Positions 1 through 64,000 of a DNA stretch of 64,000 bases are shown here, piece after piece; positions within the stretch are counted from its first letter, which is position 1; every line of letters begins with the position of its first letter. A program made the translations under genes and the position numbers. The notes beneath the pieces are model-generated. The model had not been told where the DNA came from, did no database searches, and was given only the letters and a program-made list of their open reading frames with translations. Source of the stretch: Lepidodermella squamata (Eukaryota; Animalia; Gastrotricha); the NCBI GenBank assembly GCA_047495785.1, contig JBLDXI010000016.1, positions 434,001-498,000 of the forward strand. Direction: 5' to 3'.

Positions 1-620
1 GTACCCCGAACGTTCCGCAAAACAGCTGTGAGTCCAAAAACGATGGGTCTCCTGACGAAGACGTTGATGGCTCCGCTCGGTCTTGCTCACCTATATTCGA
101 ACTACAGCTGGCGGCGCTTGGCGATAAATGTCCTATCTTCTTGCGGCTACCCGCAAATAAAATTGCCCTTCATGTTGGCCATTACAACACCTTTAGCATC
201 AACCGCTACGACGGTAATTTTCTTAATCATACATTTGCTGATCCTTCCATTTCACTGAAGAACTGAAGCCAGCTGCAAGAGATGCAGGCGAGCGTGTTTT
301 CGGCTGTTTTCGGTGACAGGCCAGTCGATGATGCCTTCGAGGACGCCAAAGAACTGGACTCTAGCGACGTCTCCGAGCCTCCTGCCGCTTCTTCCACTTC
401 TCTCGAGTTCGAACTGCTTGGGCTGCCAAGGCTGTTATCGCCTCTTCGTTCGCCTTTCGCTTCACCGCCTTCGATTCACCTGTTCAACCGCCTGCTTTCG
501 CTTCACCTGCTTGATCGCCTCCGGCTACGTCTCGGTGCTGCAAGTGCGAAAGCGTCAACGCCTCCAAGCCTGGCTGCCAGTAGCAGCGCTGGGCTTGCTG
601 ATTCGGCGGCTCCCGCATAA
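1..620 (+). pseudogene. Crypton-like tyrosine recombinase C-terminal remnant (frameshifted)
   Basis: Frame 1 reads AVSPKTMGLLTKTLMAPLGLAHLYSNYSWRRLAINVLSSCGYP. After a 1-nt shift at about 150, frame 3 continues ANKIALHVGHYNTFSINRYD. Together these match the YR HxxR...GH...Y C-terminal motifs, with H replaced by Y. Probable intron 211-260, then a low-complexity tail (ORF 282-620). Confidence 0.55.
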
Positions 621-3082
621 AAGCGGCGAGTTATCACCCTGCATGGCATCGCCAGAAATGCGCCGAACGTTGCGATTCATTTCCACGATGATGAAGACGA
701 CGAGGCGGAACCGCCATCATACGACATTGGCAAAACTTTAGATTTATTATTTAACGACCATCCACCCGAAGGTGCTCTCGGTCCGGATGTCAGAGTCACA
801 TAAAACATGATAAAATTGACAGTGCACAGATCGGTAGATAATTTAAAATAATATTGTTTTCTATTTTTTATGAATAAGATGAATTGTTTTTTTTGTTTAA
901 ATTTTGCCGCGAATGACTCGTCTGAAGTTAGCTATGTGATGTTTCCGGAGTCAGAATTGAGTTTGTTTGGCGATTCGGACAGGCTCAGAGGGCGACCAAG
1001 GCCTTTGCTATAACAGACTATAAATTTAATGTAGTTATTTTGTAAGCTCACGTTCCCCATGAATCTAAGGGCCACCACAGGCCCACAAAACTCCCAGGGA
1101 TCCCAAGGCTCACTAGGCTCCGAGGCTCAAGGCTCGAGGCTCAAATCTCAGTGATTCAGAGACACTCAAAAGGCTTCCTAGGATCTGTCTAAGAGAAAGA
1201 GTACAAAACAACCTGTGGAAAAACCTGTGAAACAGAAGAAAGCAAGCAAGTTAGGTACATCAAATTCTCACATTTGTTACCAGCTTCCCTGTGTAAAAAA
1301 CGACAGAACCACGGATTAAGTTAGAGTATTTTGGCATGATCATCCGCGTGATATAAAAAAAATTCCGAAAATTCCTTTTTATTATTGAGACGTCCCATTC
1401 GTTGAATGGATGGGCCGAAGCCATGGGTCCCGAATGAGCGCTCTTAGGGTCGCTTGTTGGGGTCTCTTGAGGACAGCTCGGTAGCGATACAAAAATTGAA
1501 ATATTACAAACAAATAAGTTAATTTTTGCGACAACTCAAGAGTGACAAGCGGGCCGGATAGGTCGTCAGTAAAATTAATTATTTAAAAATTAATTTAATT
1601 AAGCATGGGTCAAAATATGTGCACCATTAAAAAGGAGGTTATATTTATATAGCAATAAATGTACGCGTCTTAGCACTGAATTTTTTGGCTGATGCCCTCC
1701 CTGAACCTAGGATTTTTATCAAAGCAACCTAGTACCCAAAGCTAGGAAATTTATTGATTTGTTGGGTTCGAAGACGGCTCGAAAAAATAACTGATTTGTA
1801 AAATCGATATTTGGAATCAATCACGGCTCTGCAAGCTGAAGAATTACTCGTAAGCTGGCTGCTTATAGTGAAATACGCGTAATATGAAGATCTATCAGTT
1901 AGGTTTGATAGTAAAAACAATTAGATTCCAGAAATTCGAAGAACCATATTTAGTGGAAATCTAGTGCTGGAGTCTCGAAATTAGCGCTGGAACCCTGAAT
2001 TTGGGGTGCGCACTTGGCACACCCTATTTAGAATGAGTCGAATATCAGCTCAAATTTCGACTCGATTTCCTACCCGAAGCAGAGAGCATCAACGATCAGC
2101 GAAATTAATCTCCACATTTTGCGCGGCGATCCCGATATCGGCTCTGAGTTGAAAGTTAAAAGTTTTGAACAAGTTGAAAGCAATTTAGCTGTGTTTTATT
2201 TTGATTTCTTTGGTCAATACATAAATCCTTTTAAAGGGCGAGTTTTTATTCAAGAGTAGTGCAAGAGTCTAGTATCAAAGTAGTGCAGTTAATGCTGGGT
2301 AATAACGTCATCAAATCACAGAATGGCGTTCAATTTCATTTTGGAAAAAATTGAAAACATTTATTCACTTTATTTTCACAAAATTTCATTTACGTATGGA
2401 AATGTGAATTTTGATAATTAAAATTTCACCGTAATTCGCGTTTATTGATTTATTTCGAATATTGGATTAGAAATTTTTTTAAATCTTCAAAAATTAAGGC
2501 AGAGCAGTATTTCATATAGTAGCCTCTTTGTTGTGATTAAATAAATGTCAATTAATTATGCACATTCAAAAGGCCGTTTATATCGATGTGATACTGAATC
2601 ATTGTCGTTATATTATATCAAAAATCAGATTGATAATAATCATCTGTAGTCGAAAAGGCTTTAAAAACATGGTTGATTCTGAGATCAATTCCAGGGCAAA
2701 AATGGGGCAAACTAGTCAATTTTCTAATAGCCGTATCGCTTTTTTCAAGGTTAACGTTCCATGTTATTGATATTCATTGCCCTATTTTCTACAAAGACAA
2801 GTTGTTTCAGTTTAAACGGACTTGGTCGCGTGCTATAACCACAACAACAACAACATAGCGCTATCTATATTTGTTAATTGTTGAATGCTGCGCCGTCGCG
2901 GGCTCATCCAAACTTCTAGGCCAATTGACTATCATTCGTATCACTTTTATTTTTCTATTGAATACAGTTTTTCCTCACATAAAGGTGTAAAAATTACAGC
3001 AATTTTCCCCACATTTCTAAAAGTATGTTCTCGTTATTCTGGCGCGATCAAATTTATTGATAATTTTCTGATTTGTTTGTAG

Positions 3083-6000
3083 ATGAAAATGGCCAAGTCG
3101 GCGCCAATCGTTTTCATCGTGGCTTTTGCATCGCTAATAAATGATGTTACTTATTCTCAGGTAGGAATTTCGATGCACCTGCTTTTGTTATTTTTTATCA
3201 ATGATTTTTTAGCCAATATTCGGAAATCAAACCGAAGAAACAAAGGCAGAAGTGAAGCGAATTTTGTGCCAACTCGATTGCAAAATTGCACAGGACCACG
3301 GCCAGGAATGTGTAAGTAGAGATAATTCCCTATATTAAAAAGTGACTGGAATTGCTTCCATGGGAGTATTTTCTAAAAAATGGCGGCATTTATAATTCTT
3401 ATATCGCAAATTTTAATTAGCTTGACATTGCGCACGGGCGCGCTCAAGGCGCGATCGAGGCCATAATAATCTTTGAGCAACGAGCCGCAGCCAATAGGAG
3501 CGCGGAGGAATCACCGGCGAGCCGGAAAATGTGCAATAATTTTATATAGAGCTATTTTTATGGCCATTTTTAATTTTGCTAATTTTTAAAAGGAAATTTA
3601 AATATTTTTTTAAAATTAAGCCAACCGGGAATTTTCTATCCTTGATTCGTGATATAACTGCGACGAAAATTGAAATTTACAGGAATAACCTTGGCTCTCA
3701 TTTTAGAAGTTCTGATTTCTCTCCGAGTATTTTCTTCGCTTGCGTTACTCATGGGACACGGGACACGCTGTAGAATAAAATGATTTACTAGGTATTAGTT
3801 TCATTTTACCGCTTTTCGGTACATTTTTATTTAATATTTAATAATCTAATTCAGTGGTTCTCAAACCCCGTTTTTCCGGCCGCATGCAGCCGGCGAGGCC
3901 CACTTTGGCGGCCGGCAGAGGTCAACCTATCTCTTGCATTGCGTGCGGCCGGAAGACTCTTTCAAGGAGAACAGTCCAGGGTTTCACATAATTTGTGCAC
4001 ATTTTTAGCAAAATTCGACGTATCCGAAAGATAAATAGCCATAAATTTCTTACAAGTTTCTCGCTTCGCTCGCTGATTCACTTTCAAATCTTTCACTAAG
4101 GAGAAGCCCCGGACGCAATAATCAACTTGTTCGCAAAAAAAACAGCCTGCTAGGCAATTACACAGCTCTAGACTCCCCTTCGAAGTGTCTACTGCACGAA
4201 TCGATTACGGCCTAGCCCGCCTCAGTTACCGCGGGCAATTTTAAAATGAGTCGCGGAAGGGTACGTGGGATCGCGAGAGTCGCGTCGAGAAACACTCAAA
4301 GCCCACTTTGAACGCATTTTTAGCCCATTTTCAGAAAGAATTCTTGAAAAATATCGCTTCGCTCGCTCGGTTAATTAATGTTTGGAGTTTAGAGACCAAA
4401 TATTAATTGGCCAAAATCTTACATAAAATTTATTTCACTTTTGACTTTTTGAGAGTGTTAGGTAGCGACTTCAGTTGAATCACCAATCTGCGGCCGCGTA
4501 AACATTCAGTCATGAACCACTGCTCAAACCCTAATTTAAGACTCTAATTTAAGAACCAATCTGCTTAAAAGCGCACTCGAAAACTTCAATTCTCGATTAT
4601 TGAGGCGTGCGGCCGGGAAGGTCCTATTTTATCATTACAAGCGGCCGGTTGAGGGTTCAAGAGGCAATGCGGCCGGAAAGGTCGACAGCCGGCCGCCATT
4701 TTTGACCTGGAGCGAAAATAGTTTGAGAACCACTGATCTAATTTTTGAACCATATCGACGTCCATTTTACTAAAATTTATCTAAATTGCCTGTTTGACCT
4801 CATTTAAGACAATTTCTTGTCAAACCTTAACAAAATTTGGCTGAAAACGACAAAATAAGGCAAAAATAAAAAGAAATTGTTGGCGAAATCGATTGATTTT
4901 TGCCCAAATTCGATTGCGCAACAGTAGAGCTAGAAAAATCGTGAATTACTTTTCAGGCTGTTTCTCGTTTGAACCGCGCTAAATTTGAGCAGAATAATTT
5001 GTCTTTCGTCTCCATATCACTGTTATCGAAGCCGAGCTTGAGTTCAATCAATTTTTAGTAGATACTATAGTATTATAGAGTAGGCTATGAGAGTAGGAGT
5101 CTATATTTTCGTGTAGCACGAAATATATATCGTTTCCCTATATATTATATATCGTTAGCGGCGCGCCAAAACAACCACTTTACTATTTATAGATTTTATA
5201 TGGATAGTACGATCGAGAGTAGAAAAAAATCAGTGCTCAAATGGCCTATCGTACTTTACTTTCGGCGACTTCAAGTACGATCGAATGAATCATCTAAGTG
5301 GTTGTTTTGGCGCCGCTAACGATATATTTTCTCTGTATCTTCGTCCCATTTTGTTTTAATTTAAAAATCAGATTAAAATAAAATATACCTCTATGTGGTA
5401 TATTTTAACTATTTGTACAAAATTATGTGGTAAATTATGTGGTAGTACTTATTTCCTATGGGTGTAAATTTTCCTACCATCAATTTTGGGGTTTTCACCA
5501 TCAAACCCTAACCAGGAAAACCCCGAAAATGCGTGAAATAACAAAGTTCGATTAGAAATTATGTAAAAAGTTGATATACAAGTACCACATGACTATGTGC
5601 AAATAGGCAATTCGTTAATATTTGTGAAATTAGCATAAAAAATTTTTTTTGAGAGTAAAATAAGAAATTCTGTTTGATAATTAATTTTGATTTTTTATAC
5701 AGGTTACATGCGATAATTATGTCGTAAAAGACCCGACGCTGATTGTCGAGACTGCAATGGCCTACTATCAGAACTACGCGAATCAAAGCAGCGATTCGCC
5801 ATTTCTAGCTGCTTCTGACACTCTTGCTTGGCAGCTGCCGATAAAAATCTATTTCTACGACACTGCGACAAGTCAGTTTTCTTTGTGTATATTTAGCGAG
5901 TTGTTCCGTCATTTTACATTCATTTTACATTAGACGATGTAGAATTCCAAGCGCGGGTCATCGAGGCATTGGAGCTGTACAAACGCGAGACATGCATCAA

Positions 6001-8681
6001 CTACACAATTGCCACCAACTATGCAGCGACAAATCTATTTGTCGTTAGATCATATAGGTATTGTTTTCAAACTGTGAAAACCAAGAGTTAATACTGAAAT
6101 ATCTAATGTCTGTTTTTAGCACGACTTATATTACCCTGGATCCTGGATATCGGGGAGATTGGCAGGTACTTCACTTGCGCCTGGAGGTAAGATTTCGAAA
6201 ATACACACAAGTTCACAGGTCCTTTGAATTTATATTAATTGTTCCGCTTTCATTATAATATGAGAAAAATTATAAATTTTACGAAACTTAAAATAGTGAC
6301 CCCCCAAACCCCGAATTTCGGGGGTCCTCAGGGATTTTTTGCTATTTGAGCTCATCCACAGTCGAACATTTAAAAAATTTCGAACATTTTCAAGTTTTTA
6401 TTTCTTTCTGAAAACTATCTTGAAGGTAGACTTGGATATCGGCTTTTTCCTTGCAACTAGCAAATTCGCTTCTCATTTCCAGGGTCGATCGCACTCGGCC
6501 TGTAGACCATGCGGAGCAATATCATGATTAGAGATGGCGACACTTCGAAAATAGGCTTTTTCCGCCAATAAAAACCCAGATATTTTCGTATTAATGCTTA
6601 ATGCCGTTGGTATTGCGATTAATTAGGATCTCATCAGCATTATCTAAAATTCATGAATGCAAAATGTTAAAAACATATTCGCTACTATAGTCAATATATT
6701 TTATTCTCAAAGGGCATACATCGATCTCTGGGTGCCATTATGGGATTGGTGAGTTTCGAAATCGCTGTGAGAAGTAGCTATGATATAATTCTTCCGGTGT
6801 TTTTCAGCGTTTCGAACACACTCGACCCGACCGCGGTCAATACATTGATATAATGAGTAACCAGTGGTAACTTGCGCATGCTCCTTGTCTCATTTTTCTT
6901 AGAATTGTTTACTGCTCAAGGTGGCCGATGACCGTGGTCTATCAAGGGGAACATGGCGTTCCGTTCGACTACGCTTCCGTGACAATGGCGCATCCTTCTG
7001 AAGATAACGGAGATTTTGCGCCAAAGGACTGGCGTTTTGTCGGAGCTATGAATGCGAAATACCCTTCCTTCAACAACTTGAAGACCCTGAATATGGTGTA
7101 CGATTGCCTAGGTGAGTTAGTTCAGGGAATTGAAAATAAGCCTGATTTGAGCCATTGAGCCTCTTGTGATGGAGAGATTCTTGACTTAACGATTTTTCAG
7201 CTCGTTGCAGTGGCCCAGCACCCGACTGTAAATACGGCGGCTACCGCGATCCTAAGGCCTGCGATCGATGCAAGTGCCCGCCTGGTTTCGGCGGCCCGAC
7301 CTGTGAAGCCTCGCCTCCTTTTGCCGGCGAAACATGCGGCGGTGTGATCAACCTTCCTCATTGTACTACGATCGAAATCAAATCACCAAACTATCCCAAC
7401 AACTACACTGCAGGCAGTAGCTGTACCTGGTGGGTCGTGGGTTCCAAGGTATCTTCTTGATCTTCTTGATTTTTCCCCTCAAGATGTGCTCATCTTGCTT
7501 CCATCGATTAGCCTGGAATAGTTTTCGGATTCAGCGAGAGACCGGATCTCACTAAGGGCGTCAGTTAGTTTTAATTCCATTAATCGGGAGATATAAAAAT
7601 TGTCACTCAATTTTTTCGCAGCGGAGTCCGGCTTTGCAACGTATAATGATGCATGTATCGATTACGTTGAATTTCGCAATCCAGTAGATGGAACGTTGCC
7701 TTACCCCCGCTTCTGCTCGTATGGTGTCAATTCTGGTAAAATTTACGAAACCAATGGTACGAAAGCGATAGTCACCTTCAAATCAAACTCGCCGAATCCT
7801 GGCAAAGGATTCCGTCTACTCGCTCGATCAAGTTGCCCCACGGACAATGTACAAGAGTTGACGTTATCGCCGATCGGCTACGACTATGAGGGCAGAGCGT
7901 CGGTTACCTCTAACGGCCTTGCTTGCCTCAATTGGCCAAATCTGCATTGGATGAACGATTTTTACCAGCTTCTGAAGTTTCCGAGGGCTGACCTCAGCCG
8001 GTCGCTGAACTACGTTCGAAATCTCGACTCCCTACCTCCTGGTCCTTGCTGCAACACTGCAAGCGGCAATCAGTGCGTTAATATGTCGTCCACTCCTATC
8101 TGTACGTTCACATTTTGGACAATTATTGGTGAGGGTTTCTCCAGGATCTTGAACTGTTTTAGTCAGCTTCAGAGTATAAAATGCGCTGCGCCAAAACCAT
8201 TGCTGTTGAAATTATTTTAAATTGAATAAACCAAATGCCTTCTTGGTTTTGCACTAACATGTTTACATTTCTCCTGCTCTGCAGCCTCGACTGACAATAT
8301 CCGCTTCCGATGCGGTTCCCTCGCCACAAAGCGATTCACAGCTTGCCGTCGGCTGTGCGACACCGCCACTGAATTCACTTTCCTAAGCTTTGGCACGGTT
8401 TACGAAGACAAATGCTCAACCGCGGTATCATGACCTCAATTTTCATAATATTCAGTAATTATTCAGGAAACATTATTTTCAGACAGCCAGGAAGTGCTAC
8501 TCAGCCGGCAGAGGTCTCAGATGTGACGGCAAGTGCGATGCTACTGAGTTGGAAGTATGTTAATGAACATAGCGATTCCAATTGTCATGTTTTTTGTCCT
8601 CTGAATTACTAGGTCGACCGTTACAACAAGTACTTTCCGTTCGCTAAGAACATCGACCTCTGCTTGGGATTGATCAAGTGA
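3083..8681 (+). CDS. Secreted astacin-like pseudoprotease (inactive astacin domain, EGF, CUB, kringle-like, Cys-rich tail); multi-exon
   Basis: Signal exon 3083-3160. Further exons: 3213-3311, 5704-5871 (WQLPIKIYF), 5934-6057 (ALELYKRETCINY), 6120-6187, 6713-6748 + 6808-6866 (GIHRSLGAIMGLRFEHTRPDR), 6921-7111 (PFDYASVTM...PSFNNLKTLNMVYDC), 7201-7448 (EGF CKYGGYRDPKACDRCKCPPGFGGPTCE + CUB start), 7622-8101 (CUB end + kringle YEGRASVTSNGLACLNW...NYVRNLD), about 8285-8424, 8484-8554, 8613-8681 (TGA). Junctions near 3520, 6484 and 7449-7621 are unresolved. Confidence 0.8.
3852..4735. mobile_element. hAT-type non-autonomous element (MITE) in an astacin intron
   Basis: 15-bp TIR CAGTGGTTCTCAAAC / GTTTGAGAACCACTG, perfect 8-bp TSD ATCTAATT (3844-3851 and 4736-4743), subterminal GCGGCCGG repeats. 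Confidence 0.92.
5146..5327. mobile_element. Small MITE of about 180 bp
   Basis: Inverted arms ATATATCGTTAGCGGCGC(GC)CAAAACAACCACTT (5147-5180) and AAGTGGTTGTTTTGGCGCCGCTAACGATATAT (5296-5327), AT-rich flanks, internal GTACGAT repeats. Confidence 0.75.
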
Positions 8682-8839
8682 GCTAAAAACATTCCATGAG
8701 ACGAAAGCTTCGCAAATGATTGCTAACGAAATATTGAATGCGCTTCATTATCACAAATTTTCAGATTAATTTGTGTTTCTTTCTTCGCGTAAGAAATCAG
8801 AAATATTCCTATGATATCCTGTTAGTAAAACTCCAAATA

Positions 8840-9229
8840 CAGTGACAGTTGTGTAAACCGGACCGGTATAAACCGGACGGATTTGGGGCTCGAAGTCTGG
8901 TTTATGCAATAGAAAGGCCAATTTTCTATATAATTTTAAATTTTGAAGGAAGTGCCAGCACCTGCCTGACAGAAGTAGCCTTGACATTTTGAAAAAAGTT
9001 AACTTCCAAATTATTGCGAATATTGCTGAGTATGTTGATTATTTATGTGTTAAAATTGTCGATTCCGTACTCAACAACTATTACTTGGCTTGTAAAACTT
9101 GAAAGTTACAAGAATTTCACGCGGTATTTGCTATACCGGACTCCGGCTGGTTTTAAATAATTCGGACTTTCTCTAAACCGGAAGATTTTTAATGGCATGA
9201 CCTTAGTCCGGTTTAGACAACTTTCACTG
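8840..9229. mobile_element. Tc1/mariner (pogo/Tigger-like) MITE
   Basis: 24-bp TIRs CAGTGACAGTTGTGTAAACCGGAC vs CAGTGAAAGTTGTCTAAACCGGAC (2 mismatches), TA on both sides. Confidence 0.88.
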
Positions 9230-9369
9230 TACCATTTTGCTCAATAAAACATATTTATTTCTCCTGATGACGCTATCTTGCTTGTTTCTCAATACCTGTC
9301 GCATACATGAGACGTACCAGGAAGCGGCTGCTTCGAAGCTCCTGTTATCCCAGGTTGCGTAAAAAGCGT

Positions 9370-9544
9370 AAATCGAACACGCCTAATCCTGGCAAAGGCT
9401 TTCGTCTACTCGCTCGGTCGAGCTGCCCAACGGACAATATTCAAGAGTTGACGCTATCGCCGATCAGCTACGACAGCGAGGGCAGGGTGTCAGTTGCGTC
9501 TAACAACCGAATTTGCCTCAATTGGCCAGGCCTGCACTGGATGA
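9370..9544 (+). pseudogene. Fragment of an astacin-gene paralog (CUB end / kringle start)
   Basis: KSNTPNPGKGFRLLARSSCPTDNIQELTLSPISYDSEGRVSVASNNRICLNWPGLHWM is a diverged copy of about 7780-7954, truncated where the repeat element begins. Confidence 0.9.
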
Positions 9545-12500
9545 TTGCGCGAACCAACCCGATAGGGTTCCCCTAGCGGCGGAGCCGCAGCCTGAACCGG
9601 AGGTCCAGCGCCTCTCTCTCAACTTCGCCGGTCGAGGCGACAATGGTAGAGGCGTTTTGCGCTGGACGAAAAACGAAGCTAGGGGAACGAATTTTCACGA
9701 TAAAAATATGGAAAAATAAGTCGTAGATAGATCTTTTTTTAAACCTCTGTATAAAAACTTTCCAGCTGTTTTCATCGGGCGGTTAATTTTTGGCGAATTT
9801 TTATTCATAAAAAAACTACCCAACTGCTAATTAATATTCATGAGCTGCTTACGCCGCCGTCTGGGTCACGGTTACCGGCACCCTCATGACCGAGGTTAAT
9901 TACCTCACACGCGAGAGCCGGGTCGTTGCTGAGTGACTCTTCAAAATTTCAATTTAAAACCAGTTTGGCGGCCCTCCCTGGGGGGAGGGCTGCATCAGTG
10001 ACATTCTACGAAAAATTCTGCATCGAACAGTCTAAATTTGGACGCTAGGCGATAAACGGTTGATTTTCTATTGAATTTACAAGTTGCGCGCACTTGAAAA
10101 AGTGGCCCTCACTAAGTGTGTGTAACATTTTCAGGGCGCGTATGACACCCAGATACGTGCAGAATTTGTCGTTACACAGTCGGATTTTCAGATAATAGGA
10201 AGGACCGCCAATTTTTTGGTACCAAAACCGCCGCGAGATTCGACAGATTTCCTCTGACTAGAGCGTTTAGCGCGCGATTGATTTTTAGTGAAAATTTAAA
10301 TTTCATTTTTTTCGAGTTTCGTCAATTCTTTTGACACCTCATCCTGGTAGCGCTCGTGTTTGAATGAACGTAGAATGTAGCAAATTTTCCGCTGAATTTT
10401 TAGAGACCGGCCGCGTTATTGTAGCCCTCATGGTTGCGGAGCTATAAGAGGCGCGGTAAATCGCGTTTTTAACCTATTTTTAGCGCGCCGGCGGCACTCA
10501 CACACACACTCTTAGTTTATTTCTGTCAAATTTAACCACATGCAGCAGTCTTGTGCGCACATACAAATCATGCAATCCCACGTAAATTTTCAAGACGAAT
10601 CGAACGAGACCACACCCATCGCCGTAGCACTCACAGTTATTTGCCTATAGAAGACGCGGTCCATCCACCTTAAAATTTCAAAATTTCGATGTTTTTGAGT
10701 TTTTTTCACGAGATTTTGGAAGAGTCCCTGTGTAATAAAGCAACCATTTCCAGTACAAAGTTTGACGGGCTTTCGAACGGTGAAAACCGCATGTCAACAC
10801 CTATCACGGTTGTTTGCCTATAAGCCTCGCGGTAAAATGTGAGATAAAAATCAAAGCAAGTAAATTTCGAAATTTCGCTTTTATATTTACGGGTCATATT
10901 TTACTGCGACATCAGTGACGAATTTTCATGAGACATAGGTTATTCGAGGCGCCCTACTTGATGGTACATGCCTCACATTCACAAGACACACCCATTTGAT
11001 GCCACGCCCAAGCCGAAGTCAATTTGTTTAATTTTGTTGACCAACTTTGCACTCTCATGTTCATCATTTTCTTCATTCGCGCTGTTATATTATTGATTCT
11101 AACGCTTAGAGCATAGTAGACTGGCCAATTTGAGACCAGGCTGGTCGTTGTAGCTCTTTTATTCACGGCGCTATTTATCGCGCGGGTAAATTTTACATTT
11201 TTTCGAATTTTGTCAATTTGTTTGACACCTCACTCTGGCAGCGCTCGTGTGTGAATGCACCTTAAATGTAGCAAATTTTCCACTGAATTTTTAGAGACCA
11301 GACTCATCATCGTAGCCCTATGGTTACGGAGCTATAAGAGGCGCGGTAAATGGCGTTTTTCAGCCTATTTTTAGCGCGCCGGCGGCGCTCACACACTCAC
11401 TCAGGGTCAATTTCGGTCAAATATTAAGCACAGGCAGCAGTCTTGTGTGCTAATAGACATTGCTTACGCCGACGTAGAATTACAAGACGAATCGAATGAG
11501 ACTAGGCCCATTGTCGTAGGCATCATAGTTTTTTGTCTATAGTAGGCGCGGCCGATCCACCTTAAAATTTCAAAATTTCGACGTTTTTGAGAATTGTTTA
11601 ACGACGACTAGGAATAGCCCGGTGTATTAAAATAACTATATCAAGTACAGAATTTGACGGGCTTTCGAGGGGTGAAAACCGCATGTCAACACCTGTCACA
11701 GTTTTTTGCCAAAAGGCCACGCGGTATAATTTGAGATAAAAAACAAAGCCAGTCAATTTTGAAATTTCGCTCCATCAATTCTCTGTATTATTAAACAGCA
11801 AATTCATTTACGAATATTCATGAGAAATAGGTAATTGGAGGCGCCCTCATAAAAAGTATAAACCCCACATTTACAGGACGCACCCATTTGACGCCACACC
11901 CTCGGAATCAAATTTTTTTCAATTTGTTGACAAACTTTGCACTCTCATTTTTTCATTCAGCGAACTTACGCTGGTATATTAATGATTCTAACGTGTAGAG
12001 CATTGTCAGCTAATAATTTTGAGACCAGGCTGGTTTTTGTGGCTGCCGTATTTATGACGATATTAACCGCGCGGTATTGCATATTTTTAGTGCACGCACT
12101 CACAGTCAGGCTTTCTCACTTGCATTTTTGACCTGTATGCAATATTTGTGCGCAAGATTAATTGCAACCATCCTGTGCAGAACAATGCGAGGAATCGAAC
12201 GAGACTACGCCCATCATCGTAGCACTCATAGTTTTGTGCCTATATGAGGCGCGGTAGAACGTGTTTCGATACACCATAAAAATTGGAAATTTCGATATTT
12301 CGATGTTTTTGCCACGCCGTCGTAATATAATAACTATTCCTACTACAACATTTCACGGGCAATCTTATGGTGAAAGCCGAATGTCAATTCGAAATTTTAA
12401 GGTGGATCAACCGCGCCTATTATAGATTCAAAACTACGATGGCTACGACTATGGGACTAGTCTCGTTCGATTCTTCTTGAAATTCTACATCGTACAGTGT

Positions 12501-13470
12501 ACTCAATTTGTGCGCACAAAGCAGGTAAAAGCGTTTAAAACTTGACAGAAATCGTCTCGGAGTGACTGTGTGCGCGCCGCCGGCACGCTAAACATAGGCT
12601 GAAAAACGCGTTTTGCCGCGCCTCTTATATTTCGACAACCATGAAGCCTATGATGACGTGCCTAGTCTCTAAAAATTCAGCGGATAATTTACTACATTTT
12701 ACGTGTTCAAATTGGAGCGCCATCGGAGTAAGGTGTCCAAATATTTCACGAAAGTCAGCAAAATTGAAATTTTTATTTTCACTAAAAATCAGTCGTGCGC
12801 AAAACGCTGCGGTCAAAGAAAAATTAGCGAATCTCGCGGCGGTTTTAGTACCAAAAAATCGGCCGTCCTTCGGAGTAGCTAGAAATCAACTTTGAACACG
12901 ACAAATTCCGCAGCTGAAAGGGTGTTATCCGCGTGTCTAACATTTTATGCCTGGTTTTTGAGAGTCTAATTTTGTGAAATTTCGACGTTTGAATAATCGC
13001 CAACCGTTTTGTCATCAACCGATCAATCTGATAAATACCGGGTTAGGACAGTTCGATAGAAAATTTTGTGAGGAATTTTTTCATGTGCCCAAATGAGGTC
13101 AGAAATCAAATTTCAAATTAAAATTTCGAGCTCACGCGTAATAAAGCAGTGACCCAGGTCATGAGTATGCCGGCGGCGGTGACCCAGCTGAAGTGGATCA
13201 GGGCTTATGAATATTCATGAAATCTTCACTTGCATATATGAATAAAAAATCACCACAAATCAGCCGTCAGGCCGATCTTTCTGAAAAATCTTTGCACCTA
13301 AGGTTTTCGGGTATGCTCTACACGATGGTATTTTTCATATTTTTTCCGAGGATATCCTATTAACTAACTTGGAGAAGCGGTCAAGTGCATACAATTTTTC
13401 CTCATTGATAACGCCGAGAGCGGCGTGCGCGAGACATGATAATTAAGTAGCGGCGGCCGCCGCTAAAACC
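9537..13470. mobile_element. Unclassified non-autonomous element, copy A, with ~890-bp higher-order tandem units and an inverted ~1-kb right arm
   Basis: 9537-10030 is nearly identical to 15054-15550. Units recur at 10321/11213 and 11028/11921 (period about 890), built from diverged ~160-200-bp monomers (GAGACC...CGTAGC.CTCATAGTT). 12390-13400 is a diverged reverse complement of about 9690-10690. GC hairpins lie near the ends (AACCCGATAGGGTT, GCGGCGGAGCCGC, AGCGGCGGCCGCCGCT). Confidence 0.7.
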
Positions 13471-13485
13471 GTTCCGGTTCACGCA

Positions 13486-13645
13486 ATCATTGAAGATTGG
13501 GGAGGGGCGAAAAACGTTCCCCTCCAAGATGGCTAGGAGGGGAATTTCAAGGGGTAGTGATTTGAACCGTATTAAACCTTTTTGCTCAGCGCAAAGCTGC
13601 CAAAATGAACCAAATTAACGTCCTAGCATGGTTTTTTACTGGATG
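13486..13645 (+). repeat. Dispersed ~160-bp repeat, also at 27185-27344
   Basis: GGGAGGGGCGAAAAAC...CCCCTCCAAGATGGCTAGGAGGGG...GCTCAGCGCAAAGCTGCCAAAATGAACCAAATTAACGTCCTAGCATGGTTTTTTACTGGATGG is present at both loci. Confidence 0.85.
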
Positions 13646-14111
13646 GTTGCGCACCAAAGGTCCCACAGGGACGGAGTCCCCAATACAAAATGCCGCATGG
13701 CGCTTTAGCTATCGCTGCCAAGCGTATGAGGTATATGGCGGTGCTACATTTTTCGCGTAGGGAAACGAATATTACAGCTAGAAAAATTCTAAAAATACTG
13801 AAAAATCGGCGAGGCTTTCAAGTGTCAGGTAAAAACTTTCCACCATAATCGCCTGAATGACTGATTTTAAAAAAATTAAAAACCAAAAACTCGCATCATT
13901 GATTACGCAATTGCGTAACTACCTTGACCTAACGGCGTGGGTTCATGCACACAAAAGCGCGAACTGTACGCTGCTGCCGGCGGTTACGAAAGTTACGACA
14001 TGTTAAAGCACAGGAAATATATGAAAATGCGGCATAATCAATTTGATTCCATTTTGCCTCCCTCCCCGGGGGGAGGGAGGCTTCAAGAATTTCACGTCTT
14101 GAATAATAAAC

Positions 14112-14836
14112 AATGGCTATAAATTCCGCATTTAACGGTGTAAAGCACGTCTGTGCGCTATTCGCGCATCACGGTCAAAATTCGAAAAAACCATTTGAAA
14201 AATGCAAATTACTCCAAAATGGTCGCTCGAGCGACCAATGGAAAAATCGACGCTCAAAAAACTCCCGCAACCTGTACATAGGCTTGGCCTATACCGTTAG
14301 AAATGGCGATTGCTTGCGCACATTCTAAAATTAACGCGGTGGCAATAGGACACAGTGGAGTGACGCGCGGCGCCAAAAATCGTTTTACACAGTACTAATC
14401 AGCAGCACAGTGTGCGCGCACACACCAAGTAAACTTTGTAATTACCAGTGTAACCAATTTCTATTTTTTAATCACTGTCAGCAGGTACCAGTTTGGATGT
14501 TATACATATTAAAACGAATGGCGATAAATTCCGCATTTAACGGTGTAAAGCACGTCTGTGCGCTATTCGCGCATCACGGTCAAAATTCGAAAAAACCATT
14601 TGAAAAATGCAAATTACTCCAAAATGGTCGCTCGAGCGACCAATGGAAAAATCGACGCTCACAAAACTCCCGCAACCTGTACATAGGCTTGGCCTATACC
14701 GTTAGAAATGGCGATTGCTTGCGCACATTCTAAAATTAACGCGGTGGCAATAGGACACAGTGGAGTGACGCGCGGCGCCAAAAATCGTTTTACACAGTAC
14801 TAATCAGCAGCACAGTGTGCGCGCACACACCAAGTA
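14112..14836 (+). repeat. Near-perfect ~320-bp direct duplication (period 405 bp)
   Basis: 14112-14431 and 14517-14836 differ at about 2 positions, giving the near-identical ORF translations at 14113 and 14518. Confidence 0.95.
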
Positions 14837-15053
14837 CATTTTTTATTGGAAACTATTCATATTCCAAATACTGTCGAGGGTGGGGCGAATAAATGGAACA
14901 ATTTATTTATAGCTTCACCAAAAATAATCCGATTTTGAAAATTTTTGCGGCAACCGGCAGCTGGTGCCCCGTTTTTCTAGATGGACAATTTGTACGATCT
15001 TCTGAAATTTCTTGGTTGCACTAAGAAAACTAACACATACCGATGCATCAACG

Positions 15054-18000
15054 CTGGATGATTGCGCGAACCAACCCGATAGGGTTCCCCTAGCGGCGGA
15101 GCCGCAGCCTGAACCGGAGGTCCAGCGCCTCTCTCTCAACTTCGCCGGTCGAGGCGACAATGGTAGAGGCGTTTTGCGCTGGACGAAAAACGAAGCTAGG
15201 GGAACGAATTTTCACGATAAAAATATGGAAAAATAAGTCGTAGATAGATCTTTTTTTAAACCTGTGTATAAAAACTTTCCAGCTGTTTTCATCGAGTGGC
15301 TGATTTTTGGCGATTTTTTATTCATAAAAAACTAACCAACTGCTCATTAATATTCATGAGCTGCTTACGCCGCCGTCTGGGTCACAGTTACCGGCACCCT
15401 CATGACCGAGGTTGATTGCGTCACACGCGAGAGCCGGGTCGTTGCGGTGCGTCTCTTCGAAATTTCAATTTAAAACCAGTTTGGCGGCCCTCCCCGGGGG
15501 GAGGGCTGCATCAGTGACATTCTACGAAAAATTCTGCATCGAACAGTCAAAATTTTATTTTGATACGACCAACGGTTGATTTTATATTGATTTTAGAAGT
15601 TGCGCGCACTTGAAAAAGTGGCCCTCACTGACGGTGTGTGCAATTTTCAAGGCGCGGGTGACACCCTTAAAGGTGCATAATTTGTCGTGACAAAGTCGGA
15701 TTTTTAGATACTAGAAAGGACTGCCGATTTTTTGGTACCAAAACCGCCGCAAGATTCGCAAGATATCCTTTGAATATACCGTTCGGCGCGCGATTGATTT
15801 TTAGTGAGATTAAAAATTTCAATTTTTTTGACTTTCGTCAATTATTTTGACCGTTTACCCTGATAGCGCTCATGTTTGAATGCACCTAGAATGTGGCAAA
15901 TTTTGCGCTGAATTTTTAGAGACCAAGCTTGTCATCCTAGCCCTCATGGTTGCGGAGTAATAATAGGCGCGGTAAATCACGTCTTCAGCCTATTTTTAGT
16001 GCGCGGCGGCGCTCACACACTCAATGACAGTCGGTTTCTGTCAAATTTTCGACAACTGTAGCAGTTTTGTGCGCACATAGACATTGCATAGGCCGACGTA
16101 GAATTTAAAGACGAATCGAACAAACCAAAGATCATCGTCGTAGCCATCATAGTCTTTTGTCTATAGGAGGCGCGGCCGATCCACCTTAAAATTTCTAAAT
16201 TTCGATGTTTTTGAGAATCATTTCACGACGATTAGGAATAGTCCCGGTTTAATGATATAACCACGTCAAGTACAGAATATGACGGGCTTTCGAGAGGTGA
16301 AAACCGCATGCCAACACCCATCACAGATTTTTGCCAATAGGCCACGCGGTATAATATGGGATAAAAAACAAAGCGAGTTAATTTTCAAATTTCGATTCTT
16401 TAATTCTGGGTGTAATTTAACTGCGACTTCAATTACAAATATTCATGAGAAATAGGTAACACAAGGCGCCCCTTCAACTGGTCCAAGCCCCACATTCACA
16501 GGACGCACCCATTTGACGCCACACCCTTTATCAAGTCAAATTTTCATAATTTTGTTGATCAACTTTGCATTCGCATTTTTTCATTCAGCGAATTTGCGCT
16601 GATATATTAATGATTTTAACGCGTGGAGCTTATTCAGCTAAGAATTTTGAGACCAAGCTGATCGTTGTGGCCGCCGTAGTTATGGTGTTTTTCGCTGCGC
16701 GGTAAAACTTGGTATGTCCATGTTTTTAGTGTGCGCACTCACGCAGTTAGGCTTTCTCACTTGCATTTTTGACTGGTATGCAATATTTGTGCGCAAGGTT
16801 AGTTGCAACCATCATGTGCAGAATAATGAGAGAAATCGAACGACACTAGGCCCATCGTCGTAGCCCTCATAGTTTTCTGCCTAGGAGGCGAGGTAGAATT
16901 TGTTTCGACCCACCTTAAAACTTGAAAATTTCGAAATTTCAATGTTTTTGTGAATTTTATCGCGACGGTGTAGAAGCGTCCCGGCGTAATATAATAGCCA
17001 TGTCTGCTACAACATTTTGCGGGCTATTTTATGGTGAAAACCGCTTGTCAATACCCCTCATGGTTTTTTGCCAATAAGGCACGCGGTATATTTTGAGATA
17101 AAAAACAGAAAACAGACCAAGTAAATTTTGAAATTTTGCTTTACCAATTCCGGGTCATTTTTATCTGGGATTGTATTGACAAATTTTGTTAACAAATAGG
17201 TAACTCGAGGCGGCCTATCGAATGGTTTATGCCCCATGTTCATAGGCCGCACCCTGTGGGCAGCACACCCTTTGCTAAGGTCAAAATTTGATCGGAGCCG
17301 CGCCGACATGCAAACAGGTTTCACATAGGTATGTATCGTATATCATTTGATAGCTTGAAATACTTTCTACACCTTGGAAGTGGTTATTTGTCATATTTAG
17401 ACAAATAAATGGACAAAAAATGATTTTTGTCTTGAAAATGACTTTTCATGTGACGACGTGAAATTTTGCTGGAAATTTGAAATTGGAAAACAATTTTTAT
17501 ATTTTTCGATCACGGTTCAAATCAACTCATAAGCCCAAGTTCGTTCCCTTGGTTTTAGCTTAATTCCAGGTAATAAAATGGAAGTCGTTAATTATGCAGA
17601 ATATAATTATATTGAAGGTAATTACGGTGTGCGCCGCCGCCGTTAACCGGCCCTTATAACCAGCAGTCCAGCAGTTTTGTGCGCACATACACATTACACA
17701 GGCCGACGTAGAATTTCAAGACGAACCGAACGAAACTAGGCCCATCGTCGTAGCCCTCATAGTTTTATGCCTATAAAAGGCGCGTGGAACTTAATTTGAT
17801 CCACCTTAAAACTTGAAATTTTGAGATCGCTATGTTTTCGTGAATGTTTTCGCGACGATACGGAAGCGACCGGGCGTAATTTAATAGCCATTTCTAGTAC
17901 ATCATTTCACGGGCTATCCATGGGTGAAAAACGCAAGTCGATATCAGCTGCCGTTTTTTGCCCGTAAGCCTCCCGGTAAAATATGAGATAAAAAGCAAAC

Positions 18001-18590
18001 CCAATAAATTTCGAATTATCGCTTCTACAGTTAAAATGCGAGTTCAGTGGCGAATTTTCATGAGAGATGTGTAATTGGAGGCGCTCTATCGAAAGGTAAA
18101 TACCCCGTTTTCACAAGGTGCACCCATTTGACAGCACACCCTTTGTTAAGGTCAAATTTTGAGCGAAGCCGCGCCTCCATGCATACAAGTTTCACATATG
18201 TATTGTACAGGGTGACTTTTTTATAGTGGAAATAATCTTTGTTAGCATTAATCGGGACTAGTACTGTCTAGTATTGCGAGTACTTGCACTGCACTAAAGT
18301 CGATTTCTCCAAACTCTTCAAACTCTATCTGATAATTATCGCGTAATACCAGGCCATTCATAAAATTTTATTGCTAGCACGAGTTCGTTAAGTTTGGAGA
18401 AATCGACATGCAAGTACTCGCCATACAAAGATGATTCAGTACTAGACGCAATTATTGCTAACATGGATTATTGCCACTATAAAAAAGTCACCCTGTATAT
18501 CATTCGATAGCTTGTGTTATTTACTGCAGCTTGATAGTGGATATTTGTCAAAGCAATTAAATTTTGACACCAAAATTGGGCCTAGCGTCA
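15054..18590 (+). mobile_element. Same satellite-bearing element, copy B (direct units only)
   Basis: Starts with the same sequence as copy A and has the same monomers (GACGAATCGAAC, GGGCTTTCGAG..GTGAAAACCGCATG). The end segment at about 17610-17650 matches 27050-27095. Interrupted by a MITE at 18208. Confidence 0.7.
18208..18495. mobile_element. Tc1/mariner-type MITE with ~115-bp imperfect TIRs
   Basis: CAGGGTGACTTTTTTATAGTGG...CCACTATAAAAAAGTCACCCTG flanked by TA. The homologous empty site is visible at 17330-17360 (TATGTATCGTATATCATTTGATAGC). Confidence 0.93.
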
Positions 18591-18889
18591 GTATCTTCCC
18601 GACGGTTGCCCGAAGTGGCTACTTTTGCGCATTCGACAGTTTCACGTTGAATATGATATTTTTTGAAAAACATTTGGACATCGACAATTGCCCTACGACT
18701 TTCGCACTACATATTAATAGTTAATAGCGACATTTGCGCAAGCGACAGTTTCACTTAATTCAATCATTTAATTAAAAAATCATTTTGCTTCCATTAAAAT
18801 AATTCAAAACAATTGCGCAACGACGCCCGGCAGACCGGTGAAATCAGTGTGATCGCATTGCCGCGCGGCTGCCCAGATAAAAGGGTGGC

Positions 18890-19070
18890 ACTTCGCCATT
18901 CTGCGAACTTTCAGAGTCCATCCAGTTTCTTCAGATTTCTGGAAAAGCTCAGACAAGAGCAGAGCTGGAACGAACAGCTTCTCCAACAACTAAGCGCGGG
19001 CATGCTCATCAAACGGGCCATGAACACCCTTTAGGAACAGCTGAATAGCCGATTGGAAGCCTTAGTTTAG
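18890..19070 (+). pseudogene. MULE-type transposase C-terminal fragment
   Basis: SPSSFFRFLEKLRQEQSWNEQLLQQLSAG...NTL*EQLNSRLEALV* resembles the HPxIWxFIxxLxxEQ...QLxAG...RL tail of metazoan MULE transposases and contains stops. Confidence 0.45.
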
Positions 19071-19113
19071 CCCGCAGGGAATCGAGAATCGGCTTCGAAT
19101 TCTTCTGAAAACC

Positions 19114-19268
19114 TGGTTAGATTTTCCAGCATCTTGGCATGTTATTCCTTGAAAAGTTTTAAAATCTCAGACAAAACGATGCTCGGCCACCGCGAATCGA
19201 ACCCGGGAAATTCAGGATTTCCTTTCTGTTCAAGAAATAACACTCTAAGATGCTGGAAAATCTAACCA
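19114..19268. mobile_element. 155-bp inverted-repeat element (MITE) enclosing a tRNA-like B-box fragment
   Basis: TGGTTAGATTTTCCAGCATCTT / AAGATGCTGGAAAATCTAACCA is a perfect 22-bp IR extending imperfectly to about 43 bp. The interior on the minus strand reads CCCGGGTTCGATTCGCGGTGG. Confidence 0.65.
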
Positions 19269-20544
19269 ATCGCGCCTTCAATAGATTTTAGTCCAGCCAA
19301 TAACGTGGACCACGATGCGGGCTACTTGGACCACTGAAAAGCTGATTCAATTTCAACTTTATTATCGGATATAATTACGGTTATTTGAGGAGTGATATCT
19401 TATTTCTTTGCCTCAACTCCTTTCTATGTCTCTGAAAATTTTGAAAAAATAACCAGCGTGTTACTTGTGATTTCCTATGTCTGAATCCATCAACGAAACC
19501 CGCGAAAAAATCGAAACCGCCTCGGAACCAGTAAAAAACCAATCGAATATTTTGTTTACTTTACCTCCAAGCGCTGATGAATCAGCTCACCATCTGGCGC
19601 CCATGGCGTAGCACCCTTTTTCTCGTGAGTAAGCAGTCTATCCTATTATGTCTACAACCGATCAAAACAACAACTACGGCTGCTTCTGTGAAACCGGACC
19701 GTACCCAACCTCACCCTCGAGTGATAGTGGCCAGGACAGCACAGCCAAATGGCGAACATCTGCTCGCTTTCTTCACAACGTTTCCGCGAAACCCATTGCC
19801 AGCACCGGATTCTAGCTCACGTAAAAACTTTCTTTGCTGATGCTTCTACTCCGAAGTGGAGACATAAACTTGAACCCCGGTCCTGAAAACAAACTGGTTC
19901 TATTTACGGAAATTACGAAATTAACTCGATCAAATGACTCATATTTTTCTATTCAATGCTTCAATCTGCGAGGACTACGTAGCAAAATATCTTACATGCT
20001 CTCATTTCTCTGTTATAAGACCCGACGTTCTGATGTTCTGTGAAGTGAATATGCCTTAGCGACGTAAGCAAAAATAGACCAAGTGCGATTGCTAGCGACA
20101 TTGAAGAAAATTTCCCATCTCACAAAGGCTACTGGAAACTCCGTCCGGCAACGGACAATGTGAATCAGAACGTGGGAGGTGGAGTTGGAATTCTAGTAAG
20201 CAAATCGTACCTTGTGTTAGATGATGCCTCTATTCCTTGTGCTTACATTGAAAATGTCACTGTTCTTGTAAAGGCTGATAAAGGATGAACCACCGCTATC
20301 ACCTGTGTCTACAGACCAAAATTCACTGAACCAACCGACGATGATTATTTTTTACTTCATGATCTCTTTGCGAAAGAGGCCCGTTTTCCGACTGCTCAAA
20401 ATTACGTTTTTGGGGGTGATTTTAACCTAAATCTCATGAATATTGACAAGGAACACGACTATTTCCATCCTATCACCACTACTCCGCACCTTCGAATGAT
20501 GTCTGTCAATTCAAATTAAGACGTATCTTCATAGGATCGAGTTT

Positions 20545-21216
20545 TTGTCGCAATCACAATTCGGGTTTAGAAAATTTCATTCCACTGATACCTGCTTAGC
20601 TAAAGTGACAACAGACTGGCGCAACGCCCTAGACAATGGACTTACTACAGCAGTAATTAGCATAGACATGAGCAAGGCTTTTGATACATTGAGTACTGTT
20701 GGGATCCTGGTAAGCGCAGGATTCGACGAATCAGCTATCGACCTCATAACTAGCTACCTCTCTGACCGCCAGCAAATAACCAAAATAAACAAGCAATACT
20801 CAGAAACTGCTACACTCAGACATGGCGTTCCCCAGGCCTCTGTGCTAGGGCCGCTACTGTTTATCATCTATATTAATGAACTCCCGAGTGCTTCCGAAAT
20901 ATCTTACGTGGTACAGTACGCAGACGACACAACAATATATTTTTCCGCAAAAAATGACTCCGAAGTCCAGGCCACACTGCAGAAGGACATAGACGAAGTT
21001 GTTAAATGGTTGGGCAGCAACTCACTGAAAGTAAACGGGAAAAAATCACAATTGATGATCATCTCTTACAGCTCATCAGAACCAAAAATTGAAATCAAAA
21101 TCGATCAGACAAACTCGATGACATTGTTGGGCGTCATTTTAGATAACAAACTAATTTTCAATGACCATGTCGAAAAGGCATACGTGCTAAGGCGAGAAAA
21201 GGACTTTTCGCACTGA
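20545..21216 (+). pseudogene. LINE reverse transcriptase (frameshifted ORF2 segment)
   Basis: RT motifs including YADD; frameshifts and stops on both sides. Confidence 0.92.
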
Positions 21217-21887
21217 AATTAGCAGCGCAAGATGGCTTAAACCGAAATTGTCTCAAAGCCATGGCCAATGGGCTCATCTTTTCGCATCTGCATTACTGCG
21301 ACACAGTTGTCGGCGAGGCATGTGATACGTCTCTGCAAAGAATGCAAAGCCTACAGGATAGGGCTGTCCGTATAATCATGAACGCCCCAGATCATGCCGA
21401 CATTAAGGCCTTAGGCGCGACGCCAATATATTTTGTGTGCCACTGTAGCACAGGTCCTCACGACGGTGACACAGCGTCGCTCTAAAGTGCACCCCGAGTA
21501 CTTAACCATATGAGCGATTATAGCCCTTCCATTTGCTCGATGAGATTTAGACGTTTTCGGACGGAGACTAACATTTGTGACCTCATATCAGTGACAGGCC
21601 GATTGCGCGCGCAGCGAATTTACATTGCCACGTCGCGCGCATTTATTACAGGTAATAAGCACGTCTGGGAAACAATTATTGTAATCATTGACTTGTCTTA
21701 GACTGTCTTGGACTATCACAGCAAAATTAACAAAATATCGTCCTATTCGTATCGCTGCTTCAGCGCACTCTTTATTATTTGACGGAAAATTGGAAATAAA
21801 GACATAAAAACGTAAATATTGAACCGCGTATTAAAATAGAGCTCAGGCCCTCTACCATCATGCGACGAAATTCAAAAAATTTAAAGC

Positions 21888-23865
21888 TCATTTCTTCGGC
21901 GCTATTTTGCGAGCCCTAGCTTTGGCTTTAGCGACAAATTTCGCTGTAATCGTTTTGCGCGGTTTCGCGAGGGTGGGATGGACAACGGCGTTGTGACGAT
22001 CCGCTTCGGCCTGCGATCGGAAGGACCAATTGCAGCCTTTTTGCATGCATCGCCGCACAATTTTCACAGGGTAGTGGTGATCAGGAGCCACTGGCTGTTC
22101 GATGACCTCTTCGAACGGCATAAAATGTCCAGGTCGCGTAAATGACGGTATAGGATCGGGAAGCCCATGTTCGTCAATAAAACTAAAGAAACGGCTTGTC
22201 GGTGCTGGCAAATTTCGGCAATGAAGGCAGCTGTTTTTGACAGCCCCGCCGCAGCGCTTGAAAATTAGGCACCCGATTCTTCGTTCCGTGTGACGGGTCA
22301 GCAGCTGCATCTCCGACTGGAGCTCGGCCATTTGGGGAGTAAATCGCCCCGATAACAAGGCCTTGCGCTCATCATCGGTCACAGGCCGGAAAATTGGGTC
22401 TCGCTTCTCCGTGATGCAGAGCATCGGGACATCGGCGTAACTCTGGTTGTTAACTGCTGCCAGAACGGTGTCCAACGCCGCATCCGCGCAGGCCTCGCTT
22501 TGACCTGGACCGGGAGGGAAATTAACGAGAGGCGCAGTGGAGCAGCCGACGCTCACGCCATTAACACGACTCCAAACTCGTTCAACCGGATTGAAGGCGC
22601 TAGCACCAGCCGCGTTTTGTGTGACGATAAGGCATTCTAATCCCAGCAAGCGAAAAAGCCGATAATAAGTTAGAACGTTAACAGCGCCATCAGCCGTGTA
22701 ATCCGTGCCGCCGTCAACCATTAAAATAAAATTTGCGAAACCAGGATGTTCAGGGACCACATGGCGGTAAATATCCGAGGCATGATCGAACACCGTGTTC
22801 TTCGAGCCGAAAATTGGACATCGATTGATGATTATCGCTTGTTGATGGCTTTTTCGCTTTTCGTTGACGAATTCCACATTTTTTAAACACAAATAACCGG
22901 CGGGAATGATGCGCAACAGCTTGTTAGGCTCCGGAAAATCATGGTCTTTAAAATTGGGAGCGCTACCGAGCAAGTGATAGAACCTGAAAAATAAGAGTAA
23001 TATATAAATCCGTTAATCTCGTCGGTGAAAAATATTTGCATGTGCGAGCGCGTCTTTATCAAATTATTCAAGCCAAATTATCACAATTTTCCACGGCTAT
23101 CAATTAATTCTTGTGGCTTCCTAACCTGATTAATTCGGTCTCATCCTCGCAGTACGAAGTGGGATTTAAAATTATTTCAGTATTTCTCGATCGATCACAA
23201 GCAGCGAACAGAGCGATAGCCAACAATTTTTGTCAATTTACAAAACTTCTTACCTATTGCGACATCTCCGGCTGACAATCGGTCCTCCGATGATGATTTT
23301 ATTCTTGGTGTCAGCAGAGCTCAGAGAGCACTGATATCCTTTCTAAAAAATAAAAGAAATGTTTTAGGTTTTGATCCATCCCAATTTTTCGATGTAAAAT
23401 TATTGAATTTCCAAATATTTTTTATCAACGATATTAACGATAAAAAATATAAAAATAATTTATAGTTTATAACTTGAAAATATGAATTTTGAAAATTAAA
23501 AATTTGATTGCCGAAGTCCTCATAAAAGAGGATGCAGATAATTTACTCACCTTTCTTAAAAATTCCACCATGTCTTTCGCGCGAATACCAACAGTGACAT
23601 CGGGGCCATGGCGTTTAGCCGCCGCTTGAATTCTGTTCTCGAGATAAATTTTCAACGCACTCAGCAAGCCAGTTTGCTCTTCAATCCGTTTCCTACCAGG
23701 CCTGCGTTTTATGGCCTCATACTGCTCGTAAACAACGCTGAGGGGCTTTTTCTTGCGCCGCCGCACAGGTACCGAATTCAAGTAATTAGTAATCGATGTA
23801 GCGCAGTTAAAGTTCAAAGTCAACGCGCCTGCTTTCATGACGCTTACTTCAAGGTGTTCAAACAA
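21888..23865 (-). CDS. Zator DDE transposase (3+ exons; apparently internally deleted and frameshifted) with C-terminal C2H2 finger
   Basis: Exon about 23865-23551 (PGRKRIEEQTGLL...), exon about 23343-23254 (GYQCSLSSADTKNKIIIG), exon 22983-21888 (DHDF, IIPAGY, VDGGTD, AGASAFNPVERVW; CMQKGC...HNAVVH). The segment normally found between GYxxS and SxDxK is missing, and the exon 1/2 junction is 1 nt out of frame. The true start is uncertain. Confidence 0.8.
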
Positions 23866-24289
23866 AATACTACGAGAAACAATTATACACTAGAATTTTA
23901 ATCAATATTAAATAAAAAATAATTAAAATTCAGCATTAAATAAAATTCATTAACAAATTTAAAAAATTCAGTTGCACTGGGATATTAGGAAAAAACTTGG
24001 GAAAAAATTTCATCGCGATCTCTAATAATTTGTCGGATAATTTTATGCGACCGCCGTAGCTACAAAGTTTGCAAGTTTTAGGAATTATTGTTGACCTTGC
24101 AGCAATATCGTAATCACGATAGTTACCGATGGTGATGCGGTAACTTTAATACGACTTCGCAGCAGCAGTAAACAGTAAACAGTAATATCGGCTTTAGTTC
24201 GCATTAAAGCTTTATATCCGCCGTCAAGCGACGTATGCAATAACTGCGCTGATTTACAGCCATTATTATCGCGAGCTTTCAATTAAATC

Positions 24290-24375
24290 AATGAGCCCTC
24301 CGGCGAAGCCGCTGATTGGCTTATTGCCCGCCTGTTTCTGTCCAATGAGAATCAAACGCTTAATATAAAGGACAG
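24290..24375 (+). promoter_or_regulatory. Candidate Pol II promoter inside the Zator, between its divergent genes
   Basis: CCAAT boxes in both orientations (GATTGG about 24314, CCAAT about 24342) and TATAAA at about 24366, about 180 bp upstream of ATG 24544. Confidence 0.45.
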
Positions 24376-24543
24376 GTGTAGTGTAAACGAGGCATGCGTA
24401 TTGTTTTTGACACTTTCAACTCCGAAATGCGGCACATGATTTCCAAATTTGCTAAAAGCGGTCAATAATCTTCGCCATTTTTTCCCATTTTTTCCTGTTT
24501 TTCAAATTGCTGATTTACCTCTTCCTATAATACTTTTAGAGTC

Positions 24544-26046
24544 ATGGCAAAACAGGTCATTCCTGATTATTCAAATTTCAAGCATTTTCAGCTCGGTAAT
24601 TGGTATGCCGAGGGAGACGAAACTACTATATTGTACTACGTCTGCGTTTACAAGACCGATAAAATCCCCATCAAATTTCGAACCGCAGCGAGAATTGCCA
24701 TGGTGGTCTACAACCCGACTACTAATACCACTTTTTGTTCGTCGCAACTATTTACTAGTGTACCTGAGGGCTATAGTATTTGCCCGGAGGAAAAATCCGG
24801 GCCTTCAGCAGTGTGGGCCGACTGGTCAGAAAGGAAGAAAAATGAGCGCAATAAATCAGCTCAGCATTCAAACTACAACGAAGGCAGCAATTCTAACCTC
24901 GGGGCAGCTAGCGCCTCAATCGATAACCAGTCGTCGGCCCTCAAACCAGCAGATAATGTAATCGAAAATTCGAACACCTTCGATAACTATGTGAGCAACT
25001 TTTATCCTTCATTAATTATTTTGCTCGAAATTGGCTCGTAAAAGATCGAAAATTTTACGCGATTTTGCACATAATGCATAATCCGCATTTTTTATTTTAC
25101 GCAAAAATATGGTTTATAGCTTGATTTTTTAATTCCGATGGCCGGTATTCGTTATGCTTTGATCATTCGTTATATTTTGATACTTCATCGCTGGCAATGG
25201 ATTTTGTGAATTATCCTTATTATTAATTAAATTTCCTAGCCATGGCTTCAGCAGGAAAATATTGCGCAACGCGGAAAAGATAGTGAATCAGTCGTTAATC
25301 ATCCCGGAAATTGCGGCAACTCTCAGTCCAGCGGTTTGGAATCGGCTCTCGCCGCTCTCAAATTGACGAACGCCGATCTAATTTCGGTTATCAACGGCCA
25401 ATCGGCTGAGCTTCAAAGGCTGACTACATCGTTTAACAACTTGCGACAAACTGTACGCGACCAGGAGATGCTGTACAGGCGCGAAATTGGCACCTTAATT
25501 AGTGAAAACGGCGAAAAAATTGCTGAGCTACATCATCAGCTGAACGTTAAGACCGATATCATCAAAAACCTCGCCGAATCGCTGCTGGCAGTCAAGAGCG
25601 CCGATGCCAACTGTGGCGTTAATTCAACTGCTCGCAGCAATGCAAATTCTACTAACTCGGATCCTATCTCCGGAGCCGACCCGAATATGCAAGGGGCCCT
25701 CTTTGTCGGCGGAAATTTGAACTATGTGCTGAGTAAGGCGACCTGGCACAATATCAAGCTGGAAAATTCAGACAAGCTTGACGTCCTCGAAAAACTATTG
25801 GAGCACTTTATTGCACCCGCCGATCGCGAAAGGGACGGAAAGCCGTCACTCACGCACAACGACGATTTGTTGTCCGCTTGCGCTGGTTTGATGGCTTCTG
25901 AATTACACGAGCACGTCGCCACCTCTTACCGCACCTTCCTAAAAACTGCTTTAGAAAAGCGCCTAGCTTCACGCCATGGGCGGTCGCTGAAAAAGAGCCG
26001 GGTTACTGCTCCAATCGGAAACGGTACCTCCAACTCCGCCTTATAA
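24544..26046 (+). CDS. Zator accessory protein, ~417 aa: unknown N-domain, coiled coil, BEN-like C-terminal helical domain
   Basis: Exons 24544-24990 (donor GTGAGC) and 25240-26046 (acceptor TTTCCTAG) join in phase 0 without stops. Heptad region LTNADL...LAESLL; C-terminus WHNIKL...LEKLLEHFI...GKPSL...LLSAC...LKTALEKRL; AATAAA at about 26125. The BEN call is by eye only. Confidence 0.7.
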
Positions 26047-28802
26047 ATGATCGCATTTTGCTGCTGAAACTCTCATTTTATACTTGAAACCTTAACTTTT
26101 TGGCAACTAAAACATTATAGCATAAATAAAGTTTCTCGGCTGTTAAAGGTAGTATAAATGTTGTATTAATGTTGTTTAGAGTAACGTTCTACAGCAGTCC
26201 AAGACACCCGCAATAATTCCCAGACAGAGTGATTACATGTAATTAAAGGATACGGCTCTAATTTCACAATAAAATTTACTGCGTGTATTGGGCCTAGCAG
26301 CACAGCGCGCCTGATAACCAAAACGTCTAAATGTCATCGAGCAAATGGAAGGGCTATAATCGCTCATATGGTTAAGTACTCGGGGTGCACTTTAGAGCGA
26401 CGCTGTGTCACTGTCGTGAGGACCTGTGCTACAGTGGCACACAAAATATATTGGCGTCGCGCCTTACGAAAAGAATTGGGATGGCTAGACCTAAAGGGCA
26501 AACGAGGCGTTCATTGAGCCACCTTATGTATCGCTGTTTGGTCGACCAAGCCCCCAAGTCCGTACAATCTATTTTTTCAGCAAATCAGGTCATTCGACAA
26601 ACACGTGGTGCCCGACTGACATTCAAAATTCCAAACATGCGGCTGAAAACCGGTCAGATTAGCCTCGCTTATCGGGGTCCTACTTTTTTTAACAAACTTC
26701 CTTTGTACATACATTGTCCTTACCATCGTCCTATTGATATTCTTGCTTATACTGAATTACCTCCGGCTTGTACTTGTGGATTTAATGCTTGCCTCAGCGC
26801 GAACGCGTGCCGTCAAATTGTTTATAAACACCTGATTTCAATGAACGTGTATATAACAAGCTGCTGTCGATCTCAAATAATTGTTGATTTTTTGTACATC
26901 TACTTGACTCTTGAATTCTGAACAGGACCGAATAATCATGACTTGCTGTTACCTTTTTCTCACTGACAATTTTTTTATAATCGAGCTCTCAACTGTGGGA
27001 TAAATGCTCTTAAATAAATTAAATAAATAAATAAAGCCTTATTTGTGAAATTATATTGAGGGTAAAATAAAGGTGTGCGCCGCCACCGTTAACCGGGTCA
27101 TGACCCAGATAACTAGCTCACCGGGCATGGGATGTTGATAGATTTATTACGGCATATCGATCTCGGTTGATTCTCATTGAGAGATCATTGAGAATCGGGG
27201 AGGGGCGAAAAACTATCCCCTCCAAGATGGCTAGGAGGGGAATATAAAGGGGTAGTGACTTGAACCGACGTATACTTCAATGCTCAGCGCAAAGCTGCCA
27301 AAATGAACCAAATTAACGTCCTAGCATGGTTTTTTACTGGATGGAAGTGCGATGACGCAGGCGAATTCAAGGTCACCGACTAATGATATCGATGCGCGAT
27401 CATCGTATTTTTCTGCAGGTCGATCGGATTTTTCAGCGATTCAGGTAATTATTTTGCTCGCAACTGGCTTGACTGCAATCACGTCTACGGCATGGTATAT
27501 AAAGCGCCTTTTTTGAAATTCATCATTGTTCAATTTTGTGATAGGTATAGAAATACTACCAGTGCTACGAAATTAACACGCGAGAGTTTGTCGACTGTCG
27601 CAGATCAACCATGGCTGCCGTGGTAACGAGGTATATAACCATTTCCATCTTCTATCTTCGAGATTTCTCCGCGAGGTATTTTGCAATTTGCTCTTGGGCC
27701 TTTCGATTCGCCATCACAATGCTACGCCAACTTTGAGTTATTAATGGAAAAACATATAGGAGGCAGAATTTTCGCTCTCAAAGCTCCACTTAGCATCAAC
27801 TGTTTTTCCGAGAATTCTTCTACCTAATGATTAATAAGATTTTCTGTGATTTTGCCAACCTCCTACGTTCCGAATTCTCGAACTTGGCTGTCGCGATAGT
27901 ATTCAGGAGGCGCTCATTAATTCAGATGGCATCAAACTCAATCAGCGTTTTTTACCATTTTCCTGTAGTAAAGCTTAATTGGACCATATTCTTAGCTGGG
28001 AGTTATGTCAATACCACCCGGTTAACAGAGATTTTCACATTTTGGACTGGACAGGAACGTTTCTACCATTTTTGGGGGCCTGCACGAAATTCGCAAAGCA
28101 AGTTTTTGTGGAAATCGGCGACATCGGCGGGATGAATAGTGGACCACCTCTCGATCAAATCTGAACCCTCTGACAAGAAAAATGAGTGACATTGGATGCA
28201 AAATAGCATTTTTCGAAAATGAACTTTTTCACCAAAAAATTTCAAGAAATATTTTTATTACCAATTTCTATAATTTATCTAAATTAAACGAGGATTTAGG
28301 GAAAGTTTACAACAGACTAGATCTATCGACTGGTGAAGCACGCTCCAAGAAATTCCTCTTGATTACGGATTTATTGAAAACTGCGAGGCAAAATAATTAT
28401 CATCCGTACTTTATATTAATCATAATGAATTCAAGACCTCAGTTAATTCAAATTCGTGATTGGTTAATTCAACTCTACATGTTTTTGTTCCTTTCAAGTC
28501 ATATAACACCCGCTATTCTAGTTTCGCCTTCAATTATGATTCTCCTTTTCACAAAGCCAGTTCCTTACTCCTGATAATTCGCATAATGGAAGTTAAAAGA
28601 GCTAAAATTTAAGCTAAGTGTTGTGAACAAAAAAATAATCATCCACTACTTTTTATGGGCTCAATTTTATCGAAACCACAGCTCCATTCAAATTAAAGCC
28701 AAGCACGCGATCCTATTTATAAAACTACTTGTGATTATTTTCTTCATCAAAAACAGGCCATCAAATCGTTTGCTTTTCTATTACATCGTTTCGAATTAAC
28801 AA

Positions 28803-29405
28803 ATGTGCAGCAAATTCGTTAGCTACGAAGCTTGCAACGACGGCAAAGTGCAAGTAACCGACAAAGTTCTATTCGGCGACCTGACGGACGTTGATTTGAA
28901 GCACGCTGATGCCGAGCCGGAGCCATCTCAAGGCGGGACCATCATCTTCACCCTCCGCCGCTCAACCCAAGCACGCCCAGGCAATTATCTACATGGAAAA
29001 GTTCACGTAAGTGACGGTAAAAACAACAGCTGGTTTCATGTCGTTCACCACGAAGAAATCGATGGGAAAAAGCTTGGGGAGCTTCTTCTATCCCTCGAAG
29101 GTTACAGTGGGCTGAGAATGGAGAACGTCTGGAGTCGTTACGACTGGTGCCACGAACGCAATTGGGGCGATTTGGAGGACAGAAGTGTTTACTTCCGCCC
29201 TGTTGCCAAGAAAGGCGAATTCAAGCTGAGTGAAGACTGTATCGAGGGCGATTGGCACTACGGCGCTAAGCTAACCGACCCGAAAACTGGCCTGGCGTAT
29301 GCCTACATTTTCGGCGATGCCCTGGTCAATGAAGAGCTGTCGGATGAAGTCGAAGGCCGGAAGAAGACTGACTTCAAAATCGATCCGAGTCCTCTTACGG
29401 CTTGA
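28803..29405 (+). CDS. Intronless 200-aa protein of unknown family
   Basis: Clean ORF with coding-like composition, TATAAAA at about 28718, AATAAA at about 29479, no signal peptide. Confidence 0.7.
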   Translation: MCSKFVSYEACNDGKVQVTDKVLFGDLTDVDLKHADAEPEPSQGGTIIFTLRRSTQARPGNYLHGKVHVSDGKNNSWFHVVHHEEIDGKKLGELLLSLEGYSGLRMENVWSRYDWCHERNWGDLEDRSVYFRPVAKKGEFKLSEDCIEGDWHYGAKLTDPKTGLAYAYIFGDALVNEELSDEVEGRKKTDFKIDPSPLTA

Positions 29406-29669
29406 TTGAAAGTTGAGATGCATTCTCCTTTTGCGATAGCCTCCATTTTTCGTCGTTTCATGAATTATTCAAAATCATAATAAAACGAAACAAAGCCTTG
29501 TGTTTATTTGCTAACCTGTGTTATTGATTTTCGATCAAAAAACCGTACGGGAGGGATTATCGACGATTGCACGTGTGCAGGCCAGAATATTGAATAACGG
29601 CATTGTTAGCTCTAGCTCAAAGTGTCAAAACGCCGGCTCATTTTCGTGTTTTTTAGTCGCCAAGCGTCA

Positions 29670-30383
29670 ATGGACAGAAAGCCGGTTGTCGATCGCAAAA
29701 ATTTAGCTCGTAGTCTTTTTGCCACTAACAAAGCGTTCAGCAGGCCTGGTGATGCTCTCCGTGAGTATTTTGGCGAGTATGTTGTCAAGGCGGATGAGAA
29801 TGAGTACGGCAAGCTGAACAATATCACTGTGGAAGATCTGGCAGATTCAACCTCGAAAATTGGCATCTATTTCGCTGCGCATTACTGCCTTCATTGCCAG
29901 AGATTCACATCGAAATTACTACAGTTCTACCGAAAAGCTCGGGAGACGAACCCGAACGCATTAGAGATCGTTCTAGTTTGCCCTGAGAAAAACGAAGACG
30001 AGTAAGTTTTAGAGGAAAATTTAGGATTTCAGATGTTTTACTTTGAACCAACAGCTTCAGGGAATACGTGACTTCATTACCTTGGCCAGCCATCGATTTC
30101 AAGCAGTTTTACGCAAGGGTTAGTAGACCGTCGATCCTCATCTAAAGATTGCTAACCACCCTGATTCATAATTACAGGAAATTCTCGCCGAAAAGTTTGC
30201 TGTAACCAGACGACCGTACCTGGCGTTCATCCACCCTAAAACTGGCGAGGTGAGATTATTTTTACAAATTTCATCAATTTTCGTAATCGGTATTGGTTCT
30301 TCTAGGTCCTTGAATTGAATGGCCTGTATGTTGTAGACAAAGACTTTGGAGCAAAACCAGCTGTATCAGCTCCAACAGAATAA
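29670..30383 (+). CDS. Nucleoredoxin/tryparedoxin-like thioredoxin-fold protein (CLHC active site)
   Basis: IGIYFAAHYCLHCQRFTSKL...LEIVLV...F.EY...PW.AI...LAEKFAV..RP.L. Exons 29670-30001, 30055-30118, 30178-30249, 30306-30383, all GT-AG and in frame. An upstream exon is possible (acceptor at 29656). Confidence 0.85.
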
Positions 30384-30520
30384 CTCACGACTCCTCGCTT
30401 TCTTTTAGGGTCATTTTTATTGTAAAATTTGAATACAATTCATATCACATGATCGTAGTATTAGAGGAATAAATTGAAGTGACGTGCCTGCTACTTTGAG
30501 CAATAGTCGTTTCTTTCTCA

Positions 30521-32934
30521 CTACTGATACGTGTTTATGACTTTTTGTATCCAGTGTAGATAAGAGCTGACCCTGGTGTAGACCCCGGGCGAGCCTCGTT
30601 TCGCGCAACCCTTGCCCCAAGATACGACGCCATGCAGCTCCCAGCGTCCGTTGATGAAACAGGCCAGAGGACCGCCGTTATCACCCCGGCAGTTATCGAC
30701 CCCGCCCCGCTCATAGCCGGCACATATCATGCTTTCAGTCACGTGCTGGCTGTAATAGGAGTTCATCGCTCTACATTCGTCGTTTTTGATCAGCGGCACT
30801 TGGGCTTCATTCAAAAATCCCAACGTATCTATAGGAAGAGATCAATTTCAAAATGTCTGGATTTCTAGGTCAAAAAATTTTCACCTGTGTTGTTTGTGTC
30901 ACCCCAGCCAATGATATAGCAAAGTTCCCGTCCATTTAGCGTGGTCGATGGCGGGCAGATAGGAGCAGCCAATTTCCCGAACGGTATCTTCTGCTCCACC
31001 TTGACCAAGGCTATGTCGAATTCTTTTGAATTTCGGCCCTTGCCGTACCTGTAATGAGTAAGGATCATTTCAACGGATGGCTTCAGAATCATAGACCGGT
31101 AGTCCCAGCCAATGTTGTTGTCGAGGTCTGATGTGTGTTTTCCAATGCTGACTTCCCAGCCTGAAATGTGTTTTCGCTCGTTTTTGAAGCAATGAGCCGC
31201 AGTTAGCAGCCATCCTGTGAAAAATAGTAGCATAACTTCAAAATTCGAATTATTTATTTAATTAACATATACTTAATTTGAAAAAATTCTGAGAAAATTA
31301 CTGAGAAAAAGCAATTACTTACTCTCACTCAAGATTGTTGCAGCACAAATCGGGTAGCCGAAGAATGAGAGCATAGCGATCCAGGGCCACGATCCTGGCC
31401 GTGCGATATTTCCGCCAACTACCCGCTTCTTTCTCGATAGTAGCGTAATGGTCATATTTGCTGGCATCGTACTCTGCTGCTCATTCGGCGGCGAATGGGT
31501 TGACATTTCTTCCTGCTGAGCAACTGCTTTCACTAAGTGATTCGGCCGAAACATGGGCGGGAGAGGGAAAACCGGGTTAGGATGGGGCGGTTTCCGAAAT
31601 GGAGGCATCATATTAGGAGGATGAGGTGTCATTTTTGGCGGTGGCGGGGGCGGGAAGGTTGGCGGAAAAGAGGGCGGAGCTTGTTGATACATTGACTGCC
31701 CATCTTCTGGTGAGAAAAGCGACTTGCCACACGCCTGCATATCAGCATGGAAAACTTCAGATGCCATCACGGCGTAGTACTCAAAGTCGAACCCAGCGGC
31801 GATTTCAGTCGAAGTCGACCGGAACAACAGATCCATTCGATCCGTGGCGAAAGCCTTCTGCCACAGGTCGATTTGCGGCAATTTTATCTCGCAATAACTA
31901 GAGACCTTAGTCATATTCTCCTGCTGATCGACAAATGACACGTCTAGAACATTGGCTTGACACGGAGCTGCGGATTTGTCAATCTCAAAGCGAGGAATTC
32001 GGTACTTAAAGTAACTCAACGATTGACCGGCTTGTAGTTTGGGTTCAAGAATCCAGTGGCACCAAACTGAAGAGTTTCCAGGCTGGGCGAAACGAATTTT
32101 CCCGGAATGACCGGTTAAAACGAGACCATGATCGGAAAAACACGCCTGTTCGTAACGCTCCGACATGTTGTTAGCTTCATAAGAGGTCGCGACTAAATCA
32201 GTCTCGGAGTAAGTCTCATCCTGAAGAACAATCCGCTTTAAAGTCCTGTCCCCTTCTGGAGCGGCGACTTGCAAATCAGATTGCGTGAAAACCCCAGTCA
32301 AGGCCTCGTAAAATATGCGGAAACCTCGAAATTGCTGCTGCAGTTTAGCATGGATCAGAATATGAGTGCCTGGATTCAGTGGAATGTTGAACCCTGAGAC
32401 CCATCCCTTCCCGCAAAATTCAGCGATAACTTGGCGGGAGTGGTCGTCATTGACCAGGTAAAAGCGTAGGAAATTCCAACCGCAGTGATAGCCAGGGTTG
32501 AGAAACTTCTCGTTCGTCTCGTCATAGTACGGCTCGCGAGGGATGTCGAGGCCCTCAAAATTGAACGCCACCAGCTCGATCTCATCGTTAATTTTCGAAT
32601 TCGGCTTTTGCGTCCTTTCCGGCGCAATAATTTTCCACTTACAAATCACAGGTAACGGATAGTCGGACGTAGCATTTTCCATTGGCCACGATTTTCGAAA
32701 TTCTTCATGTGATGTCAAAAAACCACGTGGCGAGTCGGCCAAGTTGAGCACTGTAGGCTCGGTTGAGTTAATTTGGGTGCAGTAAGTCTCGTAGGCCCTT
32801 GAACGCTGCTCCTCTCGAAGTAGGAACATTCGCATTCTAGCAGCAGCTGCAGGGGACATTTCCGTGTGACCTCCATTTTCAAAGCTATGAGAAAATCCGA
32901 TAATGGCTACGGCTAAGAAAAATCTTAGGATCAT
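30521..32934 (-). CDS. Secreted CUB-CUB-Pro-rich-trypsin (S1A) protease homologue with catalytic Ser->Asn
   Basis: Signal [17 protein letters not shown]; two CUB-like domains; RKKR|VVGG activation site; TAAHC and DIAL present, but GDNGGP instead of GDSGGP. Exons 32934-31323, 31214-30885, 30828-30521. Confidence 0.9.
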
Positions 32935-33099
32935 CTTGTTTTCGGCTACAAATGTGAAATTGTGGTTTATTAATGCAACAAGGGACGCTACGACTCGCCT
33001 ATTGTCTATTGTTGCAGCTTCCATTCATTTGACTCAGTTTCATTGAAAATTCACATTTTCATTCATATCGATAACAATGGGCGCAAACCGCAATTAAGG

Positions 33100-33860
33100 C
33101 GGGGCGTTTTTTCTTTTATAAGTCCCATCGCGTCCCTGGACCGGTCCGCTATGTAATGACAAGCGTAATAGTGGGCCTTGAGTAAACATATATATAGGAG
33201 AGGCCAAATAACAAAAAAACAAGGCAAATAAAGACGCGCCTATATGTTAAGTGACCGCTGTCCGCTGTATCAATAGCGCGCGGTGGTAATGTGCGCGCAA
33301 AAATAGAAAATCAAATATACCGCTCGCGCTCGCGCGTTATCAATTAATATTAGTTACGCATCAAATGTAGCGCGCGCCGTAATGGAGTGACGATGACGCG
33401 TTTTAGGTGTGCGACTGTTTTTTTGTTATTCTGAACCGCCGGTCTCAAAACTGATACAGCGAAAACAACAACACGTCTTACGGGAAGTCATTTCCAGTGT
33501 AAGCGCAGCACTTAGCCCGCGCCGTCTCACCTCTACCAGATGGCATACCGTAAAAACCCGAAAACCCCGAAATTACCAAAAAATTACCAAAAATTCTGAA
33601 AAAATCTAGAAAAATCCAGAAATACTCAAAACATTGATCGAATTATTCGAAATCACTTCCAGTGGTTCTGATTCAACGACAGAGCCAATGAAAAATTTTC
33701 AGGGCAAAAAACACTTATGTTAGGGCGAGAAAAAACAACTGGGCAGTGTCTTGAGGCTAGGGATACGCCGCATAATAGCATTTTCGTTTTTGTAAGCGAG
33801 TCGCAGAATAAAGACAGAATAAAAGGCAACAAAGCCAGGGAAATATAGGTAAGTCAACAA
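33100..33860. promoter_or_regulatory. Head-to-head intergenic region between the protease homologue and the first structural gene
   Basis: Minus-strand TATAAAA at about 33115-33121, a cluster of GCGCGC motifs at 33277-33375, and a 5'UTR intron of the plus-strand gene at 33849-33907. Confidence 0.4.
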
Positions 33861-33936
33861 CAACAGCGGCTTGTTTGTAAACCGCCTTTGCTCATTGTTT
33901 TACCCAGATTCGAATCATCCAGTTTTGCTTACTGCA

Positions 33937-35163
33937 ATGGCGCCACGTGTCGCCGCTTTAATCATGTTTATCGGCTTATGCGGCGCCCAGCCTCTGATCA
34001 ACGTACCATCGATGCCTGTCCCGCCCTCACCGACTATGTTCACCTACAAGGGTAACCCCCAATTCGGCACAACGGTCGAAAAGACCGAGACTTCAACGGT
34101 TAGACAAGCGAAAATGGACGATACGCAATACAGGGTGCAGAAACTTCAGAAGGCTTCTACAACTCAGAGCCCCCAGGAGGTCTATCTGAGCGAGTTGATC
34201 AAACGACAACTCCAGAATGCTGAGAATGGGAAAATTCCTAACCCCGATGAAGTAGCTGGTATGGCGTCCCAGGGAGCAGCTGCTGTTCTTGCGATGCGGG
34301 AGCCCTCTGCTAGCTCCGAGGTGCCGTCGAGAGTTGGATATCCCCGTGGAATGCAGGGTATGTATGGATCTCAGGCTGGCTACAACCCTATGAGTAGCTA
34401 TCTGAGGAATGGCGCTAGTCAAGGCCCGTCTTACCGTAACGGTTACGAGAGTCCGTCGAGCTACATGTACCCTAATAGGTTCATGTCGCCCTACGCTGGG
34501 GCACAGCAGGGCTACGGCCAAGCTAGCCACCACTACAGCCCTCACGAGACAGCCAATGCTGTGGAAAGGGGTATGCCTCAACAACTCCCTGGAGCTGGGA
34601 TGAATCCTTGGTCCAGGTATGGCAGCGCCTCGGCTCACCAACGTGGTCCGGCTATGATGGGCTCTGGATCACCCTACCATCAGCACCAGCCGCACCACAT
34701 GAACCCCTCTCATCAGCAGCAAAATATGTGGATGAAACCGCCAACAGAGCAGACTCAGACCTACATGCGCGCCCCGCCAGTCCCTCAACAACAACCCCCG
34801 GTCGGTAATGCTGGTCAGGTTTCGTTTGTCCGAGACCGGGATCGTGAGTATCTCGAGCGGTTGGAGAGTGAGCCGACCCTCCAGGCCCTGAATGGTGCTA
34901 GCTTGTTCGAGATCGAAAATGGCGCCCAACCGCAACCCAGCCCTCAGAACTACGCAACAGCTTTCGGCGCGCACCCGTACACCCAGGGTGGTCGTTACGC
35001 TGGTATGTTGGCAAACGGCGAGCCGGAAAATTCTGGTCTAGCTGGTATGACTGGTCTGGGCTACGCTGGTCTGGCCGGCAGTTACTTCGCCTCGCCCCAA
35101 CAAGCCGAAATGCAACAGCCACAGCAACAACCGCCTCAACAACCTAACCCAGGCTATTGGTGA
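33937..35163 (+). CDS. Secreted low-complexity Q/P/G/S/Y/M-rich protein (408 aa)
   Basis: Signal MAPRVAALIMFIGLCGA; single coding exon; contains YLSELIKRQL; AATAAA at about 35347. Confidence 0.85.
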   Translation: MAPRVAALIMFIGLCGAQPLINVPSMPVPPSPTMFTYKGNPQFGTTVEKTETSTVRQAKMDDTQYRVQKLQKASTTQSPQEVYLSELIKRQLQNAENGKIPNPDEVAGMASQGAAAVLAMREPSASSEVPSRVGYPRGMQGMYGSQAGYNPMSSYLRNGASQGPSYRNGYESPSSYMYPNRFMSPYAGAQQGYGQASHHYSPHETANAVERGMPQQLPGAGMNPWSRYGSASAHQRGPAMMGSGSPYHQHQPHHMNPSHQQQNMWMKPPTEQTQTYMRAPPVPQQQPPVGNAGQVSFVRDRDREYLERLESEPTLQALNGASLFEIENGAQPQPSPQNYATAFGAHPYTQGGRYAGMLANGEPENSGLAGMTGLGYAGLAGSYFASPQQAEMQQPQQQPPQQPNPGYW

Positions 35164-36239
35164 AACATCAAAAAGTTACCTGATAATGATATGACTTAAT
35201 GATTTTCAAAGAAATCTGTGTGATGAAATCATATGTTTACCTCTAACGCAAATCCAGCGCGATGATGACTCGCGATAAAATATTTTTGAAATTTACTCGA
35301 TATTTTCAGGTATATTCCATTCACTCTTTTTCTGATAAGCCTCAAAATAAAACGCTTATGTGAGCATCATCATTGTCTCTTTACCGCCAAAGAAATCAAG
35401 GGAAAAGCTGATGAGTATTAGAGAGTCCGGAAATCTGACCTAATTCCACAAAGCCACGGCACAGCAATGGCGCATTGTAAAATGACCTATTTATGGACAA
35501 TTATTTTGACGAACTTTGGTGGGAAATATAAAGGAGTTCATTCAGTGCTTAATCAAAAGTCTTGATTCTGATAAGATTGGTACAAATCCGAAAGGGAAGC
35601 TAAGAACTTTAACTAATGCTGTATCGTGGCGTCTGAAAGCTTGTCCTCGTTTGCTTAATGGCTTAATTGCTGTAGCCGGACGATAGCATTAGCCTGTACC
35701 ATAACAAATACTGCTCTGCACTAAGAATAGCCGGACAATGGCCGGCGTGGCAAAAAATGAACCGCTACTGTTTGTTGTAAGCAAATGCCAAAAAGCCTGA
35801 CCCGGCCGGACACTCGAGCTAACGGCCGGCTCGTCGAGGTGACCGGTAACAGCCACTCGACGGCGTTCAAGGGCCTATCAATTGCTGGGCAATGGACCCA
35901 ATTTACGTGTTAAGCAAATTGTAACATTGACTACCGTATCCACCTTAATAAATCGATCGGCTGATAACTAACATAAATCACCACGATTTTCACTCAAATA
36001 AATTTGTGCCCAGATAATTTTGACCTACTTCACGGAGACATGTTTCCAATGTGTTGTAGTCACTCATTTTTGCGATGAAATTGTTAGTTTCTCAGGGGAA
36101 ATTTTGCGGCCCAGAAGGGTGTGGCAATGATTAGTTGCCATGATCAGTGTCTAATGGCCCGGTCCCGCCTTTATAAGCCAGGCGTAAACAAGTAAGGCGT
36201 GACAAACAAGTCGAATTTACTTCCTATTGCAATAAAAAA

Positions 36240-38029
36240 ATGTTACAAACCTGCGAATTGAGAGTTTTGATCATTTCATCGGCATTTTTTGCTATATCGG
36301 CCCTACCGCAGGGACCGAGGGGTCCAGGGAAGTCTACTACACCAGTTTTGACAACAGTCCCAACTACGCCTGATTCTAAAGCGAATGCTACAACCCCAGC
36401 AGCGCATCGAGTCGATAATTATCCGAATAGCCACAGGACGCATCAAATTATTCATAGCCGGTTTTTCATTCCGATTAGGCCAAATGGCCCGTTACCACCT
36501 CCACCTCCTCCCCCACCACCGCCACCAGTGATCTATCAAGCTATCGATGTTGGGACAATAGTAGATACAGCCTCGAATGAGATCGAAGTTTACGACTCTA
36601 ACGACACAAATCGATTCAACCAAACTCAACATGTTATTATCGATGCGGAGACCATCCTAAATTCTACCCATATTGGGAAGAGCGTGAAACAGTTAGGATT
36701 AGGTCTCAGTGGGCTGGGAGGTCTAGGTTTGTCTGGCCTAGGAGGCGGCAGTAGCCTCGGTAGCCTCGGGGGATATAGCAGTGGTGGTTTGAGTGGGCTT
36801 AGTCTTGGAGGGGGAAGTTATGGGGGACTAGGGGGATACAGTCTCGGTGGTGGAAGCAGCTATGGAGGCTTGGGAGGATACAGCCTGGGAAGCGGTAGTA
36901 GCTATGGTGGATTAAGTGGATTGAGTGGACTAGGTGGATACAGTTTGGGAGGTAGCAGTCTTGGAGGCTTGGGTGGATATAGTTTGGGCAGTGGGAGCAC
37001 CCTCGGAGGCCTAGGTGGATATAGCTTGGGTGGAGGTAGCAGCTATGGAGGATTGGGAGGCTACGGCGGCTCATCACTAGCTGGAGTAAATTCCTACTCA
37101 TCCCAGCCGTATTACAGGTTAGTTATTAAGTATTCTTAAACACAACCGTTTCGCACTTTCGATTTCCTAGCAGTGGTACGACCCTAGTCTCGCCCGTCTA
37201 CACGCAAGTCAGCAGCAGTAGCAGGTAAACATTGGCGCCAAAATCGTAACAAAACCAAAGTGTTATTCTTTGAAAGATCCAGGGTGAATAGCTCGGCAAA
37301 AAATCTATCCAAGATCCGTTATCGATACCCGACCTACCGTTCCTTCGTGAGACCCGCTCCCCTTTACTACCTTTTCAGGTTCAGACCCTAAAATAACCTG
37401 TACCTGCTTTCTAACAATCATCAGACTCTATAAGCAATCAGACATAGCAATATTTGTTCTCTACAGCGGTGGATTGAGTCCTAGTCTATACAGCGGTGGC
37501 TTTGGCGGAGGCTATGGCGGCGGTTATGGCGGTGGATACGGCGGCGGATACGGCGAGTAAGTTTACCCAACCTCCTAACCCCATATATGAGTGCACTTTA
37601 AGATCATGCGACCCGTAACGATCGGGTGGTATAAAACCCCATTTTCGAGGCTTTTACCTCAGCCCTCATATAACTATATTATGCCCTTTTCAGTCCATTA
37701 GCTTCAATCGTACAAGCTCAACTCGGTTTCGGGAGCGGAGGCTACGGTAGCTCGTGAGTAACTCATTGATTACCTTGACTGGCCCTGAGCGTTCATTTGT
37801 TTCAGCGGCTACGGCGGCTACGGCGGAGGCTATAGCAGCGGCTATGGCGGGAGCTACAGTGGAGGAAGCCCAACAATTTACCTTCAGGGGTTAGTTATCA
37901 TTTTCATTCTTGATCCCGTCTGATTTATTGTATTTTCTTGTCAGATTTGGTGGTGGCAGCGGTTTCGGAGGTTCTGGAGGAGGTTTCAGCAACGCTTTCG
38001 GCGGTGGCGGATTATGGCAGCGTAGATAG
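36240..38029 (+). CDS. Secreted Gly/Ser/Tyr-rich structural protein (~416 aa, 6 exons)
   Basis: Signal peptide, poly-Pro, GGYSLGGGSSYGGL repeats. Exons 36240-37117, 37171-37224, 37467-37556, 37694-37753 (PLASIVQAQLGFG), 37806-37889, 37945-38029 splice in frame. TTATAA at about 36171. Confidence 0.85.
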
Positions 38030-39403
38030 GGATAATTAATTAATCTCGTCCGACTTTTTCGCATCCTCGATCGTTCGTGTTCAACACTGCAAAAAACTAA
38101 TTTCCTATATCAGGTTTCAAGCGTCGCATAATGCCAAATTAAGCACCTGTTGTATGAAAAGAATAAAAGGATCAATGAGAGGCTTAATTGTTCAGTGTGT
38201 CATCTTAAAGTCATCGCAACCGGGTTCATCATTTTTTTACATGCACCCGCCTGTCACTGGCTCGAGATCTGCGCACCCTGAGTGGCGAAAGGTTACGTAT
38301 GTCGACGACCCCGCGACTACGTCATGCCATGTTGACTCTGCGCAAGTCAACCGCGTTCAAGCCCACGCACCCGCTGCTGCAGCTGCAGTTTCTTCTTCTT
38401 CTTCGGTCCTTGGATACGTTACGGCGATGCGGCGACAAGATACACGCGGCTATGAAAGAGACGCGCACACTTAACTCGCAGGGTAAACACAGCGAAACAT
38501 CGGCATGTGCAAACACAACGTTTTTTGCTATGCATTAAGGCGGCGGCGTGTTTGCCTTAATGTTGATGATGATAATATAAATAAAGCTTTTTTATGCATG
38601 CGCCACTTGAGCACCTGTGCCAAAATTGGCGCCGAGAATTTTCGACGGGAAGCTGCGCCGCCGCGGCGCCGTGTGAGGAAGCGGAAATTCAAGTCCAAGA
38701 CGCGTCGGGTGCGAAGAGCTTGACGCCAGCTTTTTGCTCTTCACCGCGAATCGGTTGTTTATTAGTGCCTCTCGACGCGAGTAGTTGGCACCTGGTAGTG
38801 CCTATAGTTTTTTTGTCTTGACTATTTTTTTCTACCAACTTGTCATTAGCAGCGGTAATATTGGCGTTGGCTCTCGAGATTTTTTCATACTTGAATCCTC
38901 GACATGAAGCATAAAAGATATTATAACAAAAAAACCGTCGGTTAAAATACCTCGTTTTTTGCCCTGTCACATTGACGCCGACGCGCAATCAACCGACAGC
39001 CGTAGCCACCCGAAAAATCCATACTACCCTAACAACTGAACCCAAGTCTAGCTCACCCTCTACCCTGACCCTAGTCATCCTTGAGTCACCCTACCTTCGC
39101 TAAGTTAGCCTGTTAAATTGGCCCTGGATGCGAAATTTAAGGAGGAATGGGAATTTTAGGCTCGGGGCTCATACGGCACTCAAGTGGCTGGAACAAAGAG
39201 ACTTAGACTATATAAGGAGCCAGAAATCCTGTGCGCAACCACAACGCTAAAAGTTTAAGCTAGAGCGCTATAGCTGAAGGCAAGTCTCCTGCCTAATATT
39301 CATTTATCTCAAATCTCAAATCTCGCTAGATCTTTCTAAGGTTTGCTTGCTTTTCCTATATAGAGACTTAAGTTCTACTTTCGATTCAACGCTCCAGGTC
39401 AAA

Positions 39404-39706
39404 ATGCAGTTCGCCTCGATTGTCTGCTTGCTCTTCGTCGCCGTCGCCGTCGCGAGCGCGGCCCCGTCTGGACTCCAGCAACTCCTACAGCAACAGCCTG
39501 CCGCCCAGCCCGCTGCCCAACCCGCGCAGGTTGAGGGTGAGGCCAATGGACTTAAGACCAAGCACTGGGTTGCCTCTGCCTATCCCTACGGCTACTACCC
39601 ATACGCCTACGACCCGTACTACGCCAACCAGGCCTACCTCGGATCGGTCGTCAAGGCCCAGCTCGGCTACTACCCGTACTACGGCTACTACCCCTACTAC
39701 TACTAA
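39404..39706 (+). CDS. Secreted Tyr-rich small structural protein A (100 aa)
   Basis: Signal, Gln/Pro/Ala spacer, KTK|HW, YPYGYY repeats, QAYLGSVVKAQLG. TATATAA at about 39209; GC-AG 5'UTR intron about 39280-39397. Confidence 0.9.
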   Translation: MQFASIVCLLFVAVAVASAAPSGLQQLLQQQPAAQPAAQPAQVEGEANGLKTKHWVASAYPYGYYPYAYDPYYANQAYLGSVVKAQLGYYPYYGYYPYYY

Positions 39707-40349
39707 ACAAACGATAGCGTAGCCCTATAATATAATCTCAACGCGATTTCATCTCACAACTCAACAATCAAAACGCGGACTTATATTCGTATAAGCGAAC
39801 ATACTGCCTATACTATGATGTGGATGTAAAATTGATGTATTATATATGTTGACGGTTTTGCTTCACTTTTTTCGTTGTATCTCTGGAAATCTTTCGTGGA
39901 GAATTGAACGACAGCGAACAACAACTTGCTTCTCTGATGGATGATATACCCCGTTCTCTCTCTATTCTTTTACTACACTATGCTAGTTTTTTTCTCGACG
40001 CTAATCTCTGAATGGAGGCTGAATGAATAAAGGAGATTGAGACTGGTGATTCATTTCGCGGTTTCTTTACCCTCTACTCAGACCCTAGCCACCTTATAAC
40101 CACCATAATCTTGTTTAATTGGGCTGTTAAATTGGCCCGGAATAAGAAATTGAAGGGGGAATAGGGGGAATAGAAATTTTTTGGGCTGGGGCCAATCAAG
40201 TGCGGCTGGAACTAAGAGAGCAAACGTTTAGGCCCCTGGTTTATATCCATATATCTCAAATCTCAAATCTCGATAGATCTTTCAAAAGTTTGTTTTTCTC
40301 ACTATATAGAGATTTAAGTTCTATTTTCGATTCAACGCTCCACGTCAAA

Positions 40350-40655
40350 ATGCAGTTCGCCTCAATTGTCTGCTTGCTCCTCGTCGCCGTCGCTGTCGCG
40401 AGCGCGGCCCCATCTGGACTCCAGCAACTGCTCCAGCAACAACCGTCCGCCCAGCCCGCCGCTCTGACTGAGCAGGTTGCTGAGGGTGAGACTGGAAACA
40501 AGCCCAAGCACTGGGTTGGCGCTGCCTACCCCTACGGCTACCAGCCATACGCCTACAACCCGTACTACCCCAACCAGGCCTACCTCGGATCGGTCGTCAA
40601 GGCTCAGCTCGGCTACTACCCGTACTACGGCTACGGCTACCCCTACTACTACTAA
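40350..40655 (+). CDS. Secreted Tyr-rich small structural protein B (101 aa), tandem duplicate of A
   Basis: Very similar protein (KPK|HW, QAYLGSVVKAQLG) in a ~1-kb tandem duplication; lacks A's TATA and exon 1, and the acceptor is CAC instead of CAG. Confidence 0.8.
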   Translation: MQFASIVCLLLVAVAVASAAPSGLQQLLQQQPSAQPAALTEQVAEGETGNKPKHWVGAAYPYGYQPYAYNPYYPNQAYLGSVVKAQLGYYPYYGYGYPYYY

Positions 40656-43624
40656 ACCAGCGATAGTCTAGCCCTATTATATAATCTCACAGCGATTTCA
40701 TATCTCACAACTCAATTATCAACAAATGGACTTATATTCGTATAAGCGAACACACTGCCTAATATGAAGTGGATGTAAAATTGATGTATTATATATGTTT
40801 TCGATCGACGGTTTTGCTTCACTTTTGTTTTCTTTTTTTTCGTTGTATCTCTGGAAATCTTTCGTGGAGACTTGAACGACGGACGACAGCGAACAACAAC
40901 TTCTCTGATGGATGATATACCCCGTTCTCTCTCTATTCTTTTACTGCACTAGTTTTTTTCTCGAGGCTAATCTCTGAACGGAGGCTGAATGAATAAAGAG
41001 ATTGCTACTGGTGAATCATTTCGCGGTTTTTAATTAGAAAAGCGGTATTTTAAGACATTTGGTTGAGGAACTAAGAAACAGCAGTCAATCTAGAAAATGT
41101 CGGAGAAGCACTTCGTGTCACCCAGCAGCCATGATCTCAAACTTGGGTAATGCACTCTTGGAGGGCTGAAAAAAGCACCGGGATGCGATAGAGAATGTTC
41201 CAGGGTAGGAGTATACATTTTCATATCTTTTTTGCACGCCGACCGCAAATGCACTTCCTTTTTGATGCATCGCCACCACTGCCGCGTCAGGATTTCGAGG
41301 GTAGCGCCGTAACGTAGTCCTTAATGGATAGGCCGAGTATACGCTGCCTGTTATACATAGGTATCCCAGTTATTTAGGGCTGCTGGGTAGCAGCAAGGAA
41401 ATTCAGAAACAAAAATCTGGCATACATATCCCGAATCCAGCACTCTATCATCAGCCTTACCTTTTTATGACTTTTTCTAAAACGCGCCGGTAATTTTGGT
41501 GAATGAGATGAAGATGAAACTAAAAAGTTGATAAATATAAGGCATTTAATTTGAACGGTGTAGACTGGCAGGCTATCGTTCTATGGTGTCTTTTGGTCTG
41601 TTTTCTTGGCAATATTTCGGAAGTTCGCCTTGGAAGTGCCTTTCCAATTTCTGGCATGCAGCATTCATTGCAATACTCTATTTCGAATTTCGATTGGTCA
41701 AGTTCAACGCCCCAGAACTTACCGCCAAGGCCATCAGGTATTCTGATAAATAAATTTAAAAATGGCGAATTCTTCACACTCAAGTTTGTTGGCTGAAAAT
41801 CCTCAAACATGTGTCTGAGTAAAACTGCAATCATTCATCAGTCACGGTTGTTTGTCTAGTAAGTAGCTTTATTACGTCGAGAAAACATGCATTCAAAAAA
41901 GCCACAGTTACTAGTAGTTGGTCTAATACGGACCCAGTCCTTTTCATAACGGTACCGATTTGACCATCAATTTTTAAGGCAGTATTTGAAGACGAAAGAA
42001 AAAAGTCAGGACTAAGAACATAACATATTTTGCGTTAAGCCGGACTCGATCCGAGCCAGAAGATTTAGTCCGGCTTAAGGAAAGTCCGCTTTATTGCCGG
42101 ACTGTCCCGGTTAAAAAACAGTGCATTCCTTTACAAATTATTCAAGAATATAAACGCTATAAAGTAATAAGCTATTTGGGTGTGTAAAAAGTTAGATTAT
42201 CGAGCAGGAATTAAGGTTTTGCATCAAGAGCGAACTGTTATTTTTCAAGACTGCGATCATTTTTGCTATGGAAGCTACCTAAAAACGGCGTGGAGAGTGG
42301 AGAGGCTGTTTATGCGCTCTAGATGAAAACTTTGCTCTAAGCAACCATTTGCATTTAAAATTTAAAACGTTTCTCCGCGGCACGAGCCAAACAAATTGGT
42401 CCAGCTAAGCGCAAGTACCGCTTATCGCAAAACTCTACTGTATTCAATGCAGATGGGAAGCGCAGTTGTGAAAGCCGCCATTTTCAGATCAAGCTGGTGG
42501 CTCAAAGCTCTTAACTATTCACTCCTAAAATGCCCACGACTGTTGCCTCCTCTAGCGTTAACGAAATTGGTTCCCGAAGGTCATATTAACTGGGTGCTAA
42601 CTAGTATCATTCACGATACTCAAGAAACCCTGTAATTTTAGGCGGTGAGTTTCCAACCGATTGAGGAATTAATGCTTAGTATCTGGAGAGGCGTAAAAGC
42701 TAATAATCGCGTCAGGGTGAAAATGCTGATCTGAAATCAGCCTAAAAGAAATAAATGATCCGCGAATTCTAAAAAACGCGAAAAAAATGAATTGGGAATC
42801 TGCACTCCGGCTGAGCTTTGAACTGGATATTCTCAATTCTCAATTCATCCGACGCTGCAAGTACAAGACACTTTCGTCACTTAGTTCGCAGAATGTGAAG
42901 ATGATGACGAGGGCACATCCGAAACCAGGGCAATTCACTTTTCCCCGCATGCACTGCTTAAATCTTTCCAGAAGAAATCGCCGCAATGTAAAAAAGGAAA
43001 TGGACACATTGTAAAGCGCACTATGAAACACCTTTATGTGGCAAGAACTGAGGAGCAGTCCAGCAGCCCTGAAGTGGTCAGTGTCCATTTAGGCATGCAA
43101 CCGTGACTCCGCGGTGTGATAATTGACACGTACGTCGCAGGGGCAGCCCAAGTACTCTTGAGACGCAGCCCTTTAACGCATGTAACGTAAGACGAAAAAA
43201 CCGGCCAAGCTAACTCAGAAATGGCTACTTAATCGGCTACTACCGTATTGTCCCGAATAAAGGCCATTCCTCAAAAAAAGGAATTTTTCAACTTTAAAAT
43301 TACTAAAAATTGCCAAATCTAATTAGATGCTATCATACCATGAAAAGCGGAATCCTAATCTTCGCAACTTGGATTTTTGGATTGATAAGACTAAGAGAGT
43401 TCAGGATGTGTCACGGTCCAATTAACGGATCTACCATGGTCAGTTTGAGCAAACATGCACCCTGGCACTATAAATTGGCGCAAAAATCGGTTCAAAAAAC
43501 AGTTTGCTTCACTATTTGTTTTTGCAACAACTCTGATATCTTCCTGCTGCTGAGGTAAGTTTGCCAGCCGTTATTGCCTTGCCCAGTGTTTCCAAGATTA
43601 AAGTTCTATAGGTCGACACATAAA

Positions 43625-44023
43625 ATGAAGGCGGTTATCGGCATTGCTTTCCTGTTCTCTGTTGCGTTCGCAGCTCCGGTTGATAAGGTCGAAAAATCCG
43701 TGGTTACCCCACCAACTCCAGCGCCTACAGCACCGCTGGCCCCGGAGAACAAGCAGGTTGTCGTTGATAAGAAGAACGAAATCAAGCCCAAGTCATGGGT
43801 TGCCGGTTCGTGGCGCGCCTACATCCCCGACCCGCCAATCATCGTCCAGCCGCCCGTTGTCATTCAGGAGCCAATCTTCCCGATCATGCCCGACCTGCCT
43901 CTGTACCCTGAGCCGTTCTACCCGGCCTACCCAGCCTACCAGTACGAACAGGCCTATCTCGGCGCTCTCGTCAGGGCTCAACTCGGCTTCGGCTGGGCGA
44001 ATGGCTATGGACCGTGGTGGTAA
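43625..44023 (+). CDS. Secreted Pro/Tyr-rich small structural protein C (132 aa)
   Basis: Signal MKAVIGIAFLFSVAFA, KPK|SW, YPAYPAY, QAYLGALVRAQLG. TATAAA at 43469, 5'UTR intron 43556-43611, AATAAA at about 44124. Confidence 0.9.
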   Translation: MKAVIGIAFLFSVAFAAPVDKVEKSVVTPPTPAPTAPLAPENKQVVVDKKNEIKPKSWVAGSWRAYIPDPPIIVQPPVVIQEPIFPIMPDLPLYPEPFYPAYPAYQYEQAYLGALVRAQLGFGWANGYGPWW

Positions 44024-44569
44024 GGTGCGACAGTTGTAGTGGCTCCAAATGACTCATCATCTGATCAACTTTTGACTTTCATCATGTCCTATTGATATTA
44101 GCGTAGTCGTCCTTTTCAGGGAGAATAAAATAGAATTATTTCTTCATTTATGGAGATGAAATTCAAGTGTCAAGTTTTTACATGAGGGTATGAACGTCAA
44201 TTTCGAAAGAAATTATGAACATCTGGACCTGAATCAGGGGAATCATGGTTCTTGGAGGGCTTTCACCTAGTTTTTAGTTTTTAGGTACAAATCGGGTAAT
44301 TCTTAACCAAACTCGCTCGAAGTTTCAGATCGGGGGATATTTCAGTTCAATACGATACTTTTATTAGCAATTCAGTTTTATCAGTTGAATGTAATAATTG
44401 TCTTCGAAATCGATAAAGACAGCGAACGAGCAAGTAATTAATTATTATAAATTATTTTAGTAAGTGAGAAACACCATAAAGTAAACATGCAGCTGGACAA
44501 CGGTTAGAAGACATTTTTAAAGTGATTGGCGAAATTTGTTACCGCCGATGGCTTTTTCAATCAAAATAA

Positions 44570-46552
44570 TTATTGAACTTCCAGTGTTTCTTGAAAGTAT
44601 GATCCAGATTTGGTCCAAATGTCGCCTGCAGCGAGCCTTCGCAACTCAAGTGGATAGATTCCAAGCTTGTTTGACCCATCAATGTTGTAGTATCGGCCAT
44701 GCAAGCCATCGATCACCGTCGCATTGGCCGCATCGGCAAATAACGTTGAAACCGAGGTTGTCTTCACATCAGAAATTGTTCGATTTTCTGAAAAAATTAA
44801 GAAAAAATTACAAATGAGCCTAAAATTTCATGGGAACGAGCATGGATGAAATCATATTCAGGAAGAATTGTTTTTCTTATATTTTTACCCATGTGAAGTA
44901 GATTTTGTCGTGATTGTTTACGTTTTTAAGAAGTTGAAAAATTCTAGAACTTCCATAACTAAAAAATGATCACCTTGCGCAAGTCGATTCGCTATATTTC
45001 CGAGAATTTTCCCTGTGTATAGCACCAGGTCGTAGCATCGTGTAGGCGGATTCATTTTGATGGCAGAATCGTCGTGCAAGTCAGCAATTTTCGCCTTCAT
45101 CACTTGATCAAACTCAGCCGCCGAAAGCTGCGTAGAATCCGCGTAATTAGGCGGCGATACAGTCAAAATTGGCACCTCCGAAATCGAAACGAGAGACGCA
45201 TTCAAAACTTGTCTCACGGCAGCAAAGGGACATAATCTTTCAGAATAATCTAAATCTTCCGCCAATTCAGCGTCTACGGCTAGAATTGTGACATTGGGCC
45301 CGAAAAGTCGATAGTGGAAAAGCCGACAAAATGCATTGTAGAGTGAAGGCATGTTCAGAATAATCAAATTAGGATTCTGCAGCTGCAAAGCTTCGCCGTA
45401 ATTGTCAGAATTTGTTTGGCCCAATATGTAATATCGCTGTGCTGTCAAGTTGCGATTCGAAAATTGTTCAATCAAGGAAGCTTCAAGCTGAAATTAAAAA
45501 AAAATGTCATCATTCGATTTTGGAAATGTCGAAATCGAACAACTTCAATTATGTGAATTAACAAATAATATTAAGATAAATGGATGATATTTACGTCTCT
45601 GTATGCAGCTACTGAAGAATCAGTGACAACAGCGATGTTAAGGTCTGTTTCTGTTACGTTTTGCGTCGATAACAATCTATCTACGAATTGGGCCATGGCC
45701 ATAACAGTGTAATCGTTTGCACGAGGCACCAGAGCGAACACATTATCCAAGCGATCATTTCCGCTATTTTCTGCAGCCGAAGCGTAGTAGCTGACCTAAA
45801 TTACAAGAGAATAAGTAGTTTGTTTTCGATCGAAATTAACGAGACTTGCCATGGTTATATTGTTAGTTGAAGCGATGACTGCAAGAGTGTTACGCGCTGC
45901 TGATTGCAAACAGTTGCCCAAGTTCAGATGAATAGGTAAGCGATTAAGGTGATCAGGCGGTGAACTCCATGTCTTCAACGTCTTCGAAATTGCCACGGAG
46001 TCTTGGCACTGAAACGCAAATAATGCCAATAACAATAAAAAAGGCACTGTATCTCCCGAAATGTGACTCTCCTAGTTCCGAGTTGCCTAATCACTCTCTT
46101 ATTATATTTCCTTAGGAGCATACCGAAATAATAGCATAATAGCATAGGTATGCTTCTAAGGAATGAAAAAATATTAAGATTCCGATAAGCCAGCCTAACT
46201 GACAACCTTCTTAATTTCTTCGTAATATTACCGAATCATCCAACAACTCCAGCCGCAGTTCATAGCCAGGCAGCCACATCGGGTCCATGTGCAATCGTTC
46301 GAGGGCGATTTCCATAGCTTTCGTGCACAGTGGACCGGCAGGTTTGCTTGTGAACCAAGGCCTGTAGGTTACAGCCGCTGTCATTGTCACAACTTTTCTC
46401 CTGTTGCTTGGCGGCTTTAAAACGTGCTGCTGCAGCGTATCGTCCATCGGGCTGTACGTTCTGACTGGCGTAGCACTCTGGTTGTAACTGTGAACGAATC
46501 CGAAGAAATACGGCAGACAACCGCTGGTTATTGCAATCAATAAAATATTCAT
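44570..46552 (-). CDS. Soluble GABA-B/class C-like Venus-flytrap protein, copy 1 (~470 aa, no TM domain)
   Basis: Exons 46552-46232, 46008-45850 (GC donor), 45795-45595, 45487-44974, 44787-44570 splice in frame. Motifs EIALERL...LPGYELRLELLD..C, NPNLIIL...FC.L...LFGP, QLSAAEF, CYDLVL. Hydrophobic N-terminus; stop after LEVQ. Confidence 0.8.
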
Positions 46553-48399
46553 TTTATACTGCAATTTTCCTGTCCACTGAATGAAACAGAACAAATACAT
46601 TTTAGTTTCTAAAGCTGGACGAAGCGTGACTTGTTGGGGCATTGCATTTAACCTAGGTACTAGGTATATATTCTGGTTACAATAGCGATGAATGCGGGTC
46701 AAAGTAATAAAACTAAGCCAACTGAGCAATTTGTGTAGTGTTAAATTCGATATCATCAGAGAATTTGACATCAACGATTTGATGAAATTGTTACAAAATG
46801 AAAAATGAAGCGAGAATTCAGCAATTTTCATATATTTTCCCGTCGCCGGTATATAACGAAATTAAACAATGCTAATAGCAGGAGACTACATAAACAATGC
46901 TGAATTCTTGCTCTATTTTAGTGCCCAAGTATTTCACCTAATTTTTTCTGACTTGGCTATGTAACATGTAATGCAGGCGGCACACGTAGCATAATATAGC
47001 ATGATAGCATGGTGATATACGATACGCCAAAAGACAGCTACAAGTGGCAGCAATTTAGGCAGCACACACAGGTAAGCGCGAATGACAGGTATTATTGCAT
47101 TATAATGCATGTCAGACATGATAGGGGACATATTTTAAAATACGCAATGTCTATTCCTACCTAATTTCTGAAATCAATAACGTGATATGGTCCCACTTGC
47201 GTAATGCCCAATTGCACTTGCATTTAATTGAAAAATTAGGTCAACAAATAGCGCAAGTGGGACATTCCAATATATTCTCAATTTGCATCCGATCAGTATA
47301 ATTCGTTGCACGCATTCGCGCGACTATAATGTCTATCATCCCCCAAAAAACCATGTATAGCCCCCTACGGAGTCGCAAAGCTGCATAATCTAATTTCAGT
47401 TCCGGGAGGTTTACTTGAAAACTTTGGGTGAATTTCGAAATTCAGCTATTATGGCTCTCACTTCGATGCGTCTACCTGTAAAGTTTCATAATGCTATCGT
47501 CAAATTTCGAATTTCCACGCTATGCTGAAACATCGCGTACATACTATGTACGAATTGCAAATTTCGCTATTAGTTATCTACGAATAACTTGACCCTTGAA
47601 AAAAAACAAATTTATTTGGATGATGGCGATTAAGAAGACCGAAAGCCCGAAAGCCTTAGGTTTTTACATGGAAAAATCTTTCATCCGCTGCTTGAGCCTG
47701 AGCTTCTCGTAATTACGGGGAGAATTCTTAAAAGAAAACACCCTGAGCGAGTGTAGCAGAATTACCCACACCGGCACGAAATAAGCTGAAATGTGCTGGC
47801 ATTGATTTGAGCCGCTGAAATACGCCGAAATAAGGCATGGTGGGCTGTTAATCACTGAAATAACATTCAAGACCCACGAGACCCACGTAAACCACTATTG
47901 AGCCACGACTCGGTCACTTGCAGCGCTGGAACTTTGATCACCATGAGCGCAGCTGCCACCTCGAGCTCCCAGAGCCTCGACTTGCAGCGCTAAAGATATC
48001 AGACGATTGGCTGAATAAATGGATCAACGCGACTTTCACGGAGGGAAGGACGATTTCGGAATTTCGACTTTGAATTCGGAGAAAATTGAATTTGATGAAT
48101 TCTTGATCGCCCTTTTGAGGTATATTGCTTTTCAATGTTGGCTACGATGATTTGGGACCAGGACACCGTTATATTGCATAAATTGTTTCGAGTTGGAAAT
48201 TAAAAAAAGAAGATGCTACTGAAATTCAATCAAATTTGATAGATAAAGAGAAACGGGTTTTAAAAAACGTGTTCACGGCCTTTCAAAACCCCTAAAACTG
48301 CTGTCAAATATTTTTTCCACCGTGGATAACTAATTCCGCCAGCATAAAAAGGGTTAAAGTTATGATGATTCGGCATTATGTTAAACTGGGAAAATGGAG

Positions 48400-48640
48400 T
48401 AAAAATCAATTAGACAACGGCTATTTAAAACTTGGTGAGTCTTAAAACTGTTAAGAAAACAATTGTTAATATATTCATCATTGAACTGCCAACACTCCTT
48501 GGCAGTAGAATCCGTTTGCATGTTCCGTTTGCAGCGAGCCTCCACAACTCTAAATTCCAAGCTTGTTTGACCCATAGATGTTGTAGTATCGGCCATGCAG
48601 GCCGTCAATCATCGTCACATTCGACGTATCAGATAATATT
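48400..48640 (-). pseudogene. Orphan last exon and 3'UTR of a further VFT copy
   Basis: GLHGRYYNIYGSNKLGI*SCG...GVLAVQ* homologous to exon 5, disrupted and truncated at about 48640 by unrelated sequence. Confidence 0.85.
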
Positions 48641-49717
48641 AACAGATTGTTTAAACAACCCAACCCTGGATTAAAGAGTAACTGCGAAATAGACATTGCG
48701 TAGAAATTTAAGAAAGCTCTCTTGGGGGTGGGGGCATCATTATTTATGAACAGGAGGTTGAACGGCCGCGGTGAGGCATGGAGAATGCGATTGGCAAGTA
48801 GATTCCGATTCAGGGTTCAGCAGATAGCTGACTCCGGTAAAATTTGCAACCGCTCGAAGTTAACTTTTAAATCACAACGAAATTGCGGCAATAAATGTTG
48901 CGAAGGCCATATTGGTGGGTTTATTGCGACATCTGTATGATAAAAGACAGATTCTCAGAGCTAACTAAAGCTGCTAACAGAAACCAAGCGTAAAAGCTGG
49001 TTGGAGTTTGTCTTGATGATCTCAGCGAAATTACTTTCTGAAGTATTCGATGGTTATTTGCCCCCCTGTGTGTGGTTTCTTTTGCGCGTTGTTGCTTGCC
49101 TGAATAGTAGATAAGGAGTAAGAAACGATCTTTGAAATAGGTATGCTGAATTCACCTCTTCAGCCGGTTGGGCTGCGTTGTCGTGGTTGAGTGTGAATGG
49201 TTATGTTTGCGACTACCCTCTTGCCTGAATATAGATTGATAAAAAGATCTTAGCAAAATGCTGAAGTTACCTCTCCACCAGATCAGCTTGAACGTTGTCG
49301 CTGTAGTAGTATGAACATGAAAAATTATGAGATCTGGTCGAATAAATGAACTGTATACTCACGCCTCATTGTTACCAGCCTCGTGTTCATCATAGCTAGC
49401 ATCCGTCATGACGACGTAGACGCTGAGAGCGACAAAACCCAGCAGAACAGCGGTAATGAAGCGCATTTTACTGATAAGTCAAATTCAGAGTAAATTTCAA
49501 CCAACTGTACTTCTAACTCGTTATTGAGCCCCATTTTTATAGCCTCCGAGTCGTGCTCGAGTGGCATAATGCAATAATTAACTTGATTGGGCACATATAA
49601 AAATAATAAACAGAAAAATCGTTTGCTTTGTCCTTTTCCAGGCAACAACAACAACGACACACTTTTGCGGTTTACATGAGGTTTAGCTAATAATAAAAAA
49701 ACGAATTGGCTAATTCT

Positions 49718-49910
49718 ACCACATTATCGTTATAGCGAGAGCGTTTTTGTCATAACGAACCTGGATAGTGCCAAGCAAAAAGTTCGTTACGGACAAAGTT
49801 CGCTATAGCAAGAGTGAATTACATGGGACAAGCCACGGGAAAAGCTAAATCCAGGTTCGTTATAACCGGGAAGTACGTTCTAAGGAAAGTTTACGTCCGG
49901 GAAGTTTACG
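49718..49910. repeat. Partial Tigger/pogo-like MITE arm
   Basis: Repeated TTCGTTATA / TTCGCTATA / CGTTATAACCG subterminal motifs; no matching second arm was found. Confidence 0.4.
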
Positions 49911-49924
49911 ACCTCAGAGGGTAT

Positions 49925-49979
49925 AGAATTCCACGCCGCACGCACACGTCGCTAGAATTCCACGCCGCACGCACACGTC
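49925..49979 (+). repeat. Two-copy 27-bp direct repeat
   Basis: TAGAATTCCACGCCGCACGCACACGTC occurs twice, separated by GC. Confidence 0.85.
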
Positions 49980-50597
49980 TTATCACTCTCACTGTCAATT
50001 GCGATCCTCTTCATCTTGAATTGATGCGTCTTTTGTGGCTTATATTGCTCCTTCTTTCGCCGTGATTTTGCACGTTTTCGTCATGACAAGTTCTAAGTTC
50101 TGATTTTCAACCAGGAAAGACCAGGAAAGAACCCTTTCGAAGAGAATACTCAGCACCTTTAAACCTTTTATCCAAGTGAAATGGAAAATTACTTCACATT
50201 TTATTTAGCCATTAAATCACCAGTTTCTAGTATTGAAAAATATTTCCCTTGACGGCTAAATTTATAAGACGATTGACTGAATAATTGGATCAACGTGACG
50301 TAAAGTGATGCTTCGGAACTCTGTTAGATTGGGAAAATAGAATGGGAAACGTGACAAATTAAAATTTGTCCTTCTTGCGACCAAACCGGCTCATTTCCCG
50401 TCTACTGTCCTCATTTACCCAGCCATCCTCGATTACCAAAATTCAGCCTTGAAGATCTATTTCTGCTGGCTGCTCTTTTGTACCATTTTATCTTGAGACG
50501 CAATTTCTGAGAAAATCAATTAGACGGCTATTAAAAACTTGGCGAGTCTTAAAATTGTTTAAATAATTTTCCACCAAGAGTTCTCCAGCTGACATAA

Positions 50598-52714
50598 TTA
50601 TTGAACTGCCAGTACTCCTTGGAAGTAGGATCCAACTTTGCTCCAAGTTCCATCGGCAACGAGCCTCCGCAACTCTAGCGGATAGATTCCAAGCTTGTTT
50701 GACCCATCGATGTTGTAGTATCGGCCATGCAAGCCATCGATCATAGTCATATTTGACGCATCGGAAAATAACTTCGAAACGGAGGCTGTCTTCAGATCCG
50801 AAATTGTTCGATTCTCTGAAAAATATATGAAAGGTTGTCAGCTGAAAAATATCGGTTCTAATCTTGTGAGACAGCATTTAATGAAAATCAGAAATAATCA
50901 AAATCGAGCGTTCCAAAACCATAATAATAACACTAATTGATATTCCAGAGAAAACGTAAGATCCTCAAAAAACCCAGTCCACAATTGAACTTAACAGACC
51001 TTTCAATTTTTTAATTATATAATATTTCCTTTAAATTCCCATTTTTTTCCTCATTTTCACCTGAAATACATTTTCTCTGAAGAATCAAAGATTTTAATAT
51101 TTTATCCTTATTTGTATAATATTTGAAAAATTTGAAAATGAACATTTGTTTACGTTGGCTTAGTCGATTCGCTAAATTTCCGAGAATTTTCCCAGTGTAT
51201 AGCACCAGGTCGTAGCATCTTGAAGACGGATAACTTTTGATGGGAGAATCGTTGCCCAGGTCAGAAATTTTCGCGCGCATGACTTCATCAAACTCATCCG
51301 CCGATAGCTGGGTGGCATCTACGTAATTAGGCGGCAATAAAGTCGCAATTGGCACCTCCGAAATAGAAACGACCGAAGCAGCCATAACTTGTCTGACGGC
51401 CCCATATGGACATTTTCGTTCGTAATAATAACTCGAATACCCAAGAGCGTCTTCCGATTCGGCATCTGTGACTAGAATTGTGACATTTGGCCCGAAAAGA
51501 CCGTAGCGGTAAATATGGCAAAACACATTGTAGTAGTAGAATGAGGGCACGTCAAGGATAATCAAATTAGGATTCTGCCGGTGCAAAGCCTCGCCGTAAT
51601 CGCCATTATCGTAATTGCCTGGAATGTAATGTCGCCGGGCTGTTATATTGCGATTCGATAATTGTCCAATCAGGGAAGCTTCAAACTGAAATTAAAAAAT
51701 TCGTAGTTGGAAATGTAACTAAAATTAAAAACTATTTTTTTAATTAATCATATTTACCTCACTGGATGTTGTGCTGTCAGTGACAAAAGCGATATTGGCG
51801 GCATTTTTTGATGCGTTTTGCATTGATAGCAATTTTCCTACGAATTGCGTCATGGCATCAGAAATTGAATCGGACGTAAAAGGGACCATAGCGACAACAT
51901 TTTCCAATCGATCACGTCCGGCCATAGCGTAGTAGCTGACCTAAATTCACGGCGTGTGAGTAATCAATTTTCAGCTGAAGTTAAAGAGACTTACCATGGT
52001 TATATTGTAGGTTGAGGCGACAACTGCAGGAGTGTTACGCAGTGTTGATCGGAAACAGTTGCCCAGGTTCAGATGAATTGGCAAGCGGTTAGGGTAATCA
52101 GGCGATGAACTCCACGTCTTGAAAGTTCTCGCCATCGCCAATGCAGCGTCGCACTGAAACGAAGAAATGTAACAAAAATTAATTATAAACAAGGGCTTAA
52201 TCTCCAGAAAGTTCCCGATGTGTTTTTATACCTTCTAGGATATATGAGGGTATTCGAGTAATGATTTCAATGTTAATTCAGTATGCTATTACCAGACATA
52301 AACAAAATTAAAATAAAAAAACGGGGATTCTAAAAAAGTGCTAACTGACAAACTTCTTAATTTCTCGATTTCTTGGTTTATTTGTAATATTACCTTATCA
52401 TCTAACACCTCGAGTCGCAGCTCATAACCAGGCAGCCAATTCGGGTCCATATGCAATCGCTCGAGTGCGATTTCCATAGCTTTCGTGCACAGCGGACCGG
52501 AAGGTTTGCTCGTGTACCAATGTATGTAGCTTACAGCCGCCGTCATTGTCACAATTTTGCTCCTGTTGCTTGGCGCCTTGAAAATGTGCTGCTGCAACGT
52601 ATCTTCCACCGGGCTGTACTTTGTTACTGGCGTAGAACTCTGTTCGTAGCTGTGAACGAATCCGAAGAAATATGGCAAACAACCCCTGGTTATTGCAATC
52701 AACAAAATGTTCAT
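50598..52714 (-). CDS. Soluble Venus-flytrap protein, copy 2 (intact)
   Basis: Same five-exon structure (52714-52394, 52153-51995, 51940-about 51758, about 51686-51154, about 50815-50598), ending FQGVLAVQ*. Confidence 0.8.
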
Positions 52715-53984
52715 TTTATACTAAAGTTGTTCTACATTATTTCGAAAAAAAATATAAATATTACTATGAATTTCAAGCACTGCGTGACCTAGAACCTAGA
52801 GACCGATATTATTTTATTCGAACCTGCGAGATTAAAGAAAAAACTGATAGAGCGATTGATGCCGACATTGCCGAGAATTCATTTCAAAATTACTGATTTT
52901 CGCTCATTTCCAAGGATTTTATTTTACCTTATTTTTATCTGAATTTGTAGGATCTCCGGATCTGGGGAAGCTCTCGTGGGGAGAGATTTTCGATATTAAG
53001 TACACTTCGTGTTCCGAGCGAATTAATTTTACAATAACAAAGGCATGTCCTGAAACTGAATCTTAAAAATATTGTCTTCTTTGTAATAGAATGCATAGGA
53101 GCTTCTGCATCCTTGAAAAACACGCGAGTTGTTTGACTGGATTATTTTTATTTTTAATACGAATCAAGTGATAGAAGAGTGACTAAAATTGACCTTGCGT
53201 ATGCAAATCGAGACAAACACGTCTTATTAATGATGCGGTTTTCCGAACAAAAACAGCGTAAAGATGACAGACAAGAAGTGAAGCGTGATTTTCCGAAGGT
53301 GAACGAGCGTAAATTCCGAAAATTGACATGAAGTTTGAAAAAGTTTAATTCGAGAAAAATCTAATTATTTCTGGAAGTTTTTTAATAATAATTTTTCTAG
53401 TTCGAGATTCGGAATACACCGCGCGACCGTCAAGTTAAAAAGCTAGAAATCCGCCAACAGGGCTTAAATTTTGTTGCTAACGACGCCGTTTATCAGGTCG
53501 TTCATTCGCCTCAAGATTAACTGAAAGTGGCGGTACGGCCCACTAGTTCCCCGAGGCTAAAATTACCAATGATATACGTTTTGGATTTGACAGCCATATC
53601 CAGAGTATTTGCCCTTCAGCTCGCTTTTCGTGATATCCAGCTAACATGCATTTTTCACCTACCGAATGGCAGCTGAAACAATTTACGTGACGCCTGTGGG
53701 GGAGGAAGACGTAATTCGAAATATACTTTGGTAGGATGTTGGAAGCGAGTAAATAATGTTATAGCACATTAATGACCACCGCGTTGAAATTCTACTGCGA
53801 TGAGCGTTGGCATCATATGATCGCATCATGTGACCGTTGGGCGCAACTATATCGTTCCAGCTGCCTTGACGTGGCGGTTGGGTGCAGTCGACTCCGCTTC
53901 ACATGATACACACTAAGCCCAGTCATTCAGCTCTCTTTCATTTTCAAAGTAATTAATTAATTTACAAATTTTCAGTCAAACAGA

Positions 53985-54340
53985 ATGTTCTTCCAAGCTT
54001 CACTGATCTTCGCAATGTTCATCGCTCTTGCTTCATCTGCTGGTGTGTTTTTCTGTTTTAATTTGAAGTTCGGCAATTTCAATTTATAATTATCTTTACT
54101 CATATAGTGTTCAAAAGCACGGACAAGAACTGTGAGAAGGGAGCGTTGATTGTCGCGAAATACACGGGTGTCAACTTTTTGAAATGCATGGAACGTTGTG
54201 GGGCCAACATCAGATGCCCGGTTCTTTCGCACAACTCTAAGAATGGTGACGAGTGCATTTTTTACGACAGATGCACAGGGCCGTCTCTGGGAGCACAGGC
54301 CCAAATGAGTAATGATAAGAAGTTCTTCCTGAAGCAGTGA
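53985..54340 (+). CDS. Small secreted single PAN/apple-like domain protein (~96 aa)
   Basis: Signal MFFQASLIFAMFIALASSA (exon 53985-54042), intron 54043-54107, six Cys with a C-x3-C-x5-C core (CMERCGANIRC...ECIFYDRC), AATAAA at about 54414. Confidence 0.75.
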
Positions 54341-54701
54341 AGCTCACATTGAAGCAACGCTGCTCTTGACATTGACGGAGGAGAGATTTGTTGGATGCCC
54401 GTCAAATAATATAAATAAAATGACACAGAATCTACGGCTAAAGTAAATACACTATTCCGTTTAGCATGGGAACGCTTTTTCAGCGGTTGAAGTAAGAGGG
54501 GTAATGTCATGAAAAGACTTGTGCTTCGGCAACAACTTGCTTTATTACTTGAAAATAACCAGAATGAATGAAATCATACAACCAAGATCTTTAAAAGGAC
54601 CGAACGATGACGTATCAACGACAACGTAATAATCACGGCATAATCACAGTACAATAAACATAACAATGTTTCCAAGTTCCTTACACCATACCCCTCCTTC
54701 T

Positions 54702-57700
54702 TCAAGGAGCGCGAGACCTGGAGCAAAAAATTCGGCTTGGTGCAGGCTTTCTCGGATATTTGCGGTGAAACTCGGCTACCAGATCGGGCGAATTCGTGAC
54801 GTTTCCAGCCGGTTCCCATGTACAATCTTCAGGCCCGTAGCCAACCCATTCAACAAGGTACTTGAGGCGACCATGATCGTAAAGAAGAACGCCATTCGCC
54901 TCACCCAGCCGCTTGCGATCGATGTTGATAGAAGCTGGTTGGCCGGCCAACAAGGACCGTGCAGCCTTCGAGAAATCGTCGACTTGTGCTTCGCGAATTC
55001 TATCGTGCAGTGGGCTTTGTAAATGAACAAACGAACGCGTCGCCATGATTCGCAAATTCTTCGATTGTAGAATGAATTGAGGCTCGGCGTTGACCACACC
55101 TGGAGACTGATGCTGTGATTTTCGGGATAAAGCGTCGGCCTTGCCACATTTTGAACCGGGGCGATAAGTGATAACAAAATCGAAACGGGCGAAAAACTCG
55201 GCCCATCGGGCTTGGCGTTGATTCAGAATTTTGACCTTGCTTTCGAAGAATTCGAGATTTCGGTGGTCGGTAAAAACAGTGACTTGGTGACGAGCGCCTT
55301 CCAGGTAATGCCGCCATTGCTCGAACGCGACTTTGATTGCCAGGAGTTCCTTGTCGAAAATGCCGTATTTTTGTTCAGCCTCAGTGAGGCTCCTCGAGTA
55401 GAAGGCGCAAGGGTGAAGATAACCGTCAGCTGCCACTTGTGACAAAATGCAGCCCACGGCAAAGTTTGAAGCATCTGTTTCGACAATGAACGGTTTCTTC
55501 GGGTCAGCATGAATCAGAACCGGTGCCGAAGTGAAACGCGATTTCAATTCCATGAAGGCTTCTTCAGCTTGACGGCTCCAGACAAAGACCGAGTTTTTGC
55601 GCATCAACCGAGTCAGCGGTTTCGCTATCGAGGCAAAATCTCTAATAAATCGACGATAAAAGTTAGCAAAACCTAAAAAAGTTTGAACTTCCCTGAGGTT
55701 GGTCGGGCTTTTCCAGTTTCGAACAGCTTCGACCTTCGCTGGCGACATGGTGATCCCATCCGTGCCGACAAGAAATCCAAGAAATTCCACTTTCTCAACT
55801 TCGAACTCGCATTTTGTGAGCTTGGCGAACAATTTGTTTTCTCGAAGCCGTTGTAGCACCATTTTGACGTGAATTTCATGTTCGGCCAGTGAATTCGAGA
55901 AGATCAAAATGTCATCTAAATAGACGATGACAAAAATATCGATCATATCGCGAAAGATGTCGTTCATGAAATGTTGAAATGCCGCCGGGGCCCCGGACAA
56001 TCCAAAGGGCATGACCAAATATTCGAACAAGCCGTAGCACGAACGAAAGGCCGTCTTCCATTCGTCGCCTTCGCGGATTCGCAATAGGTTATAGGCATTT
56101 TTTAAGTCCAGACGGGTGAACACCTTCGCCTTGCCGATGCGGTCGAGCAATTGCGGGATCAACGGCAGCGGATATCGTACCTTCTTACTTACTCGATTTA
56201 GACCGCGATAATCGATGACTGGGCGTAAAGTGCCATCTTTCTTTTTAACAAACATAATTGGGGAAGAAGCCGATGACTTAGACGGACGGATGAAGCCCTT
56301 GGCCAAATTTTCTTTCAGGTATTTGCGTAGTACTTCGAGCTCGGTTTCAGAAAGACTGTAAATCGGTCCAAACGGCGGACTTTTCCCTGCTTCGATATCG
56401 ATAGAACAGTCGTACGGTCGGTGCGGTGGCAACTTGTCTGCTTCGTGCTCGTCAAAAACATCGGCGAATGAGCTGTATTTTTCTGGCAGAACCGTAACTT
56501 CCTGACGAACTTGAGCGGTGAGAACACGGCCAGCGGCTGAATTGCTCTGATCGTCACATTGACAATGCACAGCGCAGTAATTCGAATTGTAGTGAATCGT
56601 GCTCGCCTGCCAGTCGATTTGCGGATTGTGAAGTTTTAACCATGGTAGACCAAGTACAACGGCGTAATGCGGGCTTTGAATAATATCAAATTTAATCAGC
56701 TCCTTGTGACCAGCGACTTCGAAGAGCAGCGGTACCGTCTCGAGAGCAGCAATACCAGTGCTGAGGGCTCGGCCGTCGATGCCTTCGATTCTCACTGGAC
56801 GAGCTTTCGGAACCAGAGGGATGCCGCGTTGACGGGCGAATTTCGCGTCCATAAAATTGCCATCGGCACCACAGTCGACCATCGCCAGCGCGAATGAACC
56901 TCGATCAGTGAAGGGTTCGACCACCATCCCTTGAATGACAAAAAGATTAACTGAATAACAATCATCTGCATCATCTTTATTAGAAAAATGGCTCGAAAAG
57001 TTTCTCGAATTAATATTATTAAAATTTCTTGCGCTTTTCTGCCGCCCAGGGGCGTTGGGGCAATTGTAACAAAGGTGTCCAGCGGCGCCGCAATAAAAAC
57101 AAAGTCCGAGACGACGACGGCGGTCTCGTTCTGCTTGCTGATTTGCTGCTTGGCCGTTCGGCTGCTTGGCTGCTTGGCCGCTTGGCTGCTTGGCGACAAC
57201 ACGGCCAATTTCCATCGGTTCGGGTTGCTGGCTGACCGGCTCATGAGCAGGTTCAACAGAGCTCGAACAACTTGACGTTGCCGCATAGTAACCGCGCGAC
57301 AGGTTACGGCCAGATTCGCGCTGCTTTTCCAGTTTTCTTTCGGACAGGCGGATGTCGATGCGATTTGCTTGGTCAATCATTTTCTTCAGATTTATAGAAG
57401 GTTCGCAGAGCGCAAGCACATCCTTAATTTCATCATTAAGGCCAAGACGAAAATGATGGCACATGGCTGCGTCATTGAAATCGAGGTCGTTGCAAATTTG
57501 ATTGAATTCTGCTGCGTATGCGGCCACAGAACGTTTTCCCTGGTTCAGCTTTTCGAGCTTATAAAGCGCAGTTGCTTTACGATCAGGGTCATCGAATATT
57601 GCTGCGAATCTCGTTTTGAAAGAAGTCAAAAAGTTCAAATCGGCATCCTTCTTCTCTATCAACGAAGTGGCCCAATCTCGTGCTGTGCCACGTAGTAATG

Positions 57701-57947
57701 ACAAAATCAGGCCGACTTGTAGTTTCTCGGTTGAGTACAGCGTCGGATTGAGTTCGATGTATAATGAGCACTGCGCCCAGAACGCCGCGAACTCAGCGCG
57801 ATTTCCGTCAAAATTGCCGGGTAGTTCGCCGCGGCGAGGCTCAAATCGACTTCGGGGTGACAAAGAGCTTTCCAGTGTTTCAAACTTGGCTGACATTGCC
57901 GCCAATTGATTTGCCAGTAGGTTGATCTGTTCTTCAGTTGAAGCCAT
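54702..57947 (-). CDS. Single-frame Gag-Pol: capsid, CCHC knuckle, aspartic protease, RT, RNase H, partial chromodomain (no integrase)
   Basis: [59 protein letters not shown], then GVLLYD joined directly to [22 protein letters not shown]. Confidence 0.95.
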
Positions 57948-58018
57948 GATGTCGCAAAAATTCGAAGACAAGAGGCAAAATGCAAGTGTTGAGGAAGCTT
58001 CAGTGAAAAATAATTGTG

Positions 58019-58031
58019 ATTCTGGTTATTT
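58019..58031 (-). promoter_or_regulatory. Self-priming primer-binding site
   Basis: The minus-strand sequence right after the 5' LTR, AAATAACCAGAAT, is complementary to ATTCTGGTTATTT within the LTR (plus 58080-58092). There is no TGG tRNA-type PBS. Confidence 0.85.
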
Positions 58032-59053
58032 TGTCATGAAAAGACTTGTGCTTCGGCAACAACTTGCTTTATTACTTGAAAATAACCAGAATGAATGAAA
58101 TCATACAACCAAGATCTTTAAAAGGACCGAACGATGACGTATCAACGACAACGTAATAATCACGGCATAATCACAGTACAATAAACATAACAATGTTTCC
58201 AAGTTCCTTACAGGTAACGAGGAGTTGGGGCCCCTGGTTTGCCTTTTTTGTTGGAAGATTGATGCTTAGAAGAAAGCAGTTCGAATTCAAGATCGAATGC
58301 GTTTCTCATCAGCATTAATTTGAACTCGGAAAGATGCATCTTGGTGATTACGGGTGAGTAAATGCTCGTGCCTTACTTTTCATTCATGGAGAATCGACAA
58401 TTTTGAACCGGAGAAAATTGTAAGCGAATATTCATTATTTCATAAACATTTTTGCTGATGTTCAGTCTCGGTTGATCTTTATCATTTTTTTGTGAAAGCC
58501 GCCCGAGATTCGGCGATGCTCGCCTTTGCAGCCGTGCGATCTGATTTGATGAGCGATGGTTCGACTCCTCAGCAAGGAGCATGTTTGTTACGAATTTTTA
58601 CTGTCACCTACGACGAAGATGGTCGAGCGAAAAATTGTCATACGAACCTCAAACCTCTTGATTGGTTCGAGGTAATTCAATTTACAGGGGTCAATATTTC
58701 CTCTTTGCCTCTTCATTAACCTTAAAAACCCGCTATTTACTTATATCAACCGTGAAAATGAAACTGATGTAAACAAGCCTAAATCCGAGTTATATAACGA
58801 CGCGAACGATATACTCAACATTAAATATAGCCATTCAGTTTTCCAGTATGGCAAAATATTGCCTTTGGCAGCTAAATAAATCGCAGGCTATTGACTGCAT
58901 CAACGCGACGTAAAATAATGTTTCATAATCATGTTGGATTGGGAAAATGGAGTAAAAATCAATTAGACAACGGCTATTAAAAATTTTGTGCAATTGTGTC
59001 TTAAAATTGTTACAATAATTGTCCACCAACAGTATTCCAGTTAGGTAATATAA

Positions 59054-61657
59054 TTATTGAGTTCCCAGTACGCCTTGAAAGTAGAATCCAACTTCTTTCC
59101 AGATTCCGTCGGCACCGAGCCTCCGCAACTCTAGCGGATGAATTCCAAGCTTGTCCGACCCATCGATGTTGTAGTATCGGCCATGCAAGCCATCAATCAT
59201 TGTCACATTGGACGCATCGGAAAATAACTTTGAAACGGAGGCTGTCTTTAGATCCGAAATTGTTCGATTCTCTGAAAAATAATAGTTGCAAAAAATGTTC
59301 AGCTCCCTAATATCATAGCTCCAATTTAGAAACAGAGGTCGGATGTCGGATTAAAGAGAAATTAAAGTCGCTGAAATAAATCCCACTCTACTATTAACTT
59401 CTAGAACCAAAATAATTACATACAATTACCTCTACAATCTTATAGTAACCTCTGAATCTCTAACCGTAACACCGCTGAAGCTTCAAAAATTGATGTTCGT
59501 GTTCTCCGATCATTACTGAGAGATCATTACTGGCCAGAGTTCGACAACATGGCGTGGTAGGTAAACTTAACCCGCCCTTAAAAGTGTGAATATTTACCTT
59601 TGCTTAGCCTATTCGCTATATTTCCGAGAATTTTCCCCGTGTATAACACCAGGTCGTAGCATCTTGAGGATGGATAAGCTTTGATGGGAGAGTCGTCGCC
59701 CAAATCTGCAATTTTCGCGTTCATCACTTCATCAAACTCAGCCGCCGAAAGCTGCGTAGCATCCACGTAATAACGCGGCAGAACAGTCGAAACTGGCACC
59801 TCCGAAATAGAAACGACCGACGCAGCCATAACTTGTCTCACGGCCGCAAGGGGACATGTTCTTTCGGAATAACTCGAATATTCGTCCGCCAATTCAGCTT
59901 CAGTGGTTAGAATCGTGACATTTGGCCCGAAAAGTCCGTAGCGGAAAAGTTGACAAAACACATTGTAGAGTGAAGCAACGTTAACGATAATCAAATTAGG
60001 ATTCTGCAGTCGCAAAGCCTCGCCATAATCGCCATAATAATCGTTATCGCCTAAAATGTAATATCGCCGCGCAGTTATATTGCGAGTCGAAAATTGTCCA
60101 ATCAGGGAAGCTTCAACCTGAAAAAATAAAAAAGGTATACAATTTGACAATTTGACAATTTTAAGTTTACAATAATAAGTAAAAGTGATTGAATTAAAAT
60201 TCAAAATGTGTTTTATAGTGAATAATATTTACCTCTCTGTATGCATCTATCGTGAAATCAGTGATGACAGCTATATTAACCGGTTTTTTCGATACGAATT
60301 GCAACGATATCAATCTTTCTACGAATTGCGTCATGACATCAACAGTCAAGTCGAACGACGGCACTAAGGCGTGTACATTTCTGCGTCCACTTTTGGCTGT
60401 CGAAGAGTAGTAGCTGACCTAAATTCAAGGTAAAAGTAATGAATTCTCTTTAGAAATTATCTCAAAAATCAAGGAGGCTTACCAGGGTTATATTGAAAGT
60501 TGAAGCGATAACTGCCATCGTACTTGGGGGTGCCATGTCAGGACAGTCGCCCAAGTCTAGATGAAAAGGCAATCGATTGGGGTGATCAGACGATGAACTC
60601 CAGGTTTCGAACATTTTCGAAATCGCCGTTGCAGCATCGCACTGAAATGTAAAAATCAAATTCGAAATTTAAATTCATATAAATTCCAAAATTCGCCACG
60701 ACATTCTCCTGGCTTTTATTACTTTGCTCCCTACTGTAGCTGCTGGGTACCGGGGAAATCTTGCTTGGAAGGTTCCAGTAGCCAAAAGCCGAAAATATTC
60801 CCTACTTTGATTGCGGAAAATATTCCGCATGTGAAACCAAGTAGCTAAATCCTATTTCCCCTTGGTGGGGAAAGCGATTCAAGTGGATGAAAGAAAATAT
60901 TTTGAATTCATCTGGTTCAGCTTTGAAATCCCTTTGGTATCATGTTTTCCCTTCGATTCCTGCCAGTTCGAAGATGGGAACAGACCCATAAGTTATCCGC
61001 AACTTTATAACCAAGCGATGACCGATTCTGACTTAATGTATAGTATTTGCATCTTGATACTCGGGTGCAATCAAATACCCGCCGTCACAGGTCGAAGGCA
61101 AGGTTGAGTAAGTTAAAGAAAGAGATCCCGAAACTGCTCCCGCATGGCCAACGCTCCGCAAATGGCTAATCCCGGGTCGCCATTCAGAACGATTTCGGCC
61201 ACCCTTGCAACGGAAAAGATGCCGAATTCCGAACCAGTAGCTTGTTAATCGACAGAACAAACATTTTCCGTTTTGGCCGGTTTGAGGGAGGGGAGTATAG
61301 CGGGGCCTGAACGTCGCACATTGCATTGGACAATGAGAACTTAGTTGTCCCTATGAACAAATTTCTCATGAACCAATGAACCTATGAACTAACAATAAGC
61401 CAGTAGCACAAATGAGAGAATGAGAGTTGAATGCTTGTCTAGTGTTGCGGGCAGCGGGCACTTATTCTGCGCTCGGCTTACCTCATCATCTAACACCTCG
61501 AGTCGCAGTTCATAACCAGGCAGCCACTTCGGGTCCATATGCAATCGCTCGAGGGCGATTTCCATAGCTTTTGTGCACAGCAAACCGATAGGTTTGTCTG
61601 TGTACCAAGGACTGTAGTTTACAGCGGCCGTCATCGTCACAATTTTGCTCCTGTTGC
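59054..61657 (-). pseudogene. Venus-flytrap copy 3, 5'-truncated (signal peptide lost), remaining exons in frame
   Basis: Homology to exon 1 ends at about 61657. Exons 2-5 are open, ending FQGVLGTQ*. Intron 1 is enlarged by an insertion. Confidence 0.75.
60730..61380 (-). mobile_element. Degenerate TE relic in copy 3 intron 1 (possible Ulp1-like protease fragment)
   Basis: Minus frame QATGSEFGIFSVARVAEIVLNGDPG...AMREQF resembles the QxxGxDCGxF...GxDP...MRxHL pattern of TE-borne C48 proteases; contains stops; absent from the other copies. Confidence 0.3.
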
Positions 61658-62890
61658 CTGAGACACTGCTGGTTCATAGCATGATGACAGTTATGAGAGT
61701 CGTTCTACCTTAATTACCGATCTTCACTTTAAACGAACTAGTGATTTCTTTAGAGAACAGGGATTCAGTTCTGATTTTCAACCGGGATTCGTACCTCGAA
61801 AGATGATTTTACCTTTAGGAAGAGAATACTCAGTACCTTCCAATCATAACAAATCAAAAAGCCCAAATAAAGTACGAAATATAATTTTACTTGCCTAATT
61901 TTATTGAAACAGAAACCCATTCCGTGTTTCTCAAAGTGAAATAGAAAACATATATGCTCAATATTATACATAGCCATTCAGTTTTCCAGTATGGCAAAAT
62001 ATTGTCTTTGGCAGCTAAATATATCAGATTATTGACTGAAAAAATGGATCATCGCGACGTTTGCGCCAAGTTGCACAAAGCGTGAACAATTGCGTCTAAG
62101 ACCTATTAAAGCAGCAGGAATGGGGGTCAAAGCAATAAACCACTTCTAAACCGATCGAGAGATTCACGTGATGTTATATTAGATGAGAAGAGCGCTGTAT
62201 AATTCCTTTTTTTGTAAACAATGAGATAATTCGTAAAAAAACGTGGGAATTATAATCCCAGGTATTTCACCATATTTATCTGAATTTTTAGGATCCCCGG
62301 CTTTGAATAAGCTCTCGCGCGGCAGGGTTCTAGAGTTTCAGTACATTTTCGTGTAACGGGCTAATTAATTGTACATTAGCTGGCATGTCAGGCAATGGAA
62401 TCTTGGAAATACCCTTCTCCCTTCTCTTTGATAGCAAGTTTAGGTCTTCTATGTAGCCTAGATAAAGCGAGTTGTTTGACTTGGGTTTTTAATGCGAACG
62501 AAGCCATAAACGTAGGAATAATAATAAGGCGAGAAATTTAATGCTCACCCTTCTATTGCGCCAATTTTGGCGACGTTTCGACACATTCATGTGCTATCAT
62601 TTATTCCAGGCAAAACAAAGAAATAGGCTACAACATATATTGAGTGTAGAAAAAAGTACAACAAAGAGGATCAAATAGATAGCTTAGCTTTGATAGAGTC
62701 CTTTTGATTAATGAGGTTAGGCTTGACTGATTAAATGAAGAGAACAAGGAATCATGAATTTTTCAAACAGGAGACACCGGCTACTAGAAATCTTGGTATG
62801 TATTTAGTCCTCAGTCTTCAATTTTGGCCGTGTAGACCATAACAACTCGTTATAACAATTGGTCAACAACAGCTATTTCTGTTGATACAT

Positions 62891-63868
62891 TTATTGAACT
62901 CCCAGCACTCCTTGAAAATAAGATCCAACTTTGGTCCAAATTCCGTCCTCACCGAGCCTCCGCAACTCTATTGGATAAATTCCAAGCTTGTTTGACCCAT
63001 CGATGTTGTAGTATCGGCCATGCAAGCCATCGATCATCGTCACATTCGACGCATCCGAGAATAATTTTGAAACTGAGGCTGTCTTAAGATCCGAAATTGT
63101 TCGATTCTCTGTAAAAATATTTGTTCCAAATTTGATATGTTTTCAGCTCTAATTTCGTGAGACAGCATTCTCAGTGCTTCAGTGCTGGAAACCAAAACTT
63201 GAATCACATAAACTGCATTTTCCGAAATTTTTTTTATATTTCGAATTTTGTCACTATTTTAAGATCGGAGCAATTTTGTCTGATCTCATTGACGTATTGT
63301 TACTCAGTTTTTTCATTTATTTCTTGAACATATATGAGTTGAAAATATTACCTTGGCTTAGTCGATTCGCTATATTTCCTAGAATTTTCCCAGTGTATAG
63401 CACCAGATCGTAGCATCTTGAAGATGGATGCGTTTTGACCGGAGAATCGTTGCCCAAATCAGCAATTTTCGCGTTCATAACTTGATCAAACTCATCCGCC
63501 GAAAGCTGCGAACCATTCACGTAATCACGCGGCGAAAAAGTTGAAATAGGCGCCTCCGTAATAGAAACGACCGAATCATTCATGACTTGTCTCACGGCCC
63601 CATATGGACATTTTCTTTCATAATGATAACTCGAATGCCCAAGAGCGTCTTCCGATTCGGCACCTGTGACTAGAATTGTAACATTTGGCCCGTAAAGTCC
63701 GTAACGAAAAAGTTGACAAAATGCATCGTAGAGCGAAGCAACGTTAACAATAATCAAATTGGGATTCTGCAGTCGCAAAGCCTCGCCGTAGTTATAATCG
63801 CCAGAAATGTAATGTCGCCGCGCAGTTATATTGCGATTCGAAAATCGTCCAATTAAGGAAGCTTCAAA
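62891..63868 (-). CDS. Venus-flytrap copy 4, exons 4-5 (continues beyond the window)
   Basis: Exon 63868-about 63352 and exon about 63108-62891, ending FQGVLGVQ*. Confidence 0.8.
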
Positions 63869-64000
63869 CTAAAGTTAATATTTTAAAATTAAAACAAATC
63901 GTGGTTGGAAATTTTGAAATAAAAAAATCAAGAATTTTACAGTTTCGAAGTGCCTATTTGTACATAATTTTCAAAAGTGACCTACTTGTTATTTCACGAA

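Follow-up and report, generated by a model that had tools for sequence, protein, structure and literature searches.

Short motifs set apart several low-complexity structural families of animals, such as the mollusc shematrins and KRMPs, the insect CPLC and CPG proteins, chorion and the squid suckerins. Nematodes produce NLP and CNC peptides, which are small, secreted, cationic, rich in Gly and Tyr and encoded in tandem clusters, and within the prion-like domain of TDP-43 a conserved and partly helical segment drives self-association. Flatworms are the sister phylum of gastrotrichs, and nothing on the molecular make-up of the gastrotrich cuticle, scales, egg envelope or adhesive was reported in the literature searched. 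In the trematode eggshell precursors P14, P19 and P48, Tyr is often followed by Gly, and the eggshell proteins of these worms are tanned by means of tyrosinase to DOPA-quinone, which binds Lys (PMC2758302).

The locus analyzed here is a group of five genes in Lepidodermella squamata (Table 1), within a window of 64,000 nt, this being the whole stretch of DNA that was analyzed. A preliminary description had taken all five for a building kit of an extracellular structure. What can be retained is a same-strand cluster of predicted secreted, Cys-free and disordered proteins with a family-specific motif, consisting of four members (genes 2 to 5).

Organization of the cluster and paralogy

The model of gene 2 comprises six exons, every intron being in phase 2, and gives a 416-aa product. 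The unique region of its first exon contains N-x-S/T sites, the exon closes with 42-nt tandem repeats of the GGLGGYSLG type, and a 12-nt repeat is present within exon 3. Each of the two tandem units carries gene 3 or gene 4 along with its promoter and 3' flank. None of the Rfam families was matched between positions 33000 and 45000.

Table 1. Coordinates of the features identified in the cluster (positions within the window).
Feature	Position	Strand	Description	Basis
Gene 1	33937..35163	+	Single exon; predicted secreted 408-aa Q/P/G/A/S/Y/M-rich protein	ORF
Gene 2, exon 1	36240..37117	+	Signal peptide, Thr/Pro-rich stretch with Pro12 run, unique region of ~60 aa, repeats	ORF and translation; donor GT at 37118
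Gene 2, exon 2	37171..37224	+	54 nt, phase 2-2, Ser/Thr/Val-rich	Predicted from AG/GT borders and frame continuity
Gene 2, exon 3	37467..37556	+	90 nt, phase 2-2, GGYG repeats	AG/GT borders, open frame
Gene 2, exon 4 (motif exon)	37694..37753	+	60 nt, phase 2-2; translation PLASIVQAQLGFGSGGYGS	AG/GT borders
Gene 2, exon 5	37806..37889	+	84 nt, phase 2-2, GYGG repeats	AG/GT borders and frame
Gene 2, exon 6	37945..38029	+	GGF-rich tail with LWQRR end; stop TAG 38027-38029	Sequence and frame
Gene 3	39404..39706	+	Single exon, 100-aa precursor: signal peptide, Q/A/P spacer, K-T-K-H-W-V, Tyr/Pro-rich part, motif (39635-39667), Tyr-rich tail	
Gene 4	40350..40655	+	Tandem duplicate of gene 3, 83% aa identity; motif 40581-40613	
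Gene 5	43625..44023	+	Diverged paralogue, 132 aa: signal peptide, K-P-K-S-W-V, Pro/Ile/Val-rich insert, motif (43955-43987), tail FGWANGYGPWW	
Gene 5, 5'UTR intron	43555-43611	+	57 nt	Inferred
Two tandem units	39055-40064, 40069-41029	+	~950-970 bp	Direct repeat families D1, D6-D14, 73-98% identity

The bodies of the proteins had been described as unrelated, which holds for gene 2, where the motif alone is in common with the others, and fails for genes 3, 4 and 5, which can be aligned from end to end with K-x-K-x-W-V and Q-A-Y-L-G..V.A-Q-L-G invariant. Comparison of genes 3 and 4 gave a dN/dS of 0.29 with a dS of 0.24, motif and tail being unchanged, and on these values the duplicate of ~950 bp is under purifying selection. 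When the genome was searched, gene 3 retrieved genes 3, 4 and 5, and no further paralogues were found with gene 1, the first exon of gene 2 or gene 5, each of which matched only itself.

A motif common to genes 2 to 5

The core of the motif, L-[GA]-x-[VIL]-V-x-A-Q-L-G, is found at positions 37698, 39638, 40584 and 43958, always on the plus strand, in the form of YLGSVVKAQLG (genes 3 and 4), YLGALVRAQLG (gene 5) and PLASIVQAQLG (exon 4 of gene 2). It can be extended to (Q-A-Y)-L-[GA]-x-[VIL]-V-x-A-Q-L-G-[YF], a moderately hydrophobic segment that in each of the four genes stands close to a C-terminal tail rich in aromatic residues and Gly, with [YF]-[YG] coming after the core. A degenerate DNA pattern of the core had four matches in the window versus 0.00 in 100 dinucleotide shuffles, and AQLG occurs five times across the six frames of the 64 kb, with four of the five corresponding to the motif copies. 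In a --max hmmsearch of the window ORFs the four copies scored 27-33 bits and nothing else exceeded 7 bits. Scanning the 121-Mb genome with the pattern yielded 12 matches (4 with a reversed control), and the eight located outside the cluster were all devoid of Tyr/Gly context. A motif profile, which the preliminary description had proposed to build and search with, was also run against the animal's own genome, and matches were obtained only at the four loci of genes 2 to 5.

The motif had been attributed to five genes, and this was borne out for genes 2 to 5, with the copies at the places given for them, and not for gene 1. The putative fifth copy, YLSELIKRQLQ (34186), was not recovered by the four-copy profile in either the genome or the window ORFs; in contrast with the four motif copies it is amphipathic and hydrophilic. 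Gene 1, which scores nothing against the profile, was excluded as a fifth member and is a mere neighbour of like composition, outside the motif family.

Properties and predicted structure of the proteins

Signal peptides were read off the translations, along with composition counts. As previously indicated, all five genes begin with a hydrophobic, signal-like N-terminus with a small-x-small site at its end, and the mature parts of the five proteins are rich in Tyr, Gly, Pro and Gln, and also in Ala. These mature parts are Cys-free and near neutral, with a pI between 5.3 and 7.3 (6.8 for genes 3 and 4, 5.3 for gene 5) and aromatic residues making up as much as 23% of the protein. Mature products of genes 3 to 5 have 81-116 aa and are not cationic, since K+R does not exceed D+E, and Lys amounts to three residues in each mature gene 3 or gene 4 protein. 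Tyr/Pro-rich, Pro/Val-rich and Gly/Tyr-repeat types are represented among the disordered chains. Tandem arrays encoding small, secreted orphan products are also typical of immune and signalling peptides.

Two independent AlphaFold2 models were disordered throughout save for a helix exactly over the motif, predicted with a pLDDT of about 50-59. The helical hydrophobic moment of the segment is low (muH 0.14-0.23), so that the helical nature first ascribed to the motif finds weak backing in the low-confidence helix of both models and none in its hydrophobic moment. With low confidence in the models and no clear amphipathic character as a helix, the segment may form either a helix or a beta-zipper.

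Expression hints and partner enzymes

A TATA-like box could be located for each gene (for instance TATATAG at 39357-39363 for gene 3 and TATAAAT at 43469-43475 for gene 5), and k-mer comparison of the four upstream regions gave nothing convincing as a common element. Genes 3 and 4 show a GC3 of 0.80, a TAC fraction of 0.97 and a codon bias above that of actin and tubulin, which suggests high expression. Gene 2 has a GC3 of 0.44 and no codon bias, so the four genes may not be expressed alike. Given the separate TATA-like boxes, the lack of a common upstream element and the sharply differing codon bias, co-regulation of the four genes appears slightly doubtful.

Cross-linking through Tyr had been proposed by way of DOPA or dityrosine. 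Tyrosinase (PF00264, E<=1e-5) was not detected in an exon-by-exon search of the assembly, which is about 80% BUSCO-complete and leaves its absence unproven; this weakens the DOPA route, while dityrosine is still possible, as haem peroxidase genes are present in the genome. As to the other proposal, a Gln/Lys tag for transglutaminase, the Gln of the motif is invariant and its Lys position is not (K, K, R, Q), so that the motif cannot offer a constant Lys donor.

Searches for relatives

That the motif belongs to no named domain was confirmed, in that no Pfam-A family exceeded its gathering score with the proteins of genes 1 to 5 (the top matches, with E-values of 0.04-0.26, were noise far under the cut-off) and no relatives were found. 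In word searches, too, relatives were found neither for gene 3 or gene 1 nor for the first exon of gene 2, the exons of this gene being searched one by one. A profile of genes 3 to 5 gave a single match among 1.84 billion representative proteins, restricted to the signal peptide, and nothing in a metagenome scan. The strict motif pattern retrieved 71 metagenome loci, all of them in bacterial-type contexts without Tyr/Gly-rich surroundings. Neighbours in the ESM Atlas (kappa-casein, a cuticular protein, extensin-like proteins and enamelin) are low-complexity extracellular proteins, with similarities of 0.75-0.79 that fall below the level at which they would count.

The protein collection contained no exact copy of any of these five products, whichever start was used, and the animal's own single-exon actin and tubulin ORFs, used as controls, were likewise absent from it. 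The animal is therefore seemingly not in this collection, and the blanks say little on other gastrotrichs and nothing on transcription; since gastrotrichs seem barely sampled in the collections searched, the absence of relatives is weak evidence. The best reading of these data is that the family is lineage-restricted, the motif being found nowhere else in the genome or the databases searched.

Origin of the motif in gene 2 and alternative explanations

We give about even chances to the view that genes 2 to 5 encode secreted matrix proteins of a family confined to this lineage, in which the motif would be the common assembly element. This extends beyond three paralogues through the predicted motif exon of gene 2, which belongs to a series of symmetric exons (2 to 5, phase 2-2), any of which can be skipped with the frame maintained. 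If it were unused, the motif in gene 2 would be an artefact and the family would be reduced to genes 3 to 5 beside unrelated low-complexity genes. However, the borders of this exon are canonical, it joins its neighbours in frame (with GAT and TCC as junction codons), as anticipated when PLASIVQAQLG was assigned to an exon of its own, and a GYG-rich frame runs on at both sides. It reaches 27.5 bits with the motif profile, against 7 or less for window ORFs outside the motif family, is one of the four profile matches in 121 Mb, and shares its strand with gene 3, from which it lies 1.6 kb upstream. Over GCTCAACTCGGYTTCGG, 17 of 18 nt are identical in genes 2 and 5. Borders, frame, score, position and identity with gene 5 make a chance match very unlikely, and we consider an artefact highly improbable. 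With these 17 of 18 nt, both genes use the same codons over A-Q-L-G-F-G, including CAA, which is rare in gene 5, and the homology of gene 2 to genes 3-5 is confined to the motif exon, while that among genes 3-5 is full-length and includes K-x-K-[HS]-W-V. Common descent by exon acquisition or conversion, and not convergence, is most likely the origin of the gene 2 motif.

The small size of genes 3 to 5, their signal peptides, tandem duplication and orphan character, together with an ESM Atlas lead to a nematode-specific peptide family (0.76, below the level that counts), would also be in keeping with secreted Gly/Tyr-rich peptides of bioactive or defensive function, akin to NLP/CNC or to the Gly-rich antimicrobial peptides of arthropods, the motif being then a functional or membrane-active core. 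We judge this quite improbable, as the mature proteins are neutral to acidic, dibasic processing sites are absent, the dN/dS indicates no diversifying selection, and the repeat protein encoded by gene 2 fits no peptide model. The motif might instead be a recognition tag, either a granule sorting signal, a chaperone-binding site or a site for enzyme docking or cleavage (e.g. by a transglutaminase acting on the invariant Gln). A short linear stretch with A-Q-L-G invariant amid otherwise free-evolving disordered sequence would be expected of such a tag, K-x-K-[HS]-W-V in genes 3-5 resembles a second recognition or processing site, and a gene for a secreted CUB/trypsin-like protein adjoins the cluster. 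Nevertheless, the latter carries Asn at the position of the catalytic Ser and cannot be the processing enzyme, the Lys of the motif is not conserved and an enzyme or receptor partner was not found, all of which makes a tag unlikely. A role of this type would be compatible with the assembly reading.

Proposed role and comparison with known systems

Returning to assembly, the four proteins probably serve to build an extracellular material; they could be matrix components of the gastrotrich cuticle or scales, the egg envelope or an adhesive. From the sequences we infer secretion, a material function and a role in assembly, whereby the motif would act as the sole ordered "sticker", docking compositionally different chains onto each other, and the many tyrosines would then provide stacking and possibly dityrosine links made by peroxidase. 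A stronger version, which we regard as rather unlikely, would have the 11-residue segment as a dedicated co-assembly module, a short helix or beta-zipper nucleator locking different disordered chains into one extracellular composite; the four genes would be the first known molecular components of a gastrotrich-specific structure (for instance the egg envelope or the cuticular scales), and capture of the symmetric 60-nt exon would have carried the motif between genes. A small orphan family with one conserved segment is a convenient handle on gastrotrich extracellular materials. Should the motif be a portable assembly tag moved on a symmetric exon, it would represent a neat case of new extracellular materials arising from disordered proteins; if not, the cluster adds another lineage-specific family of low-complexity secreted proteins to those present in most animal genomes.

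With respect to cuticle components, the arthropod R&R/Chitin_bind_4 domain (PF00379) was found neither in the five proteins nor in the genome, in a search without positive control, and the nematode cuticle collagen domain Col_cuticle_N (PF01484) was not found in the genome, nor was Gly-X-Y periodicity observed in the translations. The signal peptide, Gly/Tyr repeats, lineage restriction, tandem clustering and a signature in a short segment are features in common with shematrins/KRMPs, CPLC/CPG, chorion and suckerins, and the GGLGGYSLG repeats of gene 2 approach suckerin- or shematrin-type Gly/Tyr modules in composition. In contrast, no Pfam match at E<=1 relates the proteins to these families and the animal belongs neither to the molluscs nor to the arthropods; to our knowledge the motif matches none of them, homology having been checked via Pfam only. 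Small secreted Gly/Tyr-rich products from tandem gene clusters are also typical of NLP/CNC peptides, which differ in being cationic and much shorter, whereas the proteins described here are neutral or acidic, with a Pro/Ala/Gln-rich front half and a hydrophobic conserved segment. TDP-43, an intracellular RNA-binding protein with no sequence relationship to the family, offers a functional analogy only, that of one short conserved hydrophobic segment inside an aromatic/Gly-rich disordered region. As for P14, P19 and P48, three word searches and the profile search of 1.84 billion proteins revealed no sequence similarity, tyrosinase was not detected in the genome and Lys is scarce in the cluster proteins; we know of no AQLG-type motif described for them. 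Common to both systems is the use of secreted, Tyr-rich, low-complexity proteins from several unrelated families for what would be one hardened extracellular structure, and Tyr-Gly also appears in gene 2 and in the tails of genes 3-5.

Gene structures and distribution of the motif

Between 33.9 and 44.0 kb of the plus strand, translation of open reading frames revealed five genes (genes 1-5), the product of each beginning with a signal-like hydrophobic stretch. Genes 2-5 contain a segment of about 11 residues, referred to here as the motif, whose core is L-[GA]-x-[VIL]-V-x-A-Q-L-G. Gene 2, which was translated and searched one exon at a time, fits a six-exon model of 416 codons plus stop in which five of five introns are in phase 2, with junction codons S, S, D, S and G. 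The preliminary description had placed its motif copy on a separate 60-nt exon, and this was borne out by the AG/GT borders and by in-frame translation, which yields PLASIVQAQLGFGSGGYGS in the frame set by the adjoining exons. Since all introns share one phase, exons 2-5 are symmetric cassettes, each of which could be skipped with the frame kept, so that the predicted structure allows alternative splicing or exon shuffling.

Features of the gene cluster (window positions) and haem-peroxidase loci elsewhere in the genome (C29 and C55, contigs of the assembly)
Feature	Position	Strand	Description
CUB/trypsin-like gene	30521-33024	-	Divergent neighbour of gene 1
Gene 1	33937-35163	+	Single exon, 408 aa
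Gene 2, whole model	36240-38029	+	Six exons
Gene 2, exon 1	from 36240	+	ORF closes shortly past GT donor at 37118
Gene 2, exon 2	37171-37224	+	54 nt, AG/GT borders, predicted
Gene 2, exon 3	37467-37556	+	90 nt, AG/GT borders, predicted
Gene 2, exon 4 (motif exon)	37694-37753	+	60 nt, AG/GT borders, predicted; motif core at 37698
Gene 2, exon 5	37806-37889	+	84 nt, AG/GT borders, predicted
Gene 2, exon 6	37945-38029	+	Last exon, predicted
Gene 3	39404-39706	+	One coding exon, 100 aa; motif core at 39638
Gene 4	40350-40655	+	One coding exon, 101 aa; motif core at 40584
Gene 5, TATAAAT box	43469	+	
Gene 5, putative 5'UTR intron	43555-43611	+	57 nt
Gene 5	43625-44023	+	One coding exon, 132 aa; ATG at 43625; motif core at 43958
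Haem peroxidase	C29:183032-184924		Domain search of genome
Haem peroxidase	C55:481985-483584		Domain search of genome
Haem peroxidase	C29:1746813-1748648		Domain search of genome

Searched as a degenerate DNA pattern, the core matched four times in the window, against 0.00 in 100 shuffles. In the whole assembly (121.2 Mb, 151 contigs) it matched 12 times, against four for the reversed control, and the eight matches outside the cluster lay in unrelated or closed frames, with no Tyr/Gly-rich surroundings. The motif HMM proposed earlier as a check, built here with 15 columns from the four copies, recovered from the genome only the loci of genes 2-5 (27-36 bits), and with every HMMER filter disabled nothing else among the window ORFs exceeded 7 bits. 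Within the genome, only this cluster carries the segment.

Five carriers had originally been proposed, of which genes 2-5 were retained. The candidate copy in gene 1, YLSELIKRQLQ, was missed by the profile searches of both genome and window; its character is hydrophilic with strong amphipathicity (muH 0.47, mean hydrophobicity -0.06), in contrast to the moderate hydrophobicity and weak amphipathicity of the four true copies, and it lies near the N-terminus instead of beside an aromatic tail. With membership thus set at four, gene 1 is best regarded as a neighbour of similar composition. Its product is of secreted type, rich in Q, P, G, M and Y, with two short charged non-repetitive islands and a GYW end; it is a single-copy orphan, no paralogue being found in the genome and no relative by word search. 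The divergent gene beside it encodes a secreted protein with a CUB domain, a Pro-rich linker and a trypsin-like domain (Pfam CUB, Trypsin), in which His (TAAHC) and Asp (DIAL) are retained and GDSGGP is replaced by GDNGGP; given this change of the active-site Ser to Asn, it is probably a pseudoprotease.

Relationships among genes 2-5 and expression hints

Genes 3, 4 and 5 can be aligned end to end, with a common order of signal peptide, Q/A/P or P/T/A spacer, K-x-K-[HS]-W-V, Tyr/Pro-rich part (bearing a 31-aa Pro/Ile/Val insert in gene 5), motif and aromatic tail. K-x-K-[HS]-W-V is invariant, as is the common motif form Q-A-Y-L-G-x-x-V-x-A-Q-L-G. Genes 3 and 4 lie in two tandem units of ~950-970 bp, promoter and 3' flank included; their dN/dS of 0.29 (dS 0.24), with motif and tail identical, indicates purifying selection on both. 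Gene 2 overlaps with these genes only in its motif exon. Over A-Q-L-G-F-G, genes 2 and 5 use the same codons, with 17 of 18 nt identical; one of these codons is CAA, the less used Gln codon of gene 5. This agreement argues for common descent or conversion over convergence, and exon capture would be compatible with it and with the symmetric phase.

A TATA-like box precedes the ATG in each of genes 2, 3 and 5, with a putative 5'UTR intron in between in gene 5; upstream of gene 1 there is only an ATATAG-like site, missed by the TATA scan. Relative to the actin and tubulin ORFs of the same genome (GC3 0.62, TAC 0.75), codon bias in genes 3 and 4 is stronger in the same direction (GC3 0.80, TAC 0.97, AAG 1.00, GTC 0.75), which suggests very high expression, while gene 5 is close to the reference and gene 2 has no such bias (GC3 0.44, TAC 0.53). 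This contrast speaks mildly against one uniform expression programme. Nothing convincing was found in the search for a shared upstream k-mer in the cluster.

Possible role of the cluster products

Cysteine is absent from all mature proteins, whose pI is close to neutral (5.3-7.3) and whose content of aromatic residues reaches 23% in genes 3 and 4. Pfam yielded no family for any of the five. The two AlphaFold2 models built from a three-sequence alignment are of low confidence (mean pLDDT 48.5 and 53.7), and both place a helix over the motif (residues 71-86 in gene 3, 104-119 in gene 5); the only other secondary structure, in the gene 3 model, was the signal-peptide helix and a weak five-residue helix (24-28). 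The helical character previously attributed to the motif is therefore a weak prediction, and a beta-type contact may be an alternative.

Genes 2-5 encode secreted-looking, Cys-free, aromatic-rich and predicted-disordered proteins whose conserved hydrophobic segment adjoins an aromatic/Gly tail. The likeliest reading is that they help to build an extracellular material, with egg envelope, adhesive and cuticle or scales as candidates, where the segment would act as an ordered contact joining the different chains and the tyrosine-rich flanks would add stacking and possibly covalent links. A Gln/Lys cross-linking tag had been suggested: the Gln is indeed invariant, but the Lys position varies (K, K, R, Q), which rules out a constant role of the motif as Lys donor. 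As for the suggested tyrosine route, through dityrosine or DOPA, no tyrosinase domain was detected in the genome, although absence is not proven, and at least three loci for animal haem peroxidases occur in it, two in open frames of more than 1200 aa. As a covalent route, dityrosine is accordingly more plausible.

Defence or signalling peptides would also account for the small size and the tandem duplication, but this reading is improbable: the products are neutral in charge and lack processing sites, the duplicate pair is under purifying selection, and gene 2 does not fit. That the motif serves in recognition, for sorting or for chaperone or enzyme docking, agrees with the data and can hold together with the assembly role, while an artefactual motif exon in gene 2 is unlikely, since its score, its position, its frame and the DNA match to gene 5 all speak against this.

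Comparison with known families

No relative appeared in three word searches, in metagenome profile and motif-pattern scans or in the ESM Atlas, and when 1.84 billion representatives were searched in full with an HMMER profile, the one match was to the signal peptide only. The single-exon actin and tubulin proteins of this genome were likewise absent from the protein collection, so coverage of the animal, and probably of its phylum, is very sparse and the absence of relatives is weak evidence. Neither the arthropod R&R domain nor the nematode cuticle-collagen domain had a match in the genome, in searches run without a positive control. The interest of the cluster is moderate, mainly because our literature search turned up nothing molecular on the extracellular structures of gastrotrichs.

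Motif-defined low-complexity structural families exist in molluscs, insects and squid, and these are among the closest to the cluster by working principle. So are the tyrosine-rich eggshell precursors of trematodes (PMC2758302). As to membership, the cluster belongs to none of these families, each defining feature tested having failed, and genes 2-5 constitute a new, apparently lineage-restricted family of a familiar kind.

Follow-up and report, generated by a model that had tools for sequence, protein, structure and literature searches.

Organisation of the flytrap array

The window analysed here, a 64,000-nucleotide stretch of a contig from the small-intron animal Lepidodermella squamata, carries on its minus strand an array made up of four five-exon copies (A, B, C and D) and one exon-5 relic. 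With copy E, which lies beyond the window, the family totals six members: A, B and D are intact, and C, E and the relic are decaying. Only A and B are at once complete, intact and wholly inside the window. In the exon models, the intact frames measure 470 codons in copy A, 470 in copy B and 468 in copy D. Exon 1 of copy A (46232-46552, GT donor) contains the ATG, a hydrophobic leader (MNILLIAITSGCLPYFFGFVHS followed by Y; Kyte-Doolittle maximum of 1.76 at residues 3-21) and the start of flytrap lobe 1. It is followed by exon 2 (45850-46008, GC donor), exon 3 (45595-45795), exon 4 (44974-45487), which is the largest exon, corresponds to the middle of the flytrap and matches the family HMM (E = 8e-18), and exon 5 (44570-44787), which ends in LEVQ and a TAA at 44570-44572. 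Copy B has the same layout: an exon 1 with ATG and leader (52394-52714), exons 2 (51995-52153), 3 (51758-51940) and 4 (51154-51685; family HMM E = 5e-21) and an exon 5 (50598-50815) ending in LAVQ and a TAA at 50598-50600. Copy D straddles the window end, with exons 4 (63352-63868; family HMM E = 7e-18) and 5 (62891-63108, ending in LGVQ and TAA) inside and exons 1-3 in the adjoining 1.7 kb (L001:1282-1605, 533-691 and 292-480). D and C are only 1.15 kb apart. A Ty3/gypsy element is located between copies B and C.

The decaying members have degenerated in different ways. In copy C, the start codon and signal peptide are gone: part of its exon 1 is deleted, and the remnant (61482-61673) is open only from SGNRSKIVTMTAAV, with two stops upstream of the remaining open part. 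Its other exons were located at 60483-60641 (exon 2), 60233-60418 (exon 3), 59598-60117 (exon 4; family HMM E = 1e-22) and 59054-59271 (exon 5, ending in LGTQ and TAA). Copy E (L001:3981-7619) is broken twice, by about 1.45 kb of sequence inserted into exon 3 and by a frameshift of 8 bp in exon 5. The relic (48402-48638) comprises only the 3' part of exon 5 and the 3' UTR; it shares 75% identity with copy B, has an in-frame stop as well as an internal deletion, and closes with LAVQ and a stop. The sequence-only reading had described four copies and a fragment sharing a five-exon structure, which is correct for the four copies and has to be abandoned for the fragment, a degenerate exon-5 relic. 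Its view of an expanding family is half right, as three of the six members are intact and the other three are decaying.

The gene structure is maintained across copies. All five-exon copies use AG acceptors and GT donors, except for a GC donor at intron 2 of A, D and E; the splice sites are kept and the intron phases (0, 0, 0 and 0/1) are common to the copies. The reported common stop, with its peptide endings, is borne out by an identical CAA-TAA in every copy. A GT beside this stop is indeed absent from copy C, as had been noticed, and the other copies have AGTTCAATAA there; comparison of the stop regions reveals no splice donor before the stop that is conserved across copies. The 3' sequences that follow had been called related, which holds within groups only (B with C and the relic; A with E).

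The intact frames bear the mark of selection. Pairwise dN/dS ranges from 0.35 to 0.49 at dS of 0.36-0.46, and is thus below 0.5 in every pair and not near the value of 1 that, coupled with a lack of expression, had been named beforehand as speaking against the reading. A dN/dS near 0.4 is fairly relaxed, yet it is purifying selection. The most conserved parts are exons 1 (dN/dS = 0.44) and 5 (0.29), which belong to lobe 1, and the most variable are the putative pocket-forming loops in exons 2 and 3. In simulations, a neutral frame remained open in 5e-5 of the trials at 0.18 substitutions per site. Regarding expression, in a contig from a public run (X1), exon 5 directly follows an exon 4 whose end is exactly that of copy A, and 23 of the 27 variants of X1 match copy A, including bases of exon 5 that are unique to this copy. 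Intron 4 of copy A is therefore spliced as predicted. X1 also covers exons and not the introns of copy B, with some depth past the stop of that copy. This run is small, was kept as contigs, which cannot show RNA ends, and is the only RNA-like one, its RNA label being a guess.

Kinship with GABA-B-type receptors

The copies contain the motifs MEIALERL..WLPGYELRLE.LDD. followed by C, FC..(F/Y)RYGL(F/Y)GPN and CYDLVL(Y/F)TG, so the GABA-B/class C motif set quoted in the sequence-only reading is present. Against a profile of 15 paralogous receptors, exon 4 of the copies reaches E-values from 1e-18 to 1e-23, and a profile built from exon 4 aligns to the paralogue profile with a probability of 99% (hhalign, E = 8.5e-18); exons 2, 3 and 5 give collinear matches to the same profile, each of them weak. 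The paralogue profile matches in turn the solved GABA-B1/B2 structures (E = 2e-28 to 6e-24), and reaches 1e-7 or worse with those of mGluR, T1R and CaSR. The reading frames of the paralogues pass Pfam ANF_receptor with 30-43 bits (gathering threshold 25.4 bits), and one of them has a weak Peripla_BP_6 match. All searches used the exons singly and not the joined spliced protein: under these conditions, the best array match to ANF_receptor (PF01094) is that of exon 1, with 15 bits (E = 0.013) for the threshold of 25.4 bits. Exons 1-4, also taken singly, gave noise against PDB profiles, except for a marginal GABA-B1 match of exon 1 (E = 0.92), and the noise from exons 2 and 3 allowed no reliable mapping of the GABA-contact residues. 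The predicted fold of exon 4 is weak (pLDDT 61); its top Foldseek matches are GABA-B chains, all with E ≥ 0.035. An exhaustive HMMER scan of exon 4 against 1.84 billion representatives returned only four weak matches and no orthologue. The array thus carries a GABA-B-type flytrap domain by way of a bridge through the paralogues rather than through direct matches. That the array genes encode flytraps of GABA-B type behind an N-terminal hydrophobic leader is well supported.

In the phylogeny, the five copies group as one clade (support 100/100), and the stem leading to it measures 1.98 changes per site. The tree gives no specific sister relationship between the array and the neighbouring paralogues, as the node is an unresolved polytomy. 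Array and paralogues share intron positions at positions ~103-105 and ~281-283 of the family HMM. Since the introns are shared and the array is nested within the receptor family, it is secondarily derived from a eukaryotic receptor. The long stem points to a change of function that would have followed the loss of the membrane half.

The membrane half and the leader

The stop of the array members falls about 45 residues before the first membrane helix of their relatives, and precedes the ISWRTHDGNPPRD motif and TM1 of the closest paralogue. A 7TM domain after the flytrap, as in class C GPCRs, is lacking from the array genes; each intact copy is a gene of its own, with a complete flytrap frame that stops short of any membrane helix. 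Since Pfam 7tm_3 fails on the 7TM regions of the closest paralogues, a family profile was built for the 7TM search. In leave-one-out tests, this profile recovers 7TM pieces of 80 amino acids, and it gave no 7TM match with E < 2 in 94 kb around the array (C16:414001-508000). The earlier claim that no 7TM-coding exon lies between the copies is therefore upheld, and extends to the sequence beside the array. The relatives provide a further control: a 7TM exon is found ~50-100 bp downstream in 21/21 other intron-bearing genes (loci L019-L038) and also downstream in L005, L012 and L013, that is, in 24/24 of the other intron-bearing relatives sampled. Minus-strand reading frames in the intergenic parts of the array contain no kinase, cyclase or 7TM domain. 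Protocadherin-like constant exons were searched for downstream of copy A and none was found. The sequence SWRTLGG, which follows the stop of copy B out of frame, was considered as a possible remnant of the stalk motif (SWRTHDG in the paralogue) and set aside as statistically unsupported (E = 9.5). Lacking the stalk motif, the 7TM and a cytoplasmic tail, the array products cannot be G-protein-coupled receptors.

A membrane domain could still have been missed if exon 5 were alternatively spliced to a distant or very divergent 7TM, kinase or cyclase exon or to shared constant exons downstream of the array, as in protocadherin clusters. In the paralogues, the flytrap/7TM boundary coincides exactly with an intron, and the contigs of run X1 cannot show the 3' ends of transcripts. 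Nevertheless, this seems highly improbable: the 94 kb are devoid of 7TM signal for a profile that detected all of the controls, no conserved donor precedes a stop that all members have kept, the distance between D and C is short, and the intergenic reading frames are free of domains.

In the intact copies, the leader at residues 3-21 of exon 1, with V-H-S at positions -3 to -1, is the sole hydrophobic segment common to all, and hydropathy reveals no transmembrane or GPI-type segment in them. The C-terminal 15 residues are not hydrophobic; because their mean hydropathy is only -0.85 to 0.37, there is no GPI-type tail. Five N-glycosylation sequons are conserved among the intact copies. From this hydropathy and these sequons we infer secretion, and the array products are most likely secreted, soluble, glycosylated ligand-binding proteins.

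Possible functions and known counterparts

Class C receptors are modular. The array very probably consists of real, functional flytrap genes devoid of 7TM, and it seems fairly likely that they make up a lineage-specific tandem family of stand-alone genes whose products are released as ligand binders. All would go back to a single class C receptor gene of GABA-B type; its final flytrap exon would have gained a stop some 45-50 codons early, upstream of both the conserved W..DG..P.D stalk motif and the first membrane helix, and its 7TM exon would have been lost. The hydrophobic leader, with a predicted cleavage after VHS, would route the protein into the secretory pathway, where the five conserved sequons would be used, and a bilobed domain of ~50 kDa would be released from the cell, because it has neither a membrane helix nor a hydrophobic GPI-type tail. 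Outside the cell, the flytrap would shut on a small ligand in the manner of class C flytraps, and would thereby buffer, sequester or carry it. The pocket-forming loops of exons 2 and 3 vary more than any other part, which suggests that the copies may differ in ligand. By analogy with the acetylcholine-binding protein, a role as soluble carriers, decoys or chemosensory adjuncts is plausible. We put at about even the chance that the products act freely as soluble ligand binders and are neither subunits bound to a receptor nor proteins associated with membranes.

Several other explanations have to be weighed. Canonical GABA-B is an obligate heterodimer in which only one flytrap binds the ligand, and the array flytraps might likewise be receptor subunits, pairing, once secreted, via lobe 1 with membrane-bound GABA-B-like paralogues and tuning the neighbouring orphan receptors, either by supplying the ligand-binding half or by blocking dimerisation. 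The GABA-B type of the family, the presence of several full-length paralogues 17-55 kb from the array on the same contig, with neighbours at C16:515k, 536k, 540k and 549k, and the stronger conservation of the lobe-1 exons make this option worth considering, but it is rather unlikely, as the array is not specifically sister to those neighbours and its long stem suggests divergence away from the receptor family. A related and quite speculative possibility is that the secreted flytraps are diffusible ligand-capturing subunits which, once loaded, dock on the membrane-bound paralogues and switch them on or off. If true, they would be an animal counterpart of the pairing of bacterial periplasmic binding proteins with chemoreceptors. 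It is doubtful that the products stay at the cell surface or in membranes via a partner or a lipid and act there as surface ligand sensors. Neither the C-terminal hydropathy, which does not form a GPI-type tail, nor the hydrophobic profile common to A, B and D, which lacks a second segment, agrees with such retention, even if it has parallels in two flytrap proteins: SmGBP from Schistosoma mansoni, which has no 7TM, is tightly associated with membranes and resists salt, alkali and urea extraction from them (PMC3206071), and EhVFT from Entamoeba histolytica is held by a GPI anchor (PMC12965686). Finally, the copies could be non-functional leftovers of a truncated receptor gene, passively duplicated and decaying. 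Three members are in fact eroded, C without a start, E disrupted and frameshifted and one copy reduced to its exon-5 relic, and dN/dS is not low. This already disfavoured explanation is nevertheless hard to believe: three frames of ~470 codons are open at dS of ~0.4 (for a simulated ~5e-5 per lineage), the splice sites are conserved, as is the position of the stop, every pair is below 0.5 in dN/dS and a spliced copy-A contig exists.

The preferred reading, a family of released flytraps, can be compared with several known systems. Molluscan acetylcholine-binding protein is a secreted copy of a receptor ligand-binding domain that could buffer the ligand; the concept is the same, but that protein has a Cys-loop fold and belongs to an unrelated family, so that the parallel is no more than an analogy. 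Bacterial periplasmic binding proteins (LIVBP type, Peripla_BP_6) are soluble bilobed flytrap binders too; they differ in that the array was not inherited as a soluble protein. With GABA-B-type class C GPCRs, the array shares a homologous flytrap, conserved cysteines and the YGL(F/Y)GPN and CYD motifs, and it differs from them by its lack of stalk motif, 7TM and cytoplasmic tail and by its very long stem. To our knowledge, animals rarely have free-standing flytrap genes, and essentially a single case has been studied. EhVFT resembles the array proteins in being a flytrap protein without a transmembrane domain; it is, however, protozoan, GPI-anchored and phylogenetically closer to periplasmic binding proteins (PMC12965686), whereas the array proteins have no GPI-type tail. 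GABA-B-type class C GPCRs have also been reported in sponges (bioRxiv 10.1101/120998). The genome of L. squamata holds hundreds of orphan GABA-B-like receptors, and the small, predicted-soluble array proteins should express easily, which would open a practical route to the ligands of this orphan receptor expansion; they could also help to find out whether soluble domains of receptors influence signalling outside the cell in a simple animal. The idea has more precedent than the sequence-only reading implied, since SmGBP, a truncated mGluR-like flytrap without 7TM, has already been characterised and shown to bind glutamate (PMC3206071). Like the array members, it is encoded by a stand-alone animal gene for a class C flytrap only, without the heptahelical part. 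Yet SmGBP is of mGluR type, single-gene and membrane-associated, whereas the array is of GABA-B type, tandemly multi-copy and predicted to be soluble, and it stands out by combining this type with a multi-copy family under selection and an export signal without an anchor.

Gene structure and transcription of the array

All array copies lie on the minus strand, and in a MAFFT alignment of the five gene regions, blocks of conserved sequence alternate with spacers that do not align. The blocks are edged by AG on the 5' side and GT on the 3' side, except for intron 2, whose donor is GC (ATG/GCAAG) in copies A (45848-45849), D (L001:531-532, L001 being the stretch just beyond the window end) and E (L001:6904-6905) and GT in B and C, a GC-AG/GT-AG polymorphism among the array paralogues. 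Exon models were obtained by reading each exon in the frame set by the preceding one, and the phases were verified arithmetically exon by exon. Copies A (exons 46552-46232, 46008-45850, 45795-45595, 45487-44974 and 44787-44570, minus strand) and B (52714-52394, 52153-51995, 51940-51758, 51685-51154 and 50815-50598, minus strand) are both open over 470 codons. Copy D is open over 468 codons, its exons 4 (63868-63352, minus strand) and 5 (63108-62891, minus strand) lying in the window and exons 3 to 1 in L001. Copy C has intact exons 2-5 and a deletion in exon 1 that removed the ATG and the leader, with two stops upstream of the residual open part. Copy E, entirely outside the window, carries an insert of ~1.45 kb in exon 3 and an 8-bp insertion in exon 5 that shifts the frame and does away with the stop. 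The sequence-only reading had described four copies and a fragment sharing five exons and a common end; this holds for the five-exon models of the copies and for the CAA-TAA end of A, B, C and D, but the fragment (48402-48638) is only a relic of the exon 5 end and 3' UTR, 75% identical, which also ends in LAVQ* but has a deletion and an in-frame stop.

Several other elements accompany the genes. Between copies B and C, a Ty3/gypsy-type element (54702-57971, minus strand) has one open frame of 1089 codons with gag, aspartyl protease, reverse transcriptase, RNase H and C-terminal chromodomain regions, and no integrase-core match was found in this frame. Intron 1 of copy D is extended from ~240 to ~590 bp by a G+C-rich insertion (L001:860-1081), hairpin- or MITE-like in appearance, whose 69-nt inverted repeat has arms that are 96% complementary and separated by 84 nt. 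An open frame on the opposite strand (43574-44023, plus strand), immediately downstream of copy A, belongs to a neighbouring cluster; its product is proline-rich and of low complexity, and its hydrophobic leader is internal.

Only two public sequencing runs contain the array stretch: X2, which is DNA-like (94% of words), and X1, from 2015 and guessed to be RNA (5%). Both were mapped on the copy B region (47001-52900). In the A-B spacer, the X2 depth at 47986-48182 is ~120 times the baseline (8586 vs ~70), indicating a high-copy repeat. X1 covers the exon bins and drops to zero in introns 1 and 4 of copy B. One X1 contig joins exon 4 directly to exon 5, the 338-bp intron being replaced by exactly eight letters that correspond to the copy A exon-4 end, and 23 of the 27 differences between X1 and copy B are copy A bases, including three unique to A. 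Thus, copy A gives rise to transcripts from which intron 4 has been spliced out where predicted; the only other reading of the signal is a retrocopy in the DNA of a relative. Single-base hints in X1 point to B-like and C-like transcripts as well. Some X1 depth occurs just beyond the copy B stop, X1 consisting of contigs, which cannot show RNA ends.

Relationship to GABA-B receptors

The genome (121 Mb, 151 contigs) is eukaryotic and has short introns; the window occupies C16:434001-498000. Its class C receptor family is very large: of 542 first-look candidates, more than 150 pass Pfam 7tm_3, and at least 82 places in the genome are similar to array exon 4, the majority inside open frames of 600-800 codons. 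Since single array exons lack the length and the similarity needed for direct assignment to a family, the genome's own paralogues were taken as a bridge. Exon 4 of all five copies matches a profile built from 15 paralogous frames that include flytrap and 7TM (E 1e-18 to 1e-23) and aligns with a second paralogue alignment over 169 columns (hhalign probability 99%, E 8.5e-18), on which exons 2, 3 and 5, individually weak matches, are collinear (columns 2-45, 60-87 and 286-340). The paralogues pass Pfam ANF_receptor, and their profile matches the solved GABA-B1 and GABA-B2 receptors over flytrap and 7TM (E 2e-28 to 6e-24), against 1e-7 or worse for mGluR, taste and calcium-sensing receptors. Folding exon 4 by itself gives a low-quality model (pLDDT 61), whose top Foldseek hits are GABA-B chains. 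As read through this bridge, the array proteins are GABA-B-like flytraps, in agreement with their initial assignment.

The missing membrane part

The closest paralogue, L005 (33% identity in exon 4), has a 114-codon exon homologous to exon 5, which continues via ISWRTHDGNPPRD until it enters the first membrane helix; its 7TM exon starts ~60 bp further on. The array exon 5, of 72 codons, ends ~45-50 residues earlier, right after the last flytrap strands. With the family profile, no 7TM match at E<2 was found on either strand of C16:414001-508000, which bears out the earlier statement that no 7TM exon is visible between the copies. The profile is sensitive enough for this purpose, since two controls succeeded: 80-residue 7TM pieces were recovered in leave-one-out searches (mostly E<1e-3, same database size), and among 20 further loci picked for short flytrap frames a 7TM exon was found directly downstream (E <= 1e-8) in each of the 21 genes with an examined downstream flank, as likewise in L005 and two other paralogous loci (L012, L013). 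Kinase, cyclase and 7TM domains are absent from the intergenic minus-strand reading frames of the array, only 1.15 kb separates the copy D stop from copy C, and no donor site before the stop is conserved among the copies.

Many family members (among L012, L013 and L019-L038, on other contigs) share three intron positions, at family-HMM ~103-105, ~281-283 and ~400-411, other members being intronless. As the last falls exactly on the flytrap/7TM boundary, this arrangement would ease the loss or exchange of 7TM exons. In the +1 frame after the copy B stop (50552-50597, minus strand), the 3' UTR reads ..VSWRTLGGKLF.., and that of copy C ..NWNTVGGQLL..; both recall the paralogue stalk motif I(S)WRT.DG..P.D, a likeness that is not significant (E 9.5), and the copy B stretch may represent what is left of the lost exon end.

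Selection, proposed function and known systems

Maximum-likelihood analysis of the exon-4 region, including 44 paralogues, places the five copies in one clade (support 100/100). Among the inner branches of the tree the stem of this clade is the longest, at 1.98 changes per site, and the tips within the clade are short, a pattern that fits a single truncation event followed by fast divergence and tandem duplication. Pairwise amino-acid identity is 68-78% and dS 0.36-0.46; dN/dS is 0.35-0.49, away from the value near 1 that, together with no expression, the sequence-only reading had named as counting against its proposal, and varies among exons from 0.29 (exon 5) to 0.68 (exon 3). Under simulated random mutation (0.18 substitutions per site), all five exon frames of copy B stay open in 5e-5 of trials; open frames have been kept in three lineages. 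Five N-glycosylation sequons are conserved across A, B and D. Decay of the array genes is unlikely, as the selection on the copies speaks against it.

The only hydrophobic stretch common to all intact copies is at exon 1 residues 3-21; their last 15 residues are not hydrophobic, making a GPI signal unlikely. The leader would direct the protein to the secretory pathway; it would be glycosylated there and, with nothing retaining it in the membrane, released. A secreted, glycosylated, free bilobed binder is the best-supported prediction. Besides decay, two functional alternatives remain, namely that the array proteins act as soluble partners for the membrane-bound paralogues, or that they associate with membranes via a partner, as for the truncated mGluR-like glutamate-binding protein SmGBP of Schistosoma mansoni, which was found associated with membranes (PMC3206071). 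The loops of exons 2 and 3, which in class C flytraps form the wall of the pocket, are the most variable parts of the array copies; this variability is a hint that ligands differ from copy to copy.

The array is real and moderately interesting. Like the array genes, SmGBP is an animal gene encoding a class C flytrap alone, but it is of mGluR type, glutamate-binding and membrane-associated (PMC3206071), whereas the array proteins are of GABA-B type and predicted to be freely secreted. A flytrap protein of Entamoeba also lacks a 7TM but is GPI-anchored (PMC12965686). Sponges have lineage-specific GABA-B expansions with altered pockets (10.1101/120998). The array is new in its GABA-B-type origin, its multi-copy tandem family, its predicted free secretion and its long stem branch.
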